Positions 1 to 64,000 of a stretch of 64,000 bases of DNA are shown here, one piece after another (positions within the stretch are counted from its first letter, which is position 1; the number at the start of each line of letters is the position of its first letter). The stretch lies in the NCBI GenBank assembly GCA_012840965.1, contig DUVQ01000097.1, positions 5,045 to 69,044 of the forward strand. The letters run 5' to 3'. This stretch comes from Oligoflexales bacterium. Lineage in GTDB: Bacteria; Myxococcota_A; UBA9042; DTJE01. The position numbers and the translations under genes are program-made. The notes below the pieces were generated by a model, which was not told where the DNA came from, ran no database searches, and saw nothing but the letters and a program-made list of their open reading frames with translations.

Positions 1-850
1 GAGGTTCAAAGCCGGCTTTTAGCCCGTTTACAACCCCCAATCCACGGGTGCGCTTGCCAGATAGGGCTGACCTCAACAATTCAATTTCTGTACGGCCTAG
101 TTTTAACCTTTGGTTTTCAGGGATTTGTTCGTGCATCATCACCCGCCTCAATATCTCGGCTAGGTTTTGCAAGGTTGTGCAATTACCTTGGTTTGGGCAG
201 TGCCATACCTTGTCGTCACCTTTTCTGGCAGGGACTTTCCAGGTTTTTGCCCCTTCTGTCACTGTAAGCGCGGATGATTCTCTTGGAGTCCCCAAATTAG
301 TTATTTTATCAACCACGCGCCTGGTGTAACTACGTAAAAACACAGTGTCTTTTATGCCTTTTGTTTGAAACCACTGGTTCATTGCATCAAAGCCAATGAT
401 TTCAACCAATCTGTCAAAAGCTGTGTTATTTGATGGTGTTATAGCCTGTCGTACCAGCTTTGTAATCGTTTGGGTTACATCACCATCTTCATAATGAAAT
501 GTTATCGAAGCCTTAGTTGAAAATTTCTTTGCGTGCAAGACTTCAAGGGCGGCAACCGCAGCGTAAAGCTTGACCATGGATGCTGGCCACCAGTTGTCGC
601 GGTCAAGTGATGTTCCTTTGTAATCAAATCGGTGCTGTACAGTTTTTCCATCAGGCTTTCGTTCAAAGGCGATTATATAAGCCTTAAAGGAGGGATCTGG
701 GGTGTAGCCAGCTGCTTGTAAAAGACTTGGTAATAGTTCGCTGTTTACGGGATCCTGCGATGCTTGATTAGAGTCCATCTGAGCCCCCAAAGCCGGTTTG
801 AAGATGAAGACTAGCAAGATAAGCCATGGGACAAACGACCATTTGTTCAC
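1..850 (-). CDS. class A beta-lactamase-like serine hydrolase (partial; C-terminus runs off window start)
   Basis: Minus-strand frame is open from a GTG at 850..848 to position 1 with no stop, which is why it is missing from the ORF track. Signal peptide MNKWSFVPWLILLVFIFKPALG. SxxK (ASMVK) and SxN (SNN) motifs. C-terminal LLRSAL segment like the region preceding KTG in TEM-type enzymes. Confidence 0.45.
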   Translation of the reverse strand, partial: MNKWSFVPWLILLVFIFKPALGAQMDSNQASQDPVNSELLPSLLQAAGYTPDPSFKAYIIAFERKPDGKTVQHRFDYKGTSLDRDNWWPASMVKLYAAVAALEVLHAKKFSTKASITFHYEDGDVTQTITKLVRQAITPSNNTAFDRLVEIIGFDAMNQWFQTKGIKDTVFLRSYTRRVVDKITNLGTPRESSALTVTEGAKTWKVPARKGDDKVWHCPNQGNCTTLQNLAEILRRVMMHEQIPENQRLKLGRTEIELLRSALSGKRTRGLGVVNGLKAGFEP

Positions 851-860
851 TTTTGTTGCC

Positions 861-1538
861 TCAGATTTTCATGATATAGATCTGTTTTTGCTGAACTTCA
901 TCAAAGACTTCCCTGAATCCTTGTCGAAGCAGGTAGCTGCGGTAGGACTTAACGTTTGTAGTGGCCTCTAACTGGTGGACGTTGCGGTCGCGAAAGATGT
1001 ATGACTTTCTTTGATACAGATATTTGCCAAACTTGAAATCGCGGAAGGGCGGTGCCATGTAGTCGACCAGTATTTCGGCCCTGCCTTCATCAAGCATCTG
1101 AAGGGAAAGAATGCCTACTGGAATCATGTCGCGAAAGAGCAGGAAGGTTTCGCTTTCTTTGACCATTTGATAGTTGACGTTAGGGAAAAAGTGTCGGATG
1201 TCATCTTCGTAAAATTGATAGAACTTGTCGAAATAGTAATGGCCGACGTTGCTTAGGGAATCGACTGAGAATTTGGTTCGATCTCGTGAGTAATCGATTA
1301 GATACCAGATGTTCATTAAGGCGATGTAGCCGTTAACTATGAAGATTGGCATTGCTCCGATTAAGATGCCATAGACCGAGAAGACTGCGGCGCCTATCAT
1401 GTTTAGCCAACGTAGTTTTAACAGCGACTTCATGCTTAATGAAATCGCAATAAGCAGTGAGCCTGCATATCCTATGATTTCAAAAACGCTTTGGAGCTCC
1501 ATGCAAAGTACCTCTTGGGCCAAAGTTTCTGCCCACAA
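861..1538 (-). CDS. hypothetical inner-membrane protein (N-terminal YgjV-like 3-TM domain plus soluble C-terminal domain)
   Basis: 225-aa ORF with hydrophobic N-terminal third (IIGYAGSLLIAISL..., IGAAVFSVYGILIGAMPIFIVNGYIALMNIWYL). No recognisable catalytic motif. Confidence 0.4.
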   Translation of the reverse strand: MWAETLAQEVLCMELQSVFEIIGYAGSLLIAISLSMKSLLKLRWLNMIGAAVFSVYGILIGAMPIFIVNGYIALMNIWYLIDYSRDRTKFSVDSLSNVGHYYFDKFYQFYEDDIRHFFPNVNYQMVKESETFLLFRDMIPVGILSLQMLDEGRAEILVDYMAPPFRDFKFGKYLYQRKSYIFRDRNVHQLEATTNVKSYRSYLLRQGFREVFDEVQQKQIYIMKI

Positions 1539-1567
1539 TTAGGCGGCGAATTGGGGGCGTTGTCAAT

Positions 1568-1618
1568 GTTCCCTGCCTCCTGTCCCTGCCTCCTGTCCCC
1601 GTCCCTGTCCCTGCCCTC
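1568..1618. repeat. (GGGRCA)n hexanucleotide array, C-rich on + strand
   Basis: cctgcctcctgtccctgcctcctgtccccgtccctgtccctgccc. Same family as arrays at 4073, 11075, 20521, 31353 and others. Confidence 0.8.
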
Positions 1619-1851
1619 GCTTGATGGTTTACAGCTGCAACCAGCTTGTAAATCAAAGACTACATCAGGGGATAAATGAATGGGCTGACTGTTGACATAG
1701 ATGAAACGATTATCAAAGCGCCCACCAAAAGAAGGGCCAAGATTAAAGGCAGCAACCAATATTTTTTCCGGGTTCGCATCCAACCCCAAACTTGCTTCAT
1801 CAACGCCACTGAAATCCCCTTTTTGTGCTAAATCAACCCAATCAATTCAAA

Positions 1852-4008
1852 TCAGAACATGTTTTCCAGGTCTGAATCCATTTTGGCCACGTCTTGCCAG
1901 TACCCAGGTTCTGGCCCCTTGCCCGTTAGTCTTCTGATAATGGAAGTTGGCAACAAAACCAAGATAAAAACGGCTCCAAACAACAAATAACCCACGAAGG
2001 AATTGGCCTTGGCACCAAACTGGCTGAGTCGGTTTTCAAAGCCTCTTAACCCACGTGGAAACAAAAGCCCCATCAAAAGCCCAAATGAGGCAAAAAGCCA
2101 AGAACCTGCGGCCAAAACCATGCTTGGAGTCTTAGGTAAAAACCACGCTACAAGCCCCACAAGGGTAAACAGAACCGCAGTTTCAATACCAAAACGACGC
2201 AACTCTCCAACGCGTCTAGGACGTCGAAAAGGCTTTGGTTTTGGTAACTTCTGTCTGGTCCAGTCGTCAGGTTTTTTGGCTAAAAAAGGCCCTGCGGCCA
2301 ACACGTCGATGTCACAAGCCAAGAACGTCTGAACAGCATCTTTTGGGGTACAAACGATTGGTTGGCCTCGTAGGTTAAAGCTGGTATTTAAAACCACCGG
2401 GCAGTTGGTTTTTGAATGAAACGCTTGGATAAGTGATTGAAAATCCGGCTGGTTTTGGATATCCACGGTCTGAATTCGAGCAGAACCATCCACATGGGTC
2501 ACCGCTGGAATGTCGGACCTTAGGACCCCCAACTTGCCAAGTCCCTCTGGTTCAACTTCTGGCGCTGGCAAAAGCCGCTTTTGAGCCACCTGAGTTACCA
2601 GCAACATGTATGGACTTGAACGGTCTAAATCAAACCAGTCGGCAACATGTTCACGCAGAACGGCAGGTGCAAATGGGCGAAATCCTTCACGAAACTTTAT
2701 TTTTTCATTGACCACTCTCTGCATAGTGGGATTTCTTGGGTCCGCTAAGATGCTTCTGTTACCTAGCGCCCTTGGCCCAAACTCCATCGCGCCCACATAG
2801 CGGCCAACTACTTGGCCCAAATCAAGACAGTTTGCAACGGCCTGATCTATGTTTTCTCCAAGCTTTTCATATGGCAACCCGGCAGCTTCAAGCTCAGCTT
2901 GGATCTCAGAGTCATGAAAGGAAGGCCCAAGCAAGGCGCCATTCATGGAGTCGTGCTCAGACGGCTGGCGGGCCGCGCCAGTTGAATACCAACCAACTAG
3001 GGCGGCGCCCAAAGCACCGCCAGCATCACCTGCAGCAGGTTGGATCCAAATGTCGCCGAAATTCCCACTAGCCAGGATTTTCCCATTAGCCACACAGTTT
3101 AAAGCCACCCCACCAGCCAGACACAGGTTTTTGTACCCTGTCAAACGCCCGGCATAGGCTGCCTGACGAACCAAGATGATTTCAGTAACCTCTTGGATCG
3201 ACCTAGCCAAATCCATATGAACCTGTTCCAGCTTTGATTCGGGGGCCCTGGCACGGCAAAACCCATGGAACTTTTTACTGGTGGTTCGCTCGCCATACTG
3301 GAACGAAAACCAATCCATATTCAGTTCAAAGCCGCCATCATCATCAACGGCTACCATGTCGTCCAGAATTTTGCCCACATAAACAGGATTTCCATACGGA
3401 GCAAGCCCCATAACCTTGTATTCGTCGGAGTTAACCTTAAAACCCAAGAATTCAGTAAAAGCTGAATACAGCAGACCAATTGAATGCGGGAATCTGATTT
3501 CTTTAATCAATTCAATTTGATTGTCGACCCCAGCCGCAATCGAAGAAGTGGTCCATTCACCAACTCCATCAACCGTCAAAATGGCAGCCTCGGAAAACGG
3601 CGATGGATAAAACGCCGAAGCAGCATGCGAAAGATGATGTGACGTGTATAGAACAGGCCCTCTATACCGGATTTCCCTCTTCAGGATCCTAGGCAGAACC
3701 AGTTTATCGGCAAACCAAGAAGGCATCGCTTTACAAAAGGGCCCAACCCCTCTCGGAGCAACGTTTACAGAGCTCTGCAAAACTCTTTCAAACTTAATCA
3801 AAGGCTTTTCATAAAAAACGACCATGTCTAGGTCAGCAGCGCCAATTTTCGCCTTATCCAAACAAGCCTGAATCGCATTAAAAGGAAAACTCGGGTCATG
3901 CCTGATGCGAGTAAAGCGCTCTTCCTGGGCAGCCGCAACAATCGCCCCATCAACCACCAAACAGGCAGCACTATCATGATAAAAGGCTGATATACCCAGA
4001 ACGTTCAC
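1852..4008 (-). CDS. carbamoyltransferase (NodU/CmcH/TobZ family) with C-terminal ~150-aa multi-TM extension
   Basis: N-terminus LGISAFYHDSAACLVVDGAIVAAAQEERFTRIRHD matches the carbamoyltransferase N-domain. The ORF track start (4209) lies inside a hexamer repeat (PVPAPVPVP artefact). A GTG at 4008 yields MNVLGISAFYHD. C-terminal ELRRFG plus 3-4 TM helices, possibly SxtJ-like. Confidence 0.7.
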   Translation of the reverse strand: MNVLGISAFYHDSAACLVVDGAIVAAAQEERFTRIRHDPSFPFNAIQACLDKAKIGAADLDMVVFYEKPLIKFERVLQSSVNVAPRGVGPFCKAMPSWFADKLVLPRILKREIRYRGPVLYTSHHLSHAASAFYPSPFSEAAILTVDGVGEWTTSSIAAGVDNQIELIKEIRFPHSIGLLYSAFTEFLGFKVNSDEYKVMGLAPYGNPVYVGKILDDMVAVDDDGGFELNMDWFSFQYGERTTSKKFHGFCRARAPESKLEQVHMDLARSIQEVTEIILVRQAAYAGRLTGYKNLCLAGGVALNCVANGKILASGNFGDIWIQPAAGDAGGALGAALVGWYSTGAARQPSEHDSMNGALLGPSFHDSEIQAELEAAGLPYEKLGENIDQAVANCLDLGQVVGRYVGAMEFGPRALGNRSILADPRNPTMQRVVNEKIKFREGFRPFAPAVLREHVADWFDLDRSSPYMLLVTQVAQKRLLPAPEVEPEGLGKLGVLRSDIPAVTHVDGSARIQTVDIQNQPDFQSLIQAFHSKTNCPVVLNTSFNLRGQPIVCTPKDAVQTFLACDIDVLAAGPFLAKKPDDWTRQKLPKPKPFRRPRRVGELRRFGIETAVLFTLVGLVAWFLPKTPSMVLAAGSWLFASFGLLMGLLFPRGLRGFENRLSQFGAKANSFVGYLLFGAVFILVLLPTSIIRRLTGKGPEPGYWQDVAKMDSDLENMF

Positions 4009-4072
4009 GGCCAAAAAGCCCCCAAGCACAGGGTGATGGAGTATAGCACCGTTGAAGTACGTGGAGAATTCT

Positions 4073-4134
4073 GGGACGGGGACAGGGGCAGGGACAGGTG
4101 GCAGGGACGGGAGGCAGCGACAGGAGGCAGGGAG
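4073..4134. repeat. (GGGRCA)n hexanucleotide array, G-rich on + strand
   Basis: gggacggggacaggggcagggacaggtggcagggacgggaggcagcgacaggaggcagggagg. Confidence 0.8.
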
Positions 4135-4135
4135 G

Positions 4136-4497
4136 CGATTGTGCTGATCTGCTGGATTTGGAGCTAAAAGAAGGTCGAGAGGGCACCCTGCAACATGGTC
4201 CGGGGGCAATCCTGGAGGGCGCTATCGGGAGTTGCCGGGACCCGACGTCTCTTAGCTGACATGAAGAGTGCGCAGCACTCCGTCCGGGCCAAAAGGATGA
4301 ACGTACACGTTAGCAATCGTATATTTTGCCCGGACGATGTCACTAAGAGACAGTCGGGGTGGCTACGGGAGATTTTGGGTCCGGAAGGATGCCCCCGGAC
4401 ATGTTTTAAAACTGTAACGAAGAGGAAAAACGCCAAAAAGAACAAACAACCAGGAACCAGAACATACAAACTAGCAGGATCTGTAGCATCGCCAGGA
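4136..4497. repeat. copy 1 of a ~250-bp structured intergenic repeat element (carries a 112-bp insertion)
   Basis: About 88% identical to 48835..49082 outside the insertion. Contains a long-range inverted repeat aacatggtccgggggcaatcc / ggatgcccccggacatgtt. Flanked by hexamer arrays. Confidence 0.75.
4238..4349. mobile_element. MITE-like 112-bp insertion nested inside the repeat element
   Basis: Absent from the second copy at the identical junction (gggagttgccg|acagtcgggg). Bounded by imperfect terminal inverted repeats GTCTCTTAGCTGAC ... GTCACTAAGAGAC. Confidence 0.55.
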
Positions 4498-4584
4498 TAA
4501 GGGACAGCGCCTGGGCTTGCATCTGTAAACCATCAAGCGTAAGTTAGTCCGTACAGCCCGTTTTACTGACAACTTGGGGGTGCT

Positions 4585-5934
4585 ATGAACTGGTTGAAAA
4601 CCTTACTGCTCCGATCAAGTCTTTCATGGCTAATAGTTGCTGCCAGCCTGGTTTTTGGCGCTTGTGGCTCAGACGATGACCCAGGCCCCTATATCGCGTC
4701 GGATCCGGACAAAATCGAGTTTGACGTGGATTGGAAGCCTGAAACCAAGATGGTTACAGGTTTGGTAAATCATTTAACAAACGCTGATTTCACCACCAAC
4801 ACATACACTTTTGGTGGAACTGCCGAAGAACTGCAGGACTTGGCTGCACTAGCAGTCGGGGACATCGCGGTCGTCGATGATGTTGGGCTGTTCAAGATCG
4901 AAGAAATCACCGTGTCTGGAGACCAGGTTGTTATAAAGACCGCTGATGCCCAACTGTCTGACGCTATTCAGGATGGCACGATTGAATGGGACCTAGGCTT
5001 CGACCCCCTAAGAACCGACCGTTTCATTGGAATCCAGGTTGGCGCATTGGAACCAATGAGGCTTTACCCAAGAAAGGCTGTGGTCAATTCAGCCATTGGT
5101 ATCGTAGAAAAGGTTGAATGGTCTGGTAGCTGGGGTGGCTTTAACGTAAAAATCACCATGGCCCCGGCAGGTGAAAACATTGACTTCACCATTTCCGCTA
5201 GTTACGACGTCGGCAAGGCCAAGGGCAAAATCGTTGGAAAGGGAACCATTCGAGGATACCGGACCAGCGGCCTTGTGCTGTTGGAAAATGGCACCACAAC
5301 AAACTTTAGATTCGTGGCCAGAGGGATAGATGTGGACATGGACCTTGAGTTTGGCGCAGTTGAACTGGGCATGATGGATGGAAACTTCTCGTTTCCGGCA
5401 AAAATAGTGTTGCCTTTTGCGCTAGGACCCATCCCGGCTTGGTATTCCATGGGCTCGGTAATTGAAGTTCAGTCCACCCTTAAAGCTGAAACAAGCGCCC
5501 TAGCCAAGGCACATCTGAAATTTCGTGGAGCGGCGGGCATTAGAAAGGACACAGCTGAGGATAGCGGCTTGATGCCGATGGCAAACATTGACAACATCGA
5601 CGTGGAATTCATCAAAGGTGAGAGCGTTGCCACTTTGACTTCTGGTCTAGGCGTGTTGATACAGTTTCCAAGGATTGAAGTCGGATTGGGGCTGCCTGGA
5701 ACTGGGGCCGAGAGCTACATGACCGTGAAAAACGAGGTTGTAGCAAACACCAATGTTAAATATGAAGCCGCAGGCCCATACCCTGTTATTACCGGTACTT
5801 GTCTTGAAGTTGGTGTAAATTTAGGTGTTTATGTTGGCGGGGCATTCAAGGCTCTTGGTTTCACCTTGGCGTCCAAGGAGTTCCAAGTGGGGGCCAAGAT
5901 CAATCCTAAAAAACGGTTTGGTAAGTGTGAATAA
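4585..5934 (+). CDS. hypothetical lipoprotein
   Basis: 449-aa ORF. Signal plus lipobox LVFGAC|GSDDD. No recognisable domain. Confidence 0.5.
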   Translation: MNWLKTLLLRSSLSWLIVAASLVFGACGSDDDPGPYIASDPDKIEFDVDWKPETKMVTGLVNHLTNADFTTNTYTFGGTAEELQDLAALAVGDIAVVDDVGLFKIEEITVSGDQVVIKTADAQLSDAIQDGTIEWDLGFDPLRTDRFIGIQVGALEPMRLYPRKAVVNSAIGIVEKVEWSGSWGGFNVKITMAPAGENIDFTISASYDVGKAKGKIVGKGTIRGYRTSGLVLLENGTTTNFRFVARGIDVDMDLEFGAVELGMMDGNFSFPAKIVLPFALGPIPAWYSMGSVIEVQSTLKAETSALAKAHLKFRGAAGIRKDTAEDSGLMPMANIDNIDVEFIKGESVATLTSGLGVLIQFPRIEVGLGLPGTGAESYMTVKNEVVANTNVKYEAAGPYPVITGTCLEVGVNLGVYVGGAFKALGFTLASKEFQVGAKINPKKRFGKCE

Positions 5935-5939
5935 TTGCC

Positions 5940-5964
5940 ACAAAAACCACCGCTTTGTGGCGTG
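5940..5964. terminator. candidate bidirectional hairpin between convergent genes
   Basis: gccacaaa-aaccaccgc-tttgtggc. 8-bp perfect stem, 9-nt loop. Lies between the lipoprotein stop (5934) and the proS stop (5968). No T-tract. Confidence 0.3.
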
Positions 5965-5967
5965 CGC

Positions 5968-7476
5968 CTAGTAAGCAATCGCAAAAATGACTTCAGTCGT
6001 TGATGGTTCACCAGAATATATGCAAGTTCCAGGGGTTGCTGTATCTGTAACAATCAAGCGCACCGTCGCTTTGGTGTCAGCCTTAATCTGAGCTTCAGCC
6101 TCTTTACCTGGGTTGAATCTGCAGCGCAGGAACCCACGGCGACCTTGTTCAAAGTGGTCTTTCAGCTCTTGGTAGCTGTTTGCCACAGCAATGCTTGAGT
6201 CGCGTCTGGCCAACGCTTGCTCAAACAGGGCCTTTTGCATGTTTTCAAGCTTGGCGTCCAGCCATTCCTTGGTCAGCTTTTCCAAAGGCACAATTTCCTT
6301 GGAGCCATCAAGGCGAGATTTAACAACAACGTGCCCAGCGTCAACATCCCTTGGGCCAACTTCAATGCGCAAAGGCACGCCACGCTGGGTCCAGAACCAG
6401 TGTTTGTCGCCTGGGCGCATGGTGTCACGCTTATCGACCACAATCTGCTGGGAAGTGGCCTGATTGTAAAACAGCTGCTGGATCTGGTTGTTTCCAAAGC
6501 GTTTTTCAGATGCCTCAACTTCTTCAGGACCAAGCAGCCCGGTCATGGCCTTGTTTATGAACTCATGGACGCGGTTCTTTTCTTCTTCCTTTCTGAAAAT
6601 AGGCACAATCGCGGCCACATATGGAGATACCCTGGGTGGTAATACCAAGCCATCGTCATCACTGTGGCTCATGATTAAGGCTCCAATTAGTCTAGTGGAC
6701 ACCCCCCATGAAGTGGTCCAGGCATGCTGCAACACCTGGTCGCGACCCTCAAAGCGGATCTCAAATGCCTTTGAAAAGTTTTGACCCAGGAAATGGGAGG
6801 TCCCCATCTGAAGTGCTCGTCCATCCTGCATCAGACCTTCGATGCAGTAAGTAGTCACAGCGCCAGCGAATTTTTCAGACTCTGTTTTGGGACCAGAAAG
6901 AACTGGAATAGCCAGGAAATCCTCGGCAAAAGACCGATAAACTTCCAACATCCTAAGGGTTTCCTCGACGGCTTCCTCTGACGATTCGTGGGCGGTATGG
7001 CCTTCTTGCCACAAAAATTCCATCGTCCGCAAAAAGAGGCGGGTTCGACGCTCCCAACGGACCACGTTTGCCCATTGATTTATCAAAATAGGCAGGTCTC
7101 GCCATGAATGCACCCACTGGGCGTACATGTGACCAATAATGGTCTCCGAGGTCGGACGGACCATCAAAGGCTCTTCCAGCTTCTCACCACCACCGTGGGT
7201 CACGACCGCACATTCAGGGGCAAAGCCTTCAACGTGCTCAGCCTCCTTGGTCATGAAGGACTCTGGAATGAACAGCGGAAAATAGGCGTTAACGTGTCCT
7301 AATTCCTTGAAACGCCTGTCTAATTCCCTTTGCATCCCCTCCCATATGGCATAGCCGACTGGTCTAATGACCATACAGCCTCTTACAGGCGCGTAGTCAG
7401 CCAGTTCAGCGGCGGAGATCACGTCAAGATACCACTGATTGTAGTCCACTTCTCTTGGGGCAATATTGTTAGCCAT
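5968..7476 (-). CDS. proS: proline--tRNA ligase, archaeal/eukaryotic-type (class II)
   Basis: 502 aa. Characteristic N-terminus (FxxWYxxVxxxAELxDY), class II motifs, C-terminal Zn-binding domain ending in a terminal Tyr. AGGAG 8 nt upstream of the ATG. Confidence 0.85.
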   Translation of the reverse strand: MANNIAPREVDYNQWYLDVISAAELADYAPVRGCMVIRPVGYAIWEGMQRELDRRFKELGHVNAYFPLFIPESFMTKEAEHVEGFAPECAVVTHGGGEKLEEPLMVRPTSETIIGHMYAQWVHSWRDLPILINQWANVVRWERRTRLFLRTMEFLWQEGHTAHESSEEAVEETLRMLEVYRSFAEDFLAIPVLSGPKTESEKFAGAVTTYCIEGLMQDGRALQMGTSHFLGQNFSKAFEIRFEGRDQVLQHAWTTSWGVSTRLIGALIMSHSDDDGLVLPPRVSPYVAAIVPIFRKEEEKNRVHEFINKAMTGLLGPEEVEASEKRFGNNQIQQLFYNQATSQQIVVDKRDTMRPGDKHWFWTQRGVPLRIEVGPRDVDAGHVVVKSRLDGSKEIVPLEKLTKEWLDAKLENMQKALFEQALARRDSSIAVANSYQELKDHFEQGRRGFLRCRFNPGKEAEAQIKADTKATVRLIVTDTATPGTCIYSGEPSTTEVIFAIAY

Positions 7477-7509
7477 TTGGGAAACTCCTGATTCAAAAAG
7501 GGATTATTC

Positions 7510-8778
7510 CTAGGTTCCAGCCGCATAATCGTCGCGATACTTGATCTGCTCTGGGGTCAAAACGTCCAGGGCCGAGCCCATTGTTGCAAGCTTCAGGGCC
7601 GCGATTTCCTGATCCTGGGCCTCGGGGATGTCATACACCGTGTGTTCCATGGTGTGGCCTTCCTTGGCCAGGCGAATCATCGACAAGAACTGGTTAGCAA
7701 AGGACATGTCCATAACTTCGGACGGGTGACCTTCGGCACCGGCCAGGTTCACCAAACGCCCCTGAGCCAGGACCAGAATTCGGCGACCATTTGGCAACAC
7801 GTATTCTTCGGTATTTGGACGGATTTCGCGTTTGCTGCGCTTGATTTGCTCCAAATCATCGATCTTCAGTTCACAGTCGTAGTGCCCAGTATTACAGACG
7901 ATGGCGCCGTCCTTCATTGCCTCAAAGTGGCGGCCAACGATGACATCCTTCATACCCGTGGCGGTTATGAAGATGTCGCCTTCCAGGGCAGCCTTATCCA
8001 TGGGCATGACCCTAAAGCCATCCAGCCGCGCCTTAAGCGCCGGAATCGGGTCAATTTCAGTAACAATCACGTTGCAACCCATGCCAGAAGCTCGCATGGC
8101 AAGACCACGGCCACAGTGGCCATACCCGGCGATAACAAAGGTTTTTCCTGCCAACAAAACGCTGGTGCTTCGAATGATGCCGTCGATTGAAGACTGGCCG
8201 GTACCGTACACGTTGTCAAAATCCCACTTGGTCTCAGCGTCATTCACCGCAATGATTGGATAGCGCAGCGCGTTGGCCCTGGCCATAGCTCTAAGCCGGT
8301 GGACACCTGTGGTGGTTTCCTCGGTTCCCCCAAGCATTTTCTTGCAATATTCCGGGTGCTTATTGTGCAAGGTGAAAATCAGGTCAGCGCCGTCATCCAA
8401 CGATAGATTTGGTCCAAATTCGATGGTCTTTTCAATCGCCCAGTAGAACTCGTCCACTGAAAGTCCACGCCAGGCATAGATTGACACGCCATCGGCGGCC
8501 AAAGCTGCAGCGACATCGTCTTGGGTGGACAAAGGATTGCAGCCACTCCAGGACAAATCAGCGCCGGCCGCGATCAACGCCTTGATCAAAATGGCCGTTT
8601 CCTTGGTCACATGCAGGCAACCTGCAATTTTGTGGCCCTTTAAAGGCTGTTCCTTGGCGAACCTTTCCGTCAAAGCGGCCATAACTGGCATGTGGGTCTG
8701 GGCCCATTCAATTTTTAACCGGCCTTCAGGGGCAAGCCCAATATCTTTAACTTTATAACGACTGGTTTCTGATAGCAC
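7510..8778 (-). CDS. ahcY: adenosylhomocysteinase
   Basis: YKVKDIGLAPEGRLKIEWAQTHMPVM... and the NAD-binding region match SahH. The GTG at 8778 is preceded by GGAGG with 5-nt spacing, so the ORF track start at 8814 is probably too long. Confidence 0.85.
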   Translation of the reverse strand: MLSETSRYKVKDIGLAPEGRLKIEWAQTHMPVMAALTERFAKEQPLKGHKIAGCLHVTKETAILIKALIAAGADLSWSGCNPLSTQDDVAAALAADGVSIYAWRGLSVDEFYWAIEKTIEFGPNLSLDDGADLIFTLHNKHPEYCKKMLGGTEETTTGVHRLRAMARANALRYPIIAVNDAETKWDFDNVYGTGQSSIDGIIRSTSVLLAGKTFVIAGYGHCGRGLAMRASGMGCNVIVTEIDPIPALKARLDGFRVMPMDKAALEGDIFITATGMKDVIVGRHFEAMKDGAIVCNTGHYDCELKIDDLEQIKRSKREIRPNTEEYVLPNGRRILVLAQGRLVNLAGAEGHPSEVMDMSFANQFLSMIRLAKEGHTMEHTVYDIPEAQDQEIAALKLATMGSALDVLTPEQIKYRDDYAAGT

Positions 8779-8869
8779 TTGAACCTCCTCTATTTGACCA
8801 CGGCAACCGCTCAATATAGACTTCGGCGTCCTTTCAGGGGCGGTCCTTCAGGACGCGTGATGCTATTTT

Positions 8870-9439
8870 ATGGACGCGGATCTGTCAATCAACAGCCTTG
8901 TAAAAGTCACTGGTTCAACGGCTCTTTTGGGCCTGGGATCAAACCTTGGGGATAGGATTGGCTGGCTGTATTATGGCCTCGCGAGACTGGGAGGTCATAG
9001 TGACATACGCATTGAGGCGGTTTCAAGCATCTGGTCGACCCCACCTGTGCAGGCTGCTGGTGGGGAATTTTTAAACATTGCAGTCAGGGTTAACACAAGT
9101 CTAAACGCCCACGAATTATTGCAGGCCGTCAAAGGGATTGAGGCTGAAACTGGTCGTTCGGGTAGCTTAAGCGATGCAAGGCGGCTCGACATCGACATCA
9201 TCTACTTTGGGGATTCGATCATAGATGAATCAAGTCTTGTGATCCCACACCCAAGGCGCCTGATGCGTTCATTTGTGCTGGCGCCTATCGCAGAGGTCTG
9301 TGGAACGGCGGTAGACCCAGTATTTAAAACGAGAATCTCTGAACTTGCATATTTGAAGCTTCCCGGTTTAATACCAAGTGCAACCCGGGTCTTTCATCCA
9401 GGCTGGCATGGTTCGCCGCGTTCGGGTAAATTCGGGTAA
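8870..9439 (+). CDS. folK: 2-amino-4-hydroxy-6-hydroxymethyldihydropteridine diphosphokinase
   Basis: LGLGSNLGD ... LDIDIIYFG ... IPHPRRLMRSFVLAPIAEV match HPPK signatures. Confidence 0.8.
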   Translation: MDADLSINSLVKVTGSTALLGLGSNLGDRIGWLYYGLARLGGHSDIRIEAVSSIWSTPPVQAAGGEFLNIAVRVNTSLNAHELLQAVKGIEAETGRSGSLSDARRLDIDIIYFGDSIIDESSLVIPHPRRLMRSFVLAPIAEVCGTAVDPVFKTRISELAYLKLPGLIPSATRVFHPGWHGSPRSGKFG

Positions 9440-9477
9440 AAAAGATGAACTTTTATCAGGTGCGTCGGAGTCAGGAG

Positions 9478-10101
9478 ATGATTAAGTTGGCACGAGTACT
9501 TTGGATAGTCCCAGTGCTGTTGATTGCCTGCAGCCAAGATAACATGGACGGTATCTCGGTTAATCAGCAAAACGAAGCGTTGGTACCTTTGACGCCGCTG
9601 GAATTGAATGAACACGCTGGGTTTGATGCGCTTGACAACTTTATTTTGGCCAATGGTGCCAATGAGCAGGCCATGCGGATCTACGAGGACATCTCGCGTT
9701 TGGCACCTGATAATCCCTTGGTTTTGATTAGAGCGGCCTATGCGGCGCTGATTATTGACCAGTCAGAAGTTGGACCGCGTCTTGCGGCAAGTATCATTGA
9801 AAAGCTTAAGGGGGAAAAGCTTAAGGGGCTTGCCGACGGTGCTTTGTCTGAAACGGCAAAACTGGACGTTATGTTTGTGGAATTGACTCTTGTGACGAAA
9901 GTTTCGACTACCAGTAGCGGTCAGCTTATGTTGGATAAGGTGTCGGCCCCGCTGGCAAAGCAGGTCCTGGAACGAAGCTCGGCTTTGGTGCAGGCGGAAA
10001 ACTGGGTTGGTCCCCACAAGGCAACTGTTCAAAATGCTAAGGATATGTTCGAAGCGCTGCAAAGCGCCTTGGATACTTTGGAATCGCGAGCTGCGGATTA
10101 A
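9478..10101 (+). CDS. hypothetical lipoprotein
   Basis: ORF 9445..10101. Internal M gives MIKLARVLWIVPVLLIAC|SQDN, a lipobox. No known domain. Confidence 0.4.
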   Translation: MIKLARVLWIVPVLLIACSQDNMDGISVNQQNEALVPLTPLELNEHAGFDALDNFILANGANEQAMRIYEDISRLAPDNPLVLIRAAYAALIIDQSEVGPRLAASIIEKLKGEKLKGLADGALSETAKLDVMFVELTLVTKVSTTSSGQLMLDKVSAPLAKQVLERSSALVQAENWVGPHKATVQNAKDMFEALQSALDTLESRAAD

Positions 10102-10104
10102 TAG

Positions 10105-11091
10105 ATGGCTGAAAAAGGTAAAAAGAAGGGCAGTTGGGTTTCAAAGATGGCCATTGGATTGGCCCTTGGGCTGCTGACTTTTTTGGCTCTTGGCTTGTGG
10201 GCTGACATCGACAAACTGGCCGAGGCATTTCAATCATTCGACCATCGTCTGCTGGTCCCAATTTTCCTTTTGTCTTTGGCCAATTACGGGATTCGCGCCT
10301 TAAGGTGGCATTACTATCTGAAGGTTGCTGGCCACCAGGTTCCCATTGGTATCTCGGTTGGGATTTTTGCTTCGGGATTGGCTATGTCAGTCACCCCTGG
10401 CAAGCTTGGCGAAGTGATAAAGGTCGGTCTTCTTGGACACAGAGTTCCTGGTCCTCGTGCGTTTTCCATTGTGGTTACGGAAAGACTGGCTGATTTGTTT
10501 GCAGTTTTGCTGTTGGCAGCCGGTGGGGTCGTTATTCTGAAGGCCAATACTGGGGTTTTAATCGGTGGCTTGGTTTTAACTGCCGGAATGTTTTTCCTGC
10601 TGGCGACTGGGCCAGGTTCTCGTTTGACCTTTAAAGCAGCCTCAATTTTGCTGAGGGGCAAGGTTTCAGTTGATTCTTCGGCTGAATCGTCAGCATTGGT
10701 GCGAAAGCTTTTGTCTGGCAAGGAGCTGGTAGTTGGTCTGGTATCAGGCTTGTTTGCTTGGTTTGCTGAAGCTGCAGGTTTGTGGCTTGTAGTGTCAGGA
10801 TTTGCTGGAGGCGAGCTTGAGTTAGCGCCAGCTGTGTTCATATACGCGGTCGGCACTTTAGCTGGGGCATTATCATTTTTGCCTGGTGGGTTAATAGCCA
10901 CTGAGGCAACGTTAGCGGTACTGCTGGTCAACACGGCATTTCCCGGGTTGACGGCCTCAGGCGCCGAGGCAGCCGCAGCCGCTTCCACATTGCTGATTCG
11001 GATTGCAACGCTATGGTTCGCGGTTTTAGTTGGAGTTGTGGGATTGTTTGTAATGGGCAAGGTTTTAGGACGGGAGCGGGCGCAGGGGTAG
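10105..11091 (+). CDS. UPF0104 / lysylphosphatidylglycerol-synthase-TM-region (flippase-like) membrane protein
   Basis: 328 aa, about 8 TM helices. Hallmark LANYGIRALRWHYYLKVAG segment near the N-terminus. Confidence 0.65.
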   Translation: MAEKGKKKGSWVSKMAIGLALGLLTFLALGLWADIDKLAEAFQSFDHRLLVPIFLLSLANYGIRALRWHYYLKVAGHQVPIGISVGIFASGLAMSVTPGKLGEVIKVGLLGHRVPGPRAFSIVVTERLADLFAVLLLAAGGVVILKANTGVLIGGLVLTAGMFFLLATGPGSRLTFKAASILLRGKVSVDSSAESSALVRKLLSGKELVVGLVSGLFAWFAEAAGLWLVVSGFAGGELELAPAVFIYAVGTLAGALSFLPGGLIATEATLAVLLVNTAFPGLTASGAEAAAAASTLLIRIATLWFAVLVGVVGLFVMGKVLGRERAQG

Positions 11092-11191
11092 GGCAGCGGC
11101 AGGGCCAGGGACAGGGGGCAGGGACAGGGGCGGGGACAGGGCCTGGGACAGGGGGCAGGGACAGGGGCGGGGACAGGGCCAGGGGCGGGGA
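11075..11191. repeat. (GGGRCA)n hexanucleotide array overlapping the stop of the upstream CDS
   Basis: gggcagcggcagggccagggacagggggcagggacaggggcggggacagggcc..., about 19 units. Confidence 0.85.
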
Positions 11192-11192
11192 C

Positions 11193-12239
11193 TCAGCTTT
11201 TCTTGTATCGTGTTGCTCTGCCTGAGCCAATCTTCATGATGGTGCCTGATTTAACCATTTTTCCCAAGACGGCTTCCACTGTTGTTGGACTGACATCTGG
11301 CAGTATGTCGCAGATTTCAGCCTTAGAAATCGGGGTCAGACTGTTCAGGACGGTGGCCTCAATTCGAGCCGTCTTAGAAACCTTTTTGCCATGAACAACG
11401 GCGAAACGTTTATCCAGCTCCTTGTAGCAAAGATATAGGGTAAATAAAAAGTTTTCTATGAACGGGAAGTAGCGGTTTTCATTGGCTTCCCATCCTCTGG
11501 AAGACTGCTGCAAGGCATCATAGTAGTACGCCTTGTGGTTGTTGATCTGCTGTTCAAAGGAGATGTATTTGCCTACGTCATACCCATTTTTGTACAGCAG
11601 CAAAAGGGAAAGCAGACGAGACAATCTTCCGTTTCCGTCTCGAAATGGATGAATACACAGAAAATCCAAAATCACGCAAGGAATAAGCAGAAGCTGATTA
11701 ATCTCGGCATCGTCCCGGGCTTCCATGTATGCAAGTGTCAGTTGCTCCATAGCATTGGCGGTCTGTGAAGCCGGAGTAGGGCGAAATCGCACCCTTCGAT
11801 GACCCAAAGGGTCCACCTCCAAAATCACGTTATCTTCCGTCTTGTACCGCCCACTAAACTCATAGCCAGCCAAAGACATCATCATTTCGTGCAGTCGCAA
11901 GATATCCGCCTGCACAAAATCCCAATCGGCATAGTTCATGTGCACTTCGTTTAGAGCGTTTCTGTAGCCAGCAATCTCCGCTTCATCGTGGTTTAAAGGG
12001 GCACTATTTTGATTAACGATTGCCACAATGCGTTCATCGCTAGTCACAATGCCCTCGATAGCATTCGAGCCTTTTACAGACTGGACCTTGGCAATACCCT
12101 CCAGTGCGCTGAAAATCTGCAAATGCTCAGCCTTACGAACCGCACCCATCGTTTTAAGCGAAGCAATATCAGATGTAAGACTCAAGATTCTAACAGGCAC
12201 CAACCCGCTTTTAAGAAAAGCATAATCAAACTTTCGCAT
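11193..12239 (-). CDS. Fic family protein (AMPylator-type) with C-terminal winged-helix
   Basis: Canonical Fic motif HPFRDGNGRLSRLL. 348 aa. Local GC is visibly lower than in the neighbours. Confidence 0.8.
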   Translation of the reverse strand: MRKFDYAFLKSGLVPVRILSLTSDIASLKTMGAVRKAEHLQIFSALEGIAKVQSVKGSNAIEGIVTSDERIVAIVNQNSAPLNHDEAEIAGYRNALNEVHMNYADWDFVQADILRLHEMMMSLAGYEFSGRYKTEDNVILEVDPLGHRRVRFRPTPASQTANAMEQLTLAYMEARDDAEINQLLLIPCVILDFLCIHPFRDGNGRLSRLLSLLLLYKNGYDVGKYISFEQQINNHKAYYYDALQQSSRGWEANENRYFPFIENFLFTLYLCYKELDKRFAVVHGKKVSKTARIEATVLNSLTPISKAEICDILPDVSPTTVEAVLGKMVKSGTIMKIGSGRATRYKKS

Positions 12240-12678
12240 AACACCCCTCTGTTACTGCACACAATGATCCATGTTTATATGCAGAAAAGCAAGAGAAAGA
12301 GGGTAATATATGCATATTATTTTGCAAAAATTATGCAAATAAATTCTAGCTAGGCGAGGTTTCAGGGCCCGCCGTGGGTATGCGAACCACTGACCTCGCC
12401 GCTCACATTCGAACAATTAGTCTCCAAACGATCACTGTACAATGAGTTTATTGGCAGGTGATCTGTAGGCACTCCATCCGCCAATGTCACATGGTCGAAT
12501 GCTACGGACGGACCACCAATAAGTCCCGGCAGGCAGATTTCTGGTGGCTTGAGTAACTCCGTTTTGAGGCTCAATTATCGCCACGCAATCCTGTAGGTTG
12601 GACGTTTTACATATGGCGAGGGCATATCGACCCGCAAGATACACAGGCCCCCAGCTGAACGTTATGTTGCCAGGTGAT

Positions 12679-15600
12679 TTACGAGAGCGGGCGGCGCCGA
12701 TCACGTAGCCACAGAAGGATTGCGAGTGTTAGCAGCACGAGTGCTAGGCCGGACGCGGCTCCTTCTTGTGTTGCGCTGCAGCCGCCGCTCTTCAAGTCTT
12801 CGTTGCCTTCCGGACTGTTGTCGAAACCGAAGACATCGGTGGCCCCATCGGGTGCAGACTTGACTTCGGAGGAGAAGTCGCTTGAGTCCGCCTCGACGGT
12901 TTCCTCCGCGTCGTTCTGCGGTTCTGCATCGTCGGGGCTCTCACCTGCCTGGTCACCCGGGACAGATTCTTCGCTTTGGTCGGGCAGTGGTTCTACGGTG
13001 TCTTCTACGCAGGTGTCCCCATCCGCATGGGTGCCTTGGCCACAGCACCCGAAACCGTCCACGCAACCGCGTTGGCAGAATTCGGTCTGCGTGACAGCCC
13101 CACAAGAGTCTAGGTACACGAGATCGTCACCATCACAGACCGTCGGGAATCGTGGTTCGACGCACTCGCACCAACCCCGGTTGGGCCAGCAAACACTCAC
13201 CGCGTCAAGTTCGTCCGTGCAGGTCGCGTTGGACGGGCACACCCCTGCTGTGCATACAGGCAGGCAGTAGGTGTCAGCACCAACAGGTAGGCACTTAGCA
13301 TCGTCTGTTCCACAGTCTTCGTCGATGGCGCATGGCAGGCAGAGGAGCTGTTCGCAGGTACCCGCCTTACACACCTCGAAGTCCGGACATGCGTGGGTTT
13401 CCGAACAGCAGTCTGGAATGAGTGTGGTCCAACACCCGATACCCGGGTCGCATTTGTCCACCGTACACTCGTCCGAGTCGTCGCAGGTGATGGCGGTTGA
13501 GACACACTTGCCATCGGAACATGCATCGCTTGTGCAGGCGTTTCCGTCATCGCAGGCGAGGGAGTTAGCCTCGTAGACGCACCCCGTTGTCGAATCGCAC
13601 CAGTCCGTCGTGCAGATGTTATTGTCATCACAGTCCAGAACTCCAACGCCAAGGCAGACACCTGTGTTGCAGGTATCTTCGGTGGTACATGCATTGCCAT
13701 CGTCACACGGCAGCGTATTCGCGATATGTTGGCAGCCGCTTTCTGGTGAGCACGAGTCGTTGGTGCAAGGATTCTGGTCGTCGCAGTCCATAGTGGAGCC
13801 AGCTAGACAAACGCCCGCAAGGCAGATGTCATCTATGGTGCAGGGATTTCCATCATCACATGCGGAGCCGGTGTCCGGCAGATATGCGCATGTGCCATCG
13901 CCGTTGCAAGTTGACCCAACGGTGGTCTCACAGAGCCCCGGTGCGTCGCATCTGTAGCTGATGCCGGTACATGTTTTATCTGCCCTGCACCGGTCAGTCT
14001 TTGTGCAAGGATTCCCGTCGTCGCAGGCCAGGCCGGTGGCTGGTGGGTATGCGCATGTGCCATCTCCGTTACAGGTTGCACCAACGGTAGTCTCGCAGAA
14101 CCCGGGTGCGTCGCATGTGTATGTGACTCCAGCGCACGTCTTGTCAGCCCTACACCGGTCAGTCTTTGTGCAAGGATTCCCGTCGTCGCAGGCTAGGCCG
14201 GTGGCTGGTGGGTATGCGCATGTGCCATCTCCGTTACAGGTTGCACCAACGGTAGTCTCGCAGAACCCGGGTGCGTCGCATGTGTATGTGACTCCAGCGC
14301 ACGTCTTGTCAGCCCTACACTGGTCAGTCTTTGTGCAAGGATTCCCGTCGTCGCAGGCCAGGCCGGTGGCTGGTGGGTATGTGCATGTACCATCTCCGTT
14401 ACAGGTAGCACCAACAGTAGTCTCGCAGAACCCGGGTGTGTGGCATGTGTAAGTTACACCAGCGCACGTCTTGTCAGCCCTACACCGGTCAGTCTTTGTG
14501 CAAGGATCCCCGTCGTCGCAGGCGGAGCCAGTTGCAGGTAGGTATGTGCATGTACCATCTCCGTTACAGGTTGCACCAACAGCAGTCTCACAGAGTCCCG
14601 GTGAGTCACACGTGTAAGTTACACCGGCGCACGTTTTGTCAGCTCTACACTGGTCAGTCTTTGTGCAAGGATTCCCGTCGTCGCAGGCGGTGCCGGTGGC
14701 TGGTGGGTAGGAACATGTGCCATCACCGTTGCAAGTTGCTCCGTCGGTAGTCTCGCAGAACCCCGGTGAGTCACATGTATAGGTAACACCGACACAAGTT
14801 TTGTCAGCTCTGCACTGCTCCGCCATTGTGCAAGGATCTCCGTCGTCACATTCGGAACCGGTGTCTGGTAGGTAGGAACATGTGCCATCGCCGTTACAGG
14901 TTGCACCAACACTAGTCTCGCAGAGTCCCGGTGAGTCACACGTGTAAGTTGCACCAGCGCACGTCTTATCAGCCCTACACTGGTCAGTCTTTGTACAAGG
15001 ATTCCCGTCGTCGCAGGCGGTGCCGGTGGCTGGTGGGTAGGAACATGTGCCATCACCGTTGCAAGTGGCTCCGTCGGTGGTCTCGCAGAACCCCGGTGCT
15101 TCACATCTGTAGGATACACCAGCACACGTTTTGTCGGCCCGACAGTGGTCCGTAGTTGTACAAGGATCACCGTCGTCGCACGCAGTGCCGGTGTCTGGTT
15201 GGTACGCACATGTGCCATCGCCGTTGCAAGTGGCTCCAACATTCGTCTCGCATGGCCCCGGAGCGTCACATGTGTAGGTTAGCCCAGCGCACGTCTTGTC
15301 GGCCCTGCAGTGGTCTGTCATGGTGCAGGGATCGCCGTCGTTGCAGGCGGAGCCGGTTGCAGGTGGGTACAGGCATGTGCCATCCCCGTTGCATGTCGCA
15401 CCAATGGTAGTTTCACACTGTCCCGGTGAATCGCAGGCGAACGGAGTTCCGGAGCAGTATCCAACAATGCATGTGTCAGCCAATGTGCAATCATCACCGT
15501 CATTACAAGGTTCACCAACAATGCAGTCCTGAAACTGCTGATAGATGACTTTACCGACAGAGGTATTGTCTAACTGATCTCGGATCACACCATCAATCAG

Positions 15601-18600
15601 CGTGGTATCTGCGTACCCCCACCAGCAATTCAGAGCCATGATGTCCGCCGTGGAGTCGTTGTAGACCGCCCAGTTGTTGGATCCGACCTGATGGCCAATG
15701 AAACGGTTATTACCTATCGACCCATGATTACCGCCGCCAAGGTCGACGGTCGCCCCGGCGGATACTCTAATTGCGTCGTCGCAGTTCCTAAAATCGGTGT
15801 TCTGAATAAGAACTCCAGCAGACGTCTCGCTTCGGACGACGTAGTCAAATGTGGTGTTATTGGGCGACGGTTTGGTGTCTGTACCGCCCTGGCCGCCGTA
15901 GCTGAAGACGACGCCGTCAAACTTGGAGGCCGGCTGGGCTGTATTCTCAGCGATACGAATGCCTCCCCAGTCTCCGGCTGCAGGAATGGTTCCAACACCA
16001 TCCCGATTAGAATCGCCACCAACGGAATCGTCTCGGGCCGACGTGAACACAACAGGCAGGTTCGGATCGCCACCCACCACGATTCTACCACGGACGTCCA
16101 TATCCGCGTATTTGTAGGCAAACTTCAGCGCCACCCCGGGATTGATTCTCAAAGTTGTACCGGCGGCAACTGTAACGTCCCAGTCGATCCAGTACGGATA
16201 GCCGACTATGTCTAAAAGAACATCAGAAGACCAAGTACCTGTTATCAAAGCCTGGGCGTCAATACGATTGTTCTGAAAGACGACGTCATTAAAGACTGGG
16301 TTAGCATTTGGATGGATCACGATAGGATAGCCCCAGGTCGGCTCGTCTGGGTATGGGTCAGGATCATCATCATCCTCTCCACCGTAGGCAACCACAACGT
16401 GATGTAGTTCGGAGTTTCCCAACTCGGCATTAGGGGCGAAATAGATCCCGCCCCAGTCCTGAGCCTTGGGTGAGGTTGCTCCATCTGCATTGTTGTCACC
16501 ACCTCTTGAGTCGTCTCTGTGGGAAGTAAAGACTACCGGGTTGTCGGGGGTTCCGTTGGCAAGCAGGCGACCATTTACGTTGACCTCAGCGTATCGTCGT
16601 CCAAACTTGAGTATGACACCTGCGTCGATAGTCGCAGTATTTGCAGCACTGATGGTAATGTCATTCGAAACCCAGTAAGGATAACCGGCCAAGTCAAGGT
16701 GGACATCAGAAGACCATGTGCCGACCGTGATGGCCTGAGCGTTGATGCGGTTCTTCTCAAACACCACGTTGTCAAAGATAGGGTTTTCATAGGCGTGAAT
16801 GAGAATCGGGTAACCGATGGTCGGTTCGTCAGGATAAGGGGCGGGGTCATCAGCATCTTGGCCTGCATAGGCAATAATTACGTTGTGTAGTTCCGACTGC
16901 GGTAGGGACGTGTTGTTTGCAAAGTAGATTCCACCCCAGTCTTTCGGCTGCGGGGAGGTTAAACCATCACGATTGGTATCACCACCTCTTGCGTCGTCTT
17001 TGGAGGAAGTAAAGATCACCGGACTATCGGAGGTACCGTTTGCAATCAGTCGTCCCTCAACGTTTATCTCGGCGTATTGACGTCCAAACTTGAGTATGAC
17101 GCCCGGGTCAATGGTTGTTGTATTTGCAGCACTGATGGTAATGTCATTCGAAACCCAGTAAGGATAACCGGCCAAGTCAAGGTGGACATCAGAAGACCAT
17201 GTGCCGACCGTGATGGCCTGAGCGTCGATGCGGTTCTTCTCGAACACCACGTTGTCAAAGACAGGGTTTTCATAGGCGTGAATGAGAATCGGGTAACCGA
17301 TGGTCGGATCGTCAGGATGGGGGGCGGTGTCATCAGCATCTTGGCCTGCATAGGCAATAATTACGTTGTGCAGTTCCGACTGAGGTAGCGATGTGTTGTT
17401 TGCGAAGTATATGCCGCCCCAGTCTTTGGGTTGCGGGGACGTGGCACCATCCGCATTGTTGTCACCACCTCTTGCGTCGTCTTTGGAGGAAGTAAAGATC
17501 ACCGGACTATCGGAGGTACCGTTCGCAATCAGTCGTCCCTCAACGTTTATCTCGGCGTATTGACGTCCAAACTTGAGTATGACGCCCGGGTCAATGGTCG
17601 TTGTATTTGCAGCACTGATGGTAATGTCATTCGAAACCCAGTAAGGATAACCGGCTAAGTCAAGGTGAACATCAGAAGACCAAGTGCCGACCGTGATGGC
17701 CTGAGCGTCGATGCGGTTCTTTTCGAACACCACGTTGTCAAAAACAGGGTTTTCATAGGCGTGAATGAGAATCGGGTAACCGATGGTCGGATCGTCAGGA
17801 TGGGGGGCGGTATCATCAGCATCTTGGCCTGCATAGGCAATAATTACGTTGTGCAGTTCCGACTGAGGTAGCGATGTGTTGTTTGCGAAGTATATGCCGC
17901 CCCAGTCTTTGGGTTGTGGCGAAGTCGAACCATCGTTGTTGGAATCGCCCGCTCTTGAGTCATCTTTGGCTGACGTGAAGATAACCGGCTGAGAGGGGGT
18001 GCCTTGGGCTACAAGTCTTCCATAAACATCGATCTCAGAGTATTTGTAAGCGAACTTCAACACAACGTCGCGCTCGATTACCAGGGTCACTGCTTCGGGT
18101 ATCTTGACATCGTTCTCCCACCAATACGCGATTCCAGGTGCTGACGGGATTCGCGCATTGCCCGAGATGGTCTCTGGAAGAGCGATTCCGTTCATCACGT
18201 TGTTCACAAAATACAATTGGTTGAAGATACGTTGGTTCGTGAGGCCAATCGGATTGAGATAGATGGGGGCCTTGTTGACACCCCCACCGTATCTGAACTC
18301 GGTATGCGTGATTGAACTGTTCGCCGCAGTTGCGTTTAACACGAGACTGCCCCAGCTGCCTGACGCTGTCCCAGACGCAGAAGTGAACACGATTGGAAGT
18401 TCCTCGGAGCCATTTGCCTGGATACTTCCTCCGGTGTTAACAGTGATGGTAGTGGAGCTCCCGCTGACTTGAACCAGAACACCGGGCTCGATAGTCAGTG
18501 GCGCGGTTACGTTTAGGTTGCAGGAAACCAACACAGGGCTGTCAGAAAGCCTCCAAGTAGTTGGAGAACCAAGCGCACCGCAAACTGTCGTTACCGGTGG

Positions 18601-18933
18601 GTCCGATTCTACGCAGGCCCCTGATCTGCAGACTTGGGTGCCTGAACAGTGACCGCAGGAGCCACCACAGCCGTCGCTCCCACAACTGATACCAGTACAG
18701 TCGGGGACGCAATCCCCTTTTGGGCTTTGCTCGCTGGGGTTATGTGCATCAATGGGAACCCCAGTTGTACTACCAATTGGCTCTGTTGGAGGTCTAAAGT
18801 CTTCGGTCCGCTCCTCAGCGCCAGCCGCAGCTGCAGCTTCAACAGAGACAACCTCCTGCTCAAGTCCATCTCTGCATCCAACGCAAAAAACAAACACCGC
18901 TGCGATAGTTACAGCCAACCACTTCTCGGTCAT
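12679..18933 (-). CDS. giant secreted multi-repeat surface lipoprotein with MYXO-CTERM-like sorting signal
   Basis: About 2,085 aa. Probable start M6 (MTEKWLAVTIAAVFVFCVGC, lipobox) with GGAGA 5 nt upstream. Contains 161-aa beta-helix-like repeats, 55-aa Cys-rich repeats and CDDGN-type Cys repeats. C-terminus GGCSA plus TM plus RDRRR. Confidence 0.75.
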   Translation of the reverse strand: MTEKWLAVTIAAVFVFCVGCRDGLEQEVVSVEAAAAAGAEERTEDFRPPTEPIGSTTGVPIDAHNPSEQSPKGDCVPDCTGISCGSDGCGGSCGHCSGTQVCRSGACVESDPPVTTVCGALGSPTTWRLSDSPVLVSCNLNVTAPLTIEPGVLVQVSGSSTTITVNTGGSIQANGSEELPIVFTSASGTASGSWGSLVLNATAANSSITHTEFRYGGGVNKAPIYLNPIGLTNQRIFNQLYFVNNVMNGIALPETISGNARIPSAPGIAYWWENDVKIPEAVTLVIERDVVLKFAYKYSEIDVYGRLVAQGTPSQPVIFTSAKDDSRAGDSNNDGSTSPQPKDWGGIYFANNTSLPQSELHNVIIAYAGQDADDTAPHPDDPTIGYPILIHAYENPVFDNVVFEKNRIDAQAITVGTWSSDVHLDLAGYPYWVSNDITISAANTTTIDPGVILKFGRQYAEINVEGRLIANGTSDSPVIFTSSKDDARGGDNNADGATSPQPKDWGGIYFANNTSLPQSELHNVIIAYAGQDADDTAPHPDDPTIGYPILIHAYENPVFDNVVFEKNRIDAQAITVGTWSSDVHLDLAGYPYWVSNDITISAANTTTIDPGVILKFGRQYAEINVEGRLIANGTSDSPVIFTSSKDDARGGDTNRDGLTSPQPKDWGGIYFANNTSLPQSELHNVIIAYAGQDADDPAPYPDEPTIGYPILIHAYENPIFDNVVFEKNRINAQAITVGTWSSDVHLDLAGYPYWVSNDITISAANTATIDAGVILKFGRRYAEVNVNGRLLANGTPDNPVVFTSHRDDSRGGDNNADGATSPKAQDWGGIYFAPNAELGNSELHHVVVAYGGEDDDDPDPYPDEPTWGYPIVIHPNANPVFNDVVFQNNRIDAQALITGTWSSDVLLDIVGYPYWIDWDVTVAAGTTLRINPGVALKFAYKYADMDVRGRIVVGGDPNLPVVFTSARDDSVGGDSNRDGVGTIPAAGDWGGIRIAENTAQPASKFDGVVFSYGGQGGTDTKPSPNNTTFDYVVRSETSAGVLIQNTDFRNCDDAIRVSAGATVDLGGGNHGSIGNNRFIGHQVGSNNWAVYNDSTADIMALNCWWGYADTTLIDGVIRDQLDNTSVGKVIYQQFQDCIVGEPCNDGDDCTLADTCIVGYCSGTPFACDSPGQCETTIGATCNGDGTCLYPPATGSACNDGDPCTMTDHCRADKTCAGLTYTCDAPGPCETNVGATCNGDGTCAYQPDTGTACDDGDPCTTTDHCRADKTCAGVSYRCEAPGFCETTDGATCNGDGTCSYPPATGTACDDGNPCTKTDQCRADKTCAGATYTCDSPGLCETSVGATCNGDGTCSYLPDTGSECDDGDPCTMAEQCRADKTCVGVTYTCDSPGFCETTDGATCNGDGTCSYPPATGTACDDGNPCTKTDQCRADKTCAGVTYTCDSPGLCETAVGATCNGDGTCTYLPATGSACDDGDPCTKTDRCRADKTCAGVTYTCHTPGFCETTVGATCNGDGTCTYPPATGLACDDGNPCTKTDQCRADKTCAGVTYTCDAPGFCETTVGATCNGDGTCAYPPATGLACDDGNPCTKTDRCRADKTCAGVTYTCDAPGFCETTVGATCNGDGTCAYPPATGLACDDGNPCTKTDRCRADKTCTGISYRCDAPGLCETTVGSTCNGDGTCAYLPDTGSACDDGNPCTIDDICLAGVCLAGSTMDCDDQNPCTNDSCSPESGCQHIANTLPCDDGNACTTEDTCNTGVCLGVGVLDCDDNNICTTDWCDSTTGCVYEANSLACDDGNACTSDACSDGKCVSTAITCDDSDECTVDKCDPGIGCWTTLIPDCCSETHACPDFEVCKAGTCEQLLCLPCAIDEDCGTDDAKCLPVGADTYCLPVCTAGVCPSNATCTDELDAVSVCWPNRGWCECVEPRFPTVCDGDDLVYLDSCGAVTQTEFCQRGCVDGFGCCGQGTHADGDTCVEDTVEPLPDQSEESVPGDQAGESPDDAEPQNDAEETVEADSSDFSSEVKSAPDGATDVFGFDNSPEGNEDLKSGGCSATQEGAASGLALVLLTLAILLWLRDRRRPLS
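13650..15450. repeat. 165-bp tandem coding repeats (~11 copies) encoding 55-aa Cys-rich modules
   Basis: Protein repeat TYTCDAPGFCETTVGATCNGDGTCAYPPATGLACDDGNPCTKTDRCRADKTCAGV. Off-frame ORFs in the track show the same periodicity. Confidence 0.8.
15600..18050. repeat. 483-bp tandem coding repeats (3 near-identical plus 2 diverged copies) encoding 161-aa beta-helix-like units
   Basis: Protein unit PVIFTSSKDDARGGDNNADGATSPQPKDWGGIYFANNTSLPQSELHNVIIAYAGQDADD...GVILKFGRQYAEINVEGRLIANGTSDS. Shadow ORFs at 16575, 17064 and 17655 are spaced exactly 483 bp apart. Confidence 0.8.
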
Positions 18934-18960
18934 GGGATTCTCCATCAACGAAGTGGTCGG

Positions 18961-18989
18961 ATGATACTGCTACAAATTTTTTGTGTAAA
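18961..18989 (-). promoter_or_regulatory. candidate sigma70-type promoter for the giant lipoprotein gene
   Basis: Minus-strand TTTACA (18989..18984), 17-bp spacer, TATCAT (18966..18961), about 30 nt upstream of the ATG at 18933. Confidence 0.35.
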
Positions 18990-19115
18990 CCAAAAAATAG
19001 TATCTAGGCTCCTATTGAGTTACAGAATTAACTTTTAGGTTTCACTCGGTGGTAACGCCAAAAAACTAACGGACAAGGAAAGGCTGAATTGCTAGAAATA
19101 ACTGCTTCTTGAATT

Positions 19116-19191
19116 GGTAGCGGGGAGAGGATTCGAACCTCTGACCTTCGGGTTATGAGCCCGACGAGCTTCCGGACTGCTCCACCCCGCA
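19116..19191 (-). tRNA. initiator tRNA-fMet (CAU)
   Basis: Reverse complement GCGGGGTGGAGCAGTCCGGAAGCTCGTCGGGCTCATAACCCGAAGGTCAGAGGTTCGAATCCTCTCCCCGCTACCA. Three consecutive G:C pairs closing the anticodon stem (GGG/CCC), unpaired 1:72, encoded CCA. Confidence 0.8.
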
Positions 19192-19261
19192 GTCGAACGG
19201 CTGGCAATGTGCCACATGGGAAGGGGATTGTCAAGCCAATTTGCCAGGATGGGGGACAAAA

Positions 19262-19936
19262 CTAGTAGTAAACCTCGTTTAGGGCTGCCAAGACGACGTT
19301 GCTGGCGGCGTGGAGTAGGGCTGGGGCCAAAACTGAGCCTGTTCGTTCTTTTAGCCAGCCAAATAATAGGCCGGGGAAAAAGACAGCTAGGCGAAATGGT
19401 GCCGGGATCGATACTAGGTGGATTAAAGCGAATAGCGCCGATGCTAGGACTAGTTCAGGGCCGCAATTGACGCCGAATATTTTAATGCGACGCTTAAAGA
19501 GTAGGGCTAAACGACCTTGTATGTAGCCTCTGAAAAAGACCTCCTCCGGTAAGGCAATTGCCAGAAAATGCGTGATAAATAACCAAAGCCACCAACCAAT
19601 GGTCGGCAATTTGGACCAGTCAGCAGTCGCGTTGTCGATGAATCCAGCCCACAGTCCAAAACCAACGAAGTAAGGTGGGAAAACTATTATGGCCGCTACT
19701 GATGCCGCCACAATGGAGCTAACAGGTCGCTCGCCGTGAAGTCCATAGGTGCGTGGGTTTATGCCTTTACGCTGCAAGACAAACCAAGGGACCAGCAAGA
19801 AAAACAAAGCTGGGATAATCCCCGCATTTTCCTTGAAAAAACCGCCAAACAAGCCTATGGCGTTGGATAATAAAAGGGCCGCAACGGCCAGAACATACCA
19901 AAGGGAAATTTCTTTTATGATTTTAGGGTTAGACAA
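19262..19936 (-). CDS. CPBP family intramembrane glutamic endopeptidase (CAAX protease / Abi-like)
   Basis: EEVFFRGYIQG (EExxxR), FALIHL (FxxxH) and HAASN motifs. 224 aa, multi-TM. Confidence 0.7.
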   Translation of the reverse strand: MSNPKIIKEISLWYVLAVAALLLSNAIGLFGGFFKENAGIIPALFFLLVPWFVLQRKGINPRTYGLHGERPVSSIVAASVAAIIVFPPYFVGFGLWAGFIDNATADWSKLPTIGWWLWLFITHFLAIALPEEVFFRGYIQGRLALLFKRRIKIFGVNCGPELVLASALFALIHLVSIPAPFRLAVFFPGLLFGWLKERTGSVLAPALLHAASNVVLAALNEVYY

Positions 19937-19948
19937 TGTCTTGGTCCC

Positions 19949-20440
19949 TTAGTCAACCAACTCTTCCAAGACGTCGGCCAGTCGCCCCAGAGGCCAGTCT
20001 CGAACAACGTCTGCAGCCTTCGATTCGCGGGTGTCAATCAAGCTAAGCCGCTGGCCTTTTACTGCCTCTGCCGCCAAGAATATAGAGATTATGAAGTAGC
20101 AAAGGATGACGCCCTTAAGGACGCCAAAAATAGCCCCAAAGAGTCGATCCCAAAATCCATGGGCGATTGAAAATGAGTTGAGAGCCTTTGAAACCATGCT
20201 GCTAAGGAATGTCAAAATTATAAAGGCCAGGAAAAACAAGGTGACTGGAACTATGGTTTCGCCGCCCAAAGGCAGACCCGCCAAGAATGGAAAGGCGTCG
20301 ATTAAAGGCCCGGTGGCGTACATGGCGACCAAGACCGACGCCAAGATGGCTGCAATCCGCAGGACCTGGTAAAGCATCCCAGAAGCAAGCCCGCCAATGA
20401 AGAAAACAGCTAAGATGATGAGTACTGCTAAATCCAGCAT
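19949..20440 (-). CDS. cvpA: CvpA family membrane protein
   Basis: 163 aa. N-terminus MLDLAVLIILAVFFIGGLASG and a 4-TM profile typical of colicin V production protein. Confidence 0.65.
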   Translation of the reverse strand: MLDLAVLIILAVFFIGGLASGMLYQVLRIAAILASVLVAMYATGPLIDAFPFLAGLPLGGETIVPVTLFFLAFIILTFLSSMVSKALNSFSIAHGFWDRLFGAIFGVLKGVILCYFIISIFLAAEAVKGQRLSLIDTRESKAADVVRDWPLGRLADVLEELVD

Positions 20441-20520
20441 GGCCGCAATCTAATATCAAATCGTCCAAAGAGCAAAAAAAGTTGTCTATTTTTTCTAGGG
20501 CGACGAAATTCACGCTTCTG

Positions 20521-20636
20521 GGGGACAGGGGCAGGGGCAGGAGGCAGGGGCAGGGGCAGGAGGCAGGGGCAGGAGGCAGGGGCAGGGGCAGGAGGCAGGG
20601 GCAGGGACGGGGGCAGGCACGGGCACAGGGGCCGGC
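20521..20636. repeat. (GGGGCA/GGAGGCA)n array, G-rich on + strand
   Basis: ggggacaggggcaggggcaggaggcaggggcaggggcaggaggcaggggcaggaggcagg... Confidence 0.85.
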
Positions 20637-20713
20637 AATTGTGGGTTTCTTGCACCTTCCACTTGCGCGGTTGGGGCCATTAGATATAGGCTAAGGGGTC
20701 GCTGGAGGTTTAC

Positions 20714-22273
20714 ATGCGTCGCTTTGCCTTTGTTATTGCTTTGACACTGGTTGGTTGCGATATATCTGGTTCGGACCCATTGCCTGATGGCTATTTCCAA
20801 GATGCCGCAAGGGCTTTTAAAGTCGAGCTGGATTCAAAAGAAAAAGATTCAGATGGCCTCGCCAAACGAATCAGGCCCATGACAGGTCTGGATGCCGCAC
20901 CGGTGTCGTCAGGAAAGCTTGAAGATACCTCCGGTTCGTTCCAGATAAGCGGTGTCGCAACCGCAAGATTTCCAAAGGGCTGGGGCTGCGATCTGACCTT
21001 GAATTCAATCTTCCAGAACAATATGGCCGATCCAGATTCCGTCGAATCTTACACTTTACCTGGATTTGAACGCATCATCGACGAGTTTGCGTCGAGGGTG
21101 ATTGCCCCCATTTGGCAGGCCCAGTATGACATTGGGCGAGATTCATGTGTCGCGGACGGAAATGTGGGCAGATGTCACTTAATCGGTGACCCAACCACTT
21201 GGGGCAAAGTCGTTTACACGCTGTTTAACCACCTAGACAAAAGGGTTCGTCGTTATTCAGCCGCCCAATATGGCGAGCCCCTGGCAGCATTAGGGCTGCG
21301 GCCCGGCTATGTCGAGCTATTGCCCGACCCAATGGGTTCTGCTGGATACTCGGAAACTGGCTTTGACTTTCTGATTCCGGTTTACTCAGCTTTCTTTGAG
21401 GCCTTAGAGGCTGCCAGAGTTGAGCAAGGCGCCTCGCAAGATGCGGCCATAATTGCGCCATCATTTAGGGTGGCTGGCCTTAATGAAGTCACAGCAGATG
21501 GCTCCCCAACAGCTAGATTTGTGGACTTTATGAATGGTCGTGCAGGCCCAGGCCCAGATGTTTGGTCGCTACTCGCAACCGTGGCCAGTCCACAGGAACA
21601 TTTGGAATTATTTAAAGAATATGCCAAGTTGCTTCCAGCTAATGCAGCCGTTGGTGACCTAGCCATGAGGGTGGCCCCCACGGTATGGCAAAAATTCGAA
21701 GATAAACTGGTAACCCAAAAACAGCGCAGCAACTACCTAGGCGCCTTTGCAGCAGTTGTCAGGATTTTACAACAGGACAACTTGGAGCTGTTTGTACTTG
21801 ATCGCTGGGGAGGCCCTGGGTCTCCATATGGCGGAACTCAAACTGGTGAAGACCTGTTTTTTGATAGTGAGGGCAAGATTTTGCCAGCCATGATCGGCTT
21901 TATGCCGTTTAATTTTATGGCAAACGGCCACTATGAGCGGGTCAGAGTCGTGCGTTCCGATTCTGCGGCCGCCAGTGGCGATGTTTATGTGTTGGCGGGT
22001 AAAAACCCTGATGGCAGGGCTGCGATTTTGGTTGCGGCACTACCAAAGGCCGGCGATGACCGGATAGGTTATCAGGTTAACGTCGAGCTGAATATAACCG
22101 GTCTTGGAATCGGAAACTGGGAAATGCAAAGGTTGGTAATCGACCAAGATAGCACTTCTTTAAGATATGTTGAAAGGTCCAAAACGCCCCCTCCATTGGG
22201 TGGCGCCCTGCTTATTGAACGGCACATGGTGGTACCGTCTGTCCAGTATTTTGAACTCAGTCCAGTATTGTGA
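20714..22273 (+). CDS. hypothetical lipoprotein
   Basis: 519 aa. Lipobox ALTLVGC|DISGS. No known domain. Confidence 0.5.
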   Translation: MRRFAFVIALTLVGCDISGSDPLPDGYFQDAARAFKVELDSKEKDSDGLAKRIRPMTGLDAAPVSSGKLEDTSGSFQISGVATARFPKGWGCDLTLNSIFQNNMADPDSVESYTLPGFERIIDEFASRVIAPIWQAQYDIGRDSCVADGNVGRCHLIGDPTTWGKVVYTLFNHLDKRVRRYSAAQYGEPLAALGLRPGYVELLPDPMGSAGYSETGFDFLIPVYSAFFEALEAARVEQGASQDAAIIAPSFRVAGLNEVTADGSPTARFVDFMNGRAGPGPDVWSLLATVASPQEHLELFKEYAKLLPANAAVGDLAMRVAPTVWQKFEDKLVTQKQRSNYLGAFAAVVRILQQDNLELFVLDRWGGPGSPYGGTQTGEDLFFDSEGKILPAMIGFMPFNFMANGHYERVRVVRSDSAAASGDVYVLAGKNPDGRAAILVAALPKAGDDRIGYQVNVELNITGLGIGNWEMQRLVIDQDSTSLRYVERSKTPPPLGGALLIERHMVVPSVQYFELSPVL

Positions 22274-22312
22274 TTCAGCTCGGTGTGGTTTTAGGTTAAC
22301 TTCAGGAAATTA

Positions 22313-23437
22313 TTAATCATCCCAGGGGAAAATATGGTGGTTTAGCCCCATCGCCGCACGCATGGCGTTGCAATCTTTTTGCAGGGCAGGACCCACCGGA
22401 ACCCCTTTGTCCTTGCGCTCAAGCCAAGCATAGTGTTCCTTTTCACCCGCTGTCCAGATACGCTCTTGACCAGGCGCCTTAGCGGAATTTCGCAGCCCGC
22501 GCATGATGTTACCAGCAACCGATTTGAAAACCGGCAGCGGTATGAAGTGCTCAATGTTAATGGCCAGGAAAAAATGCCCCAGACGATAGGGGACCTTTTT
22601 ACCGTCCTCGTACCCCAAAAGCCCCTTTAAATAGCTGCCATCCTGCAATGCCGCTGACAGCACTTCCACAACCGTTGCGTAGCTGTACCCTTTGTAACCA
22701 CCAGTCTCTTCCCCTAGCCCTCCCAACGGAGTCAAAGCCGCAGTTCCAGCAATCAAATCCTTCAAGGTTTGGGCTGGGTCCGTCCTAGTTTTACCATCGC
22801 TTCCAATGACCCATCCCTCAGGCATGGTTTTACCTTGGCGTTGATAAAGTTCTATTTTGCCACGCTGGGTTACGCTGGTCGCGCAGTCGATAATAAAGGG
22901 AAAATCCTCGTCAGTTGGAAAGCCAAACACCAACGGGTTTGTGCCCAACATGTTTTCAATTCCAAATGTGGGGGCAATTGATGGCCTAGCGTTAGTTCCA
23001 GTAATGCCAATCTGCCCATTATCAATAGCCATTTGGGCATAGTACCCAGAAATTCCGTAGTGGGTGGAGTTCCTGACTGCAACCATGCCAAGCCCGTATT
23101 TCTTGGCCTTTTCAATGGCCATATTCATTGAACGTACGCTAATAACATGGCCCATACCGTCATGACCATCGATGACAGCGGTGGTCTCAGTTTCCTTAAC
23201 GATTTCAAAATTTGTGACCGGATTTTGGATGCCATCGGCGATTCGGTCGATGTAGATTGGCTTTAAACGGCCAATTCCGTGTGAGTCTATCCCATGTTTG
23301 TCAGCGGTTATCAAAACATCAGCACATACTTTGGCGTCTTGTTTTGGCACCCCCGAGCCAACAAAGCAGTCAAACATGAACGCTTCCATCTGCTCGAAGG
23401 GCACCCAATAAATTTTTTCCAAGGTCTCTTTGCTCAT
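22313..23437 (-). CDS. Ldh_2 family (malate/L-lactate/sulfolactate-type) 2-hydroxyacid dehydrogenase
   Basis: 374 aa. The N-terminal half (DKHGIDSHGIGRL...AVRNSTHYGISGYYAQMA) matches the Ldh_2 fold (ComC/AllD/YiaK-like). Confidence 0.65.
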   Translation of the reverse strand: MSKETLEKIYWVPFEQMEAFMFDCFVGSGVPKQDAKVCADVLITADKHGIDSHGIGRLKPIYIDRIADGIQNPVTNFEIVKETETTAVIDGHDGMGHVISVRSMNMAIEKAKKYGLGMVAVRNSTHYGISGYYAQMAIDNGQIGITGTNARPSIAPTFGIENMLGTNPLVFGFPTDEDFPFIIDCATSVTQRGKIELYQRQGKTMPEGWVIGSDGKTRTDPAQTLKDLIAGTAALTPLGGLGEETGGYKGYSYATVVEVLSAALQDGSYLKGLLGYEDGKKVPYRLGHFFLAINIEHFIPLPVFKSVAGNIMRGLRNSAKAPGQERIWTAGEKEHYAWLERKDKGVPVGPALQKDCNAMRAAMGLNHHIFPWDD

Positions 23438-23775
23438 CTAATTCTTCCTCCATGCTTTCAACTGCAACAAAAAGTTGCCGGTATCTATTACCACAACTGG
23501 CCCTCCTTTAGCCCAGCGTTCTGGTCGCTTTTGAGTCTTAAATCTCCTTTTGGGCAATTTTGCGTCGTTTTTACGGGTAGTTATTTAAAAAAGTTGATAT
23601 TTGACATACAGCTGGCGTAGTTTATGGGCCAACTGCATCATCCTTTTTGATGCACTACGTTGTCAAAGGCACACGTTTTTGGGCTTGGGCCATAAAGGAG
23701 ATTAGCAACATGTCCGTATTATTTAAGGCAAATTTGTTAGTTCGTTTATTACTCTGGAAGCATCGTAATGCCAAC

Positions 23776-25401
23776 ATGAAATTGAATTGGCGTCCGAAAA
23801 TTGATAACCCCAAGTTTATGAGCGCCGCACAGGCCGTCGAATTAATCCCAGATAATGCCGTTGGTATGTCGACTGGTTTGGCCGGGTCGATGAGGCCAGC
23901 TATTTTGTTCGCCGCTATCCGAAAACGCTTTGAAAAAGTTGGACATCCTGCAAATTTGACCTGGATTGCCGCCGGTGGATCGGGTGGTCGTGGGATGGTT
24001 CCTGGAACAGTTGAAGAGGTCGGTGTTGAAGGCCTTTGCACTAGGTTTATTAGCGGCCACTTGGAGACAGCCAAATCCCTTTTGAAATTAGGTGATAAGG
24101 GAGTTTGTGAGCTGGTTGTGTTGCCACAGGGGACCATCACCCAGCTGGCAGAGGCCCAGTGGCATGGGCAGGACTCACTGGTGACGACCGTTGGGGTAGG
24201 CTCTTTTATGGATCCTAGAGTTGGGACAGGTACCCAAGTTATTCCAGGGGTTGGCGAGCAGCTAGTCGAGGTAGATGGCGACAAGTTGCGTTATCGCTTG
24301 CCACCTATCACTGCGGCCTGTGTGATTGCAACAGCTGCGGACGAAGAGGGCAACCTCTACATAGAAGGAGCCCCTTTGATTTGTGAAGCCAAGGACGCGA
24401 CTTTGGCCGCTAAGGCAAACGGTGGGGTCGCTTTGGCATGTGTTGCCAAGATAGTTCCAAAGGACGAATCCAAGATTTTCCTGCCAGCCGATAAAGTGGA
24501 CGCGATTGTTTTACACCCAACAGCTGATATGGCAATTGCCATTCCCCTTGCTAAGCCTTGGCCTGAGTTTTTGCCTGGCGCCAAATGCGATGTGAAAGCA
24601 GCCGCTAGACGTGCCAAGGTGATGAACCAAATTCTGAAGATGGACCCAGAACGTGGACCAGTCGATTCTATGCTGGCCAGGCAAACTGCAAGGCTGTTTG
24701 CCAAGGTGGCCAAGCCCAAGGGTACATGTATTATTGGATATGGATTGCCCCAAGAAGTCGGAAGGTTGGTTGAAGCTGGTGGTTTAAGCGATGATGTCAA
24801 ATTCTTGGTGGAAACAGGCGCATATGGCGGTGTCCCAGCACCAGGTTTGTTCTTTGGAATGAGCGTTAATCCTGAAAGATTGATGACTTCCGCACAGATG
24901 TTCACGTACTGTGAATCAAACCTCGATGTGACCATCTTGGGCATGTTGCAGGCTGATGGAGAAGGCAACGTAAACGTCTCCAAGAAGGCGCCAGGGGCCA
25001 GAAACTACATTGGACCAGGCGGCTTTTTGAACTTGGTCGACAGCGCGAAAACAATCATCTTTGTGGGTGCGTTTACCGCCAAAGGCAAAGTTACTTTGGA
25101 GGACGGTAAATTAACGGTTGTGGAAAAGGGAATTCCAAAGTTGGTCAAAGAAGTCGACGAAATCACGTTCTCAGCCAAGGCTGCGTTAGAAGCTGGCAAG
25201 GAAGTTTATTACGTGACCACAGTTGGGGCATTCAAGCTGACCGACAAGGGGCTTGAGCTGTTCCAGGTCGCCGATGGTGTCGATATCGAAAAGGATGTAA
25301 AGGGGTGCTGCGAAATTGATCTGATTATCCCCGAATCTGTCCCAGTCCTGGACCGAGAAATAATGACCGGTGAAGGCTTCAAGCTGGCTTTCGGCAACTA
25401 G
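23776..25401 (+). CDS. family I acyl-CoA:acetate/3-ketoacid CoA-transferase (YdiF/CarA-type, fused alpha-beta)
   Basis: Collinear similarity to E. coli YdiF: PKFMSAAQAVELIPDNA, TVGVGSFMDPR, catalytic ETG (LVETGAYGG), C-terminal KLVKEVDEITFSAKAALEAGKEVYYVT. Start placed at the internal M (MKLNWRPKID). Confidence 0.7.
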   Translation: MKLNWRPKIDNPKFMSAAQAVELIPDNAVGMSTGLAGSMRPAILFAAIRKRFEKVGHPANLTWIAAGGSGGRGMVPGTVEEVGVEGLCTRFISGHLETAKSLLKLGDKGVCELVVLPQGTITQLAEAQWHGQDSLVTTVGVGSFMDPRVGTGTQVIPGVGEQLVEVDGDKLRYRLPPITAACVIATAADEEGNLYIEGAPLICEAKDATLAAKANGGVALACVAKIVPKDESKIFLPADKVDAIVLHPTADMAIAIPLAKPWPEFLPGAKCDVKAAARRAKVMNQILKMDPERGPVDSMLARQTARLFAKVAKPKGTCIIGYGLPQEVGRLVEAGGLSDDVKFLVETGAYGGVPAPGLFFGMSVNPERLMTSAQMFTYCESNLDVTILGMLQADGEGNVNVSKKAPGARNYIGPGGFLNLVDSAKTIIFVGAFTAKGKVTLEDGKLTVVEKGIPKLVKEVDEITFSAKAALEAGKEVYYVTTVGAFKLTDKGLELFQVADGVDIEKDVKGCCEIDLIIPESVPVLDREIMTGEGFKLAFGN

Positions 25402-25567
25402 GGCTTTTTGGCTACTTGTAGTCTGCATTCAAGAACAATCCCTACGATATTTCAATTGCTTATGGGTAACCAGCAAAAAGGGTAAATTTGACAGTGTCTT
25501 CCGGCGCCGTTTGGGCTAGAATCCCGCACCGAGGCGCAGTGCCGCGCAACCTTGATGGGAGACTGCG

Positions 25568-26920
25568 ATGGCTATAAGACGGACGTTTCGGGGTGGTATA
25601 CATCCCGACGATCACAAGGATTTTACTAGTTCCCTTTCGATTCAGGACATGCCAGCTCCAGACAGAGTGGTGCTACCTTTAAGGCAGCACCTTGGGGCGC
25701 CTGCTAAGGCTGTTGTGCAAGTCGGCCAACGGGTGGCTGTTGGGCAGGTGGTTGGTGAGGCCACTGGCTTCGTGTCGGCTCCAGTGCACGCTTCGATTGC
25801 GGGCGAGGTGACTGCGATAGCAAAATATCGCCACCCAGGCGGTTTTTTGGCTGAGTCGGTCGTTATTGAAGCTCGTGATGCCGCACCTGAGGGTGATGAA
25901 TCCCCATGGCCGCCCGAGCCTTTCAGGATGCCTGGTGCAAGCCATGACTACGGGTCGATGGATGCCGAACACATCCGGTCGCTTATCCGCAACGCTGGCA
26001 TAGTAGGTATGGGGGGTGCCGCGTTTCCAACGGCGGTGAAGCTGTCGCCACCAAAGGGCAAAAAGGTTGAGCTGCTGATCATCAATGGCGCCGAATGTGA
26101 GCCGTTTTTGACGTGCGATCATCGCTGTATGCTGGAAGAGACCGACAAGATCGTCCACGGCGTCAAAATCCTGATGCGTGCCTTGGGTGTCTCAAGCGCC
26201 ATCATCGGGATTGAAGACAACAAGCCGGATGCAATCGCGGTGATGACCAAGGCGTTTGCGGGCGTTCTTGGCGTTACCGTTGCAACCTGTAAGGTCAAGT
26301 ATCCTCAGGGTGGTGAAAAGCAGCTCATCAAGGCATTGACCGGGCGCGAGGTGCCTCCTCCTCCTGGACTGCCGTTGGATGTTGGCATCGTGGTTCAAAA
26401 CGTTGGCACAGCCGCTAGGGTTGCCGAAGCCGTCATGGACGGAATCACGTTTTATGAACGGACAATCACATTGTCCGGGTCTCAAATTGCAAAGCCTGCC
26501 AACGTGCGAGTTCGCTTGGGAACCATGCTTGGCGACGTCCTGGAGTTTTGCGGTGGGCTCAAAGCAGACCCTGCAAAGGTCATCATGGGCGGCCCAATGA
26601 TGGGGGTATCCTTGTCAGACCTGGACGTTCCCGTGGTCAAGGGAACTTCTGGGTTTTTGTTTTTCGACGGATTGGCTGCCGCTGAACTGGAGGCAGGACC
26701 TTGCCTTAGATGCGGCAGATGTGTCGATATCTGCCCACTTAGGCTGCGTCCGGCCGAAATAGCCCAGTTCATTGAGGCAGGCGATCTTGATGGGGCCGAG
26801 GCCATGCATGTACGCGAGTGCATGGAGTGTGGCTCTTGTAGCTACATTTGCCCTGCTAATCGCTGGCTTGTTCAACTATTTCGAATTGCAAAGGCGAAGT
26901 TAAATGAGCGAAAAAAATGA
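25568..26920 (+). CDS. rnfC: Rnf electron transport complex subunit C
   Basis: 450 aa. RnfC N-domain, GMGGAAFPTAVKL, two 4Fe-4S motifs CLRCGRCVDICP and CMECGSCSYICP. Confidence 0.85.
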   Translation: MAIRRTFRGGIHPDDHKDFTSSLSIQDMPAPDRVVLPLRQHLGAPAKAVVQVGQRVAVGQVVGEATGFVSAPVHASIAGEVTAIAKYRHPGGFLAESVVIEARDAAPEGDESPWPPEPFRMPGASHDYGSMDAEHIRSLIRNAGIVGMGGAAFPTAVKLSPPKGKKVELLIINGAECEPFLTCDHRCMLEETDKIVHGVKILMRALGVSSAIIGIEDNKPDAIAVMTKAFAGVLGVTVATCKVKYPQGGEKQLIKALTGREVPPPPGLPLDVGIVVQNVGTAARVAEAVMDGITFYERTITLSGSQIAKPANVRVRLGTMLGDVLEFCGGLKADPAKVIMGGPMMGVSLSDLDVPVVKGTSGFLFFDGLAAAELEAGPCLRCGRCVDICPLRLRPAEIAQFIEAGDLDGAEAMHVRECMECGSCSYICPANRWLVQLFRIAKAKLNERKK

Positions 26921-27962
26921 TGACATCCAGGCTGCGCCTGTGAAAGAGGCCGCGACCACACCGCCGGCTCCTGTGAAGCTGAAGGTGGGGTCCTCACCGC
27001 ACCTTCACGACAAGGACTCCATCTCAAAGATTATGTTTTGGGTGGTTATTGCGCTCTTGCCTGGGGTGGCCGTTTCTTTTTGGTATTTCGGGCTGGAAGC
27101 GGTTCGCGCCATGCTGATTTCGGTGGTCGCCTGCCTTGGGTTTGAGGCCGCTTCCTTGCGGCTGCTTAAAACCCCTGGCTCGTTGAAAGACGGTTCAGCG
27201 CTGGTGACAGGCATTCTGCTTGGCATGAACCTGCCGCCCACAGCTCCTTGGTGGATGATCGTGGTTGGGTCCTTGGTTGCGATGGTTATCGCAAAGCACC
27301 TGTTTGGCGGCCTTGGTACCAACATCTTTAACCCAGCGCTGGTGGCTCGCGTGTTTTTGCTGGTTTCTTGGCCAACCCACATGACCACTTGGATGAAACC
27401 AGGTCAGATGGGCATTGTTGCTGCTGATGAATTGGCCGCTGTTACAGGGGCCACACCACTGGGGCTGTTGAAGGAAGGACGTCTGGCCGAGATGGCTGCC
27501 TCTAGTTCCGACCTTTTCTTTGGTAACGTTGGCGGTTCGATTGGCGAAATATCCGCTATAGCCTTACTGCTGGGTGGTATTATCCTGTTGGTCAAACGGG
27601 TAATAACTTGGGAAATCCCAGTTGTTTTCATAGCTACAACCTTCGTAGTCACCGGACTTGCATATTGGATCGGCGGACCTGAAAAGTATGCAAGCCCCGT
27701 GTTTCACGTGCTTTCTGGTGGCTTGATTTTAGGCGCCTTTTTCATGGCAACCGACATGGTCACATCGCCAATCACCTTTTGGGGTAGGGTGGTGTTTGCC
27801 TTTGGTTGCGGTCTGTTGACTGCCTTGATTCGTTTATTTGGCGGTTATCCCGAGGGTGTCAGCTTTGCAATCCTGTTGATGAACGCTTCGACACCGCTTA
27901 TAGACCATTTGATTAAGGAGCGTACCTTCGGCACTGTGCGCAAGGCGGAGGTGGCGTCATGA
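26904..27962 (+). CDS. rnfD: Rnf complex subunit D
   Basis: 352-aa polytopic NqrB/RnfD-like protein. Overlaps the rnfC stop. Confidence 0.8.
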   Translation: MSEKNDDIQAAPVKEAATTPPAPVKLKVGSSPHLHDKDSISKIMFWVVIALLPGVAVSFWYFGLEAVRAMLISVVACLGFEAASLRLLKTPGSLKDGSALVTGILLGMNLPPTAPWWMIVVGSLVAMVIAKHLFGGLGTNIFNPALVARVFLLVSWPTHMTTWMKPGQMGIVAADELAAVTGATPLGLLKEGRLAEMAASSSDLFFGNVGGSIGEISAIALLLGGIILLVKRVITWEIPVVFIATTFVVTGLAYWIGGPEKYASPVFHVLSGGLILGAFFMATDMVTSPITFWGRVVFAFGCGLLTALIRLFGGYPEGVSFAILLMNASTPLIDHLIKERTFGTVRKAEVAS

Positions 27963-28720
27963 AGCAAGAAATTCGCTATGTTGTGGTTTTGACGCTGATT
28001 TCGGTTGTTGCTGCCGCTTTGTTGGCCATAGTAAATCAGGTCACTGCAGACCCGATTGCCCAGGCCAGGCGTGCGAAAACGCTGAATGCGCTTCAAAAGG
28101 TTTTGCCTCCTTTTGATAATGAACCTGACCAGGAAATGATCCAGGTGGAAGGTTCAGAGATCTACCCAGCCAGAAAGGACGGCAAGTTGGTTGGGGTGGC
28201 GGTGAAGGTGACTGACCCCAAGGGCTATGCTGGCGATGTAACTTTCATGGTTGGTCTAAAAGGTGACCCAAACGCCCCGATTGTAAACGGCTATGACCTG
28301 CTGGCTCACAAGGAAACGCCTGGACTTGGTACCAAGTTGGCTGACGAGCCAAAGAAGCCCAATGCCAAGACATTTAAAACTCAGTTCAACGGATTAGCCT
28401 TCCCAGCTGATGGGTTAAAGGTCGTGAAAGACGGCGGGACCATAGACGCCATTACTGGAGCGACCATCTCCTCAAGGACTGCTACTAATTCGGTGAACAA
28501 AGCCGTTGAGCTGTACAAGGAAAAGGCGGCGGAATTAGCGTCAGGTGCGGCTGCGGATCCGGCTGCTGCGCCAGCTGCAGACCCAGCCGCTGAGCCTGCC
28601 CCTGCTGAGGAGCCGACTGCTGTGCCAGCTGCAGACCCAGCCGCTGGCAGCGACGACGGTGATGACAAGGTGAATGAAGGCGAGTCCCCTGAAGGCGAAC
28701 AGGAGGTGGACAATGTCTAA
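27959..28720 (+). CDS. rnfG: Rnf complex subunit G (FMN-binding)
   Basis: N-terminal TM anchor. FMN-attachment motif TGATISSRT. Unusual acidic Ala/Pro-rich C-terminal tail. Confidence 0.8.
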   Translation: MKQEIRYVVVLTLISVVAAALLAIVNQVTADPIAQARRAKTLNALQKVLPPFDNEPDQEMIQVEGSEIYPARKDGKLVGVAVKVTDPKGYAGDVTFMVGLKGDPNAPIVNGYDLLAHKETPGLGTKLADEPKKPNAKTFKTQFNGLAFPADGLKVVKDGGTIDAITGATISSRTATNSVNKAVELYKEKAAELASGAAADPAAAPAADPAAEPAPAEEPTAVPAADPAAGSDDGDDKVNEGESPEGEQEVDNV

Positions 28721-29315
28721 TCAAAGTCTAGGCTCAGTTTTTACCAGAGGACTTATCAAGGAAAACCCCTTGCTGGTCCTGTTACTGGGAATGTGCCCCT
28801 CCCTTGCAGTAACCACTTCTGTCATGAATGGCCTCGGCATGGGTGTCGCGGTCATCTTTGTGTTGATGTGTTCCAACATCGTGATTTCATTGTTGCGCAA
28901 GGTTATTCCATCTGCGGTCCGCATTCCGGCATTCGTTGTAGTAATAGCCTCGTTTGTAACCATCGTTGATATGGTCATGGAAGGGTTTGCCCCGGATCTG
29001 CACGCGGCGTTGGGCGTTTTCATCCCCTTGATAGTCGTCAACTGCATCATCTTGGCTAGAGCCGAGGCGTTTGCTTCAAAGAATTCAGTTCTTGCCTCTG
29101 CGATAGATGGTCTTGGGATGGGGCTTGGCTTTACCCTTGCCCTAGTTTTAGTTTCGGCGGTTCGTGAGATCCTAGGCAACGGTTCTATCCTCGGCATCAA
29201 CATTCTTGGTGAAGGCTTTGCTGCATCGCCAGTGTTGATAATGATTCTACCCCCCGGAGGGTTTTTGACCCTTGGGATTATTATCGCCATCATGAATAAA
29301 CTGAGGAGGGCTTAG
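28713..29315 (+). CDS. rnfE: Rnf complex subunit E
   Basis: MSNQSLGSVFTRGLIKENPLLVLLLGMCPSLAVT. 8-nt overlap with rnfG. Confidence 0.8.
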   Translation: MSNQSLGSVFTRGLIKENPLLVLLLGMCPSLAVTTSVMNGLGMGVAVIFVLMCSNIVISLLRKVIPSAVRIPAFVVVIASFVTIVDMVMEGFAPDLHAALGVFIPLIVVNCIILARAEAFASKNSVLASAIDGLGMGLGFTLALVLVSAVREILGNGSILGINILGEGFAASPVLIMILPPGGFLTLGIIIAIMNKLRRA

Positions 29316-29316
29316 A

Positions 29317-29907
29317 ATGGGCATTGCTGGATATCTGGCCCTGATAGTCTGGGCCGTTTTTGTTAATAACTTCGTGCTATCTCAGTTCCTTGGTATTTGC
29401 CCCTTTATGGGCGTTTCCAAAAAGGTCGAGTCAGCTGTTGGTATGGCGGCGGCAGTTTTGTTTGTTATTACCATGGCGTCGATCATCACCTTCTTGCTGT
29501 ACAACGCGCTTTTGGTACCTTGGGACCTGCAATATCTGAAAACTATCCTGTTTATATTGGTAATTGCAGCCTTGGTACAGTTTGTTGAAATGGTCATCAA
29601 AAAGGTTTCGCCGACCTTGTTTGCTGCGCTTGGCATATTTTTGCCTTTGATTACAACGAACTGCGCGGTTTTGGGTGCAGCGCTGTTGGCCATTCAAAAG
29701 GATTTCAACTTTATGAAAACCCTGGTTTTCGGGATGGCTTCAGCGGTTGGTTTTGGGCTGGTTTTAATCCTGTTTGCAGCAATTCGAGAGCGACTGGCCT
29801 TGAATGTGGCCACACCCAAGGCGATGAAGGGCATGCCTATAGCCTTGATTACTGCCAGCATTCTGTCGTTGGCATTTTTGGGCTTTTCAGGAATGGTTCG
29901 TATGTAA
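29317..29907 (+). CDS. rnfA: Rnf complex subunit A
   Basis: 196-aa 6-TM protein paralogous to RnfE (FLGICPFMGVSKK). Confidence 0.8.
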   Translation: MGIAGYLALIVWAVFVNNFVLSQFLGICPFMGVSKKVESAVGMAAAVLFVITMASIITFLLYNALLVPWDLQYLKTILFILVIAALVQFVEMVIKKVSPTLFAALGIFLPLITTNCAVLGAALLAIQKDFNFMKTLVFGMASAVGFGLVLILFAAIRERLALNVATPKAMKGMPIALITASILSLAFLGFSGMVRM

Positions 29908-29922
29908 GCGCCTGGCCGCTGG

Positions 29923-30894
29923 TTGGGTTGTTTTGGGAGCAAAACGATGGACGTACAGGCAATCATGATTGGCAGTGGCGCCCTAGCTGGTGTTGGGGCC
30001 ATTTCCGCTGTGGTGCTGGCAATAGCATCTAGGGTCTTTAAGGTCGATGAGGACCCAAGAATCGAGGCTATCAACGAGATCTTGCCTGGGGCTAACTGTG
30101 GTGGCTGTGGTTTTCCTGGGTGCTCTGGGTTTGCGAAGGCCATCGTCGAGGGTATGGCAGATCCCACGGGGTGTGCCCCAGGTGGAAATGAGCTTGCAAA
30201 GAAGATCGCAGTGATCTTGGGGGTCGAGGTTCAAGAAAAGGTGAGAATGGTTGCCAGAGTCCGCTGCTCGGGCACCAGTGAACACTGTGCTAACCGCTTT
30301 GTTTATGAAGGCGTTGCCTCTTGTAAAGGGGCCTCTCTGCTATCTGAAGGTGGTATTAAATCTTGTCCTTATGGTTGTGACGGGCTTGGTGACTGTGTTG
30401 CAGTGTGTCCCTTTGATGCCATTCATATGGGGCCAAATCAGATTCCAGTGGTGGACCTTGATAAGTGTACTGCATGTGGAAAGTGCGTCGATGCTTGCCC
30501 CAAGGGCGTTATCGCATTGGAAGCACACGCTGGGCAGGTTGTTTTGCATTGCCACACCCACTTGGCTGCAAAGGATGTACGTAAGATATGCAGCATTGGA
30601 TGCATATCTTGTAAGGCCTGCATCAGGGCATGCCCATACGATGCTTTGAGCTGGGATGTGGACCTGCCGGTATTTGACTACGAAAAATGCCAAAGCTGTG
30701 GCTTGTGTATTGATGCCTGCAAACCCGGTTGCATCCAGACTTTTAAGGAGATAGACCTTGCGGTTAAGGCTAAGGCCACCGAGGCTTTGGAGGCCAAAAA
30801 GGCTGAAGAGGCCGCCAAGCGCGAAGCCGCCAGAGCCGCAGCCCAAGCCAGGGCAGCAGCTGCCGCGGCCGCTGCAGCTGAAAAGCCAAACTGA
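29923..30894 (+). CDS. rnfB: Rnf complex subunit B (polyferredoxin)
   Basis: N-terminal anchor plus Cys cluster CGGCGFPGCSGF and several CxxCxxCxxxCP motifs. About 45-aa Ala/Lys-rich C-terminal tail. True start may be the M at 29947. Confidence 0.8.
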   Translation: MGCFGSKTMDVQAIMIGSGALAGVGAISAVVLAIASRVFKVDEDPRIEAINEILPGANCGGCGFPGCSGFAKAIVEGMADPTGCAPGGNELAKKIAVILGVEVQEKVRMVARVRCSGTSEHCANRFVYEGVASCKGASLLSEGGIKSCPYGCDGLGDCVAVCPFDAIHMGPNQIPVVDLDKCTACGKCVDACPKGVIALEAHAGQVVLHCHTHLAAKDVRKICSIGCISCKACIRACPYDALSWDVDLPVFDYEKCQSCGLCIDACKPGCIQTFKEIDLAVKAKATEALEAKKAEEAAKREAARAAAQARAAAAAAAAAEKPN

Positions 30895-30938
30895 TGTTCT
30901 TGCCTATCGTCACTCGCTTTTACCCGGACAAGTCCTAG

Positions 30939-31478
30939 ATGACAGAAACAGCCACGATTGTTAAACGCCTGACTGCCAACAAAGTGCTAGTTCAGATTAC
31001 CCGGGGCGCAGCATGCGACACCTGCCATGCCAAAGGGGCATGTGCACCGCTGTCACGTGGGTCCATTGTGACCTTTGAAGCCGAAGACCCATTAAACTGT
31101 GAGCCAGGTGATTTGGTAGAAGTGGCAATCGCAGAAGGTGCCGTATTAAAAGCCGTTGGCTGGGTTTATGGCCTTCCCATCGCACTTGCTCTAATACTCA
31201 GCCTTGCCATTTGGAATTGGATGCCGGACCCGGAGGGCAGGGATCTGATGGCAGCAGGCGGCTTCATCGCAGGAGCGGGCCTGGGCATGCTGGCCCTGCG
31301 GCTGGTTGAGAGAGCGATCAAGGAAAAGTCCACTTTCTCGGTGAAGGTGGTTGGGAGGGGGCAGGGTCAGGGACAGGAGCATGGACAGGGACAAGAGCAG
31401 GGACAGGAGCAGGGACAGGAGCAGGGGCAGGGACAGGGGCAGGGGCAGGAGCAGGGACAGGAGCAGGGACAGGGGTAG
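30939..31478 (+). CDS. rseC: RseC/MucC family (SoxR-reducing system) protein with repeat-encoded (GQGQEQ)n tail
   Basis: [10 protein letters not shown] motif followed by two TM helices. The last ~40 codons run into the hexamer array, so the true C-terminus is uncertain. Confidence 0.55.
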
Positions 31479-31634
31479 GGACGGGGGCAGGGGCAGGGAC
31501 AGGGACGGGGACAGGGACAGGAGCAGGTTCAGGGGCAGGGTCAGGGACAGGAGCAGGGACAGGAGCAGGGACAGGAGCAGGGACAGGGACAGGGACAGGG
31601 ACAGGAGCAGGGACAGGGACAGGATCAGGTGGGG
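31353..31634. repeat. longest (GGGRCA)n array, ~47 hexamers
   Basis: gggcagggtcagggacaggagcatggacagggacaagagcagggacaggagc.... All three + frames give GQ/RD/DR-rich translations and minus frames give LS/PL-rich ones. Confidence 0.9.
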
Positions 31635-31642
31635 AGTTTTGG

Positions 31643-32128
31643 TTAGGCCTTGGCTACCCACTTGCGGATGAACGCGGCTTGGCGGGCTACTTCCTCTTCA
31701 GTTTTTTCCAGCCCAATCTTTTCAGCCTTGCTTCCAACCAAGGGGATTTTAACTTCAAGCTGGCTGATGAAAACCACGCGAGTTTTGTCGCCCTGGGCGT
31801 GAAATTCCACTGAACCAGATAAAAAGAATTTGTCGGCCATGATTTCAGGGGTGACTTTCCAAGTCATTACACCCTTTTCTCGATCCAGCACGTTGTCGTC
31901 GTCATAAACATCGGTCTCGTTCTTGCGCAAAAATGCCGGAACCCTAGAAGGCTCCTTGATCCTAGCCTTCATACGAAGCTTCCCACCAGGCAGCTCCTCT
32001 CTTTCAAGGATTTTAACGTCGATAGCCCCGGAATTTTTCGATTTCTCGATATAAAACTCCTCACTGGCATAAGCATCCAGAACCGTGGCCAAAGGCGCAT
32101 CAATAATGTGTTCGTAGGTAACCTTCAT
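31643..32128 (-). CDS. DUF2505-like SRPBCC superfamily protein
   Basis: Start moved to [26 protein letters not shown], with GGAGGAGA directly upstream. The ORF track start at 32239 lies inside a hexamer repeat. 162 aa. Confidence 0.5.
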
Positions 32129-32182
32129 TGTCTCCTCCAAAAAGACCGCCCCAATTCTGCCGCGCCTTGGAGCTAAAGTAAA

Positions 32183-32222
32183 GGGACAGGAACAGGGGAC
32201 GGGGGCAGGGACAGGGTCAGGT
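32183..32222. repeat. (GGGRCA)n array
   Basis: gggacaggaacaggggacgggggcagggacagggtcagg. Confidence 0.8.
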
Positions 32223-33788
32223 AGGATCCTCAATGCCACTGTGAGGTAGCACCGCTTTGGCCAAAGCCCTCAAGGCCTTCCAGCCAATTGAAGGTTTGTC
32301 ACTTGCCTTCGCCAAATACGGCTCGACCAAGTGATCCCCAGCATAAAACACGAAATAGGTAAAAGAACCATAAGGGGTAAACCCCATTTTCGCCGTTCGT
32401 AACACAAACGTCGCAAAATCAGTAAACCAACTCAACCTCTCTCGTTGAATCTGCCACCACACAAACTGCGTCCCAAACGCAATATGAGTCATCAAAACGA
32501 ATGCTTTAACCTGCCACGGCTTCAGATGCTCATGCTCCATTGAAATCCCATGAAGCAAGTCAGAAGCCTCCTCAAGCGCCTCAGGGCGTATCGAAGAACC
32601 AAGCTCTGCAGCCTTATCAAGCACCTCACTATCCGCCAGCGGCTTGTAAAGGAAAAAAACCGGGAAATCCACTGAAAAATCGTGCGCAAGTTCCAAAGAT
32701 TGAACAAGCCACTCCGGCCTCTCACCAGGCCCACCAGCCATAAAGTAGCCAGTAATCGAAATCCCAGACTCCTTCATCAACCTCAGCCCTTCCTCAAGGC
32801 GCTCTTGGCTGATACCCTTGTTGTAGATTTTGTTCCTCTGCCAGTCGTTCGCAGCCTCAATACCCACCCGCAGGTTTACACAACCACTTTCCCTAAGAAG
32901 AGCCAGATTCTCAGCAGTTACATGATCCGGCCTTGTAAAAGCGCTGTAAGGCAGCTTTTTGTGCAGCCCAACCCGGATGTATTCCGCCGCAAATTTTTCC
33001 ACCCATTTCCTGTTGATCAAAAAGTTCAAATCAGTGAACTGGATAGTTCGCAACCCCATGGATTTATAGCGATCATAGTCGGCCTGAATTTCCTCGACAA
33101 CCTTGATCGGATCCCGATATCGCAGATAGCGCTCGCCAGGATAACGCTTTTGGATCTCGGTCATTGAACAAAACGAGCACTTGGCAGGACATCCACGGCT
33201 GGCAGTTACAGGCAAAATCCCCCATATGTAAAAATTCGCCTCCAGGATATCACGGTCAAAGACGCTCCAATCAACCGCCACCATCTCGCAAGGTGGCAAA
33301 AGCTTAGCCTTTGGGGTTGGCTGGACGATTTTATCACCATCGCGGCGCCATAAACCAGGGACCGAATCTACCGATTCACCAGCCGCTAGGGCGTTTAGCA
33401 GGGCAAGCATCGGAATCTCGCCATCCCCCTCAAGCGCCCAATCAAAGGCAGGGCAACCAAGTACATCCTCAGTGGCCAAAGTCGCGTGATGCCCACCTCC
33501 AACCAGTGGGACCTGAACATGGCGTTTGATTTCCACTGCAACATCCTTGGCCGCAGGAAAATATGGAGTCGAAAGGTACATCGCTACAAGATCCGGTTTG
33601 TATTCTTGAAGCGTCTTTTTTAGCTTTCGTTTCCATCCCCTTGTCGGAGTAGCCATGAAATCAAGGATTTTAACCTCATGGTCGCTGTGATGACGCACCC
33701 ACGAACCCACCATGGCAATCCCCATATGCACATGTTCCTTTTTCATGACAATGTTTGGGTTAACCAAAAGCAGGCGAAGCTTGCGCAT
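32217..33788 (-). CDS. B12-binding domain-containing radical SAM protein
   Basis: N-terminus MRKLRLLLVNPN plus B12-binding fold. CxxxCxxC = CPAKCSFC. 523 aa with a hydrophobic C-terminal extension. Confidence 0.75.
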   Translation of the reverse strand: MRKLRLLLVNPNIVMKKEHVHMGIAMVGSWVRHHSDHEVKILDFMATPTRGWKRKLKKTLQEYKPDLVAMYLSTPYFPAAKDVAVEIKRHVQVPLVGGGHHATLATEDVLGCPAFDWALEGDGEIPMLALLNALAAGESVDSVPGLWRRDGDKIVQPTPKAKLLPPCEMVAVDWSVFDRDILEANFYIWGILPVTASRGCPAKCSFCSMTEIQKRYPGERYLRYRDPIKVVEEIQADYDRYKSMGLRTIQFTDLNFLINRKWVEKFAAEYIRVGLHKKLPYSAFTRPDHVTAENLALLRESGCVNLRVGIEAANDWQRNKIYNKGISQERLEEGLRLMKESGISITGYFMAGGPGERPEWLVQSLELAHDFSVDFPVFFLYKPLADSEVLDKAAELGSSIRPEALEEASDLLHGISMEHEHLKPWQVKAFVLMTHIAFGTQFVWWQIQRERLSWFTDFATFVLRTAKMGFTPYGSFTYFVFYAGDHLVEPYLAKASDKPSIGWKALRALAKAVLPHSGIEDPT

Positions 33789-33892
33789 CAGGGCTCCTTC
33801 CGGGTCCAGCCAAAAGGCTCATCGCAATAAGTTACTCTCTTTTGTCCGGAATGTCGCCTGTGACATTTAAAATCACCAGCCAATCAGCACGT

Positions 33893-33907
33893 TGCTGATA
33901 ATTTTGC
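33893..33907. promoter_or_regulatory. perfect 6-3-6 palindrome TCAGCACGTTGCTGA in divergent promoter region
   Basis: Lies in the AT-rich 250-bp spacer between the two divergent radical SAM genes. Three direct repeats CCAGARATGRCGACC follow at 33962..34031. Confidence 0.3.
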
Positions 33908-34039
33908 CTTCCTTTTGTGACGCTTGGGCTGTAAATACTTCGATTGGCGACATTAACAAATGCCAGAGATGGCGACCTTATCAAAATCCAGAAATGACGA
34001 CCTCATAAAAAGGCCAGAGATGCTAGAATTTCACCCGCT

Positions 34040-35404
34040 ATGCGTGTGCAACTTGTAAATCCACCGCCGTTCAGAATAAATGATCAATACGACGCACCAG
34101 ATTTTCCCCAATTGGGGCTAGCCACTTTGGCTGGGTACCTGATAACCAAAGGTGTGACGGACATATCTGTGATTGATGCGAAGTTTGAGAGGCTTGATTA
34201 TGATGCGATTTTAAGACGTTTGGCTGCTTACAAGCCTGATATCATTGGCATTACAGCAATGACAAACGAAGTCATTCAGGCCGCCAAAGTAGCCAGTCTT
34301 ATCAAGGAAAGATTTCCGCAGATCACCACTGTAATCGGTGGGATACACGTTTCTGTCCTGCCGGAACAAACATTAAAGGAGTTTCCAAGCTTTGATATTG
34401 GCATAGTTGGACAGGGGGAAATCAGCCTTCACCAGTTGATTAAGGCCCTTGAGCAAGGTGGCGATCTGCAGGCTGTTAAAGGAATCGTTTACAGGTCTGA
34501 TAACCAGATTCTGCAAAATGCACCACGCTTTGAAGCGGTTGACCTTGATTTTACACCTGCTTGGCACCTGTTTCCAAAGGCCAAAACCTATATGATTTCC
34601 AGCCAGCGCGGATGTCCTTTTAATTGTCCGTTTTGTGTAAACCCCAATGGACACCGGTTAAACAAACGTTCGATCCAAAGTGTGATTGATGAGATGACCA
34701 TGTTGGCTGATGATTTTGGTGCTGCCAAAGTTGTTTTTGCAGACGAAGTTTTCAGCCTGGATCGCAAACGGACCATTGAGCTTTGCCAGGCGATGATTGG
34801 GGCTGGGCTTGCAAAGAAATTGACCTGGAAGGCTTCCACCCATGTCAATTCTGTAGATGTAGAAGTGTTTAAATTTATGAAGGATTCTGGCTGCTATCTA
34901 ATAGAGCTAGGGATCGAAAGTGGAGATCCAGATATCCTAAAAGTTATGCACAAGGGCGTGACCATTGAAAAGATTCTAAAGGTCAGACAGGATGCCAAGG
35001 CCGCTGGTATACCCTTTGGTGCGCTATTTATCTTGGGCCATCCAAACGAGACGCTGCACACTGCCTGGCGGACTTTGAATCTGGCGGTGCGCCTTAATTC
35101 TGACCTGACCATTTTGGGAATCATGGTGCCTTTTCCGGGTACCAGAATTGGGGAAATGGCAAAATGTGGCGAAGGTGGTTATCGTTTGATTGCAAAGGAT
35201 TGGAATGATTATGGAAAACAGCACGGGCATGCTGTTGAAATGCAAACTCTGAGCAGGCGTCAGCTCGAGTTATTGCAAGGGGTTGGGTACATCAGAGTGC
35301 TGCTTGAAAACGGGCGAATCGTCGACTTGGCTAAGTTTATTTGGCAGTTTAGGCGAGAGGCCATGGCGCTAGGTAAACGCCTGTTGAGCGTTGACCGAAG
35401 TTAG
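34040..35404 (+). CDS. B12-binding domain-containing radical SAM protein
   Basis: N-terminus MRVQLVNPPP plus B12-binding fold. CPFNCPFC. 454 aa. Confidence 0.75.
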   Translation: MRVQLVNPPPFRINDQYDAPDFPQLGLATLAGYLITKGVTDISVIDAKFERLDYDAILRRLAAYKPDIIGITAMTNEVIQAAKVASLIKERFPQITTVIGGIHVSVLPEQTLKEFPSFDIGIVGQGEISLHQLIKALEQGGDLQAVKGIVYRSDNQILQNAPRFEAVDLDFTPAWHLFPKAKTYMISSQRGCPFNCPFCVNPNGHRLNKRSIQSVIDEMTMLADDFGAAKVVFADEVFSLDRKRTIELCQAMIGAGLAKKLTWKASTHVNSVDVEVFKFMKDSGCYLIELGIESGDPDILKVMHKGVTIEKILKVRQDAKAAGIPFGALFILGHPNETLHTAWRTLNLAVRLNSDLTILGIMVPFPGTRIGEMAKCGEGGYRLIAKDWNDYGKQHGHAVEMQTLSRRQLELLQGVGYIRVLLENGRIVDLAKFIWQFRREAMALGKRLLSVDRS

Positions 35405-35470
35405 TTGGTGATATTGACAGCAAAGGTCCTGTTGCCTATCCTGCTTTTCCGAAAGGATGTGGGGGAGCCC

Positions 35471-36451
35471 ATGATAAGAACTGTAGTATTGTTGGCACTT
35501 GTGTTGACGTTTGCCGCTTGTAAAAAGGAACAGGAGCCTACCCCTGAACCGGTGGTTGAGCAGGTGGAGGTTGTTAGACCCGAGGAGCAGGACCCTGACC
35601 GCCGTGGCAGGCGTAGGGCTGCAAGAGCCCAAGAGCAGGCTGCACAGGAGCAGGCTGCGCAGGAACAGGCTGCACAAGAGCAGGCTGCACAGGAACAGGC
35701 TGCGCAGGAGCAGGCTGCGCAAGAGCAAGCCCAGGCGGAACAAGCTGGTTCGCAGGCCGAGCAGGCAGCAGCGCAGGTTGGTGACGAACCTGACCCAGTG
35801 AATCCTGCGACAGCTGACCAACCAGACCAGCAGGCCGCAGCACAGGCAGGTGAACAGGTTCCGGAACAACCCCAGGAGCAAGCCCCAGCGCAGGCCCAGG
35901 AGCAAGCCCAGCAGCAAGCTCCCGGTCCACAGATCGCTCAAGCTCCAGTGCAGGCAGGACCAGATGGAAGTCAGCCTGTTGCGCAAGCTGGCAGGCCAAG
36001 CTTAAGGCAGCCCGAGGCAGGAGCGCCGGCTCTGCCAGACTTAAGGCTTTTGCTAACTATCAATGATATCAAGGAGCTGGCCTCATCCAAGGTTAATCTT
36101 CGTAGGGTCCCTTTGGTTGGTATCGAACCTTCCCCCAAGGTCGACTCCATCATGTACGCTCCTGTTAAAGGCAACAAATATGGTGTCGGGCTTCAGGTCT
36201 TTAGGGAGGATAGTGCCGTTTTTACAAGGGATCGCTTTAACTCAATGTTGGCCTCCTATCCTTCTGCCGTTGAGATTGCTGCCATTGCTGGTCGTACGTT
36301 CTTTGCGTATCGAGACGATCTTTTGTATATCGGCTTTATTTTGCCGGCTAAAAATCTGGTTTTTGTGCTGTCCTGTAGCCGCTCAATCTGTAACTCCGAC
36401 AGTTTGTATGAATTGGCCAAAAAGGTAAGCTCAAGATCGAATAACCTGTAA
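35471..36451 (+). CDS. hypothetical lipoprotein with (EQAAQ)7 low-complexity region
   Basis: Start at MIRTVVLLALVLTFAAC|KKEQ. 15-bp tandem repeat gagcaggctgcacag at 35628..35732. The C-terminal ~120 aa are non-repetitive. Confidence 0.45.
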   Translation: MIRTVVLLALVLTFAACKKEQEPTPEPVVEQVEVVRPEEQDPDRRGRRRAARAQEQAAQEQAAQEQAAQEQAAQEQAAQEQAAQEQAQAEQAGSQAEQAAAQVGDEPDPVNPATADQPDQQAAAQAGEQVPEQPQEQAPAQAQEQAQQQAPGPQIAQAPVQAGPDGSQPVAQAGRPSLRQPEAGAPALPDLRLLLTINDIKELASSKVNLRRVPLVGIEPSPKVDSIMYAPVKGNKYGVGLQVFREDSAVFTRDRFNSMLASYPSAVEIAAIAGRTFFAYRDDLLYIGFILPAKNLVFVLSCSRSICNSDSLYELAKKVSSRSNNL

Positions 36452-36514
36452 ACAAAACCTGATTTTGGGGATTTTGGGACCGAAAATTGGTTTGCAGGCC
36501 ATCAGGCTTTAATC

Positions 36515-37708
36515 ATGAAACTTTTGAACAAGTGGGCTAACCAGTCAATTATTTTGGTTCTTGGTACAGGTGGGGTCGGTAAAACGACGGTCTCCGCGGT
36601 TTTGGGCGGCCTTTTGGCGGCTTCAGGACGGCGAGTGCTGGTTGTTACAGTTGACCCATCCAACAGGCTTAAAGATGCTTTGGGCCTATCTGGTAAGTCT
36701 GGGGTCGAGGAGCCTGTTCCCGTTGAGGCCTTTGGCGGGGCGGACTCGACCGGTTCCTTGTCCGCCATGATTCTTGACACCAAGACAGAGTTGGACCGCT
36801 TGGCTGTTTTAATGATGCCTGATGAAAAGGCTAGGGCCGCTATAACTGACCATGTTTTTTACCAAAAGGCCGCGGCCAAGATGGCTGGGACCCACGAATA
36901 CATGAGCATGATCAGGCTGCTTGAGGCTTTGGACTCCGGTTTATACGATGTGATAGTGCTGGATACGCCGCCAAAAGAGCACGCGCTTGCCTTTTTAGAT
37001 GCCCCCGCGAAATTGGATGCCTTGCTTAATGCGGACATCTTCAAGGCCTTTGTGTCCGCTTCTTCTGGCCTGTCGCGTCTTGGGATGGGTGCCATGCGTT
37101 GGCGCAATGTGATTCTTAAGGGGATAGGTCGTTTTGCCGGCGAGGAAAATTTCCTTGCAGTGCTGGATTTTGTGCTGGCCTTTACTCCTTTGTTTGACGA
37201 CATCCGTAAACAGGCCGCCAAATTTGAACAGTATCTAAAGGGTGGCCAGGCTTCGACTGTATTTGTTACGCGGCCGGAGCTTCAGTCTGTTTCTCCTACA
37301 AAAGACGCCTTTAAGTCGCTGGAGCAACGTGGGATCAAGCCTGATGCCTTGATTGTAAACAGGGTGCGTACGTGGCCACCACACGGTTGTCCTAGCGAAG
37401 GCTGTCACCCCATAGATGGCGAACAGTTAAAGGACACCTTGGCCAATAGCGGGATTTTGGAACTTGCAGATGTCAGTAACAGGGATCGCCTGGCAAATGC
37501 GATCCAGAAAATAGCCGAAGCCTATAGAGCGGTGTCTGTCGAAGATGCCAGAGTTATTGAAGAATTGACAGAGGCCGCCTTTCCAGCAGCCACCGTGACC
37601 CTGCCTCTGTTGCAAGACGACGTCAAGGACCTTCAATCGTTAGGTGGGTTTGCAAAGGTCGTGCGTGACAGGCTAGGGCAGTTTGAGCCACCCCTGGGCC
37701 CCTCCTAG
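36515..37708 (+). CDS. ArsA/GET3-family P-loop ATPase
   Basis: GTGGVGKTT Walker A plus DPSNRL (DPAxNL-like) signature. 397 aa, single ATPase domain. Confidence 0.7.
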   Translation: MKLLNKWANQSIILVLGTGGVGKTTVSAVLGGLLAASGRRVLVVTVDPSNRLKDALGLSGKSGVEEPVPVEAFGGADSTGSLSAMILDTKTELDRLAVLMMPDEKARAAITDHVFYQKAAAKMAGTHEYMSMIRLLEALDSGLYDVIVLDTPPKEHALAFLDAPAKLDALLNADIFKAFVSASSGLSRLGMGAMRWRNVILKGIGRFAGEENFLAVLDFVLAFTPLFDDIRKQAAKFEQYLKGGQASTVFVTRPELQSVSPTKDAFKSLEQRGIKPDALIVNRVRTWPPHGCPSEGCHPIDGEQLKDTLANSGILELADVSNRDRLANAIQKIAEAYRAVSVEDARVIEELTEAAFPAATVTLPLLQDDVKDLQSLGGFAKVVRDRLGQFEPPLGPS

Positions 37709-40278
37709 AACTCGGCTTTAAGCCCCAGAATTGGCAGTATCAGTGATGCCCCTACAAAACCCATCTTGCTGTAGTCGTAGCTGTACAGCACCCCTTCAGC
37801 ATTATTACGGAAATAAACGTTCTGGATTTCAAGATAAAGGCCAAGCTTCCATTGATTAAATACCCATTCTTTGTCGACTCTTAGGTCAAGCTGATGAAAC
37901 AAGGGCAAGCGCTTGGAGTTGATGGTCGCGTTGGGGATGGCCACATAGCGGTCCAAGTCGGCATCATAGACGGACCCATCTGCAGGGGTGTACGGATTTC
38001 CACTTGCCAGGCGGAATCTTAAGCCAATCGACCAGTGTCGTGGCAGCTCGTAGCTTGCCAAGATGTTTAGCAGGTGGTTTTGCTCAAAGTCGGATGATCG
38101 ATAGGCCTTGCTCTTGAAATCCCAGATCTGGGAAACAGTGTAAGTATATGCAATCCAACCAAAAAGCTTTCCTCCAGCAATCTTTGAACCTGGCACCAAG
38201 CGAAGCAGGAAGTCAGCACCAAAGGCCCTGCCAAACCCCTTGTTGTTATAGCGTTCGGTGCGGTCATCCGAGAATTCAACGCGATTAAACAGCCACTTGT
38301 AAAAGCCGTTGACCGACAGCGTCAGGCCGTCGATTGGCGTGTATTCAGCGCCTCCCAACAGGTGGGCGGCTGCCTCTGGCCCAAGGTCAGGATTTCCAAA
38401 GTCCGGGATGTAGGCATAGATAGGCGGTGGCTGTCGATAAAGTCCGCCTGCGAGTTTTAATGCCAGCTTGTCTTTTAGCACCTCAAATCTGTTTGAAAGC
38501 CTTGGATCGATGGACCAACTTTGCCATGTCCCAACAAACACATCTGCTCGAACTGATGGAACTATCGTCCACCAAGGAGTCGCGTCCCAGGTAACCGACA
38601 TGAAGGGGCCAATCTGGCCCATATAGAACTCGCCTTTGGTGTGTAAAACAGCCCTTGAGGAAAGCGGGACTCCAACCATTCCAGGGCGGTCCATATTTGG
38701 CGAGGTAATGTCATATCTTTGAACATCCAATCGAAGATCTAGGCCAGTGTTCATCTTTACCTTTTGGTGGGCCTGCCAGTTGAATTCCTCACGAATCGCA
38801 ACTGGAATGGTTTTAAGCTCGGCGGTAATCTGTTTAAAAACATCGACTTCCACCCCCATATAACCTAGCTGTAGTGACAGCAAGTTTGTAATCGCCGCAG
38901 ACTGCTGGCGCTTCCACTGGAGCAAGAAGTTGTGGCCAAACAACGACATACCTAGGTTGCCAGCAAATTTGGGTTCATGCCCTTCAGCTTTTTTGTTAAT
39001 CAGCGCCACAGCGTCATCAGTTCCATTGATGAAAATCATGAAACGGTCACGTTCACCAAGGCGATGTTGCCATTTCAACTGGTAGTCGTAGTATCTTGGT
39101 GCGGTCGTCAGTTGCCGGTCTTCCCCAAAGTCGATCAGCTTCAAGATCCCGTCAATATAGGAGCGGCGAAAGGCCACCTGGATGTCCCCATCCTTCGAAT
39201 ACGGGCCTCCAATCATCACACCGGCGTGAATCATGTTGATGTCAACCGCTCCATGAATCCCGGTCAGCGGCTCTTCCTTTAAGGTGACGTTTACAATCCC
39301 AGCTGTTGCCCTGCCATAGGAGGCGTCAAAACCGGCTGGGACAAAGTCGATTTTTTGAATGAAATCAGGGTGTATCACTGAATATAGTCCGCCAAAGTGA
39401 TACAACAGCACAAAAGGCTGCTGATTTAAGAGCACCTGGGAGTCAAACGGCGGACTGCCAAAAACCACCAGATAGCCGGCCCCAAGCGCAGAGCGGCCAA
39501 TTCCAGGCAGGTTTTCCACCATCTTTAAAACATCGCCGCCTGACCCTGGAAGCCTTCGCAATTCACCGGCCTCAAGCGTTTGGCGGGCCACAAACCTGGC
39601 CTCTTTTGGTGCCCTGATGATGGTCTGGTTGGAGGATTCAAACTGACGTTCCAAGTAGATCGTGCCTTCACCTATCTTGTCTGGTTCCACGGTGAATTCT
39701 TTGCGGATTTCGCGGTACTCACCCTCTGGGATGTAAAGGGTGTATAGGCCTGGATTCACATCCGCAACTTCCATGACGCCATCAAAGGCAGTGACTGAAA
39801 CGCCGTTTTCTTCCAAGATTCCAGAGATGCCATCCACGGGTTCTCTGACGGCTTTCAGAAGTACCTTGAATCTATAGACAATCTGGCGTTCCTTTTGCGA
39901 GATATCAAAGGTATATCGATAGGTTACCTGGACTGCAACTGGTTCCTGGTCCATCGTGGCGGGTTTGAATGAAAAGCCTTTGACCGCTTCCAGTGCAAGG
40001 TCGTTTAAAGCTTCGGCATCCGAGCCTGTTACCTCTGCGTCGCTGACTACGCCTGCCTCATCAATGGTGATCATCAAGGTGACTACATAGGAGCCAGGTT
40101 CCAGCGCCAGGTCTGGAGGCAGTTTTGCCTGGACAAACTCCAAAAGCTCGGGCGGTGTAATGACTGGTTCTTGGTTTTGGGGCGGCTCCTGCTGGGCGAT
40201 TGGGTCTTGCGAAAACGCGGCCACAGGCGTCACTAGCAGGATGAATATGGCGAATTTGCTAAAAAAGTGCCTGTTCAT
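37705..40278 (-). CDS. TonB-dependent receptor-like outer-membrane protein with N-terminal TonB-C-like and CarboxypepD_reg-like domains
   Basis: Signal peptide. Residues ~40-125 resemble the TonB C-terminal domain. Plug-like region GGDVLKMVENLPGIG. Long beta-barrel ending in aromatic F. Confidence 0.65.
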   Translation of the reverse strand: MNRHFFSKFAIFILLVTPVAAFSQDPIAQQEPPQNQEPVITPPELLEFVQAKLPPDLALEPGSYVVTLMITIDEAGVVSDAEVTGSDAEALNDLALEAVKGFSFKPATMDQEPVAVQVTYRYTFDISQKERQIVYRFKVLLKAVREPVDGISGILEENGVSVTAFDGVMEVADVNPGLYTLYIPEGEYREIRKEFTVEPDKIGEGTIYLERQFESSNQTIIRAPKEARFVARQTLEAGELRRLPGSGGDVLKMVENLPGIGRSALGAGYLVVFGSPPFDSQVLLNQQPFVLLYHFGGLYSVIHPDFIQKIDFVPAGFDASYGRATAGIVNVTLKEEPLTGIHGAVDINMIHAGVMIGGPYSKDGDIQVAFRRSYIDGILKLIDFGEDRQLTTAPRYYDYQLKWQHRLGERDRFMIFINGTDDAVALINKKAEGHEPKFAGNLGMSLFGHNFLLQWKRQQSAAITNLLSLQLGYMGVEVDVFKQITAELKTIPVAIREEFNWQAHQKVKMNTGLDLRLDVQRYDITSPNMDRPGMVGVPLSSRAVLHTKGEFYMGQIGPFMSVTWDATPWWTIVPSVRADVFVGTWQSWSIDPRLSNRFEVLKDKLALKLAGGLYRQPPPIYAYIPDFGNPDLGPEAAAHLLGGAEYTPIDGLTLSVNGFYKWLFNRVEFSDDRTERYNNKGFGRAFGADFLLRLVPGSKIAGGKLFGWIAYTYTVSQIWDFKSKAYRSSDFEQNHLLNILASYELPRHWSIGLRFRLASGNPYTPADGSVYDADLDRYVAIPNATINSKRLPLFHQLDLRVDKEWVFNQWKLGLYLEIQNVYFRNNAEGVLYSYDYSKMGFVGASLILPILGLKAEF

Positions 40279-41375
40279 GGTAGCTCTCCTGCGTCTCGAA
40301 CTACCGCGTAATTGGGGCCAGCAACATCACAAACAGGGTCGATTAGCGGCACGACGGGAAACGTGACGAAAGCGACTCCAAGCTTGTCATCCCTGGCAAA
40401 CACCCACATCGTTGTTTGTTTTGGCATGGCCTCCAATTCCCAGGCCGTCCATTCATTTGATATCTCCAAGGCGCCGTCTTCACCAATCGAGGCCATGCTG
40501 GTTTTGATGCTTCGAAATCTTCCAGAAGTGGCCACCCACGAGAAAAACACAAACTCCTCGTCGCCACCTGCATCTGGGTTGAATTCGATGGCATCATCAA
40601 AAAGCCGCGGCTCCAGTTTGATTCTTTTACCTGGGCAAACAGCCAAAGTGTTTGAAACGGCCTCGGTCGAAGCTACGGTTTGGCCATCATATAAAACCTC
40701 GAAGCCCGGGTTTTTGTTTGGGACGCGACCTTCTTTGGGCGCTCTGAACGCCACCCGTTTATAGCCTTCGCGTTTTAGCTCTTGTCCGTCTATTTCCACC
40801 GTGATGGTCACGTGGAACATCAATTCAAGTCCCTTTTCCAGCAGGCAGACCTTAAACATGGCAAAGGCGTCGTCCTGGCATGTCTTTAGCTGGGCTGCTT
40901 CATATTGACTGCACTTGTCCCAAGCGGCCAAGGCGCTGTTATTACACTCGTCGTCTTGTTCAATGGTTCCCCTAATGAATTCCATGTATTCAGCGGCGCT
41001 GTCCGCAAGAAAATCAATCATCGTAGACAGGACTTGGCCGTCAAAGGTGGCAGTTCGAGCCTCAAAATCGGTGTCCAAAACAGGTATTTCAGGCACAGCA
41101 CAGGCAAAGGTGGCCTCTGCCCCAAGTGACATTGGGCATACTGCCCACTCCAAGTCTTTCAGGGCCGTTTGTTGGAGATTTCCCGTTTCATCTGGGCCTG
41201 GCATGGCAACCACGACATGCAGCGTTACAGAGCCTGGGTTTTCTTGGGTAAACGGCACTTCTGGAGGATTTGCAACGATTCCAAGAATGCGAGGCTTGTC
41301 CACAAAGCTGGAGGGGCTGAATTCAGGGGCGCAGGCGGCAACAAAGAGTACTGCAATCAAAGCGATTCGCCACAT
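40275..41375 (-). CDS. hypothetical lipoprotein
   Basis: Lipobox LFVAAC|APEF. 366 aa. Sits between tonB and the receptor. Confidence 0.5.
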   Translation of the reverse strand: MWRIALIAVLFVAACAPEFSPSSFVDKPRILGIVANPPEVPFTQENPGSVTLHVVVAMPGPDETGNLQQTALKDLEWAVCPMSLGAEATFACAVPEIPVLDTDFEARTATFDGQVLSTMIDFLADSAAEYMEFIRGTIEQDDECNNSALAAWDKCSQYEAAQLKTCQDDAFAMFKVCLLEKGLELMFHVTITVEIDGQELKREGYKRVAFRAPKEGRVPNKNPGFEVLYDGQTVASTEAVSNTLAVCPGKRIKLEPRLFDDAIEFNPDAGGDEEFVFFSWVATSGRFRSIKTSMASIGEDGALEISNEWTAWELEAMPKQTTMWVFARDDKLGVAFVTFPVVPLIDPVCDVAGPNYAVVRDAGELP

Positions 41376-41390
41376 GATAAACCTCGCGTC

Positions 41391-42227
41391 CTAGGAGCCC
41401 TGTGGCAAGAACACCACAGTCCACTTTACTTTATATGCAATTGGCTGTCCGTTTCTGGTAGCTGGCGAAAATCTTAGGCCTTCTACAGCTCGTTTGGCCT
41501 CGACGTTAAAGGCCTCAAGGTCCCCCTTTGTAACTTCAGCCTTTGCAACTTTGCCATCGGCATCAACGTGAAGCTGCAAGGTCACCCTGACTACTCGCCC
41601 CAACTCCCTGTGTTCATTTGGATAAACCCCTTGGACCTGATTTTGAGCCTTTGGTGGGACAATAACCACTTTTTCCGGGGCCTTTTGTTCGGCGGTTGCT
41701 TCTGGTTGCGAGACCCTGGGAGCATCAGGACCATCTCGTTTGAAACCCCTTGCATCTACAGATGGATCGCCAAAAAGGTTCGTTTGTTCGCCAGTTTGAA
41801 CTGCCACGCCGCCATTAAGAGCCACGTTGGACAGGACCAACGGTGCTGGCTTTTTGGGCTCAGTTGGCTTTGCCTCTGGTTCAGGTTTTTTGGCCTCAGG
41901 TTCGGCGGCAGGTTTGGGCGGTTTTGGTTGTGAAGCTGGCTTGCTTTGAGGCTGCTTTGGAGGCTTTTTTGCTGGGGCCGGGGCAGGGGCAGGTTCAGGG
42001 ACAGGGGCAGGTTCAGGGACGGGTTCAGGTTCAGGGACAGGGGCGGGTGGCTTGGCCAGTAGCTCCGCGATTTGCTGTTTTCTGACTTCAATTGGAACCG
42101 GGGCAACTTTTCGGGCTGGCTTTGTGGGCGCTTCAAGTTGACGTCGTGGTGTAAATTCAATGACTGCCACGTGCAGCAGCAGTGATACAACCACAAATAT
42201 CGCCAGTTGTTTGTTGCGATCCATCAA
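41391..42227 (-). CDS. tonB: energy transducer TonB
   Basis: N-terminal TM. Pro-rich spacer PAPVPEPEPVPEPAPVPEPAPAPAP, encoded by the same hexamer motif as the intergenic arrays. C-terminal TonB-C domain. Confidence 0.75.
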   Translation of the reverse strand: MMDRNKQLAIFVVVSLLLHVAVIEFTPRRQLEAPTKPARKVAPVPIEVRKQQIAELLAKPPAPVPEPEPVPEPAPVPEPAPAPAPAKKPPKQPQSKPASQPKPPKPAAEPEAKKPEPEAKPTEPKKPAPLVLSNVALNGGVAVQTGEQTNLFGDPSVDARGFKRDGPDAPRVSQPEATAEQKAPEKVVIVPPKAQNQVQGVYPNEHRELGRVVRVTLQLHVDADGKVAKAEVTKGDLEAFNVEAKRAVEGLRFSPATRNGQPIAYKVKWTVVFLPQGS

Positions 42228-42257
42228 TTTACCAACTGCTTTACAGCCCTTTTCAAG

Positions 42258-42725
42258 CTAGGGTTCAATCCCTGGAATCGATTGTTCTTCAACGTTTAAA
42301 GCCACGTTGCCTACGCCTCTTAACTTCACGAAATCAATGACTCTTGTAACCTTACCATAGGCCAAATCCTTATCGGCCGACAGCACTGCATCAGGGACTC
42401 TGCCTCCTGCCTCATTCGCCCTGCGGTCGATGTAAGCCCCGATTTTTTCAAGGGTAGTTGGTTCTCCGTTTAGATACAGGGCGCCTGCCTGGTCTAAAAT
42501 CAGGTTTAAAGGCACATCCTTTGGCTCTGGTGGTGCCCCCGAGTGTGCCTTTGGTAGGGTAAGTGCAATTTCTCGCAGGTTTTTTTCCTGTTGCATGAAT
42601 ATGTTGGCTGTGACCATAAAGATGATCAGCAGGACCAGGAATATGTCGACCAATGGAGTGACGTTGATGCTGGATATCAAGTCATCTTCAGGTTCATTTC
42701 TCTTCGCAGCCATCTTCTCCTCCAT
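42258..42725 (-). CDS. exbD: biopolymer transporter ExbD/TolR
   Basis: INVTPLVDIFLVLLIIFMV signature. 155 aa. Confidence 0.8.
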   Translation of the reverse strand: MEEKMAAKRNEPEDDLISSINVTPLVDIFLVLLIIFMVTANIFMQQEKNLREIALTLPKAHSGAPPEPKDVPLNLILDQAGALYLNGEPTTLEKIGAYIDRRANEAGGRVPDAVLSADKDLAYGKVTRVIDFVKLRGVGNVALNVEEQSIPGIEP

Positions 42726-43323
42726 AGGCGCAGCGCATGCGGTGGGTGCTTATCTCCCTGGCCTGCTCGACTGCGGCGTTAACTCGTTTGCGAAACACGT
42801 TGTAAAACATGACGGCTGGAAGGGCGACCACAAGTCCAATTGCGGTTGCAATCAAGGCCTCTGAGATGCTTTGCATCAAAAGGGCGTTTTTTTCAGTATT
42901 TTCAGCTATGTCTGATAGTCTAAAAAACGCGGCCATGATCCCGATGACGGTTCCAAGCAATCCTATGAAGGGGGCGTTGTTGCCGAGGGTGGCCAGGAAT
43001 GTGAGGCCTTGTTCATAGCGGTTTTTTTGCTTTCGTAGCTCTGATTCGACTGCATTTTCGGCGTCTTCACGGCCGACACCTGCTTCATGGACCTCGACAA
43101 TAAGCTTAGCTACGAGGTTTTCCATGCAGTCTTGACAGACTTTGGCTGGTTTTCCATGGGCCAGGGCATGGACGGCGTCTGGCCTGACTCGTCGTCTGGC
43201 ATAGAAGATCCAACGTTCGATAATGACGGCAATAGACGCCACCGAGAGGCCGACTAGGAGCCACAGGATCCAGTCAACGCCGATTCCGATGAAGAAGTCT
43301 TGTAAGAGGCCTGCAAAGTTCAC
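42694..43323 (-). CDS. exbB: MotA/TolQ/ExbB proton channel
   Basis: 209 aa, 3 TM. NAPFIGLLGTVIGIM motif. Confidence 0.8.
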   Translation of the reverse strand: MNFAGLLQDFFIGIGVDWILWLLVGLSVASIAVIIERWIFYARRRVRPDAVHALAHGKPAKVCQDCMENLVAKLIVEVHEAGVGREDAENAVESELRKQKNRYEQGLTFLATLGNNAPFIGLLGTVIGIMAAFFRLSDIAENTEKNALLMQSISEALIATAIGLVVALPAVMFYNVFRKRVNAAVEQAREISTHRMRCAYGGEDGCEEK

Positions 43324-43465
43324 AAAAGCCCTCCAAAATCAAGATAAGGCGGGTGTTAAAATGGCGCTTTAAACAGTGTAAGTCAAGCATTTGCATGCAA
43401 CGCAGGGTGGCCAAAAGGCGAACTGGCTCACAAATGCGGTTGCATCAATGAACGCCAGTTGTTAT

Positions 43466-43497
43466 TCCCTGGTCCTGTCCCTGTCCCCGCCTGTCCG
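43466..43497. repeat. (GGGRCA)n array, C-rich on + strand
   Basis: ccctggtcctgtccctgtccccgcctgtcc. Confidence 0.7.
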
Positions 43498-43585
43498 TTT
43501 GTGCCCCAAAAACACCTTGGCACTTGACTAATATGCGTATAGTGCGCATTCATTTTCGGACCGTGGGCGTCCGATTGGAGGTTTT

Positions 43586-44776
43586 ATGGAGCTGTCAATT
43601 CTGAGCGTGTTTGGGGCTGGGTTGCTGACCTTTTTGTCGCCTTGTGTGCTGCCTTTGATTCCAGTTTATCTTGGAATTTTGGCGGGTAGTGCGGATCAGG
43701 GGGCTAATCCTGGACGTATGCGTGCTTTGATTGCTACTGCAATTTTTTCTTTGGGCTTTACCTTGGTCTTTGCCTTGATGGGGTTGTCTGCGACCTTTTT
43801 GGGGCGAGTGTTGATTCACCATAAGTTGCTGTTCCAGCAGTTGGGTGGAATTCTTGTTTTGCTGCTTGGACTTAGGTTTATGGGCTATCTGAACCTGCCA
43901 TTTTTGGAGAACGCGTCTGGTGGAGGGATGGCCAAGATTAAGACCAGGTTTCACTACGTTAACGTCTTTTTGCTGGGTCTGTTTTTCGCCTTTGCTTGGA
44001 CCCCTTGTATTGGTTCAGTTTTGGGGGCGGTTCTCACTTTCACGTCCTTGAAGACGACCAACCCCATTGAGGGTGTCGCCTATCTGTCAGCCTACAGCAT
44101 GGGATTTGCTGTGCCTTTGTTGCTGATTTCTGCCATAGCTGGTCCTGCTTTGACCGCGCTCAAAAAGGCTAGGCAGTTTATTCCAGTTTTTGAAAAGGTG
44201 ACTGGCGTATTGATGGTGGTAGTTGGTTTGCTTTTGGCCACAGACCAATTTGGAATCATTGACAAGGCGTTTTCTTCGCCAAGTAGCGATGAGACTGAAC
44301 TGGTAATTGCAGCTGATTTGACACCACAGGCGCCCAAGGCTCAAGTTGATGGCGGTAATAACCCCTTCGTCATAAATGAGAATCCCAGCTCTTGCGATGC
44401 CCAGGACGCCGCCCAGTGTGACACTCCTGAGGCCCCTAGCCGACCTGCAATGTTGAAATTCTTCAGCCCCAACTGCCCAGTTTGTCGCCAGATGATCCCC
44501 ACAGTTAACGCCTTGAAGCACGAATGTTCCGACCGATCAGTAGAACTTCGTGAAGTCGACATATCCACCCCAGAAGGGCGCATTCTTGCAAACAACTATG
44601 GAATCCGAGGCATCCCAGTATTTGTATTCGTTGATGCCCAAGGCAAGGAGGTCTCAAGGCTAGTCGGCTATCAAACCCTGTCAGCCCTAGAACAAGCCAT
44701 GAGCGTGTTAATCGGCGAAGCCTGCCCAAGCGAATACCGGGAACTCCCCCCAAATTTCAACGTCCGCGGCCAATAA
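43586..44776 (+). CDS. DsbD/CcdA-family thiol-disulfide transporter fused to C-terminal thioredoxin domain
   Basis: FLSPCVLPLIP and WTPCIGSVLG TM Cys pair. C-terminal FFSPNCPVCRQ CxxC thioredoxin fold. Confidence 0.7.
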   Translation: MELSILSVFGAGLLTFLSPCVLPLIPVYLGILAGSADQGANPGRMRALIATAIFSLGFTLVFALMGLSATFLGRVLIHHKLLFQQLGGILVLLLGLRFMGYLNLPFLENASGGGMAKIKTRFHYVNVFLLGLFFAFAWTPCIGSVLGAVLTFTSLKTTNPIEGVAYLSAYSMGFAVPLLLISAIAGPALTALKKARQFIPVFEKVTGVLMVVVGLLLATDQFGIIDKAFSSPSSDETELVIAADLTPQAPKAQVDGGNNPFVINENPSSCDAQDAAQCDTPEAPSRPAMLKFFSPNCPVCRQMIPTVNALKHECSDRSVELREVDISTPEGRILANNYGIRGIPVFVFVDAQGKEVSRLVGYQTLSALEQAMSVLIGEACPSEYRELPPNFNVRGQ

Positions 44777-44797
44777 AACAGCGTCCAAGCCCCTGCC

Positions 44798-45853
44798 TCA
44801 CCGTCCGGGGCCGATCAGGCGCGTTAGCAGGTCGGTTACTAGTACCGCTGGTGCGACATTTCCCCTTTTGAAGCGTAAGTCGGTGTCTACAGCCTGGTTT
44901 AGGAATGTAACCAGTTCATGATGGGTGTATCTCGATGTCGCTTTTCTTAGCCTTTCCCACATGAATGGCCATGAAAGATTTAGGCTTTTCATGGCTGTCT
45001 TGTCGTCTACCCGCTGTTTCACCAAGTCACATGCAATTAGCAGGTTTCTGGCATGTCTGTTGACACCATACATGATTCGGATTGCTTGTGATTTTGGGTC
45101 CTTGGCATCTTCTACATCGCGAGTCGCTATCTTTATCGCCAGTTTCAGATTCCTGTTCGAGATAGCCTCATCAAGGTCCCAAGGGTTGGATTTTCTGCTT
45201 CTTAAAACTAGCCCCTGCAAGTTTTCAGCAGTTGCTTTGCCACCTGGGCCAAGGTAATCAGCCAAGGCCGTGACAGCGGCTTCTATGCTGCCTCTGTCTG
45301 GCCCAACAAGGTCCAGGATTAAAAATGAGACTCCTGGAGCAAGGGTTATCTTGTTTTCAGCTGCCAGCCTTTCGACCAAAGTCTGGGCGGCTCGATCCTT
45401 TAAATCAGCAACCGCGACAGCAACCCCAACCTCCTTGATTGCCTTCGCCATTGGAGACGTTTCAGATTTTCTGTTACCTGTCAGTACCAATCTAACGTGG
45501 GGAGGCCACGAAGAAATCATTCTTTTCAGCTCTGATGGCAGTTTTTCGCCCTTTCCACAACCAGTTATCAGGACCAATGTGCCATCATCAAACATCGGTA
45601 CATTGATTGCGATCTCACCTAATCTAGCCCAGGCCTCAGTCTTGGCAGGCTCTGCGTCCAGCCGTTCAGTGGTAATCACAGTAGACGTCTTTTTTAGGTC
45701 CGCCTCCATCAACTCAAGCGCCCCGTTAGCAATGAAATCATCCCCACCCGCAAGATAGATAGCAAAGACTAAACTTCCTGAATCCATTTGTTTTTTTACA
45801 GGTTCAAGCTCTGGGATGCTCAACGGTGGCTCCTTTTGAAAAGGCGTTGTCAT
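44798..45853 (-). CDS. holA: DNA polymerase III subunit delta
   Basis: Collinear weak similarity to HolA (VFAIYLAGGDD ... C-terminal helical domain). Start moved to the internal M (MTTPFQKEPP), because the longer ORF would overlap the dinG promoter and N-terminus. Confidence 0.5.
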   Translation of the reverse strand: MTTPFQKEPPLSIPELEPVKKQMDSGSLVFAIYLAGGDDFIANGALELMEADLKKTSTVITTERLDAEPAKTEAWARLGEIAINVPMFDDGTLVLITGCGKGEKLPSELKRMISSWPPHVRLVLTGNRKSETSPMAKAIKEVGVAVAVADLKDRAAQTLVERLAAENKITLAPGVSFLILDLVGPDRGSIEAAVTALADYLGPGGKATAENLQGLVLRSRKSNPWDLDEAISNRNLKLAIKIATRDVEDAKDPKSQAIRIMYGVNRHARNLLIACDLVKQRVDDKTAMKSLNLSWPFMWERLRKATSRYTHHELVTFLNQAVDTDLRFKRGNVAPAVLVTDLLTRLIGPGR

Positions 45854-46049
45854 TTTGAATGTAAGGACCCCAAAAAGCAACAGCCAGCCCAGGGGAAAAC
45901 TGGCGGCGTCAAAGCGACTTGAAAAAACTGGCTGGAATCTGAGGCCGCGTCTTGATAAGCTCCAACGCTTTCTTGGCGGTAGCTTCAAGGTGAAAGGAAC
46001 GCCCAACCCCAACGAGTATTTTGGTCCAAGTGGCCGCATTGCTCAGGCT

Positions 46050-47930
46050 ATGACGAACTATGAGGTGCGACCTGAGCAAGTCGCCATGATGGACGCTGTC
46101 CAAGCGGCCATCGCCACGTCTGATGTATGCCTTATCGAGGCCGGAACAGGGGTTGGAAAGACTTTGGCATATCTGGTGCCTTCAGTGATTTCAGGCAGAC
46201 AAACTGTTGTTGCTACCGGAACAAAGGCACTGATGGACCAGATCTACGGCAAAGACGTCCCATTTTTGAACAATGTCCTAGCCGAATCTTTTACCGCTGT
46301 TTTGCTTAAAGGCAGGTCAAATTACCTTTGTTTAACAAGGCTTAAGGAAGCCAGGGTCAAGATATCCTCCCTCAACGATGAGGACCGCGCCATTTTGACC
46401 AGGGTTCGCAAGTGGGCATTGCGCACCGATAACGGAGATATCGCGGAACTAGCCGATCTTCCAGAGGGAACGCCCATGCTAAGGACGCTGACCTCTTCTG
46501 TGGAGGACTGCGGCGGAAGGATGTGTCCTGACTTTGCCGACTGCTTCGTATACAAGGCAAGGGCCCGTGCGCTAAAGGCTGATTTAGTGATAACAAATCA
46601 CCACCTTTTGATCGCTGACATGGCTTTAAGCGAGGATCCAGGTGGCCCAATCCTTCCCGCTGAAGCCAACTTGATCATTGATGAGGCTCACGGACTTGAA
46701 GATGTTGCAACCGAGTTGCTTGGTAGGACTTTGACCTCTCATCAGGTCAGCGAGCTTGGCAGGGAAGTCGCTGAGCTTGCCAAGCTAGAACGGACCTTTC
46801 ATGGCTTTGAGTTAAAGAACGCGGCATCTGGGATTGTCAAAGGTTTTGCCGGATTTTTGGCCGCTTTAGCGCCAACTGATACTCGTCGCAAGCTTGAAAG
46901 TAACAACCCAAAAGCAAAAGAACTTTGGCATGAATTAGACATAGATTTAGAGGCTATAGAGCTTCGCACACTAGAGATTGCCAAGGAATTGGACCGTGCG
47001 CCTGATGTGTCGACGAAAACCGCGCAGGCTCGTGCCTTGCTCGCCGAGGTGATGGTTGGTTTTGACACCAATTTGATAAGGCTTGTCGAGCGAAAAGGCC
47101 GATTCGGAGCTGTTTCTGCCTTGCCAGTCACTGTGTCAGAGATTCTCGAAGAAAAGCTGTTTTTAACTGGAAGACCTGTGATACTGACCAGTGCCACATT
47201 GACCGTGGATGGCAGTACTGAGTTTCTGCGCTCCAGATTGGGCGTTCCAGAAGGTGCGCCAGAGCTAGTTTTAGCCAGCCCTTTCAATTTTCAAAAGCAG
47301 GCCATTATCTACGCGCCCAAAGAACTTCCTGCGCCGGATTCTGCGCTATATTTCGAGCATTTCATAAATGAAACCATGTCCTTGTTGACAGCAACGCATG
47401 GTAGGGCATTTGTCCTGTTTACCAGCCGCGCTGCAATGCTTCGCGCCACACAAGCCGCACGCTCAGAGCTGACCCTTCCAATCTTGTGTCAAGGAGAAGC
47501 CCCCAGACACGAGTTACTACGCCAGTTCAAGGCCACAAAAGGAGCCTGTCTCTTTGGAACCGCCTCGTTTTGGGAGGGAGTAGACGTTGTAGGCGACGCC
47601 TTGTCTTTGGTAATAATAGATCGCCTGCCGTTCGATCCCCCCGACGATCCAATCCTCCAGGCCAGAGTGGAACTGCTAACTGAAGCAGGTCGCAACTCGT
47701 TCAAGGAGTACAACATACCCCTGGCTGTAATCAAACTCCGGCAAGGATTTGGCCGCCTGATCAGAAGCAGAACTGATCGCGGAATAGTAGCAATACTAGA
47801 TTCAAGAATAAGAACCAGAAGTTACGGCAACATTTTTCTGCGAAGCCTACCACCAGCCCCAGTGCTTGATGATTTAGAAGAAGTAAAAGACTGGGCCAAG
47901 CAAAATCTAAAGAAGCGCCGCCGGCGGTAG
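46050..47930 (+). CDS. dinG: ATP-dependent DNA helicase, DinG/Rad3-like (Fe-S)
   Basis: EAGTGVGKTLAYLVP (Walker A), DEAHGLED (DEAH box), Cys-containing Fe-S insertion CPDFADCFVY, C-terminal helicase motifs. Start at MTNYEVRPEQ. Confidence 0.75.
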   Translation: MTNYEVRPEQVAMMDAVQAAIATSDVCLIEAGTGVGKTLAYLVPSVISGRQTVVATGTKALMDQIYGKDVPFLNNVLAESFTAVLLKGRSNYLCLTRLKEARVKISSLNDEDRAILTRVRKWALRTDNGDIAELADLPEGTPMLRTLTSSVEDCGGRMCPDFADCFVYKARARALKADLVITNHHLLIADMALSEDPGGPILPAEANLIIDEAHGLEDVATELLGRTLTSHQVSELGREVAELAKLERTFHGFELKNAASGIVKGFAGFLAALAPTDTRRKLESNNPKAKELWHELDIDLEAIELRTLEIAKELDRAPDVSTKTAQARALLAEVMVGFDTNLIRLVERKGRFGAVSALPVTVSEILEEKLFLTGRPVILTSATLTVDGSTEFLRSRLGVPEGAPELVLASPFNFQKQAIIYAPKELPAPDSALYFEHFINETMSLLTATHGRAFVLFTSRAAMLRATQAARSELTLPILCQGEAPRHELLRQFKATKGACLFGTASFWEGVDVVGDALSLVIIDRLPFDPPDDPILQARVELLTEAGRNSFKEYNIPLAVIKLRQGFGRLIRSRTDRGIVAILDSRIRTRSYGNIFLRSLPPAPVLDDLEEVKDWAKQNLKKRRRR

Positions 47931-47967
47931 GACGGGGTCAGGGACGGGGACAGGGGGCAGGGTCAGT
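47931..47967. repeat. (GGGRCA)n array between convergent genes
   Basis: ggacggggtcagggacggggacagggggcagggtcag. Confidence 0.8.
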
Positions 47968-48667
47968 TCAGTCCTTTGCCAAAGACGAAGACGAATCCCA
48001 CCATTGCTCTGAAGATGGCGTCTAGGCTAGGTGCCCTGCTCAATTTATTGCATTGCACCATTCCTTGCTCGGGAGCGGGGGTACAGCTATCGAAACCTGG
48101 GCCAAAACCCCAGATCGGGCCAGCCTCAAATGTGGTGAAAATATTAACGTTTTTGGCGACGCGACCCTCCAGACCCAGGTGGAAAAGCAGCGGCAGATGA
48201 ACTGAAACCCGGTAATCTGTAGTAAACAAGAAAGTTGGAGAAAATCTAGTCCCCCAATGCAAGTGCAGCCTACTCATAACATCGTAGCCCATAACCAGTT
48301 CAGGTATTGATGCTTGGATTCCCACTTTAATATCAGGCTTATAGCTCACGTAAAACGATGGCCGAGCCAACAAAGACATCTGGAAGCGGCCACGATCTAC
48401 CACGTTTAGCTTCACCCTGGTACCAAACGAGTTACCAAGCCGGACCTCCTCTTTAGTAATTGGCCCAAAATAGTGGAACGTAGCAAAGAGGGCAACCTCA
48501 AGGTGTCTTTGCACCGGCACGTAAACCGCCAACTGCACGTCCGGAAAACCACCCGAAACTTCAATCCCATAAACATTGGGAGCCATGGTATGCCCACCCT
48601 GGGTGGTCCAGGCGAGGGCCGCAGCAGGAATAATCAACGCAATCAGCAGAGCTACAACAAAACGCAT
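47963..48667 (-). CDS. hypothetical outer-membrane beta-barrel protein
   Basis: Start at MRFVVALLIALIIPAAALA (signal peptide). Alternating amphipathic strands. 234 aa. Confidence 0.4.
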   Translation of the reverse strand: MRFVVALLIALIIPAAALAWTTQGGHTMAPNVYGIEVSGGFPDVQLAVYVPVQRHLEVALFATFHYFGPITKEEVRLGNSFGTRVKLNVVDRGRFQMSLLARPSFYVSYKPDIKVGIQASIPELVMGYDVMSRLHLHWGTRFSPTFLFTTDYRVSVHLPLLFHLGLEGRVAKNVNIFTTFEAGPIWGFGPGFDSCTPAPEQGMVQCNKLSRAPSLDAIFRAMVGFVFVFGKGLN

Positions 48668-48783
48668 GGCCCCTCCAACGGACATAAAACCTCTGGAATT
48701 ATCCCTCAACAGCCAATTAAATGACAACTTCACGACAGTCCACCAAATTCACCGCCAAAGAATGATTTTGTAGCCAAGTCGGA

Positions 48784-48833
48784 GCTTCTTTTGGGGCCAG
48801 GGACAGGGTCAGGGGACAGGGACAGGGCCAGGG
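48784..48833. repeat. (GGGRCA)n array
   Basis: ggggccagggacagggtcaggggacagggacagggccaggg. Confidence 0.8.
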
Positions 48834-48834
48834 A

Positions 48835-49082
48835 GACGCTTGTGCTGATCTGCAGGATTTGGAGCTAAAAGGCGGTCGAGAGGGCACCCAGCAACATGGT
48901 CCGGGGGCAATCCTGGAGGGCGCTATCGGGAGTTGCCGACAGTCGGGGTGGCTACGGGAGATTTTGGGTCCGGAAGGATGCCCCCGGACATGTTTTACAA
49001 CTGTAACGAAGAGATCAAACGCCAAAGCCCAACAAACATCAGGAACCAAAACATGCTAATTAGCAGGATCTGTAGCTGGATA
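48835..49082. repeat. copy 2 of the ~250-bp structured intergenic repeat element (no insertion)
   Basis: Aligns end-to-end with 4136..4497 minus the 112-bp insertion. Has the same long-range inverted repeat and GGUCCGGAAGGA motif. Confidence 0.75.
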
Positions 49083-49130
49083 AGGGACAGGGTCAGGGAC
49101 AGGGCCAGGCGTAGGATCAGGGCAGGGACC
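49083..49130. repeat. (GGGRCA)n array
   Basis: gggacagggtcagggacagggccaggcgtaggatcagggcagggacc. Confidence 0.8.
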
Positions 49131-52100
49131 TTGCGAGGCGGAAGCCTAGGTTTGGCTGCCTGCCAATTGGGGTATTACCATGGCGGAAAGCTGACCTTAA
49201 CAGGCCAGCACCACTACTTAGATTGCCGCCACGATTAGCCCGCGAGCTGCCGGTGCTAGGCCCTACTGGATCAGAGCAACCTTGCTCACACATACTGTAG
49301 TAGGTGGTACTGTACCAGTCGTTCACCCACTCCGAAACATTGCCATGAACATCGTACAAACCCCAATGGTTTGGCAGCTTTTGTGCAACCGGTTGGCTTT
49401 TACTACCCGAGTTATAGCCGTACCAAGCAATGTCTGGAAGTCCAATTCCAAAAGGATTACCCGCGTCACATATTGGTTCCCCATTGTGGCCAACATTGCT
49501 GCCAATCCAGTACGCTGTTGTAGTTCCAGCTCGGGCGGCATATTCCCATTCTGCCTCGGTAGGCAAACGATAACCTGTGCACAAAAGACCAACAAAAGTT
49601 ACATTGCAGGAATAGTTGCCACCACCTGGAGTTCCCGAACAATTGGACAGCTGATAGCAAGGTTGAAAGCCTTCTTCAGTAGAAAGGGCGTTAGCATAAG
49701 CCACAGTATCAAACCAGTTGACCTGTTCCACAGGACAATCATCACCACAGGCGGTGTTGTAAGAAGGATTGTTGCTAAAAATGGCCTTCCATTCACCTTG
49801 AGTCACTTCAGTCTGTTTCATTAAAAAAGGACGTGTAATCGTGACTGGATGAACTGGCCCCTCATTTGCCCATCGGCATCCCTCATCACTAGGTGACCCC
49901 ATCTCAAAAGTACATGCCGGCAGCAAGCACCAGCCGTTGTTGCAAATGGTCGATGCTGTACACCCATCGACCGGTACACAGTTACCGCCAACCGGACGGT
50001 AGCCTTCGATACAGATGCACAAGGGCTGATTCAAAGCTGTGACTACACATGAACCATAACCACTGCAGGTGATACCAGAACAAGGATCTGTAGGGGAGAC
50101 GCAAGCGTGGCCATCCCAGTCGTACCCTTGGTTACAGACACACATGGCCTCATTGGTAGCGGTGATTAGACAGGAACTGTTGCTGCCGCAGTCGACACTT
50201 GAACATGGGTTGGTAGTGGCAGTGCAACCTTGGCCATCCCAATCGTACCCTTGGTTACAGATGCACAAGGCCTCGTTGGCAGCGGTGACCACACAAGAGC
50301 CTTGGTTGCTGCAGGTGACTTGGGCGCATGCATCTTCAATACAAGCCTGGCCCACTCGACGGTATCCTTGGTTACAGATGCACAGGGCCTCGTTGGCAGC
50401 GGTGACTACACAAGAACCTTGGTTGCTGCAGGTGACTCCGGCGCATGCATCTTCAATACAAGCTTGGCCCACTCGACGGTATCCTTGGTTACAGATGCAC
50501 AGGGCCTCGTTGGCGGAGGTGACCACACAAGAGCCTTGGTTGCTGCAGGTGACTTGGGCGCATGCATCTTCAATGCAAGCCTCGCCCACTCGACGGTATC
50601 CTTGGTTACAGATGCACAAGGCCTCGTTGGCGGCGGTGACCACACAAGAGCTATTGTTACCACAGTCGACATTTGAACACGCATTTGTAGCGGCTAAGCA
50701 ATCGTTTCCAACGTTATGGTAGCCTTGGTCACAGATACACAAGGGTTCACTGGTTCCTGTGACTACACAAGAGCCATTTTCACTGCAATCAATGTCTTCA
50801 CAGGGCGAGTTTGGCACTCCGCCTCCTCCTTCATCCCACATGCATGCAGGACCGTTAGAAAGATAGCCAGGCCGGCAAATGCATACGGGGGTATTGTCAT
50901 GAGCAATGGCGCAGACGCCTCCGCCTACACATGTGATCCCTTCACAGGGGTTTTCTTCCGGGGATTCCTGGCAAACATCTTCTTTCAGTGTAAATCCTGG
51001 GTCGCAGATGCAGATTGGCCCGACGGCACCAATGGCGCAACGTCCATGGGTGCCACAGTCGACATTAGTACATACATTTGTGGCGGCGACGCAATTGTTC
51101 TCAACAGCGCTGTAGCCCTCGTCACAGACACACAAGGCCTCATTTGAGGCGGTGACTATACAAGAACCCTTGTAACTACAGAAGACGTCTTCACAGGGTG
51201 AATCTGGTACTTCATCCTCCAGACATTGAGCTCCGTCAGAATGATGGCCAGGGCGGCAAAGGCAGACGGGGGTACTGTCATGCGCAACAGTGCAGACACC
51301 GTTGCCGGCACACATGACGTTTTTGCATGGATCGTCCACTGGGGACTCCTGGCAAAGGTCGTTTATTAGTGTAAATCCTGGGTCGCAGACGCAGATTGGT
51401 CCAACAGCGCCAAGTGCGCAACGTCCATGGGTGCCACAGTCGACATTAGCACACACATTGGTGGTGACAACACAGGTGTTGTCTTCTTGGTGGAAGCCTT
51501 CGTCACAAACACACAAGGCTTCGTTGGCTGCGGTAACTACGCAAGAGCCATTGTTACCGCAGTTGGCGCTCAAACACGGGTCTGCGATGCATTGGTCGCC
51601 GTCTCGCATGTATCCTTGGTTACAAACACACAGGGCTTCGTTGGCTGCGGTAACTACGCAAGAGCCATTGTTACCGCAGTTGGCGCTCAAACACGGGTCT
51701 GCGATGCATTGGTCGCCATCTCGCATGTATCCGGGGTTACAAACACACAAGGCTTTATTGGCGGCGGTAACTACACAGGAGCCATTGTTACCGCAGTTGG
51801 CACTCAAACACGGGTCTGCGATGCATTGGTCGCCATCTCGCATGTAGCCTTGGTCACAAACACACAAGGCTTTATTGGCGGCGGTAACCACGCAGGAACC
51901 AAAGCCGCTGCAATCGATGTTTGTACAGGGTGAGTCTGGTTCTTCCTCTGTGTCACCTTTCACGCACCTGTCACCGTCGGAATGATAGCCGGGACGGCAA
52001 AGGCAGACCGCGGTATTGTCGTGGGCAACCGCACAGACGCCATTGCCTTCACACACTACGCCTTCACAAGGGCTATCCACCAAGGTTTCCTGACAAGTAT

Positions 52101-52929
52101 CGCCATGCAGTGTAAATCCATCGTCACAGATACAGATAGGCCCCTCAGCGCCAAGCGCACAGCGCCCGTGGTCGCCGCAGTCGAGCCCCAAACATGGATT
52201 CGTCACGGCAACGCAATCCTTACCCTCCAGGTGGTAGCCTTCGTTACAAACACACAGCGGCTCGTTTGCGGTGGTCACTACACAAAAACCGTGGTCACCA
52301 CAGTCAACTTCAGAACATGGATTGGTCGTCACAACGCAATCCTTACCCTCCAGGTGGTAACCTTCGTTACAAACACACAGCGGCTCGTTTGCGGTGGTCA
52401 CTACACAAAAACCATTGTCACCACAGTCAACTTCTGCACATGGACTAGGCACGGCAACGCAACTGTTGCCATCGAGGTGGTATCCCTGGTCACAGATACA
52501 TAAGGCCTTGTTGCCAGCCGTCACAACGCAAGAGCCATAACCACCACAGGTGATACCTGCACAAGGCGAGCGTGGCACTTCATCTTCAACACAAGTGGCA
52601 CCGTCGGAGTGATATCCTGTGCGACAAAGACACACTGCGGTTTTGCCCTGGACAACAGCACAGACGCCATTGCCATCACATGTGATCTCCGCACAAGGGT
52701 CATCAACTGGGGATTTCTTGCAAACCTCGTCTTGCACAGTGTAACCAGGGTCACAGATGCAGATTGGACCTTCAGCCCCAACTGCACAACGCCCACGACT
52801 GCCGCAGTCAACACCAACGCAGTAATTCTCGAACTGCTCGTCATCAAAGCCAAAATCGAAAGAGCGGTCGTTATTGCTAACACAGGCGATGAAAAACAGC
52901 GTAACTAAAGGCAAAACTCTCTTCAACAT
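49117..52929 (-). CDS. giant lipoprotein: ~28 EGF-like Cys-rich modules plus C-terminal FGE/SUMF1-like domain (paralog 1)
   Basis: Start at MLKRVLPLVTLFFIAC|VSNN. Repeated CxxxDCGxHGxCxxxxxxxxCxCDxGYxxxxxxC modules. C-terminus RLPTEAEWEYAARAGTTTAYWIG...GLYDVHGNVSEWVNDWY...RGG...GFRLARSLP matches the FGE-sulfatase domain. Confidence 0.75.
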   Translation of the reverse strand: MLKRVLPLVTLFFIACVSNNDRSFDFGFDDEQFENYCVGVDCGSRGRCAVGAEGPICICDPGYTVQDEVCKKSPVDDPCAEITCDGNGVCAVVQGKTAVCLCRTGYHSDGATCVEDEVPRSPCAGITCGGYGSCVVTAGNKALCICDQGYHLDGNSCVAVPSPCAEVDCGDNGFCVVTTANEPLCVCNEGYHLEGKDCVVTTNPCSEVDCGDHGFCVVTTANEPLCVCNEGYHLEGKDCVAVTNPCLGLDCGDHGRCALGAEGPICICDDGFTLHGDTCQETLVDSPCEGVVCEGNGVCAVAHDNTAVCLCRPGYHSDGDRCVKGDTEEEPDSPCTNIDCSGFGSCVVTAANKALCVCDQGYMRDGDQCIADPCLSANCGNNGSCVVTAANKALCVCNPGYMRDGDQCIADPCLSANCGNNGSCVVTAANEALCVCNQGYMRDGDQCIADPCLSANCGNNGSCVVTAANEALCVCDEGFHQEDNTCVVTTNVCANVDCGTHGRCALGAVGPICVCDPGFTLINDLCQESPVDDPCKNVMCAGNGVCTVAHDSTPVCLCRPGHHSDGAQCLEDEVPDSPCEDVFCSYKGSCIVTASNEALCVCDEGYSAVENNCVAATNVCTNVDCGTHGRCAIGAVGPICICDPGFTLKEDVCQESPEENPCEGITCVGGGVCAIAHDNTPVCICRPGYLSNGPACMWDEGGGGVPNSPCEDIDCSENGSCVVTGTSEPLCICDQGYHNVGNDCLAATNACSNVDCGNNSSCVVTAANEALCICNQGYRRVGEACIEDACAQVTCSNQGSCVVTSANEALCICNQGYRRVGQACIEDACAGVTCSNQGSCVVTAANEALCICNQGYRRVGQACIEDACAQVTCSNQGSCVVTAANEALCICNQGYDWDGQGCTATTNPCSSVDCGSNSSCLITATNEAMCVCNQGYDWDGHACVSPTDPCSGITCSGYGSCVVTALNQPLCICIEGYRPVGGNCVPVDGCTASTICNNGWCLLPACTFEMGSPSDEGCRWANEGPVHPVTITRPFLMKQTEVTQGEWKAIFSNNPSYNTACGDDCPVEQVNWFDTVAYANALSTEEGFQPCYQLSNCSGTPGGGNYSCNVTFVGLLCTGYRLPTEAEWEYAARAGTTTAYWIGSNVGHNGEPICDAGNPFGIGLPDIAWYGYNSGSKSQPVAQKLPNHWGLYDVHGNVSEWVNDWYSTTYYSMCEQGCSDPVGPSTGSSRANRGGNLSSGAGLLRSAFRHGNTPIGRQPNLGFRLARSLP

Positions 52930-53033
52930 AGCAACCCTCCAGGCAACCGGCATCTATTCCAGAAACCACCGCCTCACAAACGAAAAATCAAGGGGTTAGC
53001 AGGTTCAGGCTAGCATCAGCATGGATCCACGTC

Positions 53034-53075
53034 AAGGGCAGGGCCGGGGAGAGGGATAGGAGCCGGGGACAGGAC
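53034..53075. repeat. (GGGRCA)n-related G-rich array
   Basis: gggcagggccggggagagggataggagccggggacagg. Confidence 0.6.
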
Positions 53076-53084
53076 CCCAAGGTA

Positions 53085-56000
53085 CTAGGGCAGCGACCTA
53101 GCTAGACGTAAGCCAATCATGTAGGCCGAGTAGGAAGGCGCAGCGTCGAGGCGTGCAGCTGATCGTAACTTGTCAGCATGGGCGATAAACCAGCCTCCAC
53201 GATAAACCCGCGTCGTACCCCCCTGAAATCCAATTGGATCTGTACAGCCCTGTGCACAGTAGTCGTAATAGGTGGCACTGTAAAAGTCATACACCCATTC
53301 AGCTACACTGCCGTGAACATCATACAAACCCCATTGGTTTGGAAGCTTTTGCCCAACTGGATGGCTTTCATTACCCGAGCTGTAGGCATACCAGGCAATC
53401 TCAGGTAGTCCCGTCCCCGAAGGATCTCCGTTGTTACACACTGGCAACCCATTGGACCCAATGTTACTCCCAATCCAATAAGCGGTCGTTGTTCCAGCCC
53501 TAGTGGCATGTTCCCACTCTGCCTCGGTGGGCAATCGATATCCATTACACCTAAGACCAGCAAAACTTGCTGACGAGCAATTAAAGCTAGCGGTACCTGG
53601 GGTACCATTACATCCATACAGGGTATAGCACTGATTAAAACCGTCTTCCAAGGAAAGCCTGTTCGCATAATCAACCGCAGCATACCAGTTGACATTCTCT
53701 ACAGGGCAGTCATCTCCACAAAGGTCGGCATGAGATGGATTGGTGCCATAAATCGCCTTCCATTCTCCTTGGGTCACCTCGGTCTGTTTCATGAAGAACG
53801 GACGTGTAATCGTGACTAGATGAACTGGCCCCTCGTTATTCTTTCGGCATCCCTCATTACTAGGAGACCCCATTTGAAAGGTGCACGCAGGGATCAAGCA
53901 CCAGCCGTTCGCACAAACACTCGGGGCTTCACACACAGGATCGTCCTCAACACAGTTGGTTCCATCTGGACGATAGCCTTGATTACAGACGCATAAGGCT
54001 TCATTCAAACCTGTAACCACACAAGAACCATGGCCGCCGCAGTTGATACCTGTACATGGGCTAGCAATACAATTGTCTCCATTGCGAAGGTATCCTGGGT
54101 TACAGACACACAAGGGGTTATTGTCGGCTGTGACTACGCAAGAGCTGTTGGTTCCGCAGTTGACACCTATACATGGGCTGGCAATACAATTTTCGCCATC
54201 GCGAAGGTATCCTGGGTCACATACACACAAGGGCTCATCGTCGGCAGTGGCCACGCAAGAGCTGTTGGTGCCGCAGTTGACACCTGCGCATGGATTAGGC
54301 ACAGGCTCGCAGGTGTTACCATTGCGGCTGAAGCCCTCGTTACAGACGCATAGAGGTTGATTGGAACCTGTGATTACACAGAAGCCATTGCCACCGCAGG
54401 CAACACCAGAACATACGTTAGGTTTGCATTCATTGTTTACGCGACGGAAGCCCTCGTTACATACACACCTGGGGTCAAAGTAACCATCGACCACACAGAA
54501 ACCATTAGCGCAGCTATAATCCATACATGGATTAGGGTGGCAATTTGGGCCATGGTTAAAGTACCCGTAGTCGCATACACACAAGCCTTCGTTGGCTGCG
54601 GTGACTACACAAGAACTATGGGTGCCGCAGTGGGTCAATCTACATGGGCTATCCAAACATCTATCGCCATCGCGATAGGAGCCCTCGTTACAGATACACA
54701 ACGCTTCGGCGGAATTAGTAACTACACAGGTACCCCTATTGCTGCAGGTGACATTTTTACACGGATTTTGGACACATTCATCGCCACTGCGAATGAAGCC
54801 TGGGTAGCAGATACACACGGGTTGATTGGAGACGTCGGTCACACAATAGCTATAGGTACCGCAGTCTTTGTTTGCACATCCAATTCTTTCGCAGTAATCG
54901 CCAAACCTATAGTAGCCATGGTCGCAGACACACACGTCTTGATTGTCAGCGGTGACCACACAAGAACCGTGTTCACTGCAGGTCTTTCCTGCACAAGGTG
55001 AGGGTGGCGCTACAACTTCCACGCATTTAGCACCGTCAGAGTAGTAACCAGGGCGGCAATGGCAGAAAGGGGTATTGTCATGGGCAAGGGCGCAGACGCC
55101 ATTACCTGCACATGTGACGTTTTCACAGGGGTCATTTAAAGGGGTGACTTGGCAAACACCATCTTGCAGTGTGTATCCTGGGTCGCAGATGCAGATATGA
55201 CCGGCGGCGCCAAGTGCGCAACTCCCATGCTCACCACAGTTGGCATTATCACATGGATTGGGCGTCAGAACGCAGTTGTCCCCAACGCTGTAGTAACCTT
55301 GGTCGCAGACACATAAGGCCTGCTTGCTGGCGGTGACCACACATGAACCTTTGAAGCCGCAGGTGATGCCTTCACAGGGCGAAACCTCCACCGTGTCTTT
55401 TACACAGACGGCACCGTCAGAATGATAGCCAGGACGGCAATGGCAGAAGGGGGTATTATCATGTGCGAGAGCACAGACTCCATTGCCCACACAAGTGACG
55501 TTTTCACAGGGGTCATTTACTGGTGTCACTTGGCAAACGCCATCTTGCAGCGTGTATCCAGGGTCGCAGATGCAGATCGGCCCGGCGGAGCCAAGTGCGC
55601 ACCGTCCATGTGCACCGCAGTTGGCGTTCTCACATACGTCTGTATCGGGAACACACTCGTTGTTTACCGGGTGGTAGCCTTGGTCACATACACATAAGGC
55701 TTGATTATCAGCGGTTACTACACAGGACCCTTTGTAACTGCAGGTAATGTTTTCACATGGTGAAACTGGCGTTGCGTCTTTGACACAGACGGCACCATCG
55801 GAATGATAGCCAGGGCGGCAAAGACAGACCGCGGTGTTGTTGTGGGCAACAGCACATGCCCCATTGCCTGCACATACAACGTTTTTACAGGGGTCGTCTA
55901 CTGGGGTTGCTTGGCAGATGCCGTCTTGCAGCGTGTATCCAGGGTCGCAGATGCAGATTGGCCCAACAGCGCCAAGTGCGCACCGTCCATGTTCACCGCA

Positions 56001-57227
56001 GTTGATATCTGCGCATGCATTCGTCGTGGCAACGCAGTTGTTGCCGTCGCGACGGTAGCCTTCGTGACAGATACATAATGCTTCTTTGGCAGCGGTGACT
56101 ACACAATAACCCTTGTTGCTGCAGGAGACGCCCGCACACGGATCCGCGATACAATCGTTATCGTCCTGAATGTAGCCTCGGTTACAGAGACACATGGCCT
56201 CATTTTCGGCGGTGACTATGCAAGAGCTGTTGTTACCACAGTTGGCATTGAAACACGGGTCTGCGATACACTCGTTGTCAACTTGCAGGTAGCCTTGGTC
56301 ACAGATACACAGCGGTTCGTTTTCGCCAGTGACAACACAAGAGCCAAAGCCACTGCAGGCGATGTCTTTACACGGCGATCCCGGTCCTTCACCACCTCCA
56401 TCTAACAGACATGTGGCACCGTCGGAATGATAGCCATGGCGACAGATGCAGACGGGGGTATTATCATGCGCAACGGCACAGACACCATTGCCAGCACATA
56501 CGATGTCTTTACAGGGGTCGTCAACGGTGGATTCTATGCAAACCCCGTCCTGCAGCGTGAATCCTTGGTCGCAGATGCAGATGGCCCCAACGGCGCCAAG
56601 TGCACAACGCCCGTGTGCGCCACAGTCGACCCCTGAACATGGATTGGTGGTCGCAACGCAGTTATCGTCCCCCTCCTGATGATAGCCTTGGTCACAGATA
56701 CAAACGGCCTGATTGTCTGCATTGACCAGACAAGACCCATGCCCTCCGCAGGTGACGCCAGCACATGGACCAGCAGTGGCAACGCAGTTATCGCCCCCCT
56801 CCTGATGGTAGCCTTCATCACAGATACAAACGGCCTCATTGTCTGCGTTGACCAGACAAGACCCATGCCCTCCGCAAGTCACGCCAGCACAGGGCGAGCG
56901 TGGCACATCATCTTCCACGCAATTGGTACCGTCCGCGTGATAGCCAATGCGGCAAAGACACACCGCGGTTTTACCCTGGGTAACAGCACAGACTCCATGG
57001 TTATCGCAGGTGATTCCTTCACACGGGTCATCAGTCGGGGACTCCTTGCAAAGACCATCTTGCAGGGTATATCCCTGATCACAGATGCAAAGCGGCCCCT
57101 CAGCGCCAACTGCACAGTGCCCATGGGCACCACAGTCAAAACCGACACAATAGTTCTCGAACTGACCGGTCCCGCCACCACATGCAACAAAAAGCACGGT
57201 AACCAAAGGCAAGGCTCTCTTAAACAT
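53085..57227 (-). CDS. giant Cys-rich repeat lipoprotein with C-terminal FGE/SUMF1-like domain (paralog 2)
   Basis: Start at MFKRALPLVTVLFVAC|GGG. About 1,380 aa. Same module types, including near-identical ~127-aa super-repeats. C-terminus RLPTEAEWEHATRAGTTTAYWIG...GFRLARSLP. Confidence 0.75.
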   Translation of the reverse strand: MFKRALPLVTVLFVACGGGTGQFENYCVGFDCGAHGHCAVGAEGPLCICDQGYTLQDGLCKESPTDDPCEGITCDNHGVCAVTQGKTAVCLCRIGYHADGTNCVEDDVPRSPCAGVTCGGHGSCLVNADNEAVCICDEGYHQEGGDNCVATAGPCAGVTCGGHGSCLVNADNQAVCICDQGYHQEGDDNCVATTNPCSGVDCGAHGRCALGAVGAICICDQGFTLQDGVCIESTVDDPCKDIVCAGNGVCAVAHDNTPVCICRHGYHSDGATCLLDGGGEGPGSPCKDIACSGFGSCVVTGENEPLCICDQGYLQVDNECIADPCFNANCGNNSSCIVTAENEAMCLCNRGYIQDDNDCIADPCAGVSCSNKGYCVVTAAKEALCICHEGYRRDGNNCVATTNACADINCGEHGRCALGAVGPICICDPGYTLQDGICQATPVDDPCKNVVCAGNGACAVAHNNTAVCLCRPGYHSDGAVCVKDATPVSPCENITCSYKGSCVVTADNQALCVCDQGYHPVNNECVPDTDVCENANCGAHGRCALGSAGPICICDPGYTLQDGVCQVTPVNDPCENVTCVGNGVCALAHDNTPFCHCRPGYHSDGAVCVKDTVEVSPCEGITCGFKGSCVVTASKQALCVCDQGYYSVGDNCVLTPNPCDNANCGEHGSCALGAAGHICICDPGYTLQDGVCQVTPLNDPCENVTCAGNGVCALAHDNTPFCHCRPGYYSDGAKCVEVVAPPSPCAGKTCSEHGSCVVTADNQDVCVCDHGYYRFGDYCERIGCANKDCGTYSYCVTDVSNQPVCICYPGFIRSGDECVQNPCKNVTCSNRGTCVVTNSAEALCICNEGSYRDGDRCLDSPCRLTHCGTHSSCVVTAANEGLCVCDYGYFNHGPNCHPNPCMDYSCANGFCVVDGYFDPRCVCNEGFRRVNNECKPNVCSGVACGGNGFCVITGSNQPLCVCNEGFSRNGNTCEPVPNPCAGVNCGTNSSCVATADDEPLCVCDPGYLRDGENCIASPCIGVNCGTNSSCVVTADNNPLCVCNPGYLRNGDNCIASPCTGINCGGHGSCVVTGLNEALCVCNQGYRPDGTNCVEDDPVCEAPSVCANGWCLIPACTFQMGSPSNEGCRKNNEGPVHLVTITRPFFMKQTEVTQGEWKAIYGTNPSHADLCGDDCPVENVNWYAAVDYANRLSLEDGFNQCYTLYGCNGTPGTASFNCSSASFAGLRCNGYRLPTEAEWEHATRAGTTTAYWIGSNIGSNGLPVCNNGDPSGTGLPEIAWYAYSSGNESHPVGQKLPNQWGLYDVHGSVAEWVYDFYSATYYDYCAQGCTDPIGFQGGTTRVYRGGWFIAHADKLRSAARLDAAPSYSAYMIGLRLARSLP

Positions 57228-57485
57228 ACAACCCCTCCAAGTCATCGACACGCTAGTCACGTGGAAAAACCACAAAGACCAAACCTATTGCGACCCTAGT
57301 GCGCACGCTACTCCTGCCATAAATTCGTGTCAACAGAAAGATCTGACAAAAAAAACAGTGGCTTAAGTTGCCAAAGCCCGTGGTCGTTATTTACCCCCGC
57401 AATCGATAAACGGTCCCCAAACAATCTGGTGGTACGAGTACCGAGGAAGGATAAACAAAAGCGGAGGGGGTACGGTGGGGGCTGA

Positions 57486-60400
57486 CTAGGGCAGCGACCT
57501 TGCCAGTCTAAAGCCCACCCAGGATAAACCATTTGTGGGAATAGCAGAGTTACGGTAGGCTGATCGGCACTCCCCAGCGTTGTTCAAGTATGAGCCACCA
57601 CGATAAGCCCGATTATTGCCTGTACTAGGTCCCAACGGATCAGTACAACCGTTCTTACAACTGTTGTAATGGTCATCAAACCGGTCATTAACCCATTCAC
57701 TCACATTACCGTGAACATCGTACAGACCCCATTGATTTGGTAACCGATCCTTAACTTTTTGAGTCTTGCCAGCTGAGTTATATGAATACCAACCAGCCTC
57801 TGGTAGCCCAATTCCATCGGAGCTATTACCACATACCGGTTGCCCACTGTACCCAACATTGCTTCCCATCCAATACGCGGTGGTAGTTCCAGCTCTAGTC
57901 GCATATTCCCATTCTGCCTCGGTTGGTAAACGATAACCCGTACAGCCAGGACCAAGATAAGTTACATCGCAGGTATATTCGCCAGAACCTGGAGTACCTG
58001 TGCAAGACCCTATGCTGTAACATTTGGACAGGCCCTCTGTTGCGGAGAGTTTATCCGCATAACGAACCGCGTCATACCAATTGACATTGTCCACAGGGCA
58101 CATAGCACAATAGGGTTGGCGCATCGACGGATTGGTGCCTGGAAAGACCGCCTCCCACTCATACTGGGTTACTTCAGTTCGCTTCATCCAGAACGGACGA
58201 GTAATCGTGACTGGATGAATTGGTCCCTCGTTATTAGACCGGCATCCCTCATCGTTAGGAGACCCCATTTGAAAGGTACACGCTGGGATCAAACACCAGT
58301 TGTCGGTGCAAGTACTTGAAGTCACGCATGCATCGTCCAATACACAGCTAGCACCAACGGGGCGGTAGCCTTTGTTACATACACACATGGGTTTAAGTGA
58401 GCCAGTGACTACGCAAGAACCTTTACCACCGCAGGTAACGTTATTACACGGATTAGGCTGACAAAGCGTACCTTGGCTAATGTACCCCTGGTTGCACACA
58501 CATAAGGCCTCATTCGAAGGTGTGACTACACAATGGCCTTGATCACTGCAGGTAACTCCAAAGCAGGCATCTGCGACGCATTGATTGCCACTGTCAAGAC
58601 GGTAGCCCTCGTCACAGACGCAGAGAGCTTGATTGGAAGCGTCGACTACGCAAGAACCATGTTCGGAGCAGGTAACTCCTGAACATACATCTGGGACGCA
58701 CTCATTGCCATTGCCAGGACGGTAGCCCACGTCACAGATACATAAGGCTTGATAGGCAGAGGTGACTATACAAGCACCATTCCCAGCGCAAGAAACTCCA
58801 ACGCATGGATTTGCGACACAGGAACTACCATTGTGGAGGTACCCTTCATTACAGACACATAACGCTTGGTTCTTGGATGTGACAACGCAATTGGCATTTG
58901 CGCCGCAATTGGCGGTTGCACATGGATTCTGTATGGGAAGGCAATCGTTCCCAGTGCTGTAATAGCCTTCGTCACAAACACACAGGGGGTCATTGTCGCC
59001 GGTGGGAACGCAAGAACCGTTGCCTCCGCAGTCGATGCCCGCGCATGGTGAATCCGGCGCCTCATCTTGCACGCACTCGTCGCCGTCAGAATGATAGCCA
59101 GGTCGGCACAGGCAGACAGGGGTATTGTCATGAGCAATCATGCAAACGCCGTCGCCTTCACATTCGACACCATCACAAGGGTCATTTACTGGGGCCACCT
59201 TGCAAACGCCACTTTGCACCGTGTATCCAGGGTCGCACACGCAGATGTGCCCCCCAACTCCAAGTGCACAACGTCCATGCTCGCCACAATTGACTCCCAC
59301 ACATGCATTTGGCGTAGGGATGCAATTGTTGCCTTCTGCATGGTAGCCTTGGTCACATATACATAAGGGTTGGTTGCCACCGGTTACTATACATGAGCCT
59401 TTAAAACTGCAGGTAACGTTTTTGCATGGTGAATCTGGTACCACGTCTTGCACACACTCGTCACCGTCAGAATGATAGCCAGGGCGACAAAGGCAGACGA
59501 CGGTATCATCATGCGCGATGGCACAGACTCCATTGCCAGCGCATATGATCCCTTCACATGGGTCATCTACTGGGGCCACCTTGCAAATTCCATCTTGAAC
59601 TGTGTATCCCGGGTCACACACGCAGATGTGTCCGCCAGAGCCAAGGGCACAACGCCCATGCTCACCGCAATCGACCCCAAAACATGCATTGGCGGCGACA
59701 ACGCAATCGCTTCCAACGCTGTGGTAGCCTTGGTCACATACACACAAAGGTTCATAGGCGCCGGTGATCAAGCACGAGCCATTGTAACTACAGTCAATGT
59801 TTTCGCATGGTGTACCTAGCACTCCCGCTTTCAGACACTGGGCACCGTTAGATTGATAGCCAGGGCGGCACAGGCAGACAGGGGTATTGTCATGCGCGAC
59901 GGCACAGACCCCACCGCCAGCGCACAACACCCCTTCACATGGGTCATTCTGCGGGGGCACCTGGCAAACGCCACCCAGCGATGTATATCCTGGGTCACAG
60001 ACGCAGATTGGCCCATCAGCGCCAACGGCGCAACGTCCGTGCTCGCCACAGTTGGCCTCCGTACACACATTGGTGGCGGCAATGCAATTGTGGCCATCTC
60101 TAAGGAATCCATGGTCGCAGACACACAAGGCTTTATTGTCGCCGGTTACTACACAATGGCCGTTACCACCGCAGGTGATATCTGAACAAGGGTCAGCGAT
60201 GCACTGGTTGCCCTCTCGAAGAAAGCCTGCTTTACATACACACAAGGGTTGGTTGGCAGCAGCGACCACGCAAGAGCCATTGTCAGGGCAGTTAACATCC
60301 GAACATGGGTCAACAAGGCACTCGTTGCCAACTCGAAGATAGCCCTGGTCACAGACGCACAAGGCCTCATTGTCAGCGGTCACCACACAGTGGCTATCGT

Positions 60401-61379
60401 CACCGCAACTAACTCCCAAACATGGGTCAATGACGCACTCGTCGCCATCTCGAAGATACCCTTGGTCGCAGACACACAAGGCCTCATTGGCAGCAGTCAC
60501 CACACAAGAGCCAAAACCACTGCATATGATGCCTGTACAGGGCGAATCTGGCACCACATCTACCACGCACTTGGCCCCATCCGCGTGATAGCCAGGGCGA
60601 CAGTGGCAGACGGCGGTATTATCGTGTGCAACGACACAGGTACCGTTGCCAGCACATACCACTCCTTCACAAGGGTTGTTCACTATGTGTTCCTTGCAAA
60701 CGCCTCCTTGCAGGGTAAATCCTTGGTCACAGACGCAGATTGGCCCCTCAGCTCCAATGGCACAGCGTCCATGGTCACCACAGTTGACTCCTGCACATGC
60801 GTTGGTATTGGCAACGCAATTGTCGCCTTCCAGATGGTAGCCATCGTGGCAGAAACATGATGCTTCATTGGTAGCGCTAACAACACAAAAACCGTTGTCG
60901 CCACAATCGAATCCTACACAAGGACCAGTGGTGGCAACGCAGTTGTTGCCGTCAAGATGGTAGCCTTGGTCACAGACACATAACGGCTTGTTTTCCGAGG
61001 TGACTACGCAAGAGCCGTGACCACCACAGGTGATGCCTTTGCATGGTGTGTATGGCCCTACATCTTCCACGCATTTGGTCCCTTCCGCATGATAGCCGGT
61101 GCGGCAAAGACAGATGGCGCTGTTACCCTGTGTAACAGCACAGACGCCATTACTTCCACATGAGATCCCGTTACAAGGGTCGTCAACCGGGGATTTATTA
61201 CAAACACCGTCTTTCAGGGTGTAACCTGGGTCACAGATGCAGATTGGACCTTTGGAACCGACTGCACAGTGGCCATTGTTGCCACAGTTGACGGACTCAC
61301 AGTAATTCTCGAATTCACCGCCATTGCCACCACAGGCGACGAAGAGCAGCGCGACCAAAGGCAAAGTTCTTTTAAACAT
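57486..61379 (-). CDS. giant Cys-rich repeat lipoprotein with C-terminal FGE/SUMF1-like domain (paralog 3)
   Basis: MFKRTLPLVALLFVAC|GGNGG. 1,297 aa. C-terminus RLPTEAEWEYATRAGTTTAYWMG...GFRLARSLP. Confidence 0.75.
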   Translation of the reverse strand: MFKRTLPLVALLFVACGGNGGEFENYCESVNCGNNGHCAVGSKGPICICDPGYTLKDGVCNKSPVDDPCNGISCGSNGVCAVTQGNSAICLCRTGYHAEGTKCVEDVGPYTPCKGITCGGHGSCVVTSENKPLCVCDQGYHLDGNNCVATTGPCVGFDCGDNGFCVVSATNEASCFCHDGYHLEGDNCVANTNACAGVNCGDHGRCAIGAEGPICVCDQGFTLQGGVCKEHIVNNPCEGVVCAGNGTCVVAHDNTAVCHCRPGYHADGAKCVVDVVPDSPCTGIICSGFGSCVVTAANEALCVCDQGYLRDGDECVIDPCLGVSCGDDSHCVVTADNEALCVCDQGYLRVGNECLVDPCSDVNCPDNGSCVVAAANQPLCVCKAGFLREGNQCIADPCSDITCGGNGHCVVTGDNKALCVCDHGFLRDGHNCIAATNVCTEANCGEHGRCAVGADGPICVCDPGYTSLGGVCQVPPQNDPCEGVLCAGGGVCAVAHDNTPVCLCRPGYQSNGAQCLKAGVLGTPCENIDCSYNGSCLITGAYEPLCVCDQGYHSVGSDCVVAANACFGVDCGEHGRCALGSGGHICVCDPGYTVQDGICKVAPVDDPCEGIICAGNGVCAIAHDDTVVCLCRPGYHSDGDECVQDVVPDSPCKNVTCSFKGSCIVTGGNQPLCICDQGYHAEGNNCIPTPNACVGVNCGEHGRCALGVGGHICVCDPGYTVQSGVCKVAPVNDPCDGVECEGDGVCMIAHDNTPVCLCRPGYHSDGDECVQDEAPDSPCAGIDCGGNGSCVPTGDNDPLCVCDEGYYSTGNDCLPIQNPCATANCGANANCVVTSKNQALCVCNEGYLHNGSSCVANPCVGVSCAGNGACIVTSAYQALCICDVGYRPGNGNECVPDVCSGVTCSEHGSCVVDASNQALCVCDEGYRLDSGNQCVADACFGVTCSDQGHCVVTPSNEALCVCNQGYISQGTLCQPNPCNNVTCGGKGSCVVTGSLKPMCVCNKGYRPVGASCVLDDACVTSSTCTDNWCLIPACTFQMGSPNDEGCRSNNEGPIHPVTITRPFWMKRTEVTQYEWEAVFPGTNPSMRQPYCAMCPVDNVNWYDAVRYADKLSATEGLSKCYSIGSCTGTPGSGEYTCDVTYLGPGCTGYRLPTEAEWEYATRAGTTTAYWMGSNVGYSGQPVCGNSSDGIGLPEAGWYSYNSAGKTQKVKDRLPNQWGLYDVHGNVSEWVNDRFDDHYNSCKNGCTDPLGPSTGNNRAYRGGSYLNNAGECRSAYRNSAIPTNGLSWVGFRLARSLP

Positions 61380-61417
61380 GTAAACCCTCCATGCAGTTAG
61401 GCATAGGGCAAAAGCAA

Positions 61418-64000
61418 CTAGGGTAGTGACCTCACAACGCGAAATCCGTTCAAGGGCGAGCGGGTGGCAGGTGCGCTAGAGCCACGGCTAGCCGACCGAA
61501 CCTTGCCAGCTAAACTACTAAAATCGCCTCCACGCTTAACCTTGTTCTTGAGTGTACCTTGCGGAGGTCCCACTGGATCTGTGCAATCCCCTTCAGAGCA
61601 TTGTTGGTAGTAGTTCAACTTGTACCAGTCGTATACCCATTCTCCAATATTGCCATAAAGATCGTACAAACCCCATGGATTCGGTAGCTTTGCCTCACTT
61701 ACCTGGGTCGTATTGCCTGAGTTATAACCGTACCAAGCAATCTCCGATAGTCCGATTCCTGAAGGGTCACCTGCATTACAAACTTCTGCTCCATTGTACC
61801 CAATGTTGCCTCCTATCCAGTATGCAGTCGTAGTTCCAGCACGAGCGGCATATTCCCACTCTGCCTCGGTTGGCAAACGATATCCTGTGCAACTAAGACC
61901 CTGAAAAATTACCGATGTACAGGTATAGCCGTAATTACCTGGAGTACCTGTGCATCCAGTTGTTATGTAACAGAGGGGTAATCCTTCCTTAGTAGAACGT
62001 GTATTCGCATAGGCAACCGCGTCATACCAACTGACATTATCCACAGGGCAGTCTTCACCACAGGTTTGGTTTTGGGATGGATTGTTGTTAAAGACACTTT
62101 CCCAATCTCCCTGAGTCACCTCACGTTGTCCCATGATAAAAGGACGTGTAATCGTAACAAGATGCGCCGGACCTTCATCGCCATCCCGACATGCTTCAGT
62201 GCTGGGAGAGCCCATCACGAAGGTACATGGTGGGATCAGGCACCAGCCGTTACGGCAAGCACTTAAAGTTGAACACTTTTCAACCCTTACACAGGTGTTG
62301 TCCACACGATGATAGCCTTGGTTACAGACACACAAGGGTTGATTGTCACCGGTGAGTACACAAGAACCATTACCACCGCAGTTGTCACCTAAGCACGGAT
62401 TTGCAACGCAAGTACCATCCACGCGCTGGTAGCCTGGGTGACACACACATAGTGGTTGATTGTCACCGGTGAGAGTGCAAGAGCCGTAATCATCACAGGT
62501 GACCCCTGAGCATGGATCGGCAACGCAAGTACCACCCACGCGCTGGTAACCTGGGTCACAGATACATACGGGTTGATTGTTGTGGGCCAGTACACAAGTA
62601 CCGTTACCGCAGTCGATGGCTGAACATGCATCTGCGACGCAGGCGTTGTCATCACTACGGTAGCCATGCCCACACACACATATGGCATCAAACTCATCAG
62701 TGACTATGCAAGAACCTGCATCAGGGCTCGATCCATCACACAGGGCATCTTCACATGGACTGGGATTGCAAAATTGGCGGTTGCTTAGGTATCCAGGTTC
62801 ACAGACACATAAGGCCTCTTGATCAGCGGTGACCACACATAGTTGGTTGTTACCGCAGTAGACTTTGGTACACGGATTATCGGTAGAAACGCATGTGCCG
62901 CCCGAAAGGTGGTTGCCTTGGTCGCAGATGCACAAGGGTTCGTTGTCGCTGGTGACAACGCAAGAGCCTCTGTTATTGCAGGTGACGCCCGCACAAGGTG
63001 AATCCGGCACCAAATCTTGCACACACTGGGTGCCATCAGAGTGATAGCCTGGGCGGCATAGGCAGACGGCGGTATTGTCATTAGCAATCATGCAAACGCC
63101 GTCGCCAGCACATTCGACACCATCACAAGGGTCATTTACTGGGGCTACCTCGCACACCCCCTGTTGCACTGTGTATCCAGGGTCGCAGACGCAGATTGTT
63201 CCGTTGGCACCAAGCGCACAACGCCCATGCTCACCACAGTTGACCACCGCACATGGATTAGGGGTGGCGACGCAATTGTTGCCCACCCGGTGGTAGCCTT
63301 GGTCGCAGACGCATAATGGCTGATTGGCACCGGTGACCACGCAGGAACCTTTGTAACTGCAGGTGATGTCCTTACATGGCGAATCTGGAGCCACATCTTG
63401 CCTACATTCGGCACCGTCAGAAAGATAGCCAGGGCGGCACAGGCAGGTAGGTGTGTTGTCATGCGCAATCATGCAAGCGCCATTGCCAGCACATTCGACA
63501 CCATTGCATGGGTCATATACTGGAGCTGCCTTGCACACCCCTTGTTGCACTGTGTATCCTTCGTCGCAGACGCAGAACGGCCCCGCAGCGCCAAGCGCAC
63601 AACGCCCATTGTTGCCGCAGTTGACATTCGTGCATGCATCAGTGCCGGCAACGCAGTCGTTTTGAACTCGATAGAAGCCTTGGTCGCATATACACAAGGC
63701 CTGATTGGCGCCGGTGACCACGCAAGAACCGTTGTCGTTGCAGTCAACGCCATCGCATGGTGAATCCACCGGCTCCAATTCATCATCTTTCAGACACCTG
63801 TCACCATCCGAATGATAGCCAGGGCGGCAGATGCAGACAGGGGTGTTATCGTGCGCGACAGCGCAGACTCCGTTGCCAGCACATATGACATTTTCACAGG
63901 GGTCATCTACTTGGGATTCTTGGCAAACCCCTTGTTGCAGTGTAAATCCAGGGTCACAGATGCAGATTGGCCCCGCTGCGCCAACGCCACAATGTCCATG
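61418..64000 (-). CDS. giant Cys-rich repeat protein with C-terminal FGE/SUMF1-like domain (paralog 4; N-terminus beyond window end)
   Basis: The frame stays open upstream of the TTG at 63778 (…VCICRPGYHSDGDRCLKDDELEPVDSPC…), so the gene continues past 64000. C-terminus RLPTEAEWEYAARAGTTTAYWIG...GFRVVRSLP. Confidence 0.7.
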   Translation of the reverse strand, partial: HGHCGVGAAGPICICDPGFTLQQGVCQESQVDDPCENVICAGNGVCAVAHDNTPVCICRPGYHSDGDRCLKDDELEPVDSPCDGVDCNDNGSCVVTGANQALCICDQGFYRVQNDCVAGTDACTNVNCGNNGRCALGAAGPFCVCDEGYTVQQGVCKAAPVYDPCNGVECAGNGACMIAHDNTPTCLCRPGYLSDGAECRQDVAPDSPCKDITCSYKGSCVVTGANQPLCVCDQGYHRVGNNCVATPNPCAVVNCGEHGRCALGANGTICVCDPGYTVQQGVCEVAPVNDPCDGVECAGDGVCMIANDNTAVCLCRPGYHSDGTQCVQDLVPDSPCAGVTCNNRGSCVVTSDNEPLCICDQGNHLSGGTCVSTDNPCTKVYCGNNQLCVVTADQEALCVCEPGYLSNRQFCNPSPCEDALCDGSSPDAGSCIVTDEFDAICVCGHGYRSDDNACVADACSAIDCGNGTCVLAHNNQPVCICDPGYQRVGGTCVADPCSGVTCDDYGSCTLTGDNQPLCVCHPGYQRVDGTCVANPCLGDNCGGNGSCVLTGDNQPLCVCNQGYHRVDNTCVRVEKCSTLSACRNGWCLIPPCTFVMGSPSTEACRDGDEGPAHLVTITRPFIMGQREVTQGDWESVFNNNPSQNQTCGEDCPVDNVSWYDAVAYANTRSTKEGLPLCYITTGCTGTPGNYGYTCTSVIFQGLSCTGYRLPTEAEWEYAARAGTTTAYWIGGNIGYNGAEVCNAGDPSGIGLSEIAWYGYNSGNTTQVSEAKLPNPWGLYDLYGNIGEWVYDWYKLNYYQQCSEGDCTDPVGPPQGTLKNKVKRGGDFSSLAGKVRSASRGSSAPATRSPLNGFRVVRSLP

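What the first reader, a model, noticed from the sequence alone, without database searches (positions are those of the whole stretch)
12679..18933. 2,085-aa surface lipoprotein with near-identical 483-bp tandem repeats, a 165-bp Cys-repeat array and a MYXO-CTERM-like tail
Architecture from N- to C-terminus: lipobox; Cys-knot N-domain; five 161-aa beta-helix-like units, three of which are more than 95% identical at DNA level; about 11 tandem 55-aa modules with six Cys each; CDDGN-type Cys repeats; an acidic low-complexity stretch; and finally GGCSATQEGAASGLALVLLTLAILLWLRDRRRPLS. That last segment has the shape of the Myxococcales MYXO-CTERM sorting signal (GC motif, TM helix, basic cluster). 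The near-identical long repeats make the gene prone to copy-number change, suggesting a phase-variable or length-variable adhesin or S-layer-like protein. The MYXO-CTERM-like tail also gives a taxonomic hint for the source organism.
Basis: partly seen in the sequence, partly recalled or inferred. Interest (0 to 1): 0.6.

Follow-up and report, generated by a model that had tools for sequence, protein, structure and literature searches.

The report
Variable-length myxosortase-anchored surface fibre protein
This is a 2,084-residue repeat-built cell-surface protein of an uncultured Myxococcota bacterium. It carries a MYXO-CTERM sorting tail, its likely sorting protease is encoded next door, and in public metagenomes its repeat numbers and reading frame differ between near-identical strains.

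Summary
The ORF is real: minus strand, 12679-18933, 2,084 aa.

- Only units 2 and 3 of the five 161-aa units are near-identical (94% nt). Unit 4 is 81% identical to them.
- There are 10 modules of 55 aa, not about 11, and each has 8 Cys, not 6.
- The lipobox is non-canonical.

The tail scores 22.5 bits against TIGR03901 (cut-off 20) when scanned alone. NCBI names the near-identical protein in a Myxococcota MAG "MYXO-CTERM domain-containing protein".

New findings:
- The gene upstream (19262-19936) is a myxosortase-family CPBP protease (Mrt_core 128.6 bits, cut-off 100). It is a short 224-aa subtype that passes no MrtX, MrtC or MrtP model.
- Strains with about 99% identical flanks carry alleles with 5 or 6 beta-helix units and 7, 10, 11, 12 or 13 Cys modules.
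- A poly-C tract at a unit junction reads C6 here (intact), C7 in five other assemblies (gene split into 540 aa plus 1,714-1,883 aa) and apparently C8 in one more.

Best reading: a C-terminally anchored, disulfide-rich stalk carrying a beta-helix rod. Its length, and possibly its ON/OFF state, varies by intragenic recombination and slippage. It is a new member of known kinds, of moderate interest.

The parts
12679..18933 (-). CDS of the 2,084-aa surface protein (stop codon 12679-12681)
   Evidence: ORF list and translation. GGAG lies 6 nt upstream of the ATG at 18933.
18874..18933 (-). N-terminal signal peptide with a non-canonical lipobox-like VFCVGC (aa 1-20)
   Evidence: Read directly from the sequence. 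The -3 residue is Cys, so lipoprotein status is unresolved.
18595..18699 (-). Small 8-Cys N-module (aa 79-113)
   Evidence: Conserved in the M4-peptidase-fused homologs P0002 and P0003. Low pLDDT in the AF2 model.
15508..18588 (-). Beta-helix rod (aa ~116-1142): an N-terminal beta-helix segment, five 161-aa units and an NxWWG-type cap
   Evidence: AF2 model of aa 76-700 has pLDDT 88.4 and is all-beta. Foldseek PDB hits are all beta-helix proteins but weak. Precomputed Pfam PF28492 Beta_helix_4 hits on the near-identical proteins.
15865..18279 (-). Five tandem 161-aa (483-bp) units, aa 219-1023
   Evidence: Period-161 anchors and the pairwise identity matrix. TRF array at 16481-17988.
17319..17324 (-). 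Poly-C tract (G6 on the + strand) at the unit 2/3 junction. It is C6 here, C7 in five other assemblies, and apparently C8 in one product.
   Evidence: The products P0122 (TAPPS*), P0124 (MLMTPPPHP...) and P0132 (TAPPILTIRPS) are.
17802..17807 (-). Second poly-C tract at the unit 1/2 junction. It is C6 in every locus read.
13861..15507 (-). Ten 55-aa, 8-Cys modules (aa 1143-1691), forming the putative disulfide-rich stalk
   Evidence: No Pfam family matched. 1,187 representative proteins match at E <= 1e-3.
13009..13860 (-). Dicty_CTDC (CDDGNxCT) repeats and a further Cys-rich region (aa 1692-1975)
   Evidence: PF00526, 5 stretches, 91.1 bits. Also seen in the full-protein scan.
12787..13008 (-). 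Acidic low-complexity linker (aa 1976-2049)
   Evidence: Read directly from the sequence.
12682..12786 (-). MYXO-CTERM sorting signal: GGCS motif, TM helix, RDRRR cluster
   Evidence: TIGR03901 scores 22.5 bits against a cut-off of 20 on the tail alone. It is the only such tail among 250 stop-to-stop ORFs in the window.
18961..18989 (-). Sigma-70-like promoter match TTTACA-17-TATCAT, ending 28 nt upstream of the ATG
   Evidence: This is a consensus match only.
19115..19191 (-). tRNA-Met (CAT) lying between the myxosortase gene and the substrate gene
   Evidence: ARAGORN
19262..19936 (-). Myxosortase-family CPBP (Rce1-like) intramembrane glutamic protease, short 224-aa subtype
   Evidence: PF02517 at 62.1 bits. 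NF040914 Mrt_core at 128.6 bits, above its cut-off of 100. MrtP 213 (cut-off 250), MrtC 141 (cut-off 195) and MrtX 112 (cut-off 180) all fall short. EExxxR, FxxxH and HxxxN are invariant in alignment A1.
19949..20440 (-). cvpA (Colicin_V production family membrane protein), 12 bp upstream of the myxosortase gene and co-oriented with it
   Evidence: PF02674. The cvpA-mrt pair is conserved in the closest myxosortase clade.

Best explanation
The gene encodes a very large cell-surface protein of an uncultured, mid-GC Myxococcota bacterium. The protein is sorted by the MYXO-CTERM/myxosortase pathway.

Proposed route:
1. Sec export through the N-terminal signal peptide.
2. The C-terminal TM helix holds the precursor in the inner membrane, with RDRRR in the cytoplasm.
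3. The Cys of the GGCS motif is modified. By analogy this is presumed to be lipidation.
4. The CPBP protease encoded immediately upstream cleaves off the tail.
5. The protein is moved to the cell surface, where it is held by its C-terminus.

Reading outward from the membrane, the protein would consist of an acidic disordered linker, about 830 aa of disulfide-rich modules acting as a stalk (Dicty_CTDC repeats plus ten 55-aa 8-Cys modules), and a distal beta-helix rod of about 1,000 aa built from 161-aa Beta_helix_4 units. The rod would be the interacting part, as an adhesin or glycan binder.

Both repeat arrays are long and similar at the DNA level, so in-register recombination adds and removes units. 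This makes the fibre length polymorphic between strains. A C6 tract at a unit junction also slips to C7 or C8, which splits the gene.

Shown here: the architecture, the tail and protease family matches, gene adjacency, and allelic variation.
Inferred: the processing steps (by analogy with M. xanthus TraA and MrtX), the orientation on the surface, the adhesin role, and the rate of switching.
For: Sorting signal and enzyme:
- The tail passes TIGR03901. NCBI names the ortholog 'MYXO-CTERM domain-containing protein'.
- The adjacent gene passes the myxosortase-family model NF040914 and keeps all CPBP catalytic motifs.
- MrtX has been shown experimentally to cleave the MYXO-CTERM of TraA in a Cys-dependent way and to be needed for surface anchoring. 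T2SS involvement and lipidation are proposed (PMC11980579).
- TraA has the same layout of head, Cys-rich repeat stalk and MYXO-CTERM (PMC3325183).

Fold:
- The AF2 model of aa 76-700 has pLDDT 88.4 and is all-beta.
- Every Foldseek PDB match is a beta-helix protein, such as PL6 lyases, Ag43, TibA, pertactin and tailspikes.
- Pfam Beta_helix_4 hits the near-identical proteins.
- Homologs attach the same unit array to M4 and M6 peptidases, lipases, cohesin/dockerin and T9SS tails. This suggests a scaffold or binding module rather than a catalytic one.

Variation:
- Flanks are 98.8-99.9% identical to five public loci.
- Alleles have unit orders 1-2-3-4-5 (window), 1-[2/3]-4-4'-5 (P0255), 1-2-3-4-4''-5 (P0133) and 1-2-3-4-4'-5 (L001-L005).
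- Unit 4' is a mosaic. Its head is 97-98% identical to unit 5 and its body is 93-97% identical to unit 4, which is the signature of unequal crossover.
- Module counts are 7, 10, 11, 12 and 13.
- The poly-C tract reads C6 versus C7 at the DNA level. A C8 allele is inferred from the product P0132.

Selection:
- Between units 2 and 3, 20 codons differ synonymously and 5 non-synonymously. This points to purifying selection on the repeats.
Against: - No binding or adhesin domain is identified, and no function has been tested.
- Fold matches are weak (best E = 0.011, TM about 0.2).
- The Cys-module model failed (pLDDT 44.5), so a rigid, elongated stalk is not shown.
- Copy numbers come from metagenome assemblies, which can collapse or mis-join repeats. 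Modules 7-9 are 93-99% identical.
- C6 and C7 are short for a classical contingency tract. The C6 and C7 alleles sit on different repeat haplotypes, so this could be a fixed frameshift in one lineage rather than fast switching.
- The TIGR03901 score is marginal: 22.5 alone, 19.9 in context, and not reported in the full-length scan.
- A possible N-terminal lipid anchor would conflict with a freely projecting N-terminal head.
- Adjacency of mrt to a substrate is not general. Only 1 or 2 of 80 more distant myxosortase loci had a tailed ORF within 10 kb.
Confidence: 0.6

Rival explanations
1. The protein is a surface-anchored carbohydrate-active enzyme, a beta-helix polysaccharide lyase or hydrolase that degrades matrix or prey polysaccharide, rather than a non-catalytic adhesin or fibre.
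For: The best Foldseek matches are PL6 alginate lyases. Other matches include GH55, GH136, the fucoidan lyase FdlA, RbmB and phage tailspike depolymerases. The cap region gives a weak hit to DUF1565 (17.8 bits, cut-off 20.3).
Against: All matches are weak (E >= 0.011, 8-11% identity) and equally include the non-enzymatic beta-helix adhesins Ag43, TibA, PfbA and pertactin. No catalytic family was hit in Pfam or NCBIfam. The rod is made of repeated near-identical units. Homologs append the same array to separate, bona fide catalytic domains.
Confidence: 0.15
2. The locus is a decaying or dispensable gene. The frameshift seen in most public assemblies is simple pseudogenisation, and much of the apparent copy-number variation is an assembly artefact of repeats.
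For: The split form (C7) is the commonest in public data. The 540-aa product is on 17 contigs, and all five loci read at DNA level carry C7. The repeats are long and partly 93-99% identical, so they are prone to collapse. G/C runs of 6 or more are not enriched in the window: 10 observed against about 28 expected.
Against: Apart from the single-base slip, both halves stay open across all alleles, with no further stops. At least four intact alleles exist on different repeat haplotypes: the window, P0255, P0133 and the truncated P0131. The 20:5 synonymous to non-synonymous ratio between units argues for selection. Unit 4' shows a clean in-register crossover mosaic, and it is only 85% identical to unit 4, so collapse is unlikely. 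P0126 and P0127 have the same length but differ in module content.
Confidence: 0.15
3. The protein is a true N-terminal lipoprotein and is tethered at both ends, or is retained at the periplasmic face. It would then be an envelope-spanning or S-layer-like sheet component rather than a projecting fibre.
For: A lipobox-like VGC follows a hydrophobic signal peptide. The homolog P0003 has a canonical LAAC lipobox.
Against: Cys at -3 breaks the canonical lipobox. P0003 has no MYXO-CTERM tail, and none of 119 beta-helix homologs shows such a tail by the heuristic. No S-layer family was hit.
Confidence: 0.1

Closest known systems
TraA of Myxococcus xanthus (MYXO-CTERM surface receptor processed by the myxosortase MrtX)
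   Same: Signal peptide, distal N-terminal head, Cys-rich tandem-repeat stalk, a disordered region next to the tag, and a MYXO-CTERM tail with an essential Cys. A CPBP-family sorting protease is present (PMC3325183; PMC11980579).
   Different: The head is a beta-helix rod of about 1,000 aa made of Beta_helix_4 units, not a PA14 lectin domain. The Cys modules are 55-aa 8-Cys units plus Dicty_CTDC repeats, and they gave no NCBIfam hit, including to the TraA-type repeat TIGR04201. The protease is a short subtype below the MrtX, MrtC and MrtP cut-offs, and it is encoded directly upstream and co-oriented.
Periscope Proteins (variable-length bacterial surface stalk proteins such as SasG, Rib, Sgo_0707 and CdrA)
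   Same: Tandem arrays of similar folded repeats with high DNA identity. Repeat number differs between closely related strains. A functional N-terminal region is presumed to project from a C-terminal anchor (PMC8201768).
   Different: The anchor is MYXO-CTERM/myxosortase, not LPXTG or a secretion-system partner. Two different arrays vary, namely the 161-aa beta-helix units and the 55-aa Cys modules. Repeat identity (75-99% nt) is lower than in the classic cases. A rod-like stalk structure was not demonstrated. The source is an environmental MAG, not a pathogen.
JDVT-CTERM/MrtJ dedicated sorting pairs, and the Anaeromyxobacter mrtX neighbourhood
   Same: A Cys-containing C-terminal sorting signal protein is encoded next to its CPBP sorting protease. 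Reduced-genome myxobacteria are reported to have few substrates, some adjacent to mrtX (Haft preprint; PMC11980579).
   Different: The signal here is MYXO-CTERM, not JDVT-CTERM. The pair is co-oriented but separated by a tRNA-Met gene and a promoter-like site, so co-transcription is not shown. The downstream partner differs between relatives: a Golvesin_C/Amidase_3 MYXO-CTERM protein in L087 and L088, and NqrA in L086.
Homopolymer-tract contingency loci of surface proteins (for example in Neisseria, Haemophilus and Campylobacter)
   Same: An intragenic G/C homopolymer whose length differs (6, 7 or 8) between near-identical genomes and switches the reading frame of a surface protein.
   Different: The tract is short. 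Switching within a population was not observed. The organism is a free-living or bioreactor-type Myxococcota bacterium rather than a host-adapted pathogen. The comparison rests on my own knowledge of those systems.

Membership tests
MYXO-CTERM sorting domain (TIGR03901) | HMM score at or above the curated cut-off (20 bits) | tested here: met
   22.5 bits on the 45-aa tail alone. This is marginal: 19.9 bits in a 134-aa context, and no hit is reported in the full-length scan. NCBI annotation of the near-identical MGI6682994.1 is 'MYXO-CTERM domain-containing protein'.
MYXO-CTERM sorting domain (TIGR03901) | Tripartite layout at the extreme C-terminus: signature motif with an invariant Cys, a TM helix, and an Arg-rich cluster | tested here: met
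   GGCS, then ASGLALVLLTLAILLWL, then RDRRRPLS-stop. It is the only ORF of 250 in the window with this layout.
MYXO-CTERM sorting domain (TIGR03901) | Co-occurrence with a myxosortase in the same genome | tested here: met
   The adjacent gene passes NF040914.
MYXO-CTERM sorting domain (TIGR03901) | C-terminal cleavage and surface anchoring that depend on the Cys and on the protease | not testable with these tools
   Known only for M. xanthus TraA and MrtX (PMC11980579).
Myxosortase family (NF040914 Mrt_core), gene at 19262-19936 | Score at or above the cut-off (100 bits), with CPBP motifs EExxxR, FxxxH and HxxxN | tested here: met
   128.6 bits. E131, E132, R136, H173, H209 and N213 are invariant in A1.
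MrtP, MrtC and MrtX equivalogs (NF040674, NF040594, NF040593) | Full-length score at or above the cut-off (250, 195 and 180 bits) | tested here: not met
   Scores are 213.1, 140.8 and 112.3 bits. The protein is 224 aa and lacks the extra domain of about 100 aa that defines the 354-position MrtP model. It is therefore a family member but belongs to none of the named subtypes.
Pfam Beta_helix_4 (PF28492) / right-handed beta-helix | Profile match to the 161-aa units, and a beta-solenoid fold | tested here: inconclusive
   The local Pfam copy lacks PF28492, so the unit alone gives no hit. Precomputed PF28492 hits exist on the near-identical split products. AF2 gives pLDDT 88.4 and an all-beta model. 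PDB matches are only to beta-helix proteins, but all are weak.
Dicty_CTDC (PF00526) | Score at or above the gathering threshold (27 bits) | tested here: met
   63.7 bits on the full protein. 91.1 bits with 5 stretches on aa 1692-1978. The 55-aa modules themselves do not hit it.
Myxococcales Cys-rich repeat of TraA (TIGR04201) | HMM match in the Cys-rich region | tested here: not met
   NCBIfam scans of three Cys-rich segments at E <= 1 returned no family. I could not confirm that TIGR04201 is retained in this NCBIfam release.
Periscope Proteins | Repeat-number variation between closely related strains, in a tandem array of highly similar repeats | tested here: met
   5 or 6 units and 7 to 13 modules in loci whose flanks are about 99% identical. 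The evidence is at assembly level only.
Periscope Proteins | The array forms an elongated rod that projects a distal functional domain | tested here: inconclusive
   The beta-helix part is confidently modelled. The Cys-module model failed at pLDDT 44.5.
Bacterial lipoprotein (lipobox) | [LVI][ASTVI][GAS]C at the end of the signal peptide | tested here: inconclusive
   The sequence is C-V-G-C, so the -3 position does not fit. The pattern was recalled from memory, and no predictor was available.
Phase-variable contingency locus | Intragenic simple-sequence tract with length polymorphism that switches the frame | tested here: met
   C6 in the window, C7 in L001-L005, and C8 inferred from P0132.
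Phase-variable contingency locus | High-frequency reversible switching within a clonal population | not testable with these tools
   This needs read-level or culture data.

The most novel reading that the evidence does not exclude
The locus is a genuine contingency locus in a free-living, small-genome Myxococcota bacterium. A dedicated short-type myxosortase sits in tandem with its main substrate. The substrate's expression is switched by slippage of a C6/C7/C8 tract placed at a repeat-unit junction. Expression can be rescued by slippage, or by in-register recombination that deletes the frameshifted junction, as in allele P0255 (1-[2/3]-4-4'-5). Two independent repeat arrays meanwhile tune fibre length. 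That would combine phase variation and 'periscope' length variation on the MYXO-CTERM pathway, outside any host-pathogen setting.
Probability: 0.3. Interest if true: 0.6.

Novelty: new member of a known kind. Interest (0 to 1): 0.4.

Why it matters
MYXO-CTERM sorting has been demonstrated only for TraA and MrtX in Myxococcus xanthus, and its substrates are usually scattered around large genomes. This locus offers three things.

- A compact, natural protease-substrate pair, with a short myxosortase subtype that passes none of the MrtX, MrtC or MrtP models. The 2023 Haft preprint stated that myxosortase was not co-operonic with any target.
- A substrate whose length and reading frame vary between otherwise near-identical strains. 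This extends the idea of variable-length surface proteins to environmental Myxococcota.
- A widespread 55-aa 8-Cys module that matched no model in the Pfam copy searched here, although 1,187 representative proteins match it.

It could serve as a minimal system for dissecting MYXO-CTERM recognition. It does not overturn anything known.

Tried and rejected
- The exact window protein is not on record in the assembly index. A 2,084-aa representative, P0255, turned out to be a different allele with 68 substitutions clustered in the units.
- The full-length NCBIfam scan gave no hits. The tail had to be scanned alone.
- Pfam on a single 161-aa unit and on two 55-aa modules gave nothing significant. 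The only lead was a sub-threshold Scytovirin hit (14.9 bits, cut-off 27), which I did not take as evidence.
- AF2 on three Cys modules, with a 7-row alignment built from the window only, failed at pLDDT 44.5. It was not used.
- The genome-contig scan with the myxosortase alignment did not recover the source species (best 66-71% core identity). Among those 80 loci, a MYXO-CTERM-tailed ORF near mrt is rare: 2 heuristic hits, one of them dubious. Adjacency is therefore not a general rule.
- cvpA as a universal myxosortase partner is rejected. It is linked in only 9 of 87 loci, all in the closest clade.
- A literature search for the sample and assembly accessions found nothing, so the habitat is unknown.
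- A classical high-GC Myxococcales origin is rejected on GC content (about 51%).

Full report
**1. The observation**

The feature is a single ORF on the minus strand. It runs 12679-18948 from an upstream TTG.

Tandem Repeats Finder confirms two arrays:
- a 483-bp array at 16481-17988, with 3.1 copies and 91% matches;
- a 165-bp array at 13838-15411, with 9.5 copies and 83% matches.

In protein terms there are five in-register 161-aa units, at aa 219-1023. Only units 2 and 3 are near-identical, at 94.0% nt and 96.9% aa. Unit 4 is 81% nt identical to them, and units 1 and 5 are 43-63% identical to the others. The longest exact repeat at lag 483 is 106 nt. The claim of three units above 95% identity is therefore overstated.

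Codon differences between units 2 and 3 are 20 synonymous against 5 non-synonymous. This argues for purifying selection on the repeats rather than a very recent duplication.

The 165-bp array encodes ten modules, nine canonical and one divergent leading copy. Each module has eight Cys, at positions 1, 7, 13, 19, 26, 32, 40 and 46, not six. Modules 7 to 9 are 93-99% nt identical.

**2. What the parts are**

Pfam recognises only Dicty_CTDC, in the CDDGNxCT repeats after the 55-aa array.

The 161-aa units get no hit in the local Pfam copy. The precomputed annotation of near-identical public proteins lists PF28492, Beta_helix_4. A homolog search returned hundreds of large proteins described as right-handed parallel beta-helix repeat-containing. 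In these the same unit array is joined to M4 or M6 peptidases, lipases, cohesin/dockerin modules or T9SS tails.

An AlphaFold2 model of aa 76-700, built with a 42-row alignment, is confident (pLDDT 88.4, pTM 0.85) and all-beta. Foldseek against the PDB returns only beta-helix proteins, including PL6 lyases, Ag43, TibA, pertactin and tailspikes. All are weak (best E = 0.011), so only the fold class can be transferred.

The 55-aa module has no Pfam family but is widespread. 1,187 representative proteins match at E <= 1e-3, and 19 of the top 150 end in a MYXO-CTERM-like tail. A structure prediction of three modules failed at pLDDT 44.5.

**3. The tail and its enzyme**

Scanned alone, the last 45 aa score 22.5 bits against TIGR03901 MYXO-CTERM (cut-off 20). 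The other hits are all MYXO-CTERM-anchored families. The score is marginal: 19.9 bits in a 134-aa context and nothing in the full-length scan. NCBI itself names the near-identical MAG protein "MYXO-CTERM domain-containing protein".

The most useful new fact is that the next gene upstream, on the same strand (19262-19936, 224 aa), is an Rce1-like CPBP protease.
- It passes the myxosortase-family model NF040914, at 128.6 bits against a cut-off of 100.
- It falls short of the MrtP (213 against 250), MrtC (141 against 195) and MrtX (112 against 180) models.
- It keeps the EExxxR, FxxxH and HxxxN motifs.

According to the Haft preprint, MrtP is the Bradymonadales type and has an extra domain of about 100 aa. 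That domain is absent here, so this is a short, unnamed subtype. Relatives of 224-247 aa exist at 41-63% identity.

A tRNA-Met gene (19115-19191) and a promoter-like site (18989-18961) lie between the protease gene and the substrate gene. Co-transcription is therefore not shown.

MrtX has been shown experimentally to cleave the MYXO-CTERM of TraA in a Cys-dependent manner and to be required for surface anchoring. Lipidation of the Cys and export by the T2SS are proposed (PMC11980579). I transfer that mechanism by analogy.

**4. Source and population variation**

The locus is syntenic (cvpA, mrt, big gene, Fic, and onward) in five public loci, and the flanks are 98.8-99.9% identical:
- an NCBI "Myxococcota bacterium" MAG, GCA_050952305.1, on a 3.2-Mb contig;
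- four JGI metagenome contigs.

With a window GC content of about 51%, this is not a classical myxobacterium.

The alleles differ in three ways.

(a) The beta-helix unit order varies. It is 1-2-3-4-5 in the window, 1-[2/3]-4-4'-5 in P0255, 1-2-3-4-4''-5 in P0133 and 1-2-3-4-4'-5 in L001-L005. Unit 4' is a mosaic: its head is 97-98% identical to unit 5 and its body is 93-97% identical to unit 4. That is an in-register unequal-crossover product.

(b) The number of 55-aa modules is 7, 10, 11, 12 or 13. This gives a product ladder of 1714, 1769, 1824 and 1879 aa. Two different 10-module alleles exist, P0126 and P0127.

(c) The poly-C tract at the unit 2/3 junction is C6 in the window, where the gene is intact, and C7 in all five loci read at DNA level. 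C7 splits the gene into 540 aa plus 1,714-1,883 aa. The product P0132 implies a C8 allele. The 540-aa product is recorded on 17 contigs.

Caveats:
- These are consensus metagenome assemblies.
- C6 to C8 is short for a classical contingency tract.
- G/C runs are not enriched in the window.
- The C6 and C7 states sit on different repeat haplotypes. Lineage-fixed frameshift cannot be told apart from rapid switching.

**5. Neighbourhood comparisons**

In the closest myxosortase clade, a cvpA-mrt pair with a divergently transcribed unknown gene is conserved. It occurs in 9 of 87 loci and is absent from the MrtX and MrtC-type loci.

What follows mrt varies between relatives:
- In L087 and L088, a co-oriented 919-aa Golvesin_C/Amidase_3 protein lies 100 bp downstream and also ends in a MYXO-CTERM-like tail.
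- In L086 the downstream gene is nqrA.
- Among 80 more distant loci, tailed ORFs near mrt are rare.

The 2023 preprint stated that myxosortase was never co-operonic with a target. The 2025 paper notes divergent adjacency in reduced-genome Anaeromyxobacter. The present tandem, co-oriented arrangement in a small-genome lineage extends that observation.

**6. Interpretation**

The best reading, at about 0.6 confidence, is a C-terminally anchored surface fibre. It would consist of an acidic linker, a disulfide-rich stalk of about 830 aa and a distal beta-helix rod, sorted by the adjacent myxosortase. Length polymorphism would arise from intragenic recombination, as in Periscope Proteins (PMC8201768). 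The frame would possibly be switchable at the poly-C tract.

The rivals are a surface-anchored carbohydrate-active enzyme, a decaying gene with assembly artefacts, and a doubly anchored lipoprotein.

**7. Verdict**

The feature is a new member of known kinds: a MYXO-CTERM substrate, a beta-helix and Cys-repeat surface protein, and a variable-length surface protein. It comes with a useful natural protease-substrate pair and an allelic series. Interest is 0.4.

Noticed in passing
window 49117-63778 (-): Four tandem paralogous genes (1278, 1396, 1297 and 786 aa). Each has long runs of EGF-like repeats followed by a C-terminal FGE-sulfatase (SUMF1-like) domain. Together with the finding gene, this window encodes an unusual load of disulfide-rich, eukaryote-like extracellular repeats.
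   Followed up: no
window 19949-20440 (-) and 20714-22273 (+); loci L006, L007, L013, L086-L092: cvpA lies 12 bp upstream of the myxosortase gene or overlaps it, with a divergently transcribed unknown gene of 519-566 aa. The trio is conserved in the closest myxosortase clade (9 of 87 loci) and absent from the MrtX and MrtC-type loci. CvpA is not mentioned in the Haft preprint.
   Followed up: partly
L087 10785-13544 and L088 7606-10365: A 919-aa Golvesin_C/Amidase_3 protein lies 100 bp downstream of a short-type myxosortase, co-oriented with it. It ends in GGSGGCSSSGQDSWPVAYFLLLVLPAVLAVSRRSRRC, a MYXO-CTERM-like tail. This is a second, unrelated substrate in the same position.
   Followed up: partly
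window 19115-19191 (-): A tRNA-Met (CAT) gene sits between the myxosortase gene and the big gene. Relatives have different genes downstream of mrt, so the segment from the tRNA to the Fic gene (11193-19191) may be a lineage-specific insertion. This was not tested.
   Followed up: no
window 11193-12239 (-): A Fic/DOC-family gene lies directly downstream of the big gene and is conserved there in all near-identical loci.
   Followed up: no
P0255 (2,084-aa representative) versus window aa 492-~860: This intact allele has the same length as the window protein but the unit order 1-[2/3]-4-4'-5. It lacks the poly-C-bearing 2/3 junction altogether. It is the kind of allele an in-register 483-bp deletion of a frameshifted junction would produce.
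   Followed up: partly
window 43586-44776 (+): A DsbD_TM plus thioredoxin fusion, which is a thiol:disulfide interchange protein. It may be relevant to folding the many Cys-rich exported proteins encoded nearby.
   Followed up: no
window 32217-33788 (-) and 34040-35404 (+): Two divergently oriented B12-binding radical SAM genes.
   Followed up: no
window 37705-43323 (-): A cluster with an 857-aa and a 278-aa TonB_C-domain protein and an ExbB/MotA-family gene.
   Followed up: no
window 1852-4209 (-): A carbamoyltransferase with a C-terminal SxtJ-like (saxitoxin operon protein) region.
   Followed up: no
whole window: G/C homopolymers of 6 or more are under-represented: 10 observed against about 28 expected from mononucleotide shuffles, and none is 7 or longer. 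Two of the ten lie in the finding gene because the tract is part of the repeated unit.
   Followed up: yes
window aa 1527-1636 of the protein (14026-14355): Two 55-aa modules give a sub-threshold Pfam match to Scytovirin, a disulfide-rich cyanobacterial lectin (14.9 bits, cut-off 27, E = 0.039). This may well be chance, but it would fit a glycan-binding stalk.
   Followed up: no

Follow-up and report, generated by a model that had tools for sequence, protein, structure and literature searches.

Of the described systems that resemble the locus analysed here, the anaerobic Mg-protoporphyrin IX monomethyl ester cyclase BchE (TIGR02026) is the top NCBIfam match of both its radical SAM enzymes, rSAM-A and rSAM-B; BchE shares their architecture, with a B12-binding domain at the N-terminus ahead of a radical SAM core, and automatic pipelines usually annotate their homologues as BchE. 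The second-best NCBIfam match of rSAM-A is the ladderane-associated ‘lipid biosynthesis B12-binding/radical SAM protein’ (TIGR04072). According to a review, the proposed ladderane cassette comprises an ACP, a phytoene-dehydrogenase-like enzyme and a B12-rSAM, and the cassette's own chemistry is still unproven (PMC13459092). This cassette, which also includes FabF/FabZ, is echoed in relatives of our pair that adjoin either a CrtI-family enzyme and an SDR, or an ACP. Likewise, the HpnI-HpnK-HpnJ route to bacteriohopanetetrol cyclitol ether finds a parallel in distant rSAM-A clusters, where a GT2, a YdjC/PIG-L deacetylase and an HpnJ-like B12-rSAM are encoded in a row.

In terms of structure, TsrM, TokK, CysS, OxsB and QCMT/MgmA have a common fold, consisting of a Rossmann B12 domain, a partial TIM barrel and a C-terminal domain. 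The substrates of these class-B enzymes are tryptophan, carbapenem/pantetheinyl intermediates, a nucleoside and protein Gln, and methyl transfer from methylcobalamin is the commonest class-B outcome. The archaeal lipid-tailoring B12-rSAMs (GrsA/GrsB, Gmm, the GDGT methylases and Ted), which act on inert lipid chains and often occur as several paralogues per cluster, are comparable in the mode of action proposed here for the pair. Finally, BagB (Rv3680), from the Get3-like BagAB pair of M. tuberculosis, aligns over its full length with an ATPase encoded next to the pair, and both P-loops are devoid of the signature lysine (GTGGVGKTT in the ATPase vs. GAGGVGKTT in BagB).

Results and Discussion

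The window, that is, the entire 64-kb stretch of DNA analysed, belongs to an uncultured Myxococcota bacterium from an anaerobic digester. A check of its open reading frames returned all five genes listed in an earlier note on this DNA at identical positions (Table 1), and their make-up matches the description in it: a divergent B12-rSAM pair together with genes for a DUF2505 protein, a lipoprotein rich in repeats and an ATPase of the ArsA superfamily. Profile searches with Pfam and NCBIfam revealed no hpn, bch or RiPP-type genes in the window, in agreement with the claim that this neighbourhood is unlike the known contexts of those kinds.

Table 1. Coordinates of genes and non-coding features within the window.
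Feature	Position	Strand	Basis
DUF2505 protein, 161 aa, downstream of rSAM-A	31643..32128	-	Pfam
Short GGGACA-type hexamer array, gap between rSAM-A and DUF2505	32182..32221	.	
rSAM-A, class B cobalamin-binding radical SAM enzyme, 523 aa	32217..33788	-	Pfam, AF2, Foldseek
Divergent spacer, 251 bp, presumably with both promoters	33789..34039	.	
Inverted repeat, 7 bp, 3-nt centre, ATCAGCA-CGT-TGCTGAT (ATCAGCACGTTGCTGAT)	33883..33899	.	
Tandem repeat, period 25, 3.1 copies, its end 18 bp upstream of the rSAM-B start codon	33945..34022	.	
rSAM-B, cobalamin-binding radical SAM enzyme, 454 aa, CPFNCPFC	34040..35404	+	Pfam, NCBIfam, homologue searches
Lipoprotein, lipobox Cys, EQAAQ repeats, 138-aa orphan C-terminal domain	35471..36451	+	
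BagB (Rv3680)-like ATPase, ArsA/Get3 superfamily, 397 aa	36515..37708	+	

The two enzymes

Both enzymes carry a B12-binding and a Radical_SAM domain with Pfam scores above the respective cut-offs of 32.1 and 29.5 bits (51.9 and 76 bits for rSAM-A; 70.2 and 76.7 bits for rSAM-B), so that their description as two cobalamin-dependent rSAMs of the given lengths and cysteine motifs is borne out. In rSAM-A, the CxxxCxxC motif (CPAKCSFC) comprises C200, C204 and C207. Its AF2 model (pLDDT 91.3) confidently predicts a class-B fold: Foldseek matches include TsrM, AprD4, OxsB, CysS, QCMT and TokK, and comparison with TsrM, TokK, CysS, OxsB and QCMT/MgmA yielded E-values from 2e-19 to 1e-13 and TM-scores of 0.52–0.65. 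However, sequence identity to the latter enzymes is 13–20%, and nothing ties the pair to their pathways.

Neither enzyme reaches the curated NCBIfam cut-off of BchE, HpnJ, HpnR, the ladderane-type protein, BzaD, PhpK, QCMT or others, and all equivalog scores are far below threshold. Specifically, rSAM-A and rSAM-B score (i) 129 and 185 bits against a cut-off of 481 for BchE, with only 28–30% identity to annotated bchE genes over 73–81% of the length and no photosynthesis genes accompanying the pair, (ii) 108 and 140 bits against 360 for TIGR04072, with FabF and FabZ absent and hosts that are not anammox bacteria, and (iii) 80 and 165 bits against 577.6 for HpnJ, with neither an HpnI/K/J-like trio nor hopanoid genes in the window. 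The HpnJ-like neighbours in the distant clusters themselves score 235–243 bits against that HpnJ cut-off. The nearest sister groups of both enzymes are likewise without annotation. As judged from sequence comparisons, these results support the view that both enzymes fall outside every characterised clade covered by the tests.

The rSAM-A family, confined to metagenome-assembled genomes of Myxococcota, Binatia, Terriglobales and Thermodesulfobacteriota, is small, tight and well separated: the last full-length member in the match list is followed by a fall in score from 480 to 162 bits, clustering at 50% leaves one full-length representative plus short fragments, and the mean column identity of the family alignment is 61%, including the C-terminal domain with its invariant residues. 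This domain of ∼100 residues (∼420–523) is the ‘hydrophobic C-terminal extension’ of the earlier note. It is conserved, aromatic-rich, amphipathic and helical, and, since the maximum Kyte-Doolittle 19-residue mean at the C-terminus is only 1.12, it contains no transmembrane segment; hence, the extension is real, but consists of folded amphipathic helices. A C-terminal tail anchor was considered and is ruled out by this hydropathy, by the tight packing of the domain (pLDDT >90) and by the polar last residues.

The family of rSAM-B is also uncharacterised and much larger than that of rSAM-A, and the copy in the window belongs to an A-associated subclade. Homologues with 45–49% identity occur in unrelated contexts; some rSAM-B homologues adjoin a CDP-alcohol phosphatidyltransferase, and others PMT_2 and GT2.

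Genomic context of the pair

Co-location of rSAM-A and rSAM-B recurs across phyla. One rSAM-B subclade adjoins rSAM-A in ∼8 distinct arrangements, with identities from 85% down to ∼50%, which indicates that the pairing is real, yet not obligatory; for the two enzymes, the check for conservation of the neighbourhood thus found pairing in other lineages. Orthologues of rSAM-B (44–73% identity) are located at most ∼4 kb from rSAM-A in the window lineage, in relatives at 85% (L003) and 74% identity (L005/L009), and in L001, L025, L037 and L046, with a truncated fragment in L017 (listed with L025) and a fragment in L026. In a neighbour-joining tree of 130 leaves, computed without support values, all A-linked copies fall within one subclade of 33 leaves and stand-alone homologues lie outside. 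Depending on the locus, the two genes point away from or towards each other, or have other genes between them, and these differing orientations argue for a link beyond simple inherited synteny. In ∼12 loci with long flanks rSAM-B is not found beside rSAM-A, and in one MAG the two homologues reside on separate contigs.

Distant rSAM-A relatives are found in clusters rich in B12-rSAMs, which include UbiA, FPP/GGPP-synthase-like and fatty-acid-desaturase-like enzymes as well as the HpnI/K/J-like trio. Across rSAM-A loci, recurring partners are GT2 (n = 8), an epimerase (n = 6), a polytopic membrane protein of ∼545 residues (n = 6) and PIG-L (n = 3). An ACP is encoded directly downstream of one homologue, a CrtI-family enzyme and an SDR near the pair in the 74% relative, and an AMP-ligase in the neighbourhood of rSAM-A in the 85% relative. 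The presence of GT2, deacetylases, UbiA/prenyl synthase, the CrtI-like enzyme or ACP in the distant clusters points to a lipid-linked substrate. The contexts are heterogeneous: MiaB/RimO-like enzymes and HxsB/HxsD-like peptide-maturase genes occur as well, and a check of the genes adjoining rSAM-A homologues gave no Tes homologue. In the window, no lipid, isoprenoid or glycosyltransferase gene adjoins the pair, and the partner genes of the relatives have no homologue anywhere in the 64 kb.

Flanking genes

The other three genes are not part of what is conserved. The DUF2505 gene recurs only in the 85% relative and the lipoprotein and ATPase genes only in the 74% relative, there with genes for an SDR, a biotin carboxylase, a BCCP and a methylmalonyl-CoA mutase inserted; all three are absent from every more distant rSAM-A locus, which speaks against a five-gene module.

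For the DUF2505 protein (63.2 bits; cut-off 26.9 bits), the most probable start codon is the ATG at 32128, as in L003 (161 residues in both), with GGAGGAG as a candidate Shine-Dalgarno sequence just upstream; with this start there is no overlap with rSAM-A. Its L003 counterpart is 83% identical and separated from rSAM-A by two extra genes, and it is at their position that the window carries the hexamer array. A role as an accessory binding protein specific to this lineage is possible.

The lipoprotein, which most likely starts at 35471, is as described earlier, with a signal peptide plus Cys (MIRTVVLLALVLTFAAC) and a 15-bp DNA repeat of 6.3 copies encoding the low-complexity EQAAQ stretch. It has no match in Pfam or NCBIfam, and its homologues form only 5 clusters among 5.8 billion proteins. 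An AF2 model (pLDDT 88) yielded weak fold matches only (PknH sensor, TiME, Dip2269). In L005/L009, a 72% identical domain is encoded between the SDR and the biotin carboxylase. We regard the lipoprotein as a syntenic neighbour, with at most a putative tie to the enzymes, and not as a component.

The ATPase belongs to the ArsA superfamily (ArsA_ATPase, 106 bits in Pfam), as had been noted, but is BagB- rather than Get3-like, with an E-value of 2.7e-38 over the full length for PDB entry 6bs3_B compared with about 1e-14 for Get3. It differs from BagB in scoring 171 bits against the equivalog cut-off of 521 and in having no adjoining BagA-like partner gene. A 62% identical copy is encoded ∼5 kb from rSAM-B in L009 and none in the distant rSAM-A loci; the ATPase is thus a syntenic neighbour outside the conserved core.

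Function of the pair

Our favoured reading, albeit a tentative one, is that the core of the locus is a two-enzyme tailoring unit, in which rSAM-A and rSAM-B share one substrate, a small molecule that is lipid-linked and associated with the membrane. Both would be class-B enzymes using cobalamin plus [4Fe-4S]/SAM, and the substrate, less likely a peptide or cofactor, would be a lipid tail or a lipid- or polyprenyl-linked head group. In each enzyme, a 5'-deoxyadenosyl radical would abstract a hydrogen atom from an unactivated carbon, followed by transfer of a methyl group from methylcobalamin or by rearrangement, cyclisation or desaturation, and the aromatic-rich helical domain of rSAM-A may cap the active site and bind the hydrophobic part of the substrate.

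A peptide or protein substrate, as for RiPP-type or protein-directed B12-rSAMs such as PoyC, ApyD, Mmp10 and QCMT, is unlikely, although conceivable: QCMT is the best PDB sequence match of rSAM-A, SPASM or MiaB/RimO-like rSAMs adjoin some of its homologues, one of which has HxsB- and HxsD-like genes in its vicinity, and partial NCBIfam matches to ApyD and RiPP C-methyltransferases reach 79–152 bits. Those scores are, however, far below cut-off, neither a candidate precursor peptide nor a protease or exporter is seen in the window, the part of the spacer that holds small ORFs lacks conservation in L003, and the commonest recurring partners are glycosyltransferases, epimerases and lipid enzymes. 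It is rather improbable that the two enzymes are functionally unrelated and merely adjacent, as might be suspected from the very large rSAM-B family with its 45–49% identical homologues in unrelated contexts, and from the many loci with rSAM-A but without rSAM-B; the ∼8 arrangements, the single subclade of A-linked copies and the differing orientations all argue against it. Modification of a cofactor or pigment, be it a tetrapyrrole (BchE-like), the lower ligand of a cobamide (BzaD-like) or a prenylated quinone, appears quite improbable: BchE leads and BzaD features in the match lists of both enzymes, and some of the distant clusters encode UbiA, a prenyl synthase and a SAM-methyltransferase, but the BchE scores and identities given above are low, BzaD scores are 93 and 120 bits against 450, bch, cob and quinone genes are found neither in the window nor in any related locus, and Rfam reveals no cobalamin riboswitch.

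Very improbable, and already largely refuted by synteny, is a single module of all five genes, in which a GET3/ArsA-type ATPase inserts or chaperones rSAM-A via its hydrophobic C-terminus while the DUF2505 protein and the lipoprotein handle lipids. The genes for rSAM-B, lipoprotein and ATPase are co-directional with gaps of 63–66 bp, their order recurs in the 74% relative, and DUF2505 recurs in the 85% relative. On the other hand, in the 74% relative five unrelated genes intervene between rSAM-B and the ATPase, the three flanking genes are found in no distant locus, and the lipoprotein domain is a lineage-restricted orphan; moreover, the implication that a GET3 ATPase serves a tail-anchored enzyme is not supported, because rSAM-A ends in a packed amphipathic domain without a transmembrane tail and the ATPase is of the BagB type. 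Of the earlier proposal of a membrane-lipid or cofactor modification module, the location outside known clades, the A–B pairing and the contexts suggesting lipid-linked substrates are thus retained, whereas the five-gene module, the GET3/tail-anchor link and the reading of the repeats as a conserved regulatory array are not.

Intergenic spacer

The spacer had been described as AT-rich and about 250 bp long; it is divergent and 251 bp long, but only mildly AT-rich, since its GC content is 45.8% compared with 51.7% for the window. No sigma-70-like site was detected inside it, and Rfam gave no riboswitch match even at E ≤ 1. It can be aligned with L003 only at the ends near both start codons. The supposed perfect palindrome has perfect 7-bp arms around a 3-nt centre; it is kept in strains at 98–100% identity and absent in L003, and by our estimate, a single repeat of this kind in 251 bp does not clearly exceed chance expectation. 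The presence of three direct repeats is confirmed, with zero such arrays expected by chance in the window. A role as conserved regulatory array or operator was rejected, because copy number varies among strains (a 26-bp deletion in L033 leaves two copies) and the array is missing from L003; it is a tandem repeat in the leader of rSAM-B that differs among strains.

Gene organization of the locus

The five open reading frames that the earlier note had placed here are all present (table below). Two divergently transcribed genes encode the predicted cobalamin-dependent (class-B) radical SAM enzymes rSAM-A and rSAM-B and are separated by a spacer of 251 bp with 45.8% GC, as compared with 51.7% for the window; a DUF2505 gene is located downstream of rSAM-A, and the genes of a lipoprotein and an ArsA-superfamily ATPase are located downstream of rSAM-B. 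The locus is preceded by an Rnf operon and RseC, and followed by a TonB/ExbBD-type outer-membrane set. For the DUF2505 protein the tabulated start codon is almost certainly the true one, because GGAGGAG precedes it and the resulting protein of 161 residues matches the orthologue. Identical protein copies were deposited from Myxococcota MAGs (e.g., HHW96603.1, HHW96604.1 and HHW96606.1), and we infer that the host belongs to an uncultured, small-genome Myxococcota lineage with a probably anaerobic lifestyle. GGGACA hexamers form both a long microsatellite and a second, short array, the latter at the position where L003 (the locus of the 85% relative), which is devoid of such repeats, has genes for an AMP-ligase and a SPASM-type radical SAM enzyme; the short array may be a deletion or insertion scar.

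Positions of features in the window and in related loci
Sequence	Feature	Position	Strand	Size	Remarks
Window	rSAM-A	32217-33788	minus	523 aa	CPAKCSFC; Pfam B12-binding and Radical_SAM above cut-off
Window	rSAM-B	34040-35404	plus	454 aa	CPFNCPFC; Pfam B12-binding and Radical_SAM above cut-off
Window	DUF2505 gene	ATG at 32128		161 aa	Start almost certain
Window	Lipoprotein gene	35471-36451
Window	25-bp tandem repeat	33945-34022		three copies	Upstream of rSAM-B
Window	GGGACA microsatellite	31358-31623		~44 copies	RseC C-terminus (encoding GQGQEQ repeats) through intergenic region to DUF2505 stop
Window	Short GGGACA array	32182-32221			Between rSAM-A and DUF2505
Window	Carbamoyltransferase (NodU/CmcH type)	1852-4209			SxtJ-like segment at C-terminus
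Window	Protein with Dictyostelium-type CTDC repeats	12679-18948		2089 aa
Window	857-aa protein and following genes	37705-43323	minus
Window	Four tandem paralogous lipoproteins	49117-64000	minus	~1300 aa each
Window	One of these four	49117-52953	minus		Many EGF-like repeats, C-terminal FGE-sulfatase domain (Pfam scan)
L033	25-bp repeat	~9800-9830		two copies
L003	Contig with internal duplication	1-21572
L009	Mutase large subunit and ATPase	1780-4640
L001/L002	Large B12-rSAM cluster	1-17710
L027	Large B12-rSAM cluster	3367-17018

Family membership and fold of the two enzymes

Both enzymes exhibit the N-terminal B12-binding Rossmann domain followed by a CxxxCxxC radical SAM core that defines class B, and the cysteines of this motif are invariant across the alignment of the rSAM-A family. 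Neither reaches any curated NCBIfam cut-off. The best match is in both cases BchE (TIGR02026; 129.3 bits for rSAM-A and 185.4 bits for rSAM-B versus a cut-off of 481), and annotated bchE genes on plasmids share 28–30% identity with the enzymes. The scores are likewise low for HpnJ (TIGR03471; 79.9 and 165.1 versus 577.6 bits), HpnR (TIGR04367; 67.5 and 91.9 versus 650 bits) and the ladderane-type lipid B12-rSAM (TIGR04072; 107.8 and 139.6 versus 360 bits), and the window contains no hpn genes. The lists of NCBIfam matches for the two enzymes include no entry named HpnP. Both enzymes also score well under the curated cut-offs for BzaD, PhpK, QCMT (MJ_0865), RiPP C-methyltransferases, ApyD and AprD4. 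Tes (NF045702), a radical SAM enzyme without B12 domain, matches neither of them, and no radical SAM neighbour at the related loci exceeds 34 bits for Tes versus a cut-off of 450, providing no link to membrane-spanning lipids. The expectation that the pair falls outside the characterised clades is thus borne out for the BchE, HpnJ, HpnR, ladderane-type and Tes models. Among PDB sequences, rSAM-A is closest to QCMT (9ccb; E 1e-9) and rSAM-B to AprD4 (E 4e-28), and a literature search located no paper describing the rSAM-A family. Both proteins are uncharacterised members of a known enzyme class rather than representatives of a new type of system.

Modelled by AlphaFold from 35 members of its family (pLDDT 91.3), rSAM-A matches best the folds of TsrM, AprD4, OxsB, CysS, QCMT and TokK (TM 0.52–0.65; 13–20% identity), so that the predicted fold is confidently of the class-B radical SAM type. 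The rSAM-A profile retrieves 61,254 cluster representatives at E≤0.001; the family itself comprises ~85 clusters aligning over their full length at 42–99% identity (61% mean column identity), and is set off in the hit list by a sharp fall in score (480 to 162 bits). When the library is clustered at 50% identity, one full-length sequence along with short fragments stands for the whole family, and the next-best proteins (300–415 bits) are themselves without annotation. When genome contigs were scanned with the family alignment (a single-protein query had matched nothing), all matches came from MAGs, that is, from Myxococcota, Anaeromyxobacteraceae, Polyangiaceae, Binatia, Terriglobales and Thermodesulfobacteriota, and from one MAG labelled Undinarchaeales. 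The homologue in this last bin ('Candidatus Undinarchaeales archaeon'; L024, identical L042) shares 44% identity with rSAM-A, has GT2 and HpnJ-like neighbours on a 64-kb contig, and could reflect either horizontal transfer or a binning error.

The earlier note had described a hydrophobic C-terminal extension on one of the enzymes next to a GET3/ArsA-type ATPase, which could suggest a tail anchor. Residues ~420–523 of rSAM-A are modelled as a folded domain of four helices (424–450, 452–467, 472–482 and 501–513; pLDDT mostly >90), which are aromatic-rich and amphipathic, with a maximal 19-residue hydropathy of just 1.12 and polar residues at the very end. A tail anchor is ruled out by this hydropathy along with the confident model. 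The domain is kept throughout the family, with Q446, G469, F470, H486 and W503 being invariant, and probably constitutes a substrate cap typical of class-B enzymes and fit for a hydrophobic ligand, rather than a membrane anchor.

The spacer

Searching the spacer against Rfam yielded no cobalamin riboswitch or other RNA, either at gathering thresholds or at E≤1, and no sigma-70-like site was detected inside it. Its inverted repeat consists of 7+7 bp around 3 nt. The three direct repeats described in the earlier note are a statistically real array of a 25-bp unit, but the array is not conserved in the 85% relative, and the unit has no further copies in the window. Since the 98%-identical strain (L033) has exactly one copy fewer and the 85% relative has none, the array, which lies in the rSAM-B leader, behaves like a tandem repeat prone to slippage. 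Absence in L003, strain-variable copy number and the lack of other copies in the window rule out a conserved operator; any regulatory role would be at the strain level. A precursor peptide encoded in the spacer was likewise rejected, the small ORFs there being unconserved.

The flanking genes

Proteins of the Get3/ArsA type are recognized by a deviant Walker A motif, GKGGVGKT, with its signature lysine and by a score at cut-off. The ATPase encoded here has the P-loop GTGGVGKTT devoid of this lysine, scores 86.2 bits for Get3 (TIGR00345; cut-off 135) and 43.9 bits for ArsA (cut-off 650), and is matched by Get3 and ArsA structures at E about 1e-15 or weaker, so that its former assignment to this type cannot be upheld. 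Its best structural-sequence relative is Rv3680 from M. tuberculosis (BagB; 6bs3_B; E 2.7e-38), which aligns over the full length and likewise lacks the lysine. The score for BagB itself is 171.3 bits (NF053621; cut-off 521), and neither a BagA partner nor a second ATPase gene adjoins the gene; the protein is BagB-like, but not a BagB equivalog. At L009, one of the two loci (L005/L009) of the 74% relative, a BagB-like ATPase gene directly follows that of a methylmalonyl-CoA mutase large subunit (683 bits), a position usually taken by a MeaB-type G-protein chaperone. In both the window and L009, the ATPase gene is located downstream of genes for B12-dependent enzymes; to regard the ATPase as a cofactor chaperone would be pure speculation.

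The lipoprotein exhibits a signal peptide, its cysteine and a 15-bp repeat encoding EQAAQ. A search of 5.8 billion proteins yielded only five clusters of homologues for its 138-residue C-terminal domain. This domain has an SCxRxxC motif, both cysteines of which are invariant, and was modelled with a pLDDT of 88; the fold matches (mycobacterial PknH-sensor, TiME and Dip2269) were too weak for a functional assignment, which was dropped. The DUF2505 protein belongs to PF10698 (63.2 bits versus a gathering cut-off of 26.9; model positions 2–158 of 158), which we take to adopt the SRPBCC fold, as its Pfam clan implies, and it has no meaningful match among PDB sequences. The ATPase and the lipoprotein appear to be tied to the two enzymes through family-level synteny alone.

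Conservation of the neighbourhood and of the A-B pairing

What is conserved of the neighbourhood is the A-B pair, and not the five genes: the DUF2505, lipoprotein and ATPase genes are confined to the 85% or the 74% relative and are all absent from more distant loci. In L003 the divergent pair is kept, the AMP-ligase and SPASM-type radical SAM genes lie between rSAM-A and DUF2505, and the other flank is replaced by an IS91 element. A block comprising FAD_binding_4, PNTB, AlaDh_PNT_C and IS91 is duplicated at this locus, with one copy on each side of the rSAM/Rnf region, which suggests either that IS91 mediated a rearrangement or that the duplication is an artefact of assembly. The order in L005/L009 is a CrtI-family enzyme beyond rSAM-A, the divergent pair itself and then, beyond rSAM-B, an SDR, the lipoprotein homologue, biotin carboxylase, BCCP, the mutase large subunit and the BagB-like ATPase. 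When such partners of the relatives (AMP-ligase, SPASM rSAM, CrtI-like enzyme, SDR, biotin carboxylase, BCCP, mutase fragment, a ~545-residue membrane protein, ACP and MiaB-like enzyme) were sought in the 64-kb window, none was matched.

At L001, L025, L037 and L046, an orthologue of rSAM-B is located no more than a few kb from rSAM-A, in differing orientations, a shortened copy is found in L017, which is arranged like L025, and another fragment in L026. The rSAM-B family is far larger than that of rSAM-A (907 matches above threshold), and neighbour joining of 129 family members, with rSAM-A added as outgroup (130 sequences), groups all A-linked copies in a single 33-leaf clade, with stand-alone homologues from unrelated contexts located outside. 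However, rSAM-A is found without rSAM-B at ~12 loci with long flanks, and one MAG of the Anaeromyxobacteraceae has its rSAM-A and rSAM-B homologues on different contigs. Since the A-linked copies form one clade, yet rSAM-A also occurs without rSAM-B, the pairing is specific but not obligatory.

Gene contexts of distant relatives

Distant rSAM-A homologues are located in clusters with three to five B12-rSAMs, along with GT2 glycosyltransferases (8 loci), NAD-dependent epimerases (6 loci), PIG-L and YdjC deacetylases, HpnJ-like B12-rSAMs (235–243 bits), PMT_2, a sulfotransferase, a 2OG oxygenase, fatty-acid-desaturase-like proteins, and UbiA with an FPP/GGPP-synthase-like enzyme. A polytopic membrane protein of ~545 residues with about ten hydrophobic segments and no Pfam match recurs at six rSAM-A loci; our guess is that it is a GT-C enzyme. 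One rSAM-A homologue is directly followed by an acyl carrier protein gene. Homologues of rSAM-B adjoin either a CDP-alcohol phosphatidyltransferase, or PMT_2 with GT2 and sugar-nucleotide enzymes. The theme shared by these contexts is enzymes for lipid-linked or carrier-linked substrates. The rows of GT2, deacetylase and HpnJ-like genes near rSAM-A homologues resemble the HpnI/K/J route. The CrtI-like, SDR and ACP associations are reminiscent of the cassette proposed for ladderane synthesis (PMC13459092).

The largest clusters, with four to five B12-rSAMs (L001/L002, L027, L019 and L026), occur in MAGs of Binatia, Polyangiaceae and others from peat and soil and comprise GT2–YdjC/PIG-L–HpnJ-like rows, UbiA, FPP/GGPP-synthase-like and desaturase-like enzymes and the ~545-residue membrane protein. 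These clusters have the appearance of pathways, as yet unexplored, for lipid-linked glycans or cyclitols.

Possible function of the pair

B12-dependent radical SAM enzymes catalyse chemically hard reactions at unactivated carbons, and the majority of them are uncharacterised. For the present pair, the domain architecture, the fold, the position outside the named families and the A-B association are established. As to substrate class and chemistry, we tentatively infer, with somewhat less than even confidence, that rSAM-A and rSAM-B are consecutive tailoring enzymes acting by radical attack on an unactivated carbon of one membrane-associated, lipid-linked molecule. Both would employ the 5'-deoxyadenosyl radical, with cobalamin serving either as methyl carrier, methyl transfer being the commonest class-B outcome, or as participant in a non-methylating radical rearrangement.

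A peptide or protein as substrate is kept as a rival reading, so suggested by the MiaB/RimO-like enzyme, the HxsB/HxsD-like genes and the SPASM radical SAM enzymes near some rSAM-A homologues; it nonetheless appears unlikely, as the precursor search of the spacer retrieved unconserved small ORFs only. That the two genes adjoin by mere coincidence is rather improbable given the single clade of A-linked rSAM-B copies and the recurrence of the pairing at several loci, and a cofactor or pigment as substrate, which the best match to BchE might bring to mind, is similarly unlikely considering how far the BchE and BzaD scores remain under cut-off and that the spacer lacks a cobalamin riboswitch. Least probable is the five-gene GET3 module: rSAM-A has no tail anchor, the ATPase is BagB-like, and the flanking genes are absent from distant loci. 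The tempting story of a GET3-type ATPase targeting a tail-anchored radical SAM enzyme is thus dropped.

Beyond consecutive tailoring of a lipid-linked molecule, one may speculate, although this is doubtful, that the rSAM-A family and its dedicated rSAM-B subclade constitute an unrecognised cross-phylum, oxygen-independent lipid-tailoring pathway, which would C-methylate, cyclise or desaturate a membrane lipid or polyprenyl-linked sugar in uncultured Myxococcota, Binatia, Acidobacteriota and Thermodesulfobacteriota. If true, such a pathway could lie behind orphan biomarkers of soils, peats and digesters, namely bacterial lipids that are methylated or cyclised. Because orphan B12-rSAMs are very numerous, our finding is a reasonable lead rather than a surprise. 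It singles out a small conserved family, rSAM-A, and the subclade of the large rSAM-B family travelling with it, in uncultured bacteria of anaerobic digesters, soils and peat, whose relatives' clusters combine up to five B12-rSAMs with enzymes for isoprenoids or lipid-linked sugars. Should the pair act on a membrane lipid or lipid-linked glycan, its minimal two-gene version in the window would offer the simplest handle on the reaction; otherwise, the pair is one more orphan.

Other genes in the window

The 857-residue protein encoded beyond the locus exhibits a TonB_C-like domain near its N-terminus, where it weakly matches the myxochelin receptor MxcH, and faint TonB-dependent-receptor matches towards its C-terminus. 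It is followed by a 366-residue lipoprotein, a proline-rich TonB-like protein and two ORFs read as putative ExbD and ExbB. Among the four tandem lipoproteins at the end of the window, those other than the tabulated one share a similar Cys-rich N-terminal sequence.

Follow-up and report, generated by a model that had tools for sequence, protein, structure and literature searches.

The stretch of DNA analyzed here (64 kb in length, hereafter the window) contains two copies of a repeat that is probably a high-copy, non-coding, non-autonomous mobile element, which homes into hexamer arrays, is moved in trans and belongs to an uncultured Myxococcota lineage of anaerobic digesters. Copies occur at dozens of unconnected loci, point in the direction of the (GGGRCA)n arrays in which they lie, have precise ends, and are present in one strain and absent from another at the same site. 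They are built from nested hairpin modules, the paired positions of which are the most conserved part of the unit. The element was previously undescribed; neither Rfam nor the collections of plasmids, phages, and viruses gave a match for it, and a full-text literature search found no published description of it.

Copies, modules, and size classes of the element

Both look-alike segments reported in the earlier note were recovered at the coordinates given there, copy B from 48835 and copy A from about 4134 (Table 1), and an nhmmer search with the family profile found these two copies only in the whole window. The start given for the first segment (48835) is the exact left end of the element, whereas the end given (49082) overshoots by 7 nt into the array. 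With window positions 4237-4348 (112 nt) left out, the global identity between the two copies was 89% (226 of 253 columns), close to the value of approximately 88% reported before. BLASTN aligned one block of 102 nt at 95% identity (E 2e-44) and a second of 140 nt at 90% (E 5e-50), and both MAFFT and BLASTN placed the sole break between these blocks at the 112-nt segment. This segment, the M1 module, had been described as an insertion; the form bearing M1 is the majority form of the family, and copy B is therefore a short variant. The long-range inverted repeat was confirmed in both copies, but the domain closed by its arms, said to be approximately 170 nt, measures 102 nt in copy B; in copy A it measures 214 nt, because M1 is nested within M0. 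The dodecamer GGTCCGGAAGGA, which had been likened to the apical part of SRP RNA helix 8, was exact in both copies (at 48967 and 4378). Copy B has an ortholog with 98% identity in another assembly (L028), and copy A is identical in six further assemblies (L001 and L003-L007). Three contigs (L008-L010) break within copy A, where another assembly (L002) has an N gap; such interruptions are typical of a repeat.

Table 1 Positions of the element copies, their parts, and the hexamer arrays in the window
Feature	Position	Strand	Description
Copy B	48835..49075	+	257-class short member; ends from filled/empty sites and the junction table
Left end (LE), copy B	48835..48866	+	GACGCTTGTGCTGATCTGCAGGATTTGGAGC; read from sequences
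M0 domain, copy B	48893..48994	+	Arms AACATGGTCCGGGGGCAATCC (48893-48913) and GGATGCCCCCGGACATGTT (48976-48994), closing 102 nt
A-rich 3' tail, copy B	48995..49043	+	Most variable internal part of the family
Right end (RE), copy B	49044..49075	+	...AACATGCTAATTAGCAGGATCTGTAG, palindrome TGCTAATTAGCA
Copy B left array	48793..48834	+	(GGGRCA)n on the element's strand, junction ending ...CAGGGA
Copy B right array	49076..49130	+	Hexamers on the element's strand
Copy A	4134..4486	+	369-class (majority) member; carries the M1 hairpin
M0 domain, copy A	4192..4405	+	Same arms at 4192-4212 and 4387-4405
M1 module	4237..4348	+	112-nt imperfect hairpin; in most members, missing from copy B
Copy A left array	4073..4133	+	Hexamers; on the right side only 1-2 degenerate units at ~4495-4510
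Element-free array	20521..20634	+	Empty allele of a site filled in another strain (L078)
Hexamer array	1567-1611	-	Degenerate (GGGRCA)n/(CAGGNN)n
Hexamer array	11102-11187		Degenerate (GGGRCA)n/(CAGGNN)n
Hexamer array	31357-31627		Degenerate (GGGRCA)n/(CAGGNN)n; ~270 nt is the maximal reach
Hexamer array	32183-32219		Degenerate (GGGRCA)n/(CAGGNN)n
Hexamer array	41980-42045		Degenerate (GGGRCA)n/(CAGGNN)n
Hexamer array	43470-43488	-	Degenerate (GGGRCA)n/(CAGGNN)n
Hexamer array	47934-47965		Degenerate (GGGRCA)n/(CAGGNN)n
Hexamer array	about 53032-53072		Degenerate (GGGRCA)n/(CAGGNN)n

Among the matches listed for the core 20-mer GGAAGGATGCCCCCGGACAT, more than 115 metagenome stretches carried the element. 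Clustering of these matches by their flanks gave at least 62 flank-distinct sites; some clusters represent one site in two related strains, and we therefore estimate approximately 50-60 distinct sites among the matches listed. A mismatch-tolerant search of the loci yielded at least 87 complete copies with at least 75 unique sequences, and many contigs terminate inside the element. All of the matches listed came from one uncultured Myxococcota lineage of anaerobic digesters. The gene product adjoining copy A was also found on anaerobic-digester and activated-sludge metagenome contigs and in several NCBI MAGs. A scan for the 20-mer in a species-representative genome collection, which does not hold this species, gave no matches. 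The nearest ProRS relatives in that collection (82-83% identity) have a GC content of 62-68% versus 52% for the window, and no copy of the element was found in them. In the nearest of all (L131; 68% GC, 83% ProRS identity), one (GGNACG)n array was present (4504-4539) and the element was absent.

The family unit starts with GAYGATYGTGCTG and finishes with CAGGATCTGTAG, and it consists of five parts: a 5' end (GAYGATYGTGCTG-nnnn-GCAGGATTTGGAGC), a conserved leader (GGATTTGGAGCTAAAAG.AGGTCGAGAGGGCACCC), a rod-like hairpin with the nested modules M0, M1, and M2, a variable A-rich tail, and a 3' end (CATGCTAATTAGCAGGATCTGTAG) that resembles the 5' end. A small palindrome (TGCTnnnnAGCA) with stems of merely 4-6 bp is located at each end. 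By inspection, the consensus ends match at approximately 16 of 21 positions in inverted register (subterminal) and at approximately 25 of 37 in direct register. Copy B has both ends, the leader, the M0 stem and interior, and the A-rich tail, and lacks the M1 hairpin. In its left end, CAGGATTTGGAGC comes after a short palindrome (TGC..GCA), and this end is similar to the right end whether the two are compared in direct or in inverted register. The M0 interior of copy B contains a symmetric GGGA/GGGA internal loop together with the dodecamer (48967-48978). M1 has an outer stem formed by GTCTCTTAGCTGACAT and ATGTCACTAAGAGAC and an inner stem formed by CCGTCCGGGC and GCCCGGACG.

Length classes of 188, 257, 310, 362, 369, 554, and 572 nt, of which the 369 class is the majority, differ by nested hairpin modules. 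These lengths are counted from a point 25 nt before the left-end anchor motif and extend 85 nt beyond the position at which the tail motif begins. The 362 class has an alternative apical hairpin, the interior of the 310 class has diverged with its pairing kept, and most of M0 is missing from the 188 class, deleted between two copies of GGTCCGG. The two longest classes (554 and 572) have M2 within M1; this module is approximately 190 nt long and has its own 18-bp inverted ends. Every class was found at several unrelated sites (the 188 class at five or more), indicating that each has propagated and that the rod interior is dispensable for movement. Neither M1 nor the variant interior was ever found outside the element in 1.14 Mb of loci. 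M2 was observed once outside its host element, at a contig end (L083 11850-12012; inverted ends GCCCCCAAAATCACCG), so it might be a small palindromic element that is mobile in its own right and became nested into M1. A coding element was rejected, because no ORF is conserved, the ORFs that overlap one window copy have other frames and sequences than those of the other copy, and the class lengths differ by non-multiples of three.

Hexamer arrays and insertion sites

The window contains 80 matches to the two-unit GGGRCA pattern versus 2.1 expected. These form approximately 14 arrays, which lie in intergenic regions of every type and occupy about one-third of the intergenic regions; 12 of the 14 are on the + strand, the strand that is G-rich at third codon positions. 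Array length varies by strain, as in the gap at 11092-11192, which spans 22-102 nt among MAGs. The arrays are not accessories of the element; they occur throughout the genome independently of it, and the element uses them as its landing site. In sequence, they match the canonical G-quadruplex motif (G3 tracts, 3-nt loops) and are an unusual bacterial genome feature with G-quadruplex potential. Among published repeats, the closest parallel is GGGNATC of Xanthomonas and Nostoc, a family of intergenic simple sequence repeats that form G-quadruplexes (Rehm et al. 2015, PMC4692102). Like these heptamers, the arrays are repeats of 6-7 nt with a G3 tract that occur genome-wide, mostly in non-coding DNA, and with a strain-variable number of units, but they have a GGGRCA hexamer unit, reach up to approximately 270 nt, and are landing sites for a mobile element.

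Each copy examined was embedded in arrays and pointed the way of the array: among 71 distinct copies, a sense array was found on the left in 63 and on the right in 55, and an antisense array in none. The earlier note had placed arrays on each side of both window copies, which is correct for copy B, whereas copy A has a true array on its left only. With respect to neighboring genes, 16 copies were divergent, 12 and 9 were tandem in the two senses, and 7 were convergent, i.e., their orientation is random. A strict link to the replication strand was also considered and rejected, because the copies are in opposite orientation at approximately half of the two-copy loci, despite the strand bias of the arrays in the window.

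Three pairs of filled and empty sites were identified: a filled site of 369 nt in L017 with its empty allele in L106, one of 353 nt in L114 with its empty allele in L108, and one in L078 for which the empty allele is the element-free array of the window. Flanks in these pairs were 94-98% identical, and each empty allele was one uninterrupted array. The left junction read CAGG[GA]A in 34 of 35 canonical copies and the right junction read CAGG[GA][AT], while the next array unit outward was as variable as any array unit. Constant junctions beside variable outer units indicate precise ends rather than co-converted flanks, and this combination argues for cutting at defined ends over a spread purely by array homology. 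None of the 35 copies had a target-site duplication of 2-5 nt; 6-nt flank matches in five of them are explained by array periodicity. The unit hence moves into or out of uninterrupted arrays with its ends fixed, CAGGRA lying on its left and CAGGRW on its right. The filled/empty pairs could represent deletions between the flanking direct-repeat arrays instead of insertions. Of the two explanations offered in the earlier note, a family of non-coding RNAs or a mobile element, the latter is supported by the high copy number together with the three polymorphisms.

Copies also showed signs of recombination. At one site, one, two, or three tandem units were present depending on the assembly (L087, L045, and L043) and shared an identical 18-nt spacer, CAGGGCCAGAAACGTGGA, which points to unequal crossing-over. 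In several copies, one flank was 100% identical to that of another copy while the element differed and the other flank was unrelated. Such exchanged flanks reflect either recombination or assembly chimeras, and some of the mosaicism may be artefact, since most copies come from short-read metagenome assemblies, in which repeats can be mis-joined. Truncated copies were of both kinds. In a 5'-truncated copy (L089 ~6560-6700, minus strand), a GGACA microhomology marks the joint between a G-run and ...GGACATGTTTTAAAACTG, after which the tail, right end, and array are intact, and two copies (L075 and L045) are 3'-truncated.

At the third filled site, an island of approximately 5.5 kb with a P4-like tyrosine integrase (411 aa) lies inside the element copy (L078 ~25-5560, minus strand), adjoining the ortholog of window 20521-20634. 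The sequence TCCGGAAGGA is repeated at both junctions of this island, and on the side of the island the sequence is GTTCGAATCCGGAAGGAGGAACCA, which corresponds to a tRNA 3' end. From these two features, the SRP-like motif of the element seems to have served the island as a secondary attachment site.

Fold, conservation, and the small RNA alternative

An RNAalifold model of 35 long copies was a single rod-like hairpin of 74 pairs, in which 99.5% of the consensus pair cells were paired versus approximately 41% in slid-partner controls. Covariation across the copies, a check proposed in the earlier note, supported this fold a little: compensatory changes were present in 14 cells at three pairs (132/222, 145/157, and 147/155, all in M1), a level reached by none of 500 shuffles, whereas most pairs (55) never vary. 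The mean non-consensus fraction was 0.017 at paired rod positions, 0.037 in internal loops, 0.047 in the 5' leader, 0.089 in the apical loop, 0.127 in the tail, and 0.20-0.24 at the two ends. The ends are the conserved part of a typical MITE; this element reverses the pattern, with a conserved core and with ends that vary most. Adenine mutagenesis of the tail, as in a DGR, was considered and rejected, because many tail adenines are invariant.

Common one-sided changes were compatible with G.U pairing on the + strand (105 G.U cells at nine sites versus six singleton A.C cells), and the consensus fold energy was -101.8 on the + strand versus -81.1 on the - strand. The + strand was always the more stable one, and so it was in shuffled sequences; since the z-scores were equal on both strands (approximately -6 each), the asymmetry in energy is largely due to base composition. 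These modeled values are suggestive of the + strand being the folded strand.

The same features bear on an alternative that we consider unlikely, namely, that the repeats are a multi-copy family of genes for a trans-acting small structured RNA, the dispersal of which would be secondary. The transcript would be the block from about GCAGGATTTGGAGC to ACGAAGAG, comprising a leader with a AAGGAGGU motif, the long rod, and a stem with a UUUU terminator. The predicted + strand RNA would begin near GCAGGATTTGG and end at the UUUU that follows the big stem, and the variable LE and tail would be non-transcribed flanks. Sharp conservation boundaries do frame a discrete unit of approximately 270 nt between variable flanks, conservation is highest at paired positions, where some compensatory change is also seen, UUUU follows a GC-rich stem, and the G.U-compatible changes and the fold energy both point to the + strand. 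However, consensus scans found neither a sigma-70-like promoter nor a canonical terminator inside either window copy, and the LE, where the promoter would be presumed to lie, is the most variable part of the unit. The energy asymmetry loses weight through the equal z-scores, the 188-nt class has spread to at least five sites without most of the rod, the unit matches no Rfam family, and the family is missing from the nearest related genomes.

A link to SRP RNA was not borne out. Searched against Rfam at the gathering score, the whole window gave tRNA-Met only and no SRP; at E<=10, the two copies and one long variant matched neither SRP nor any other bacterial family. The 12-mer (GGUCCGGAAGGA) does resemble helix 8 of SRP RNA (4.5S) in its GGAA tetraloop closed by UCC/GGA, but nothing else in the element matches that RNA, and the site is polymorphic. 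Among 75 unique copies, 35 have the exact motif (T), 31 have GGCCCGGAAGGA (C, i.e., U to C in the RNA), and eight have CTCCCGGAAGGA (CTCC, i.e., CUCC...). SRP RNA was therefore rejected, and we treat the resemblance as a coincidence.

Relation to known elements and mode of spread

Correia/NEMIS of Neisseria, ERIC/IRU of enterobacteria, and RUP and the modular BOX of pneumococci are bacterial MITEs or interspersed hairpin repeats. We know of no parent IS for the element described here. It is small (188-572 nt), non-coding, and multi-copy with insertion polymorphism in three pairs, as a MITE would be, but a target-site duplication of fixed length was not found. Like these bacterial MITEs and hairpin repeats (see the review PMC3184786), it is a non-coding unit of 0.2-0.6 kb that is present between genes tens to hundreds of times within one lineage, and it shares with them long hairpins, length subfamilies, differences in presence between strains, and breaks in short-read assemblies. 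It departs from the known interspersed hairpin repeats on several counts: it inserts only into a G-rich hexamer microsatellite and strictly in one orientation, no target-site duplication is detectable, conservation is greatest in the interior and lowest at the termini, and the likeness of the ends is as much direct as inverted.

Two further groups of elements offer partial parallels. REP/BIME and REPIN sequences use RAYT (Y1 HUH) enzymes, PATEs derive from IS200/IS605, and REPs measure 20-40 nt. The element may be like REP/REPIN sequences and IS200/IS605 PATEs in relying on strand-specific hairpins rather than TIRs, and it resembles them in the lack of a detectable duplication, a short specific flanking sequence, highly conserved stems, and GTAG at the 3' terminus. 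Unlike REPs, the unit is 190-570 nt long, its end palindromes have stems of only 4-6 bp, and no Y1 transposase was found in the sampled sequence. In the second group, IS110/IS1111 elements home into REP or attC sites with a bridge or seek RNA, IS1397 homes into BIMEs, and TRAS/SART are telomere-repeat-specific retrotransposons. With these, the element has in common a sequence- and orientation-specific insertion into a dispersed repeat with no or minimal duplication, subterminal rather than terminal repeats, and a structured non-coding segment of 150-250 nt. It differs from them in that no recombinase gene was seen with it and in its target, a G-rich hexamer microsatellite.

We propose that the unit would integrate only inside pre-existing G-rich (GGGRCA)n arrays, in the orientation of the array and between CAGGRA and CAGGRW units. 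Its movement would be catalyzed in trans by an enzyme encoded elsewhere, which may recognize the conserved leader and the base of the hairpin rather than the termini. The variable ends and invariant core favor a single-strand-hairpin or site-specific mechanism (IS200/IS605-, REP/RAYT-, or IS110-like) over a classical TIR-recognizing DDE transposase. After insertion, recombination would reshuffle the copies, giving tandem amplification and exchanged flanks. No mobilizing gene was found: none of the copies in 1.14 Mb of loci carried an ORF, and no IS-like repeated coding segments were present among these loci. Pfam detected no transposase, integrase, or RT in the window, tblastn with approximate queries for IS200 TnpA and E. 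coli RAYT gave nothing better than E 0.1 in the sampled loci, and no autonomous IS sharing the ends of the element was found in the 1.14 Mb of loci or in the window, which is part of the genome.

If the reading as an array-homing element moved in trans is true, a genome-wide G-rich microsatellite would be used as a landing pad with fixed polarity and without conserved terminal repeats or a target-site duplication, which would point to fold-based recognition and to an enzyme or RNA-guided system worth finding. An improbable extension of this idea is that the conserved core acts as an RNA or ssDNA fold that directs its own oriented, duplication-free homing into G-quadruplex-forming (GGGRCA)n, through an RNA-guided recombinase or through target-primed reverse transcription from the array-like 3' repeats. 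Such an element would be a new class of bacterial microsatellite-homing mobile element.

It is quite improbable that the repeats are instead domesticated intergenic elements comparable to REP/BIME, ERIC, or BOX, acting structurally or in cis and kept uniform by gene conversion and not by ongoing transposition, with host roles such as transcription or replication barriers, sites for nucleoid proteins or G-quadruplex helicases, or stabilizers of mRNA ends. The copies are strictly intergenic and occur in all types of intergenic region, their core is nearly invariant, as concerted evolution predicts, and inter-copy recombination is visible in the exchanged flanks and in the tandems of one to three units with an identical 18-nt spacer; moreover, the arrays occupy about one-third of the window's intergenic regions, like GGGNATC repeats (PMC4692102). 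By contrast, the random orientation to flanking genes argues against a strand-specific role in mRNA, close strains differ in the presence of copies with no obvious consequence, and the restriction to a single lineage speaks against a host function. The constant junctions next to variable array units also count against a homology-only spread.

A retroposed (SINE-like) or RNA-guided (bridge-RNA-like) unit, in which the array-like end of a transcript would pair with the array and be copied by an RT or used by a guided recombinase, is highly unlikely. It would fit a structured and conserved 5' part, a 3' tail that is A-rich and variable, a 3' end that looks like the repeats, heterogeneous termini, an array- and orientation-specific insertion with no target duplication, and at least one copy (in L089) that is 5'-truncated at a GGACA microhomology with its 3' end intact. 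Against it, no reverse transcriptase or IS110-type gene was found in the window or loci, truncation affects both ends, tail variation is not adenine-specific, with many adenines invariant, and the guide-target complementarity seen by inspection was at most 4-7 nt (the GGGA/GGGA loop; AATCCTG versus CAGGATT). A one-off segmental duplication inside the 64-kb window, the fallback of the earlier note, would fit the mere two copies seen there but is refuted by the dozens of copies at unconnected loci and by the three filled/empty polymorphisms.

In practical terms, the family accounts for the breaks and mis-joins at its sites in assemblies of this Myxococcota, which is common in anaerobic digesters, and its filled/empty sites, tandem copy number, and array length offer strain-level markers.

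Several other features were observed in the loci and in the window. In one locus, a stretch of 1.3 kb between two copies (L036 780-2130; also L085 3893-5344) has no ORF of at least 120 aa and no Rfam match, and it contains an intrinsic-terminator-like hairpin on the minus strand (L036 ~815-850); this stretch might represent a large RNA that lacks annotation, or else a gene that has decayed. In the window, four consecutive giant genes (49117-63778, minus strand; 1278, 1396, 1297, and 786 aa) encode dozens of EGF-like cysteine repeats. The first of them ends in an FGE-sulfatase domain (Pfam E 2.5e-44), and copy B lies directly downstream of its stop codon. The 3' (C-terminal-coding) ends of three of these genes share 72-74% DNA identity (repeat family D20). 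A further gene of 2089 aa (12679-18948, minus strand) encodes Dictyostelium-type CTDC repeats and contains nine tandem 165-nt repeats and three 483-nt repeats (13838-15457 and 16436-17701).
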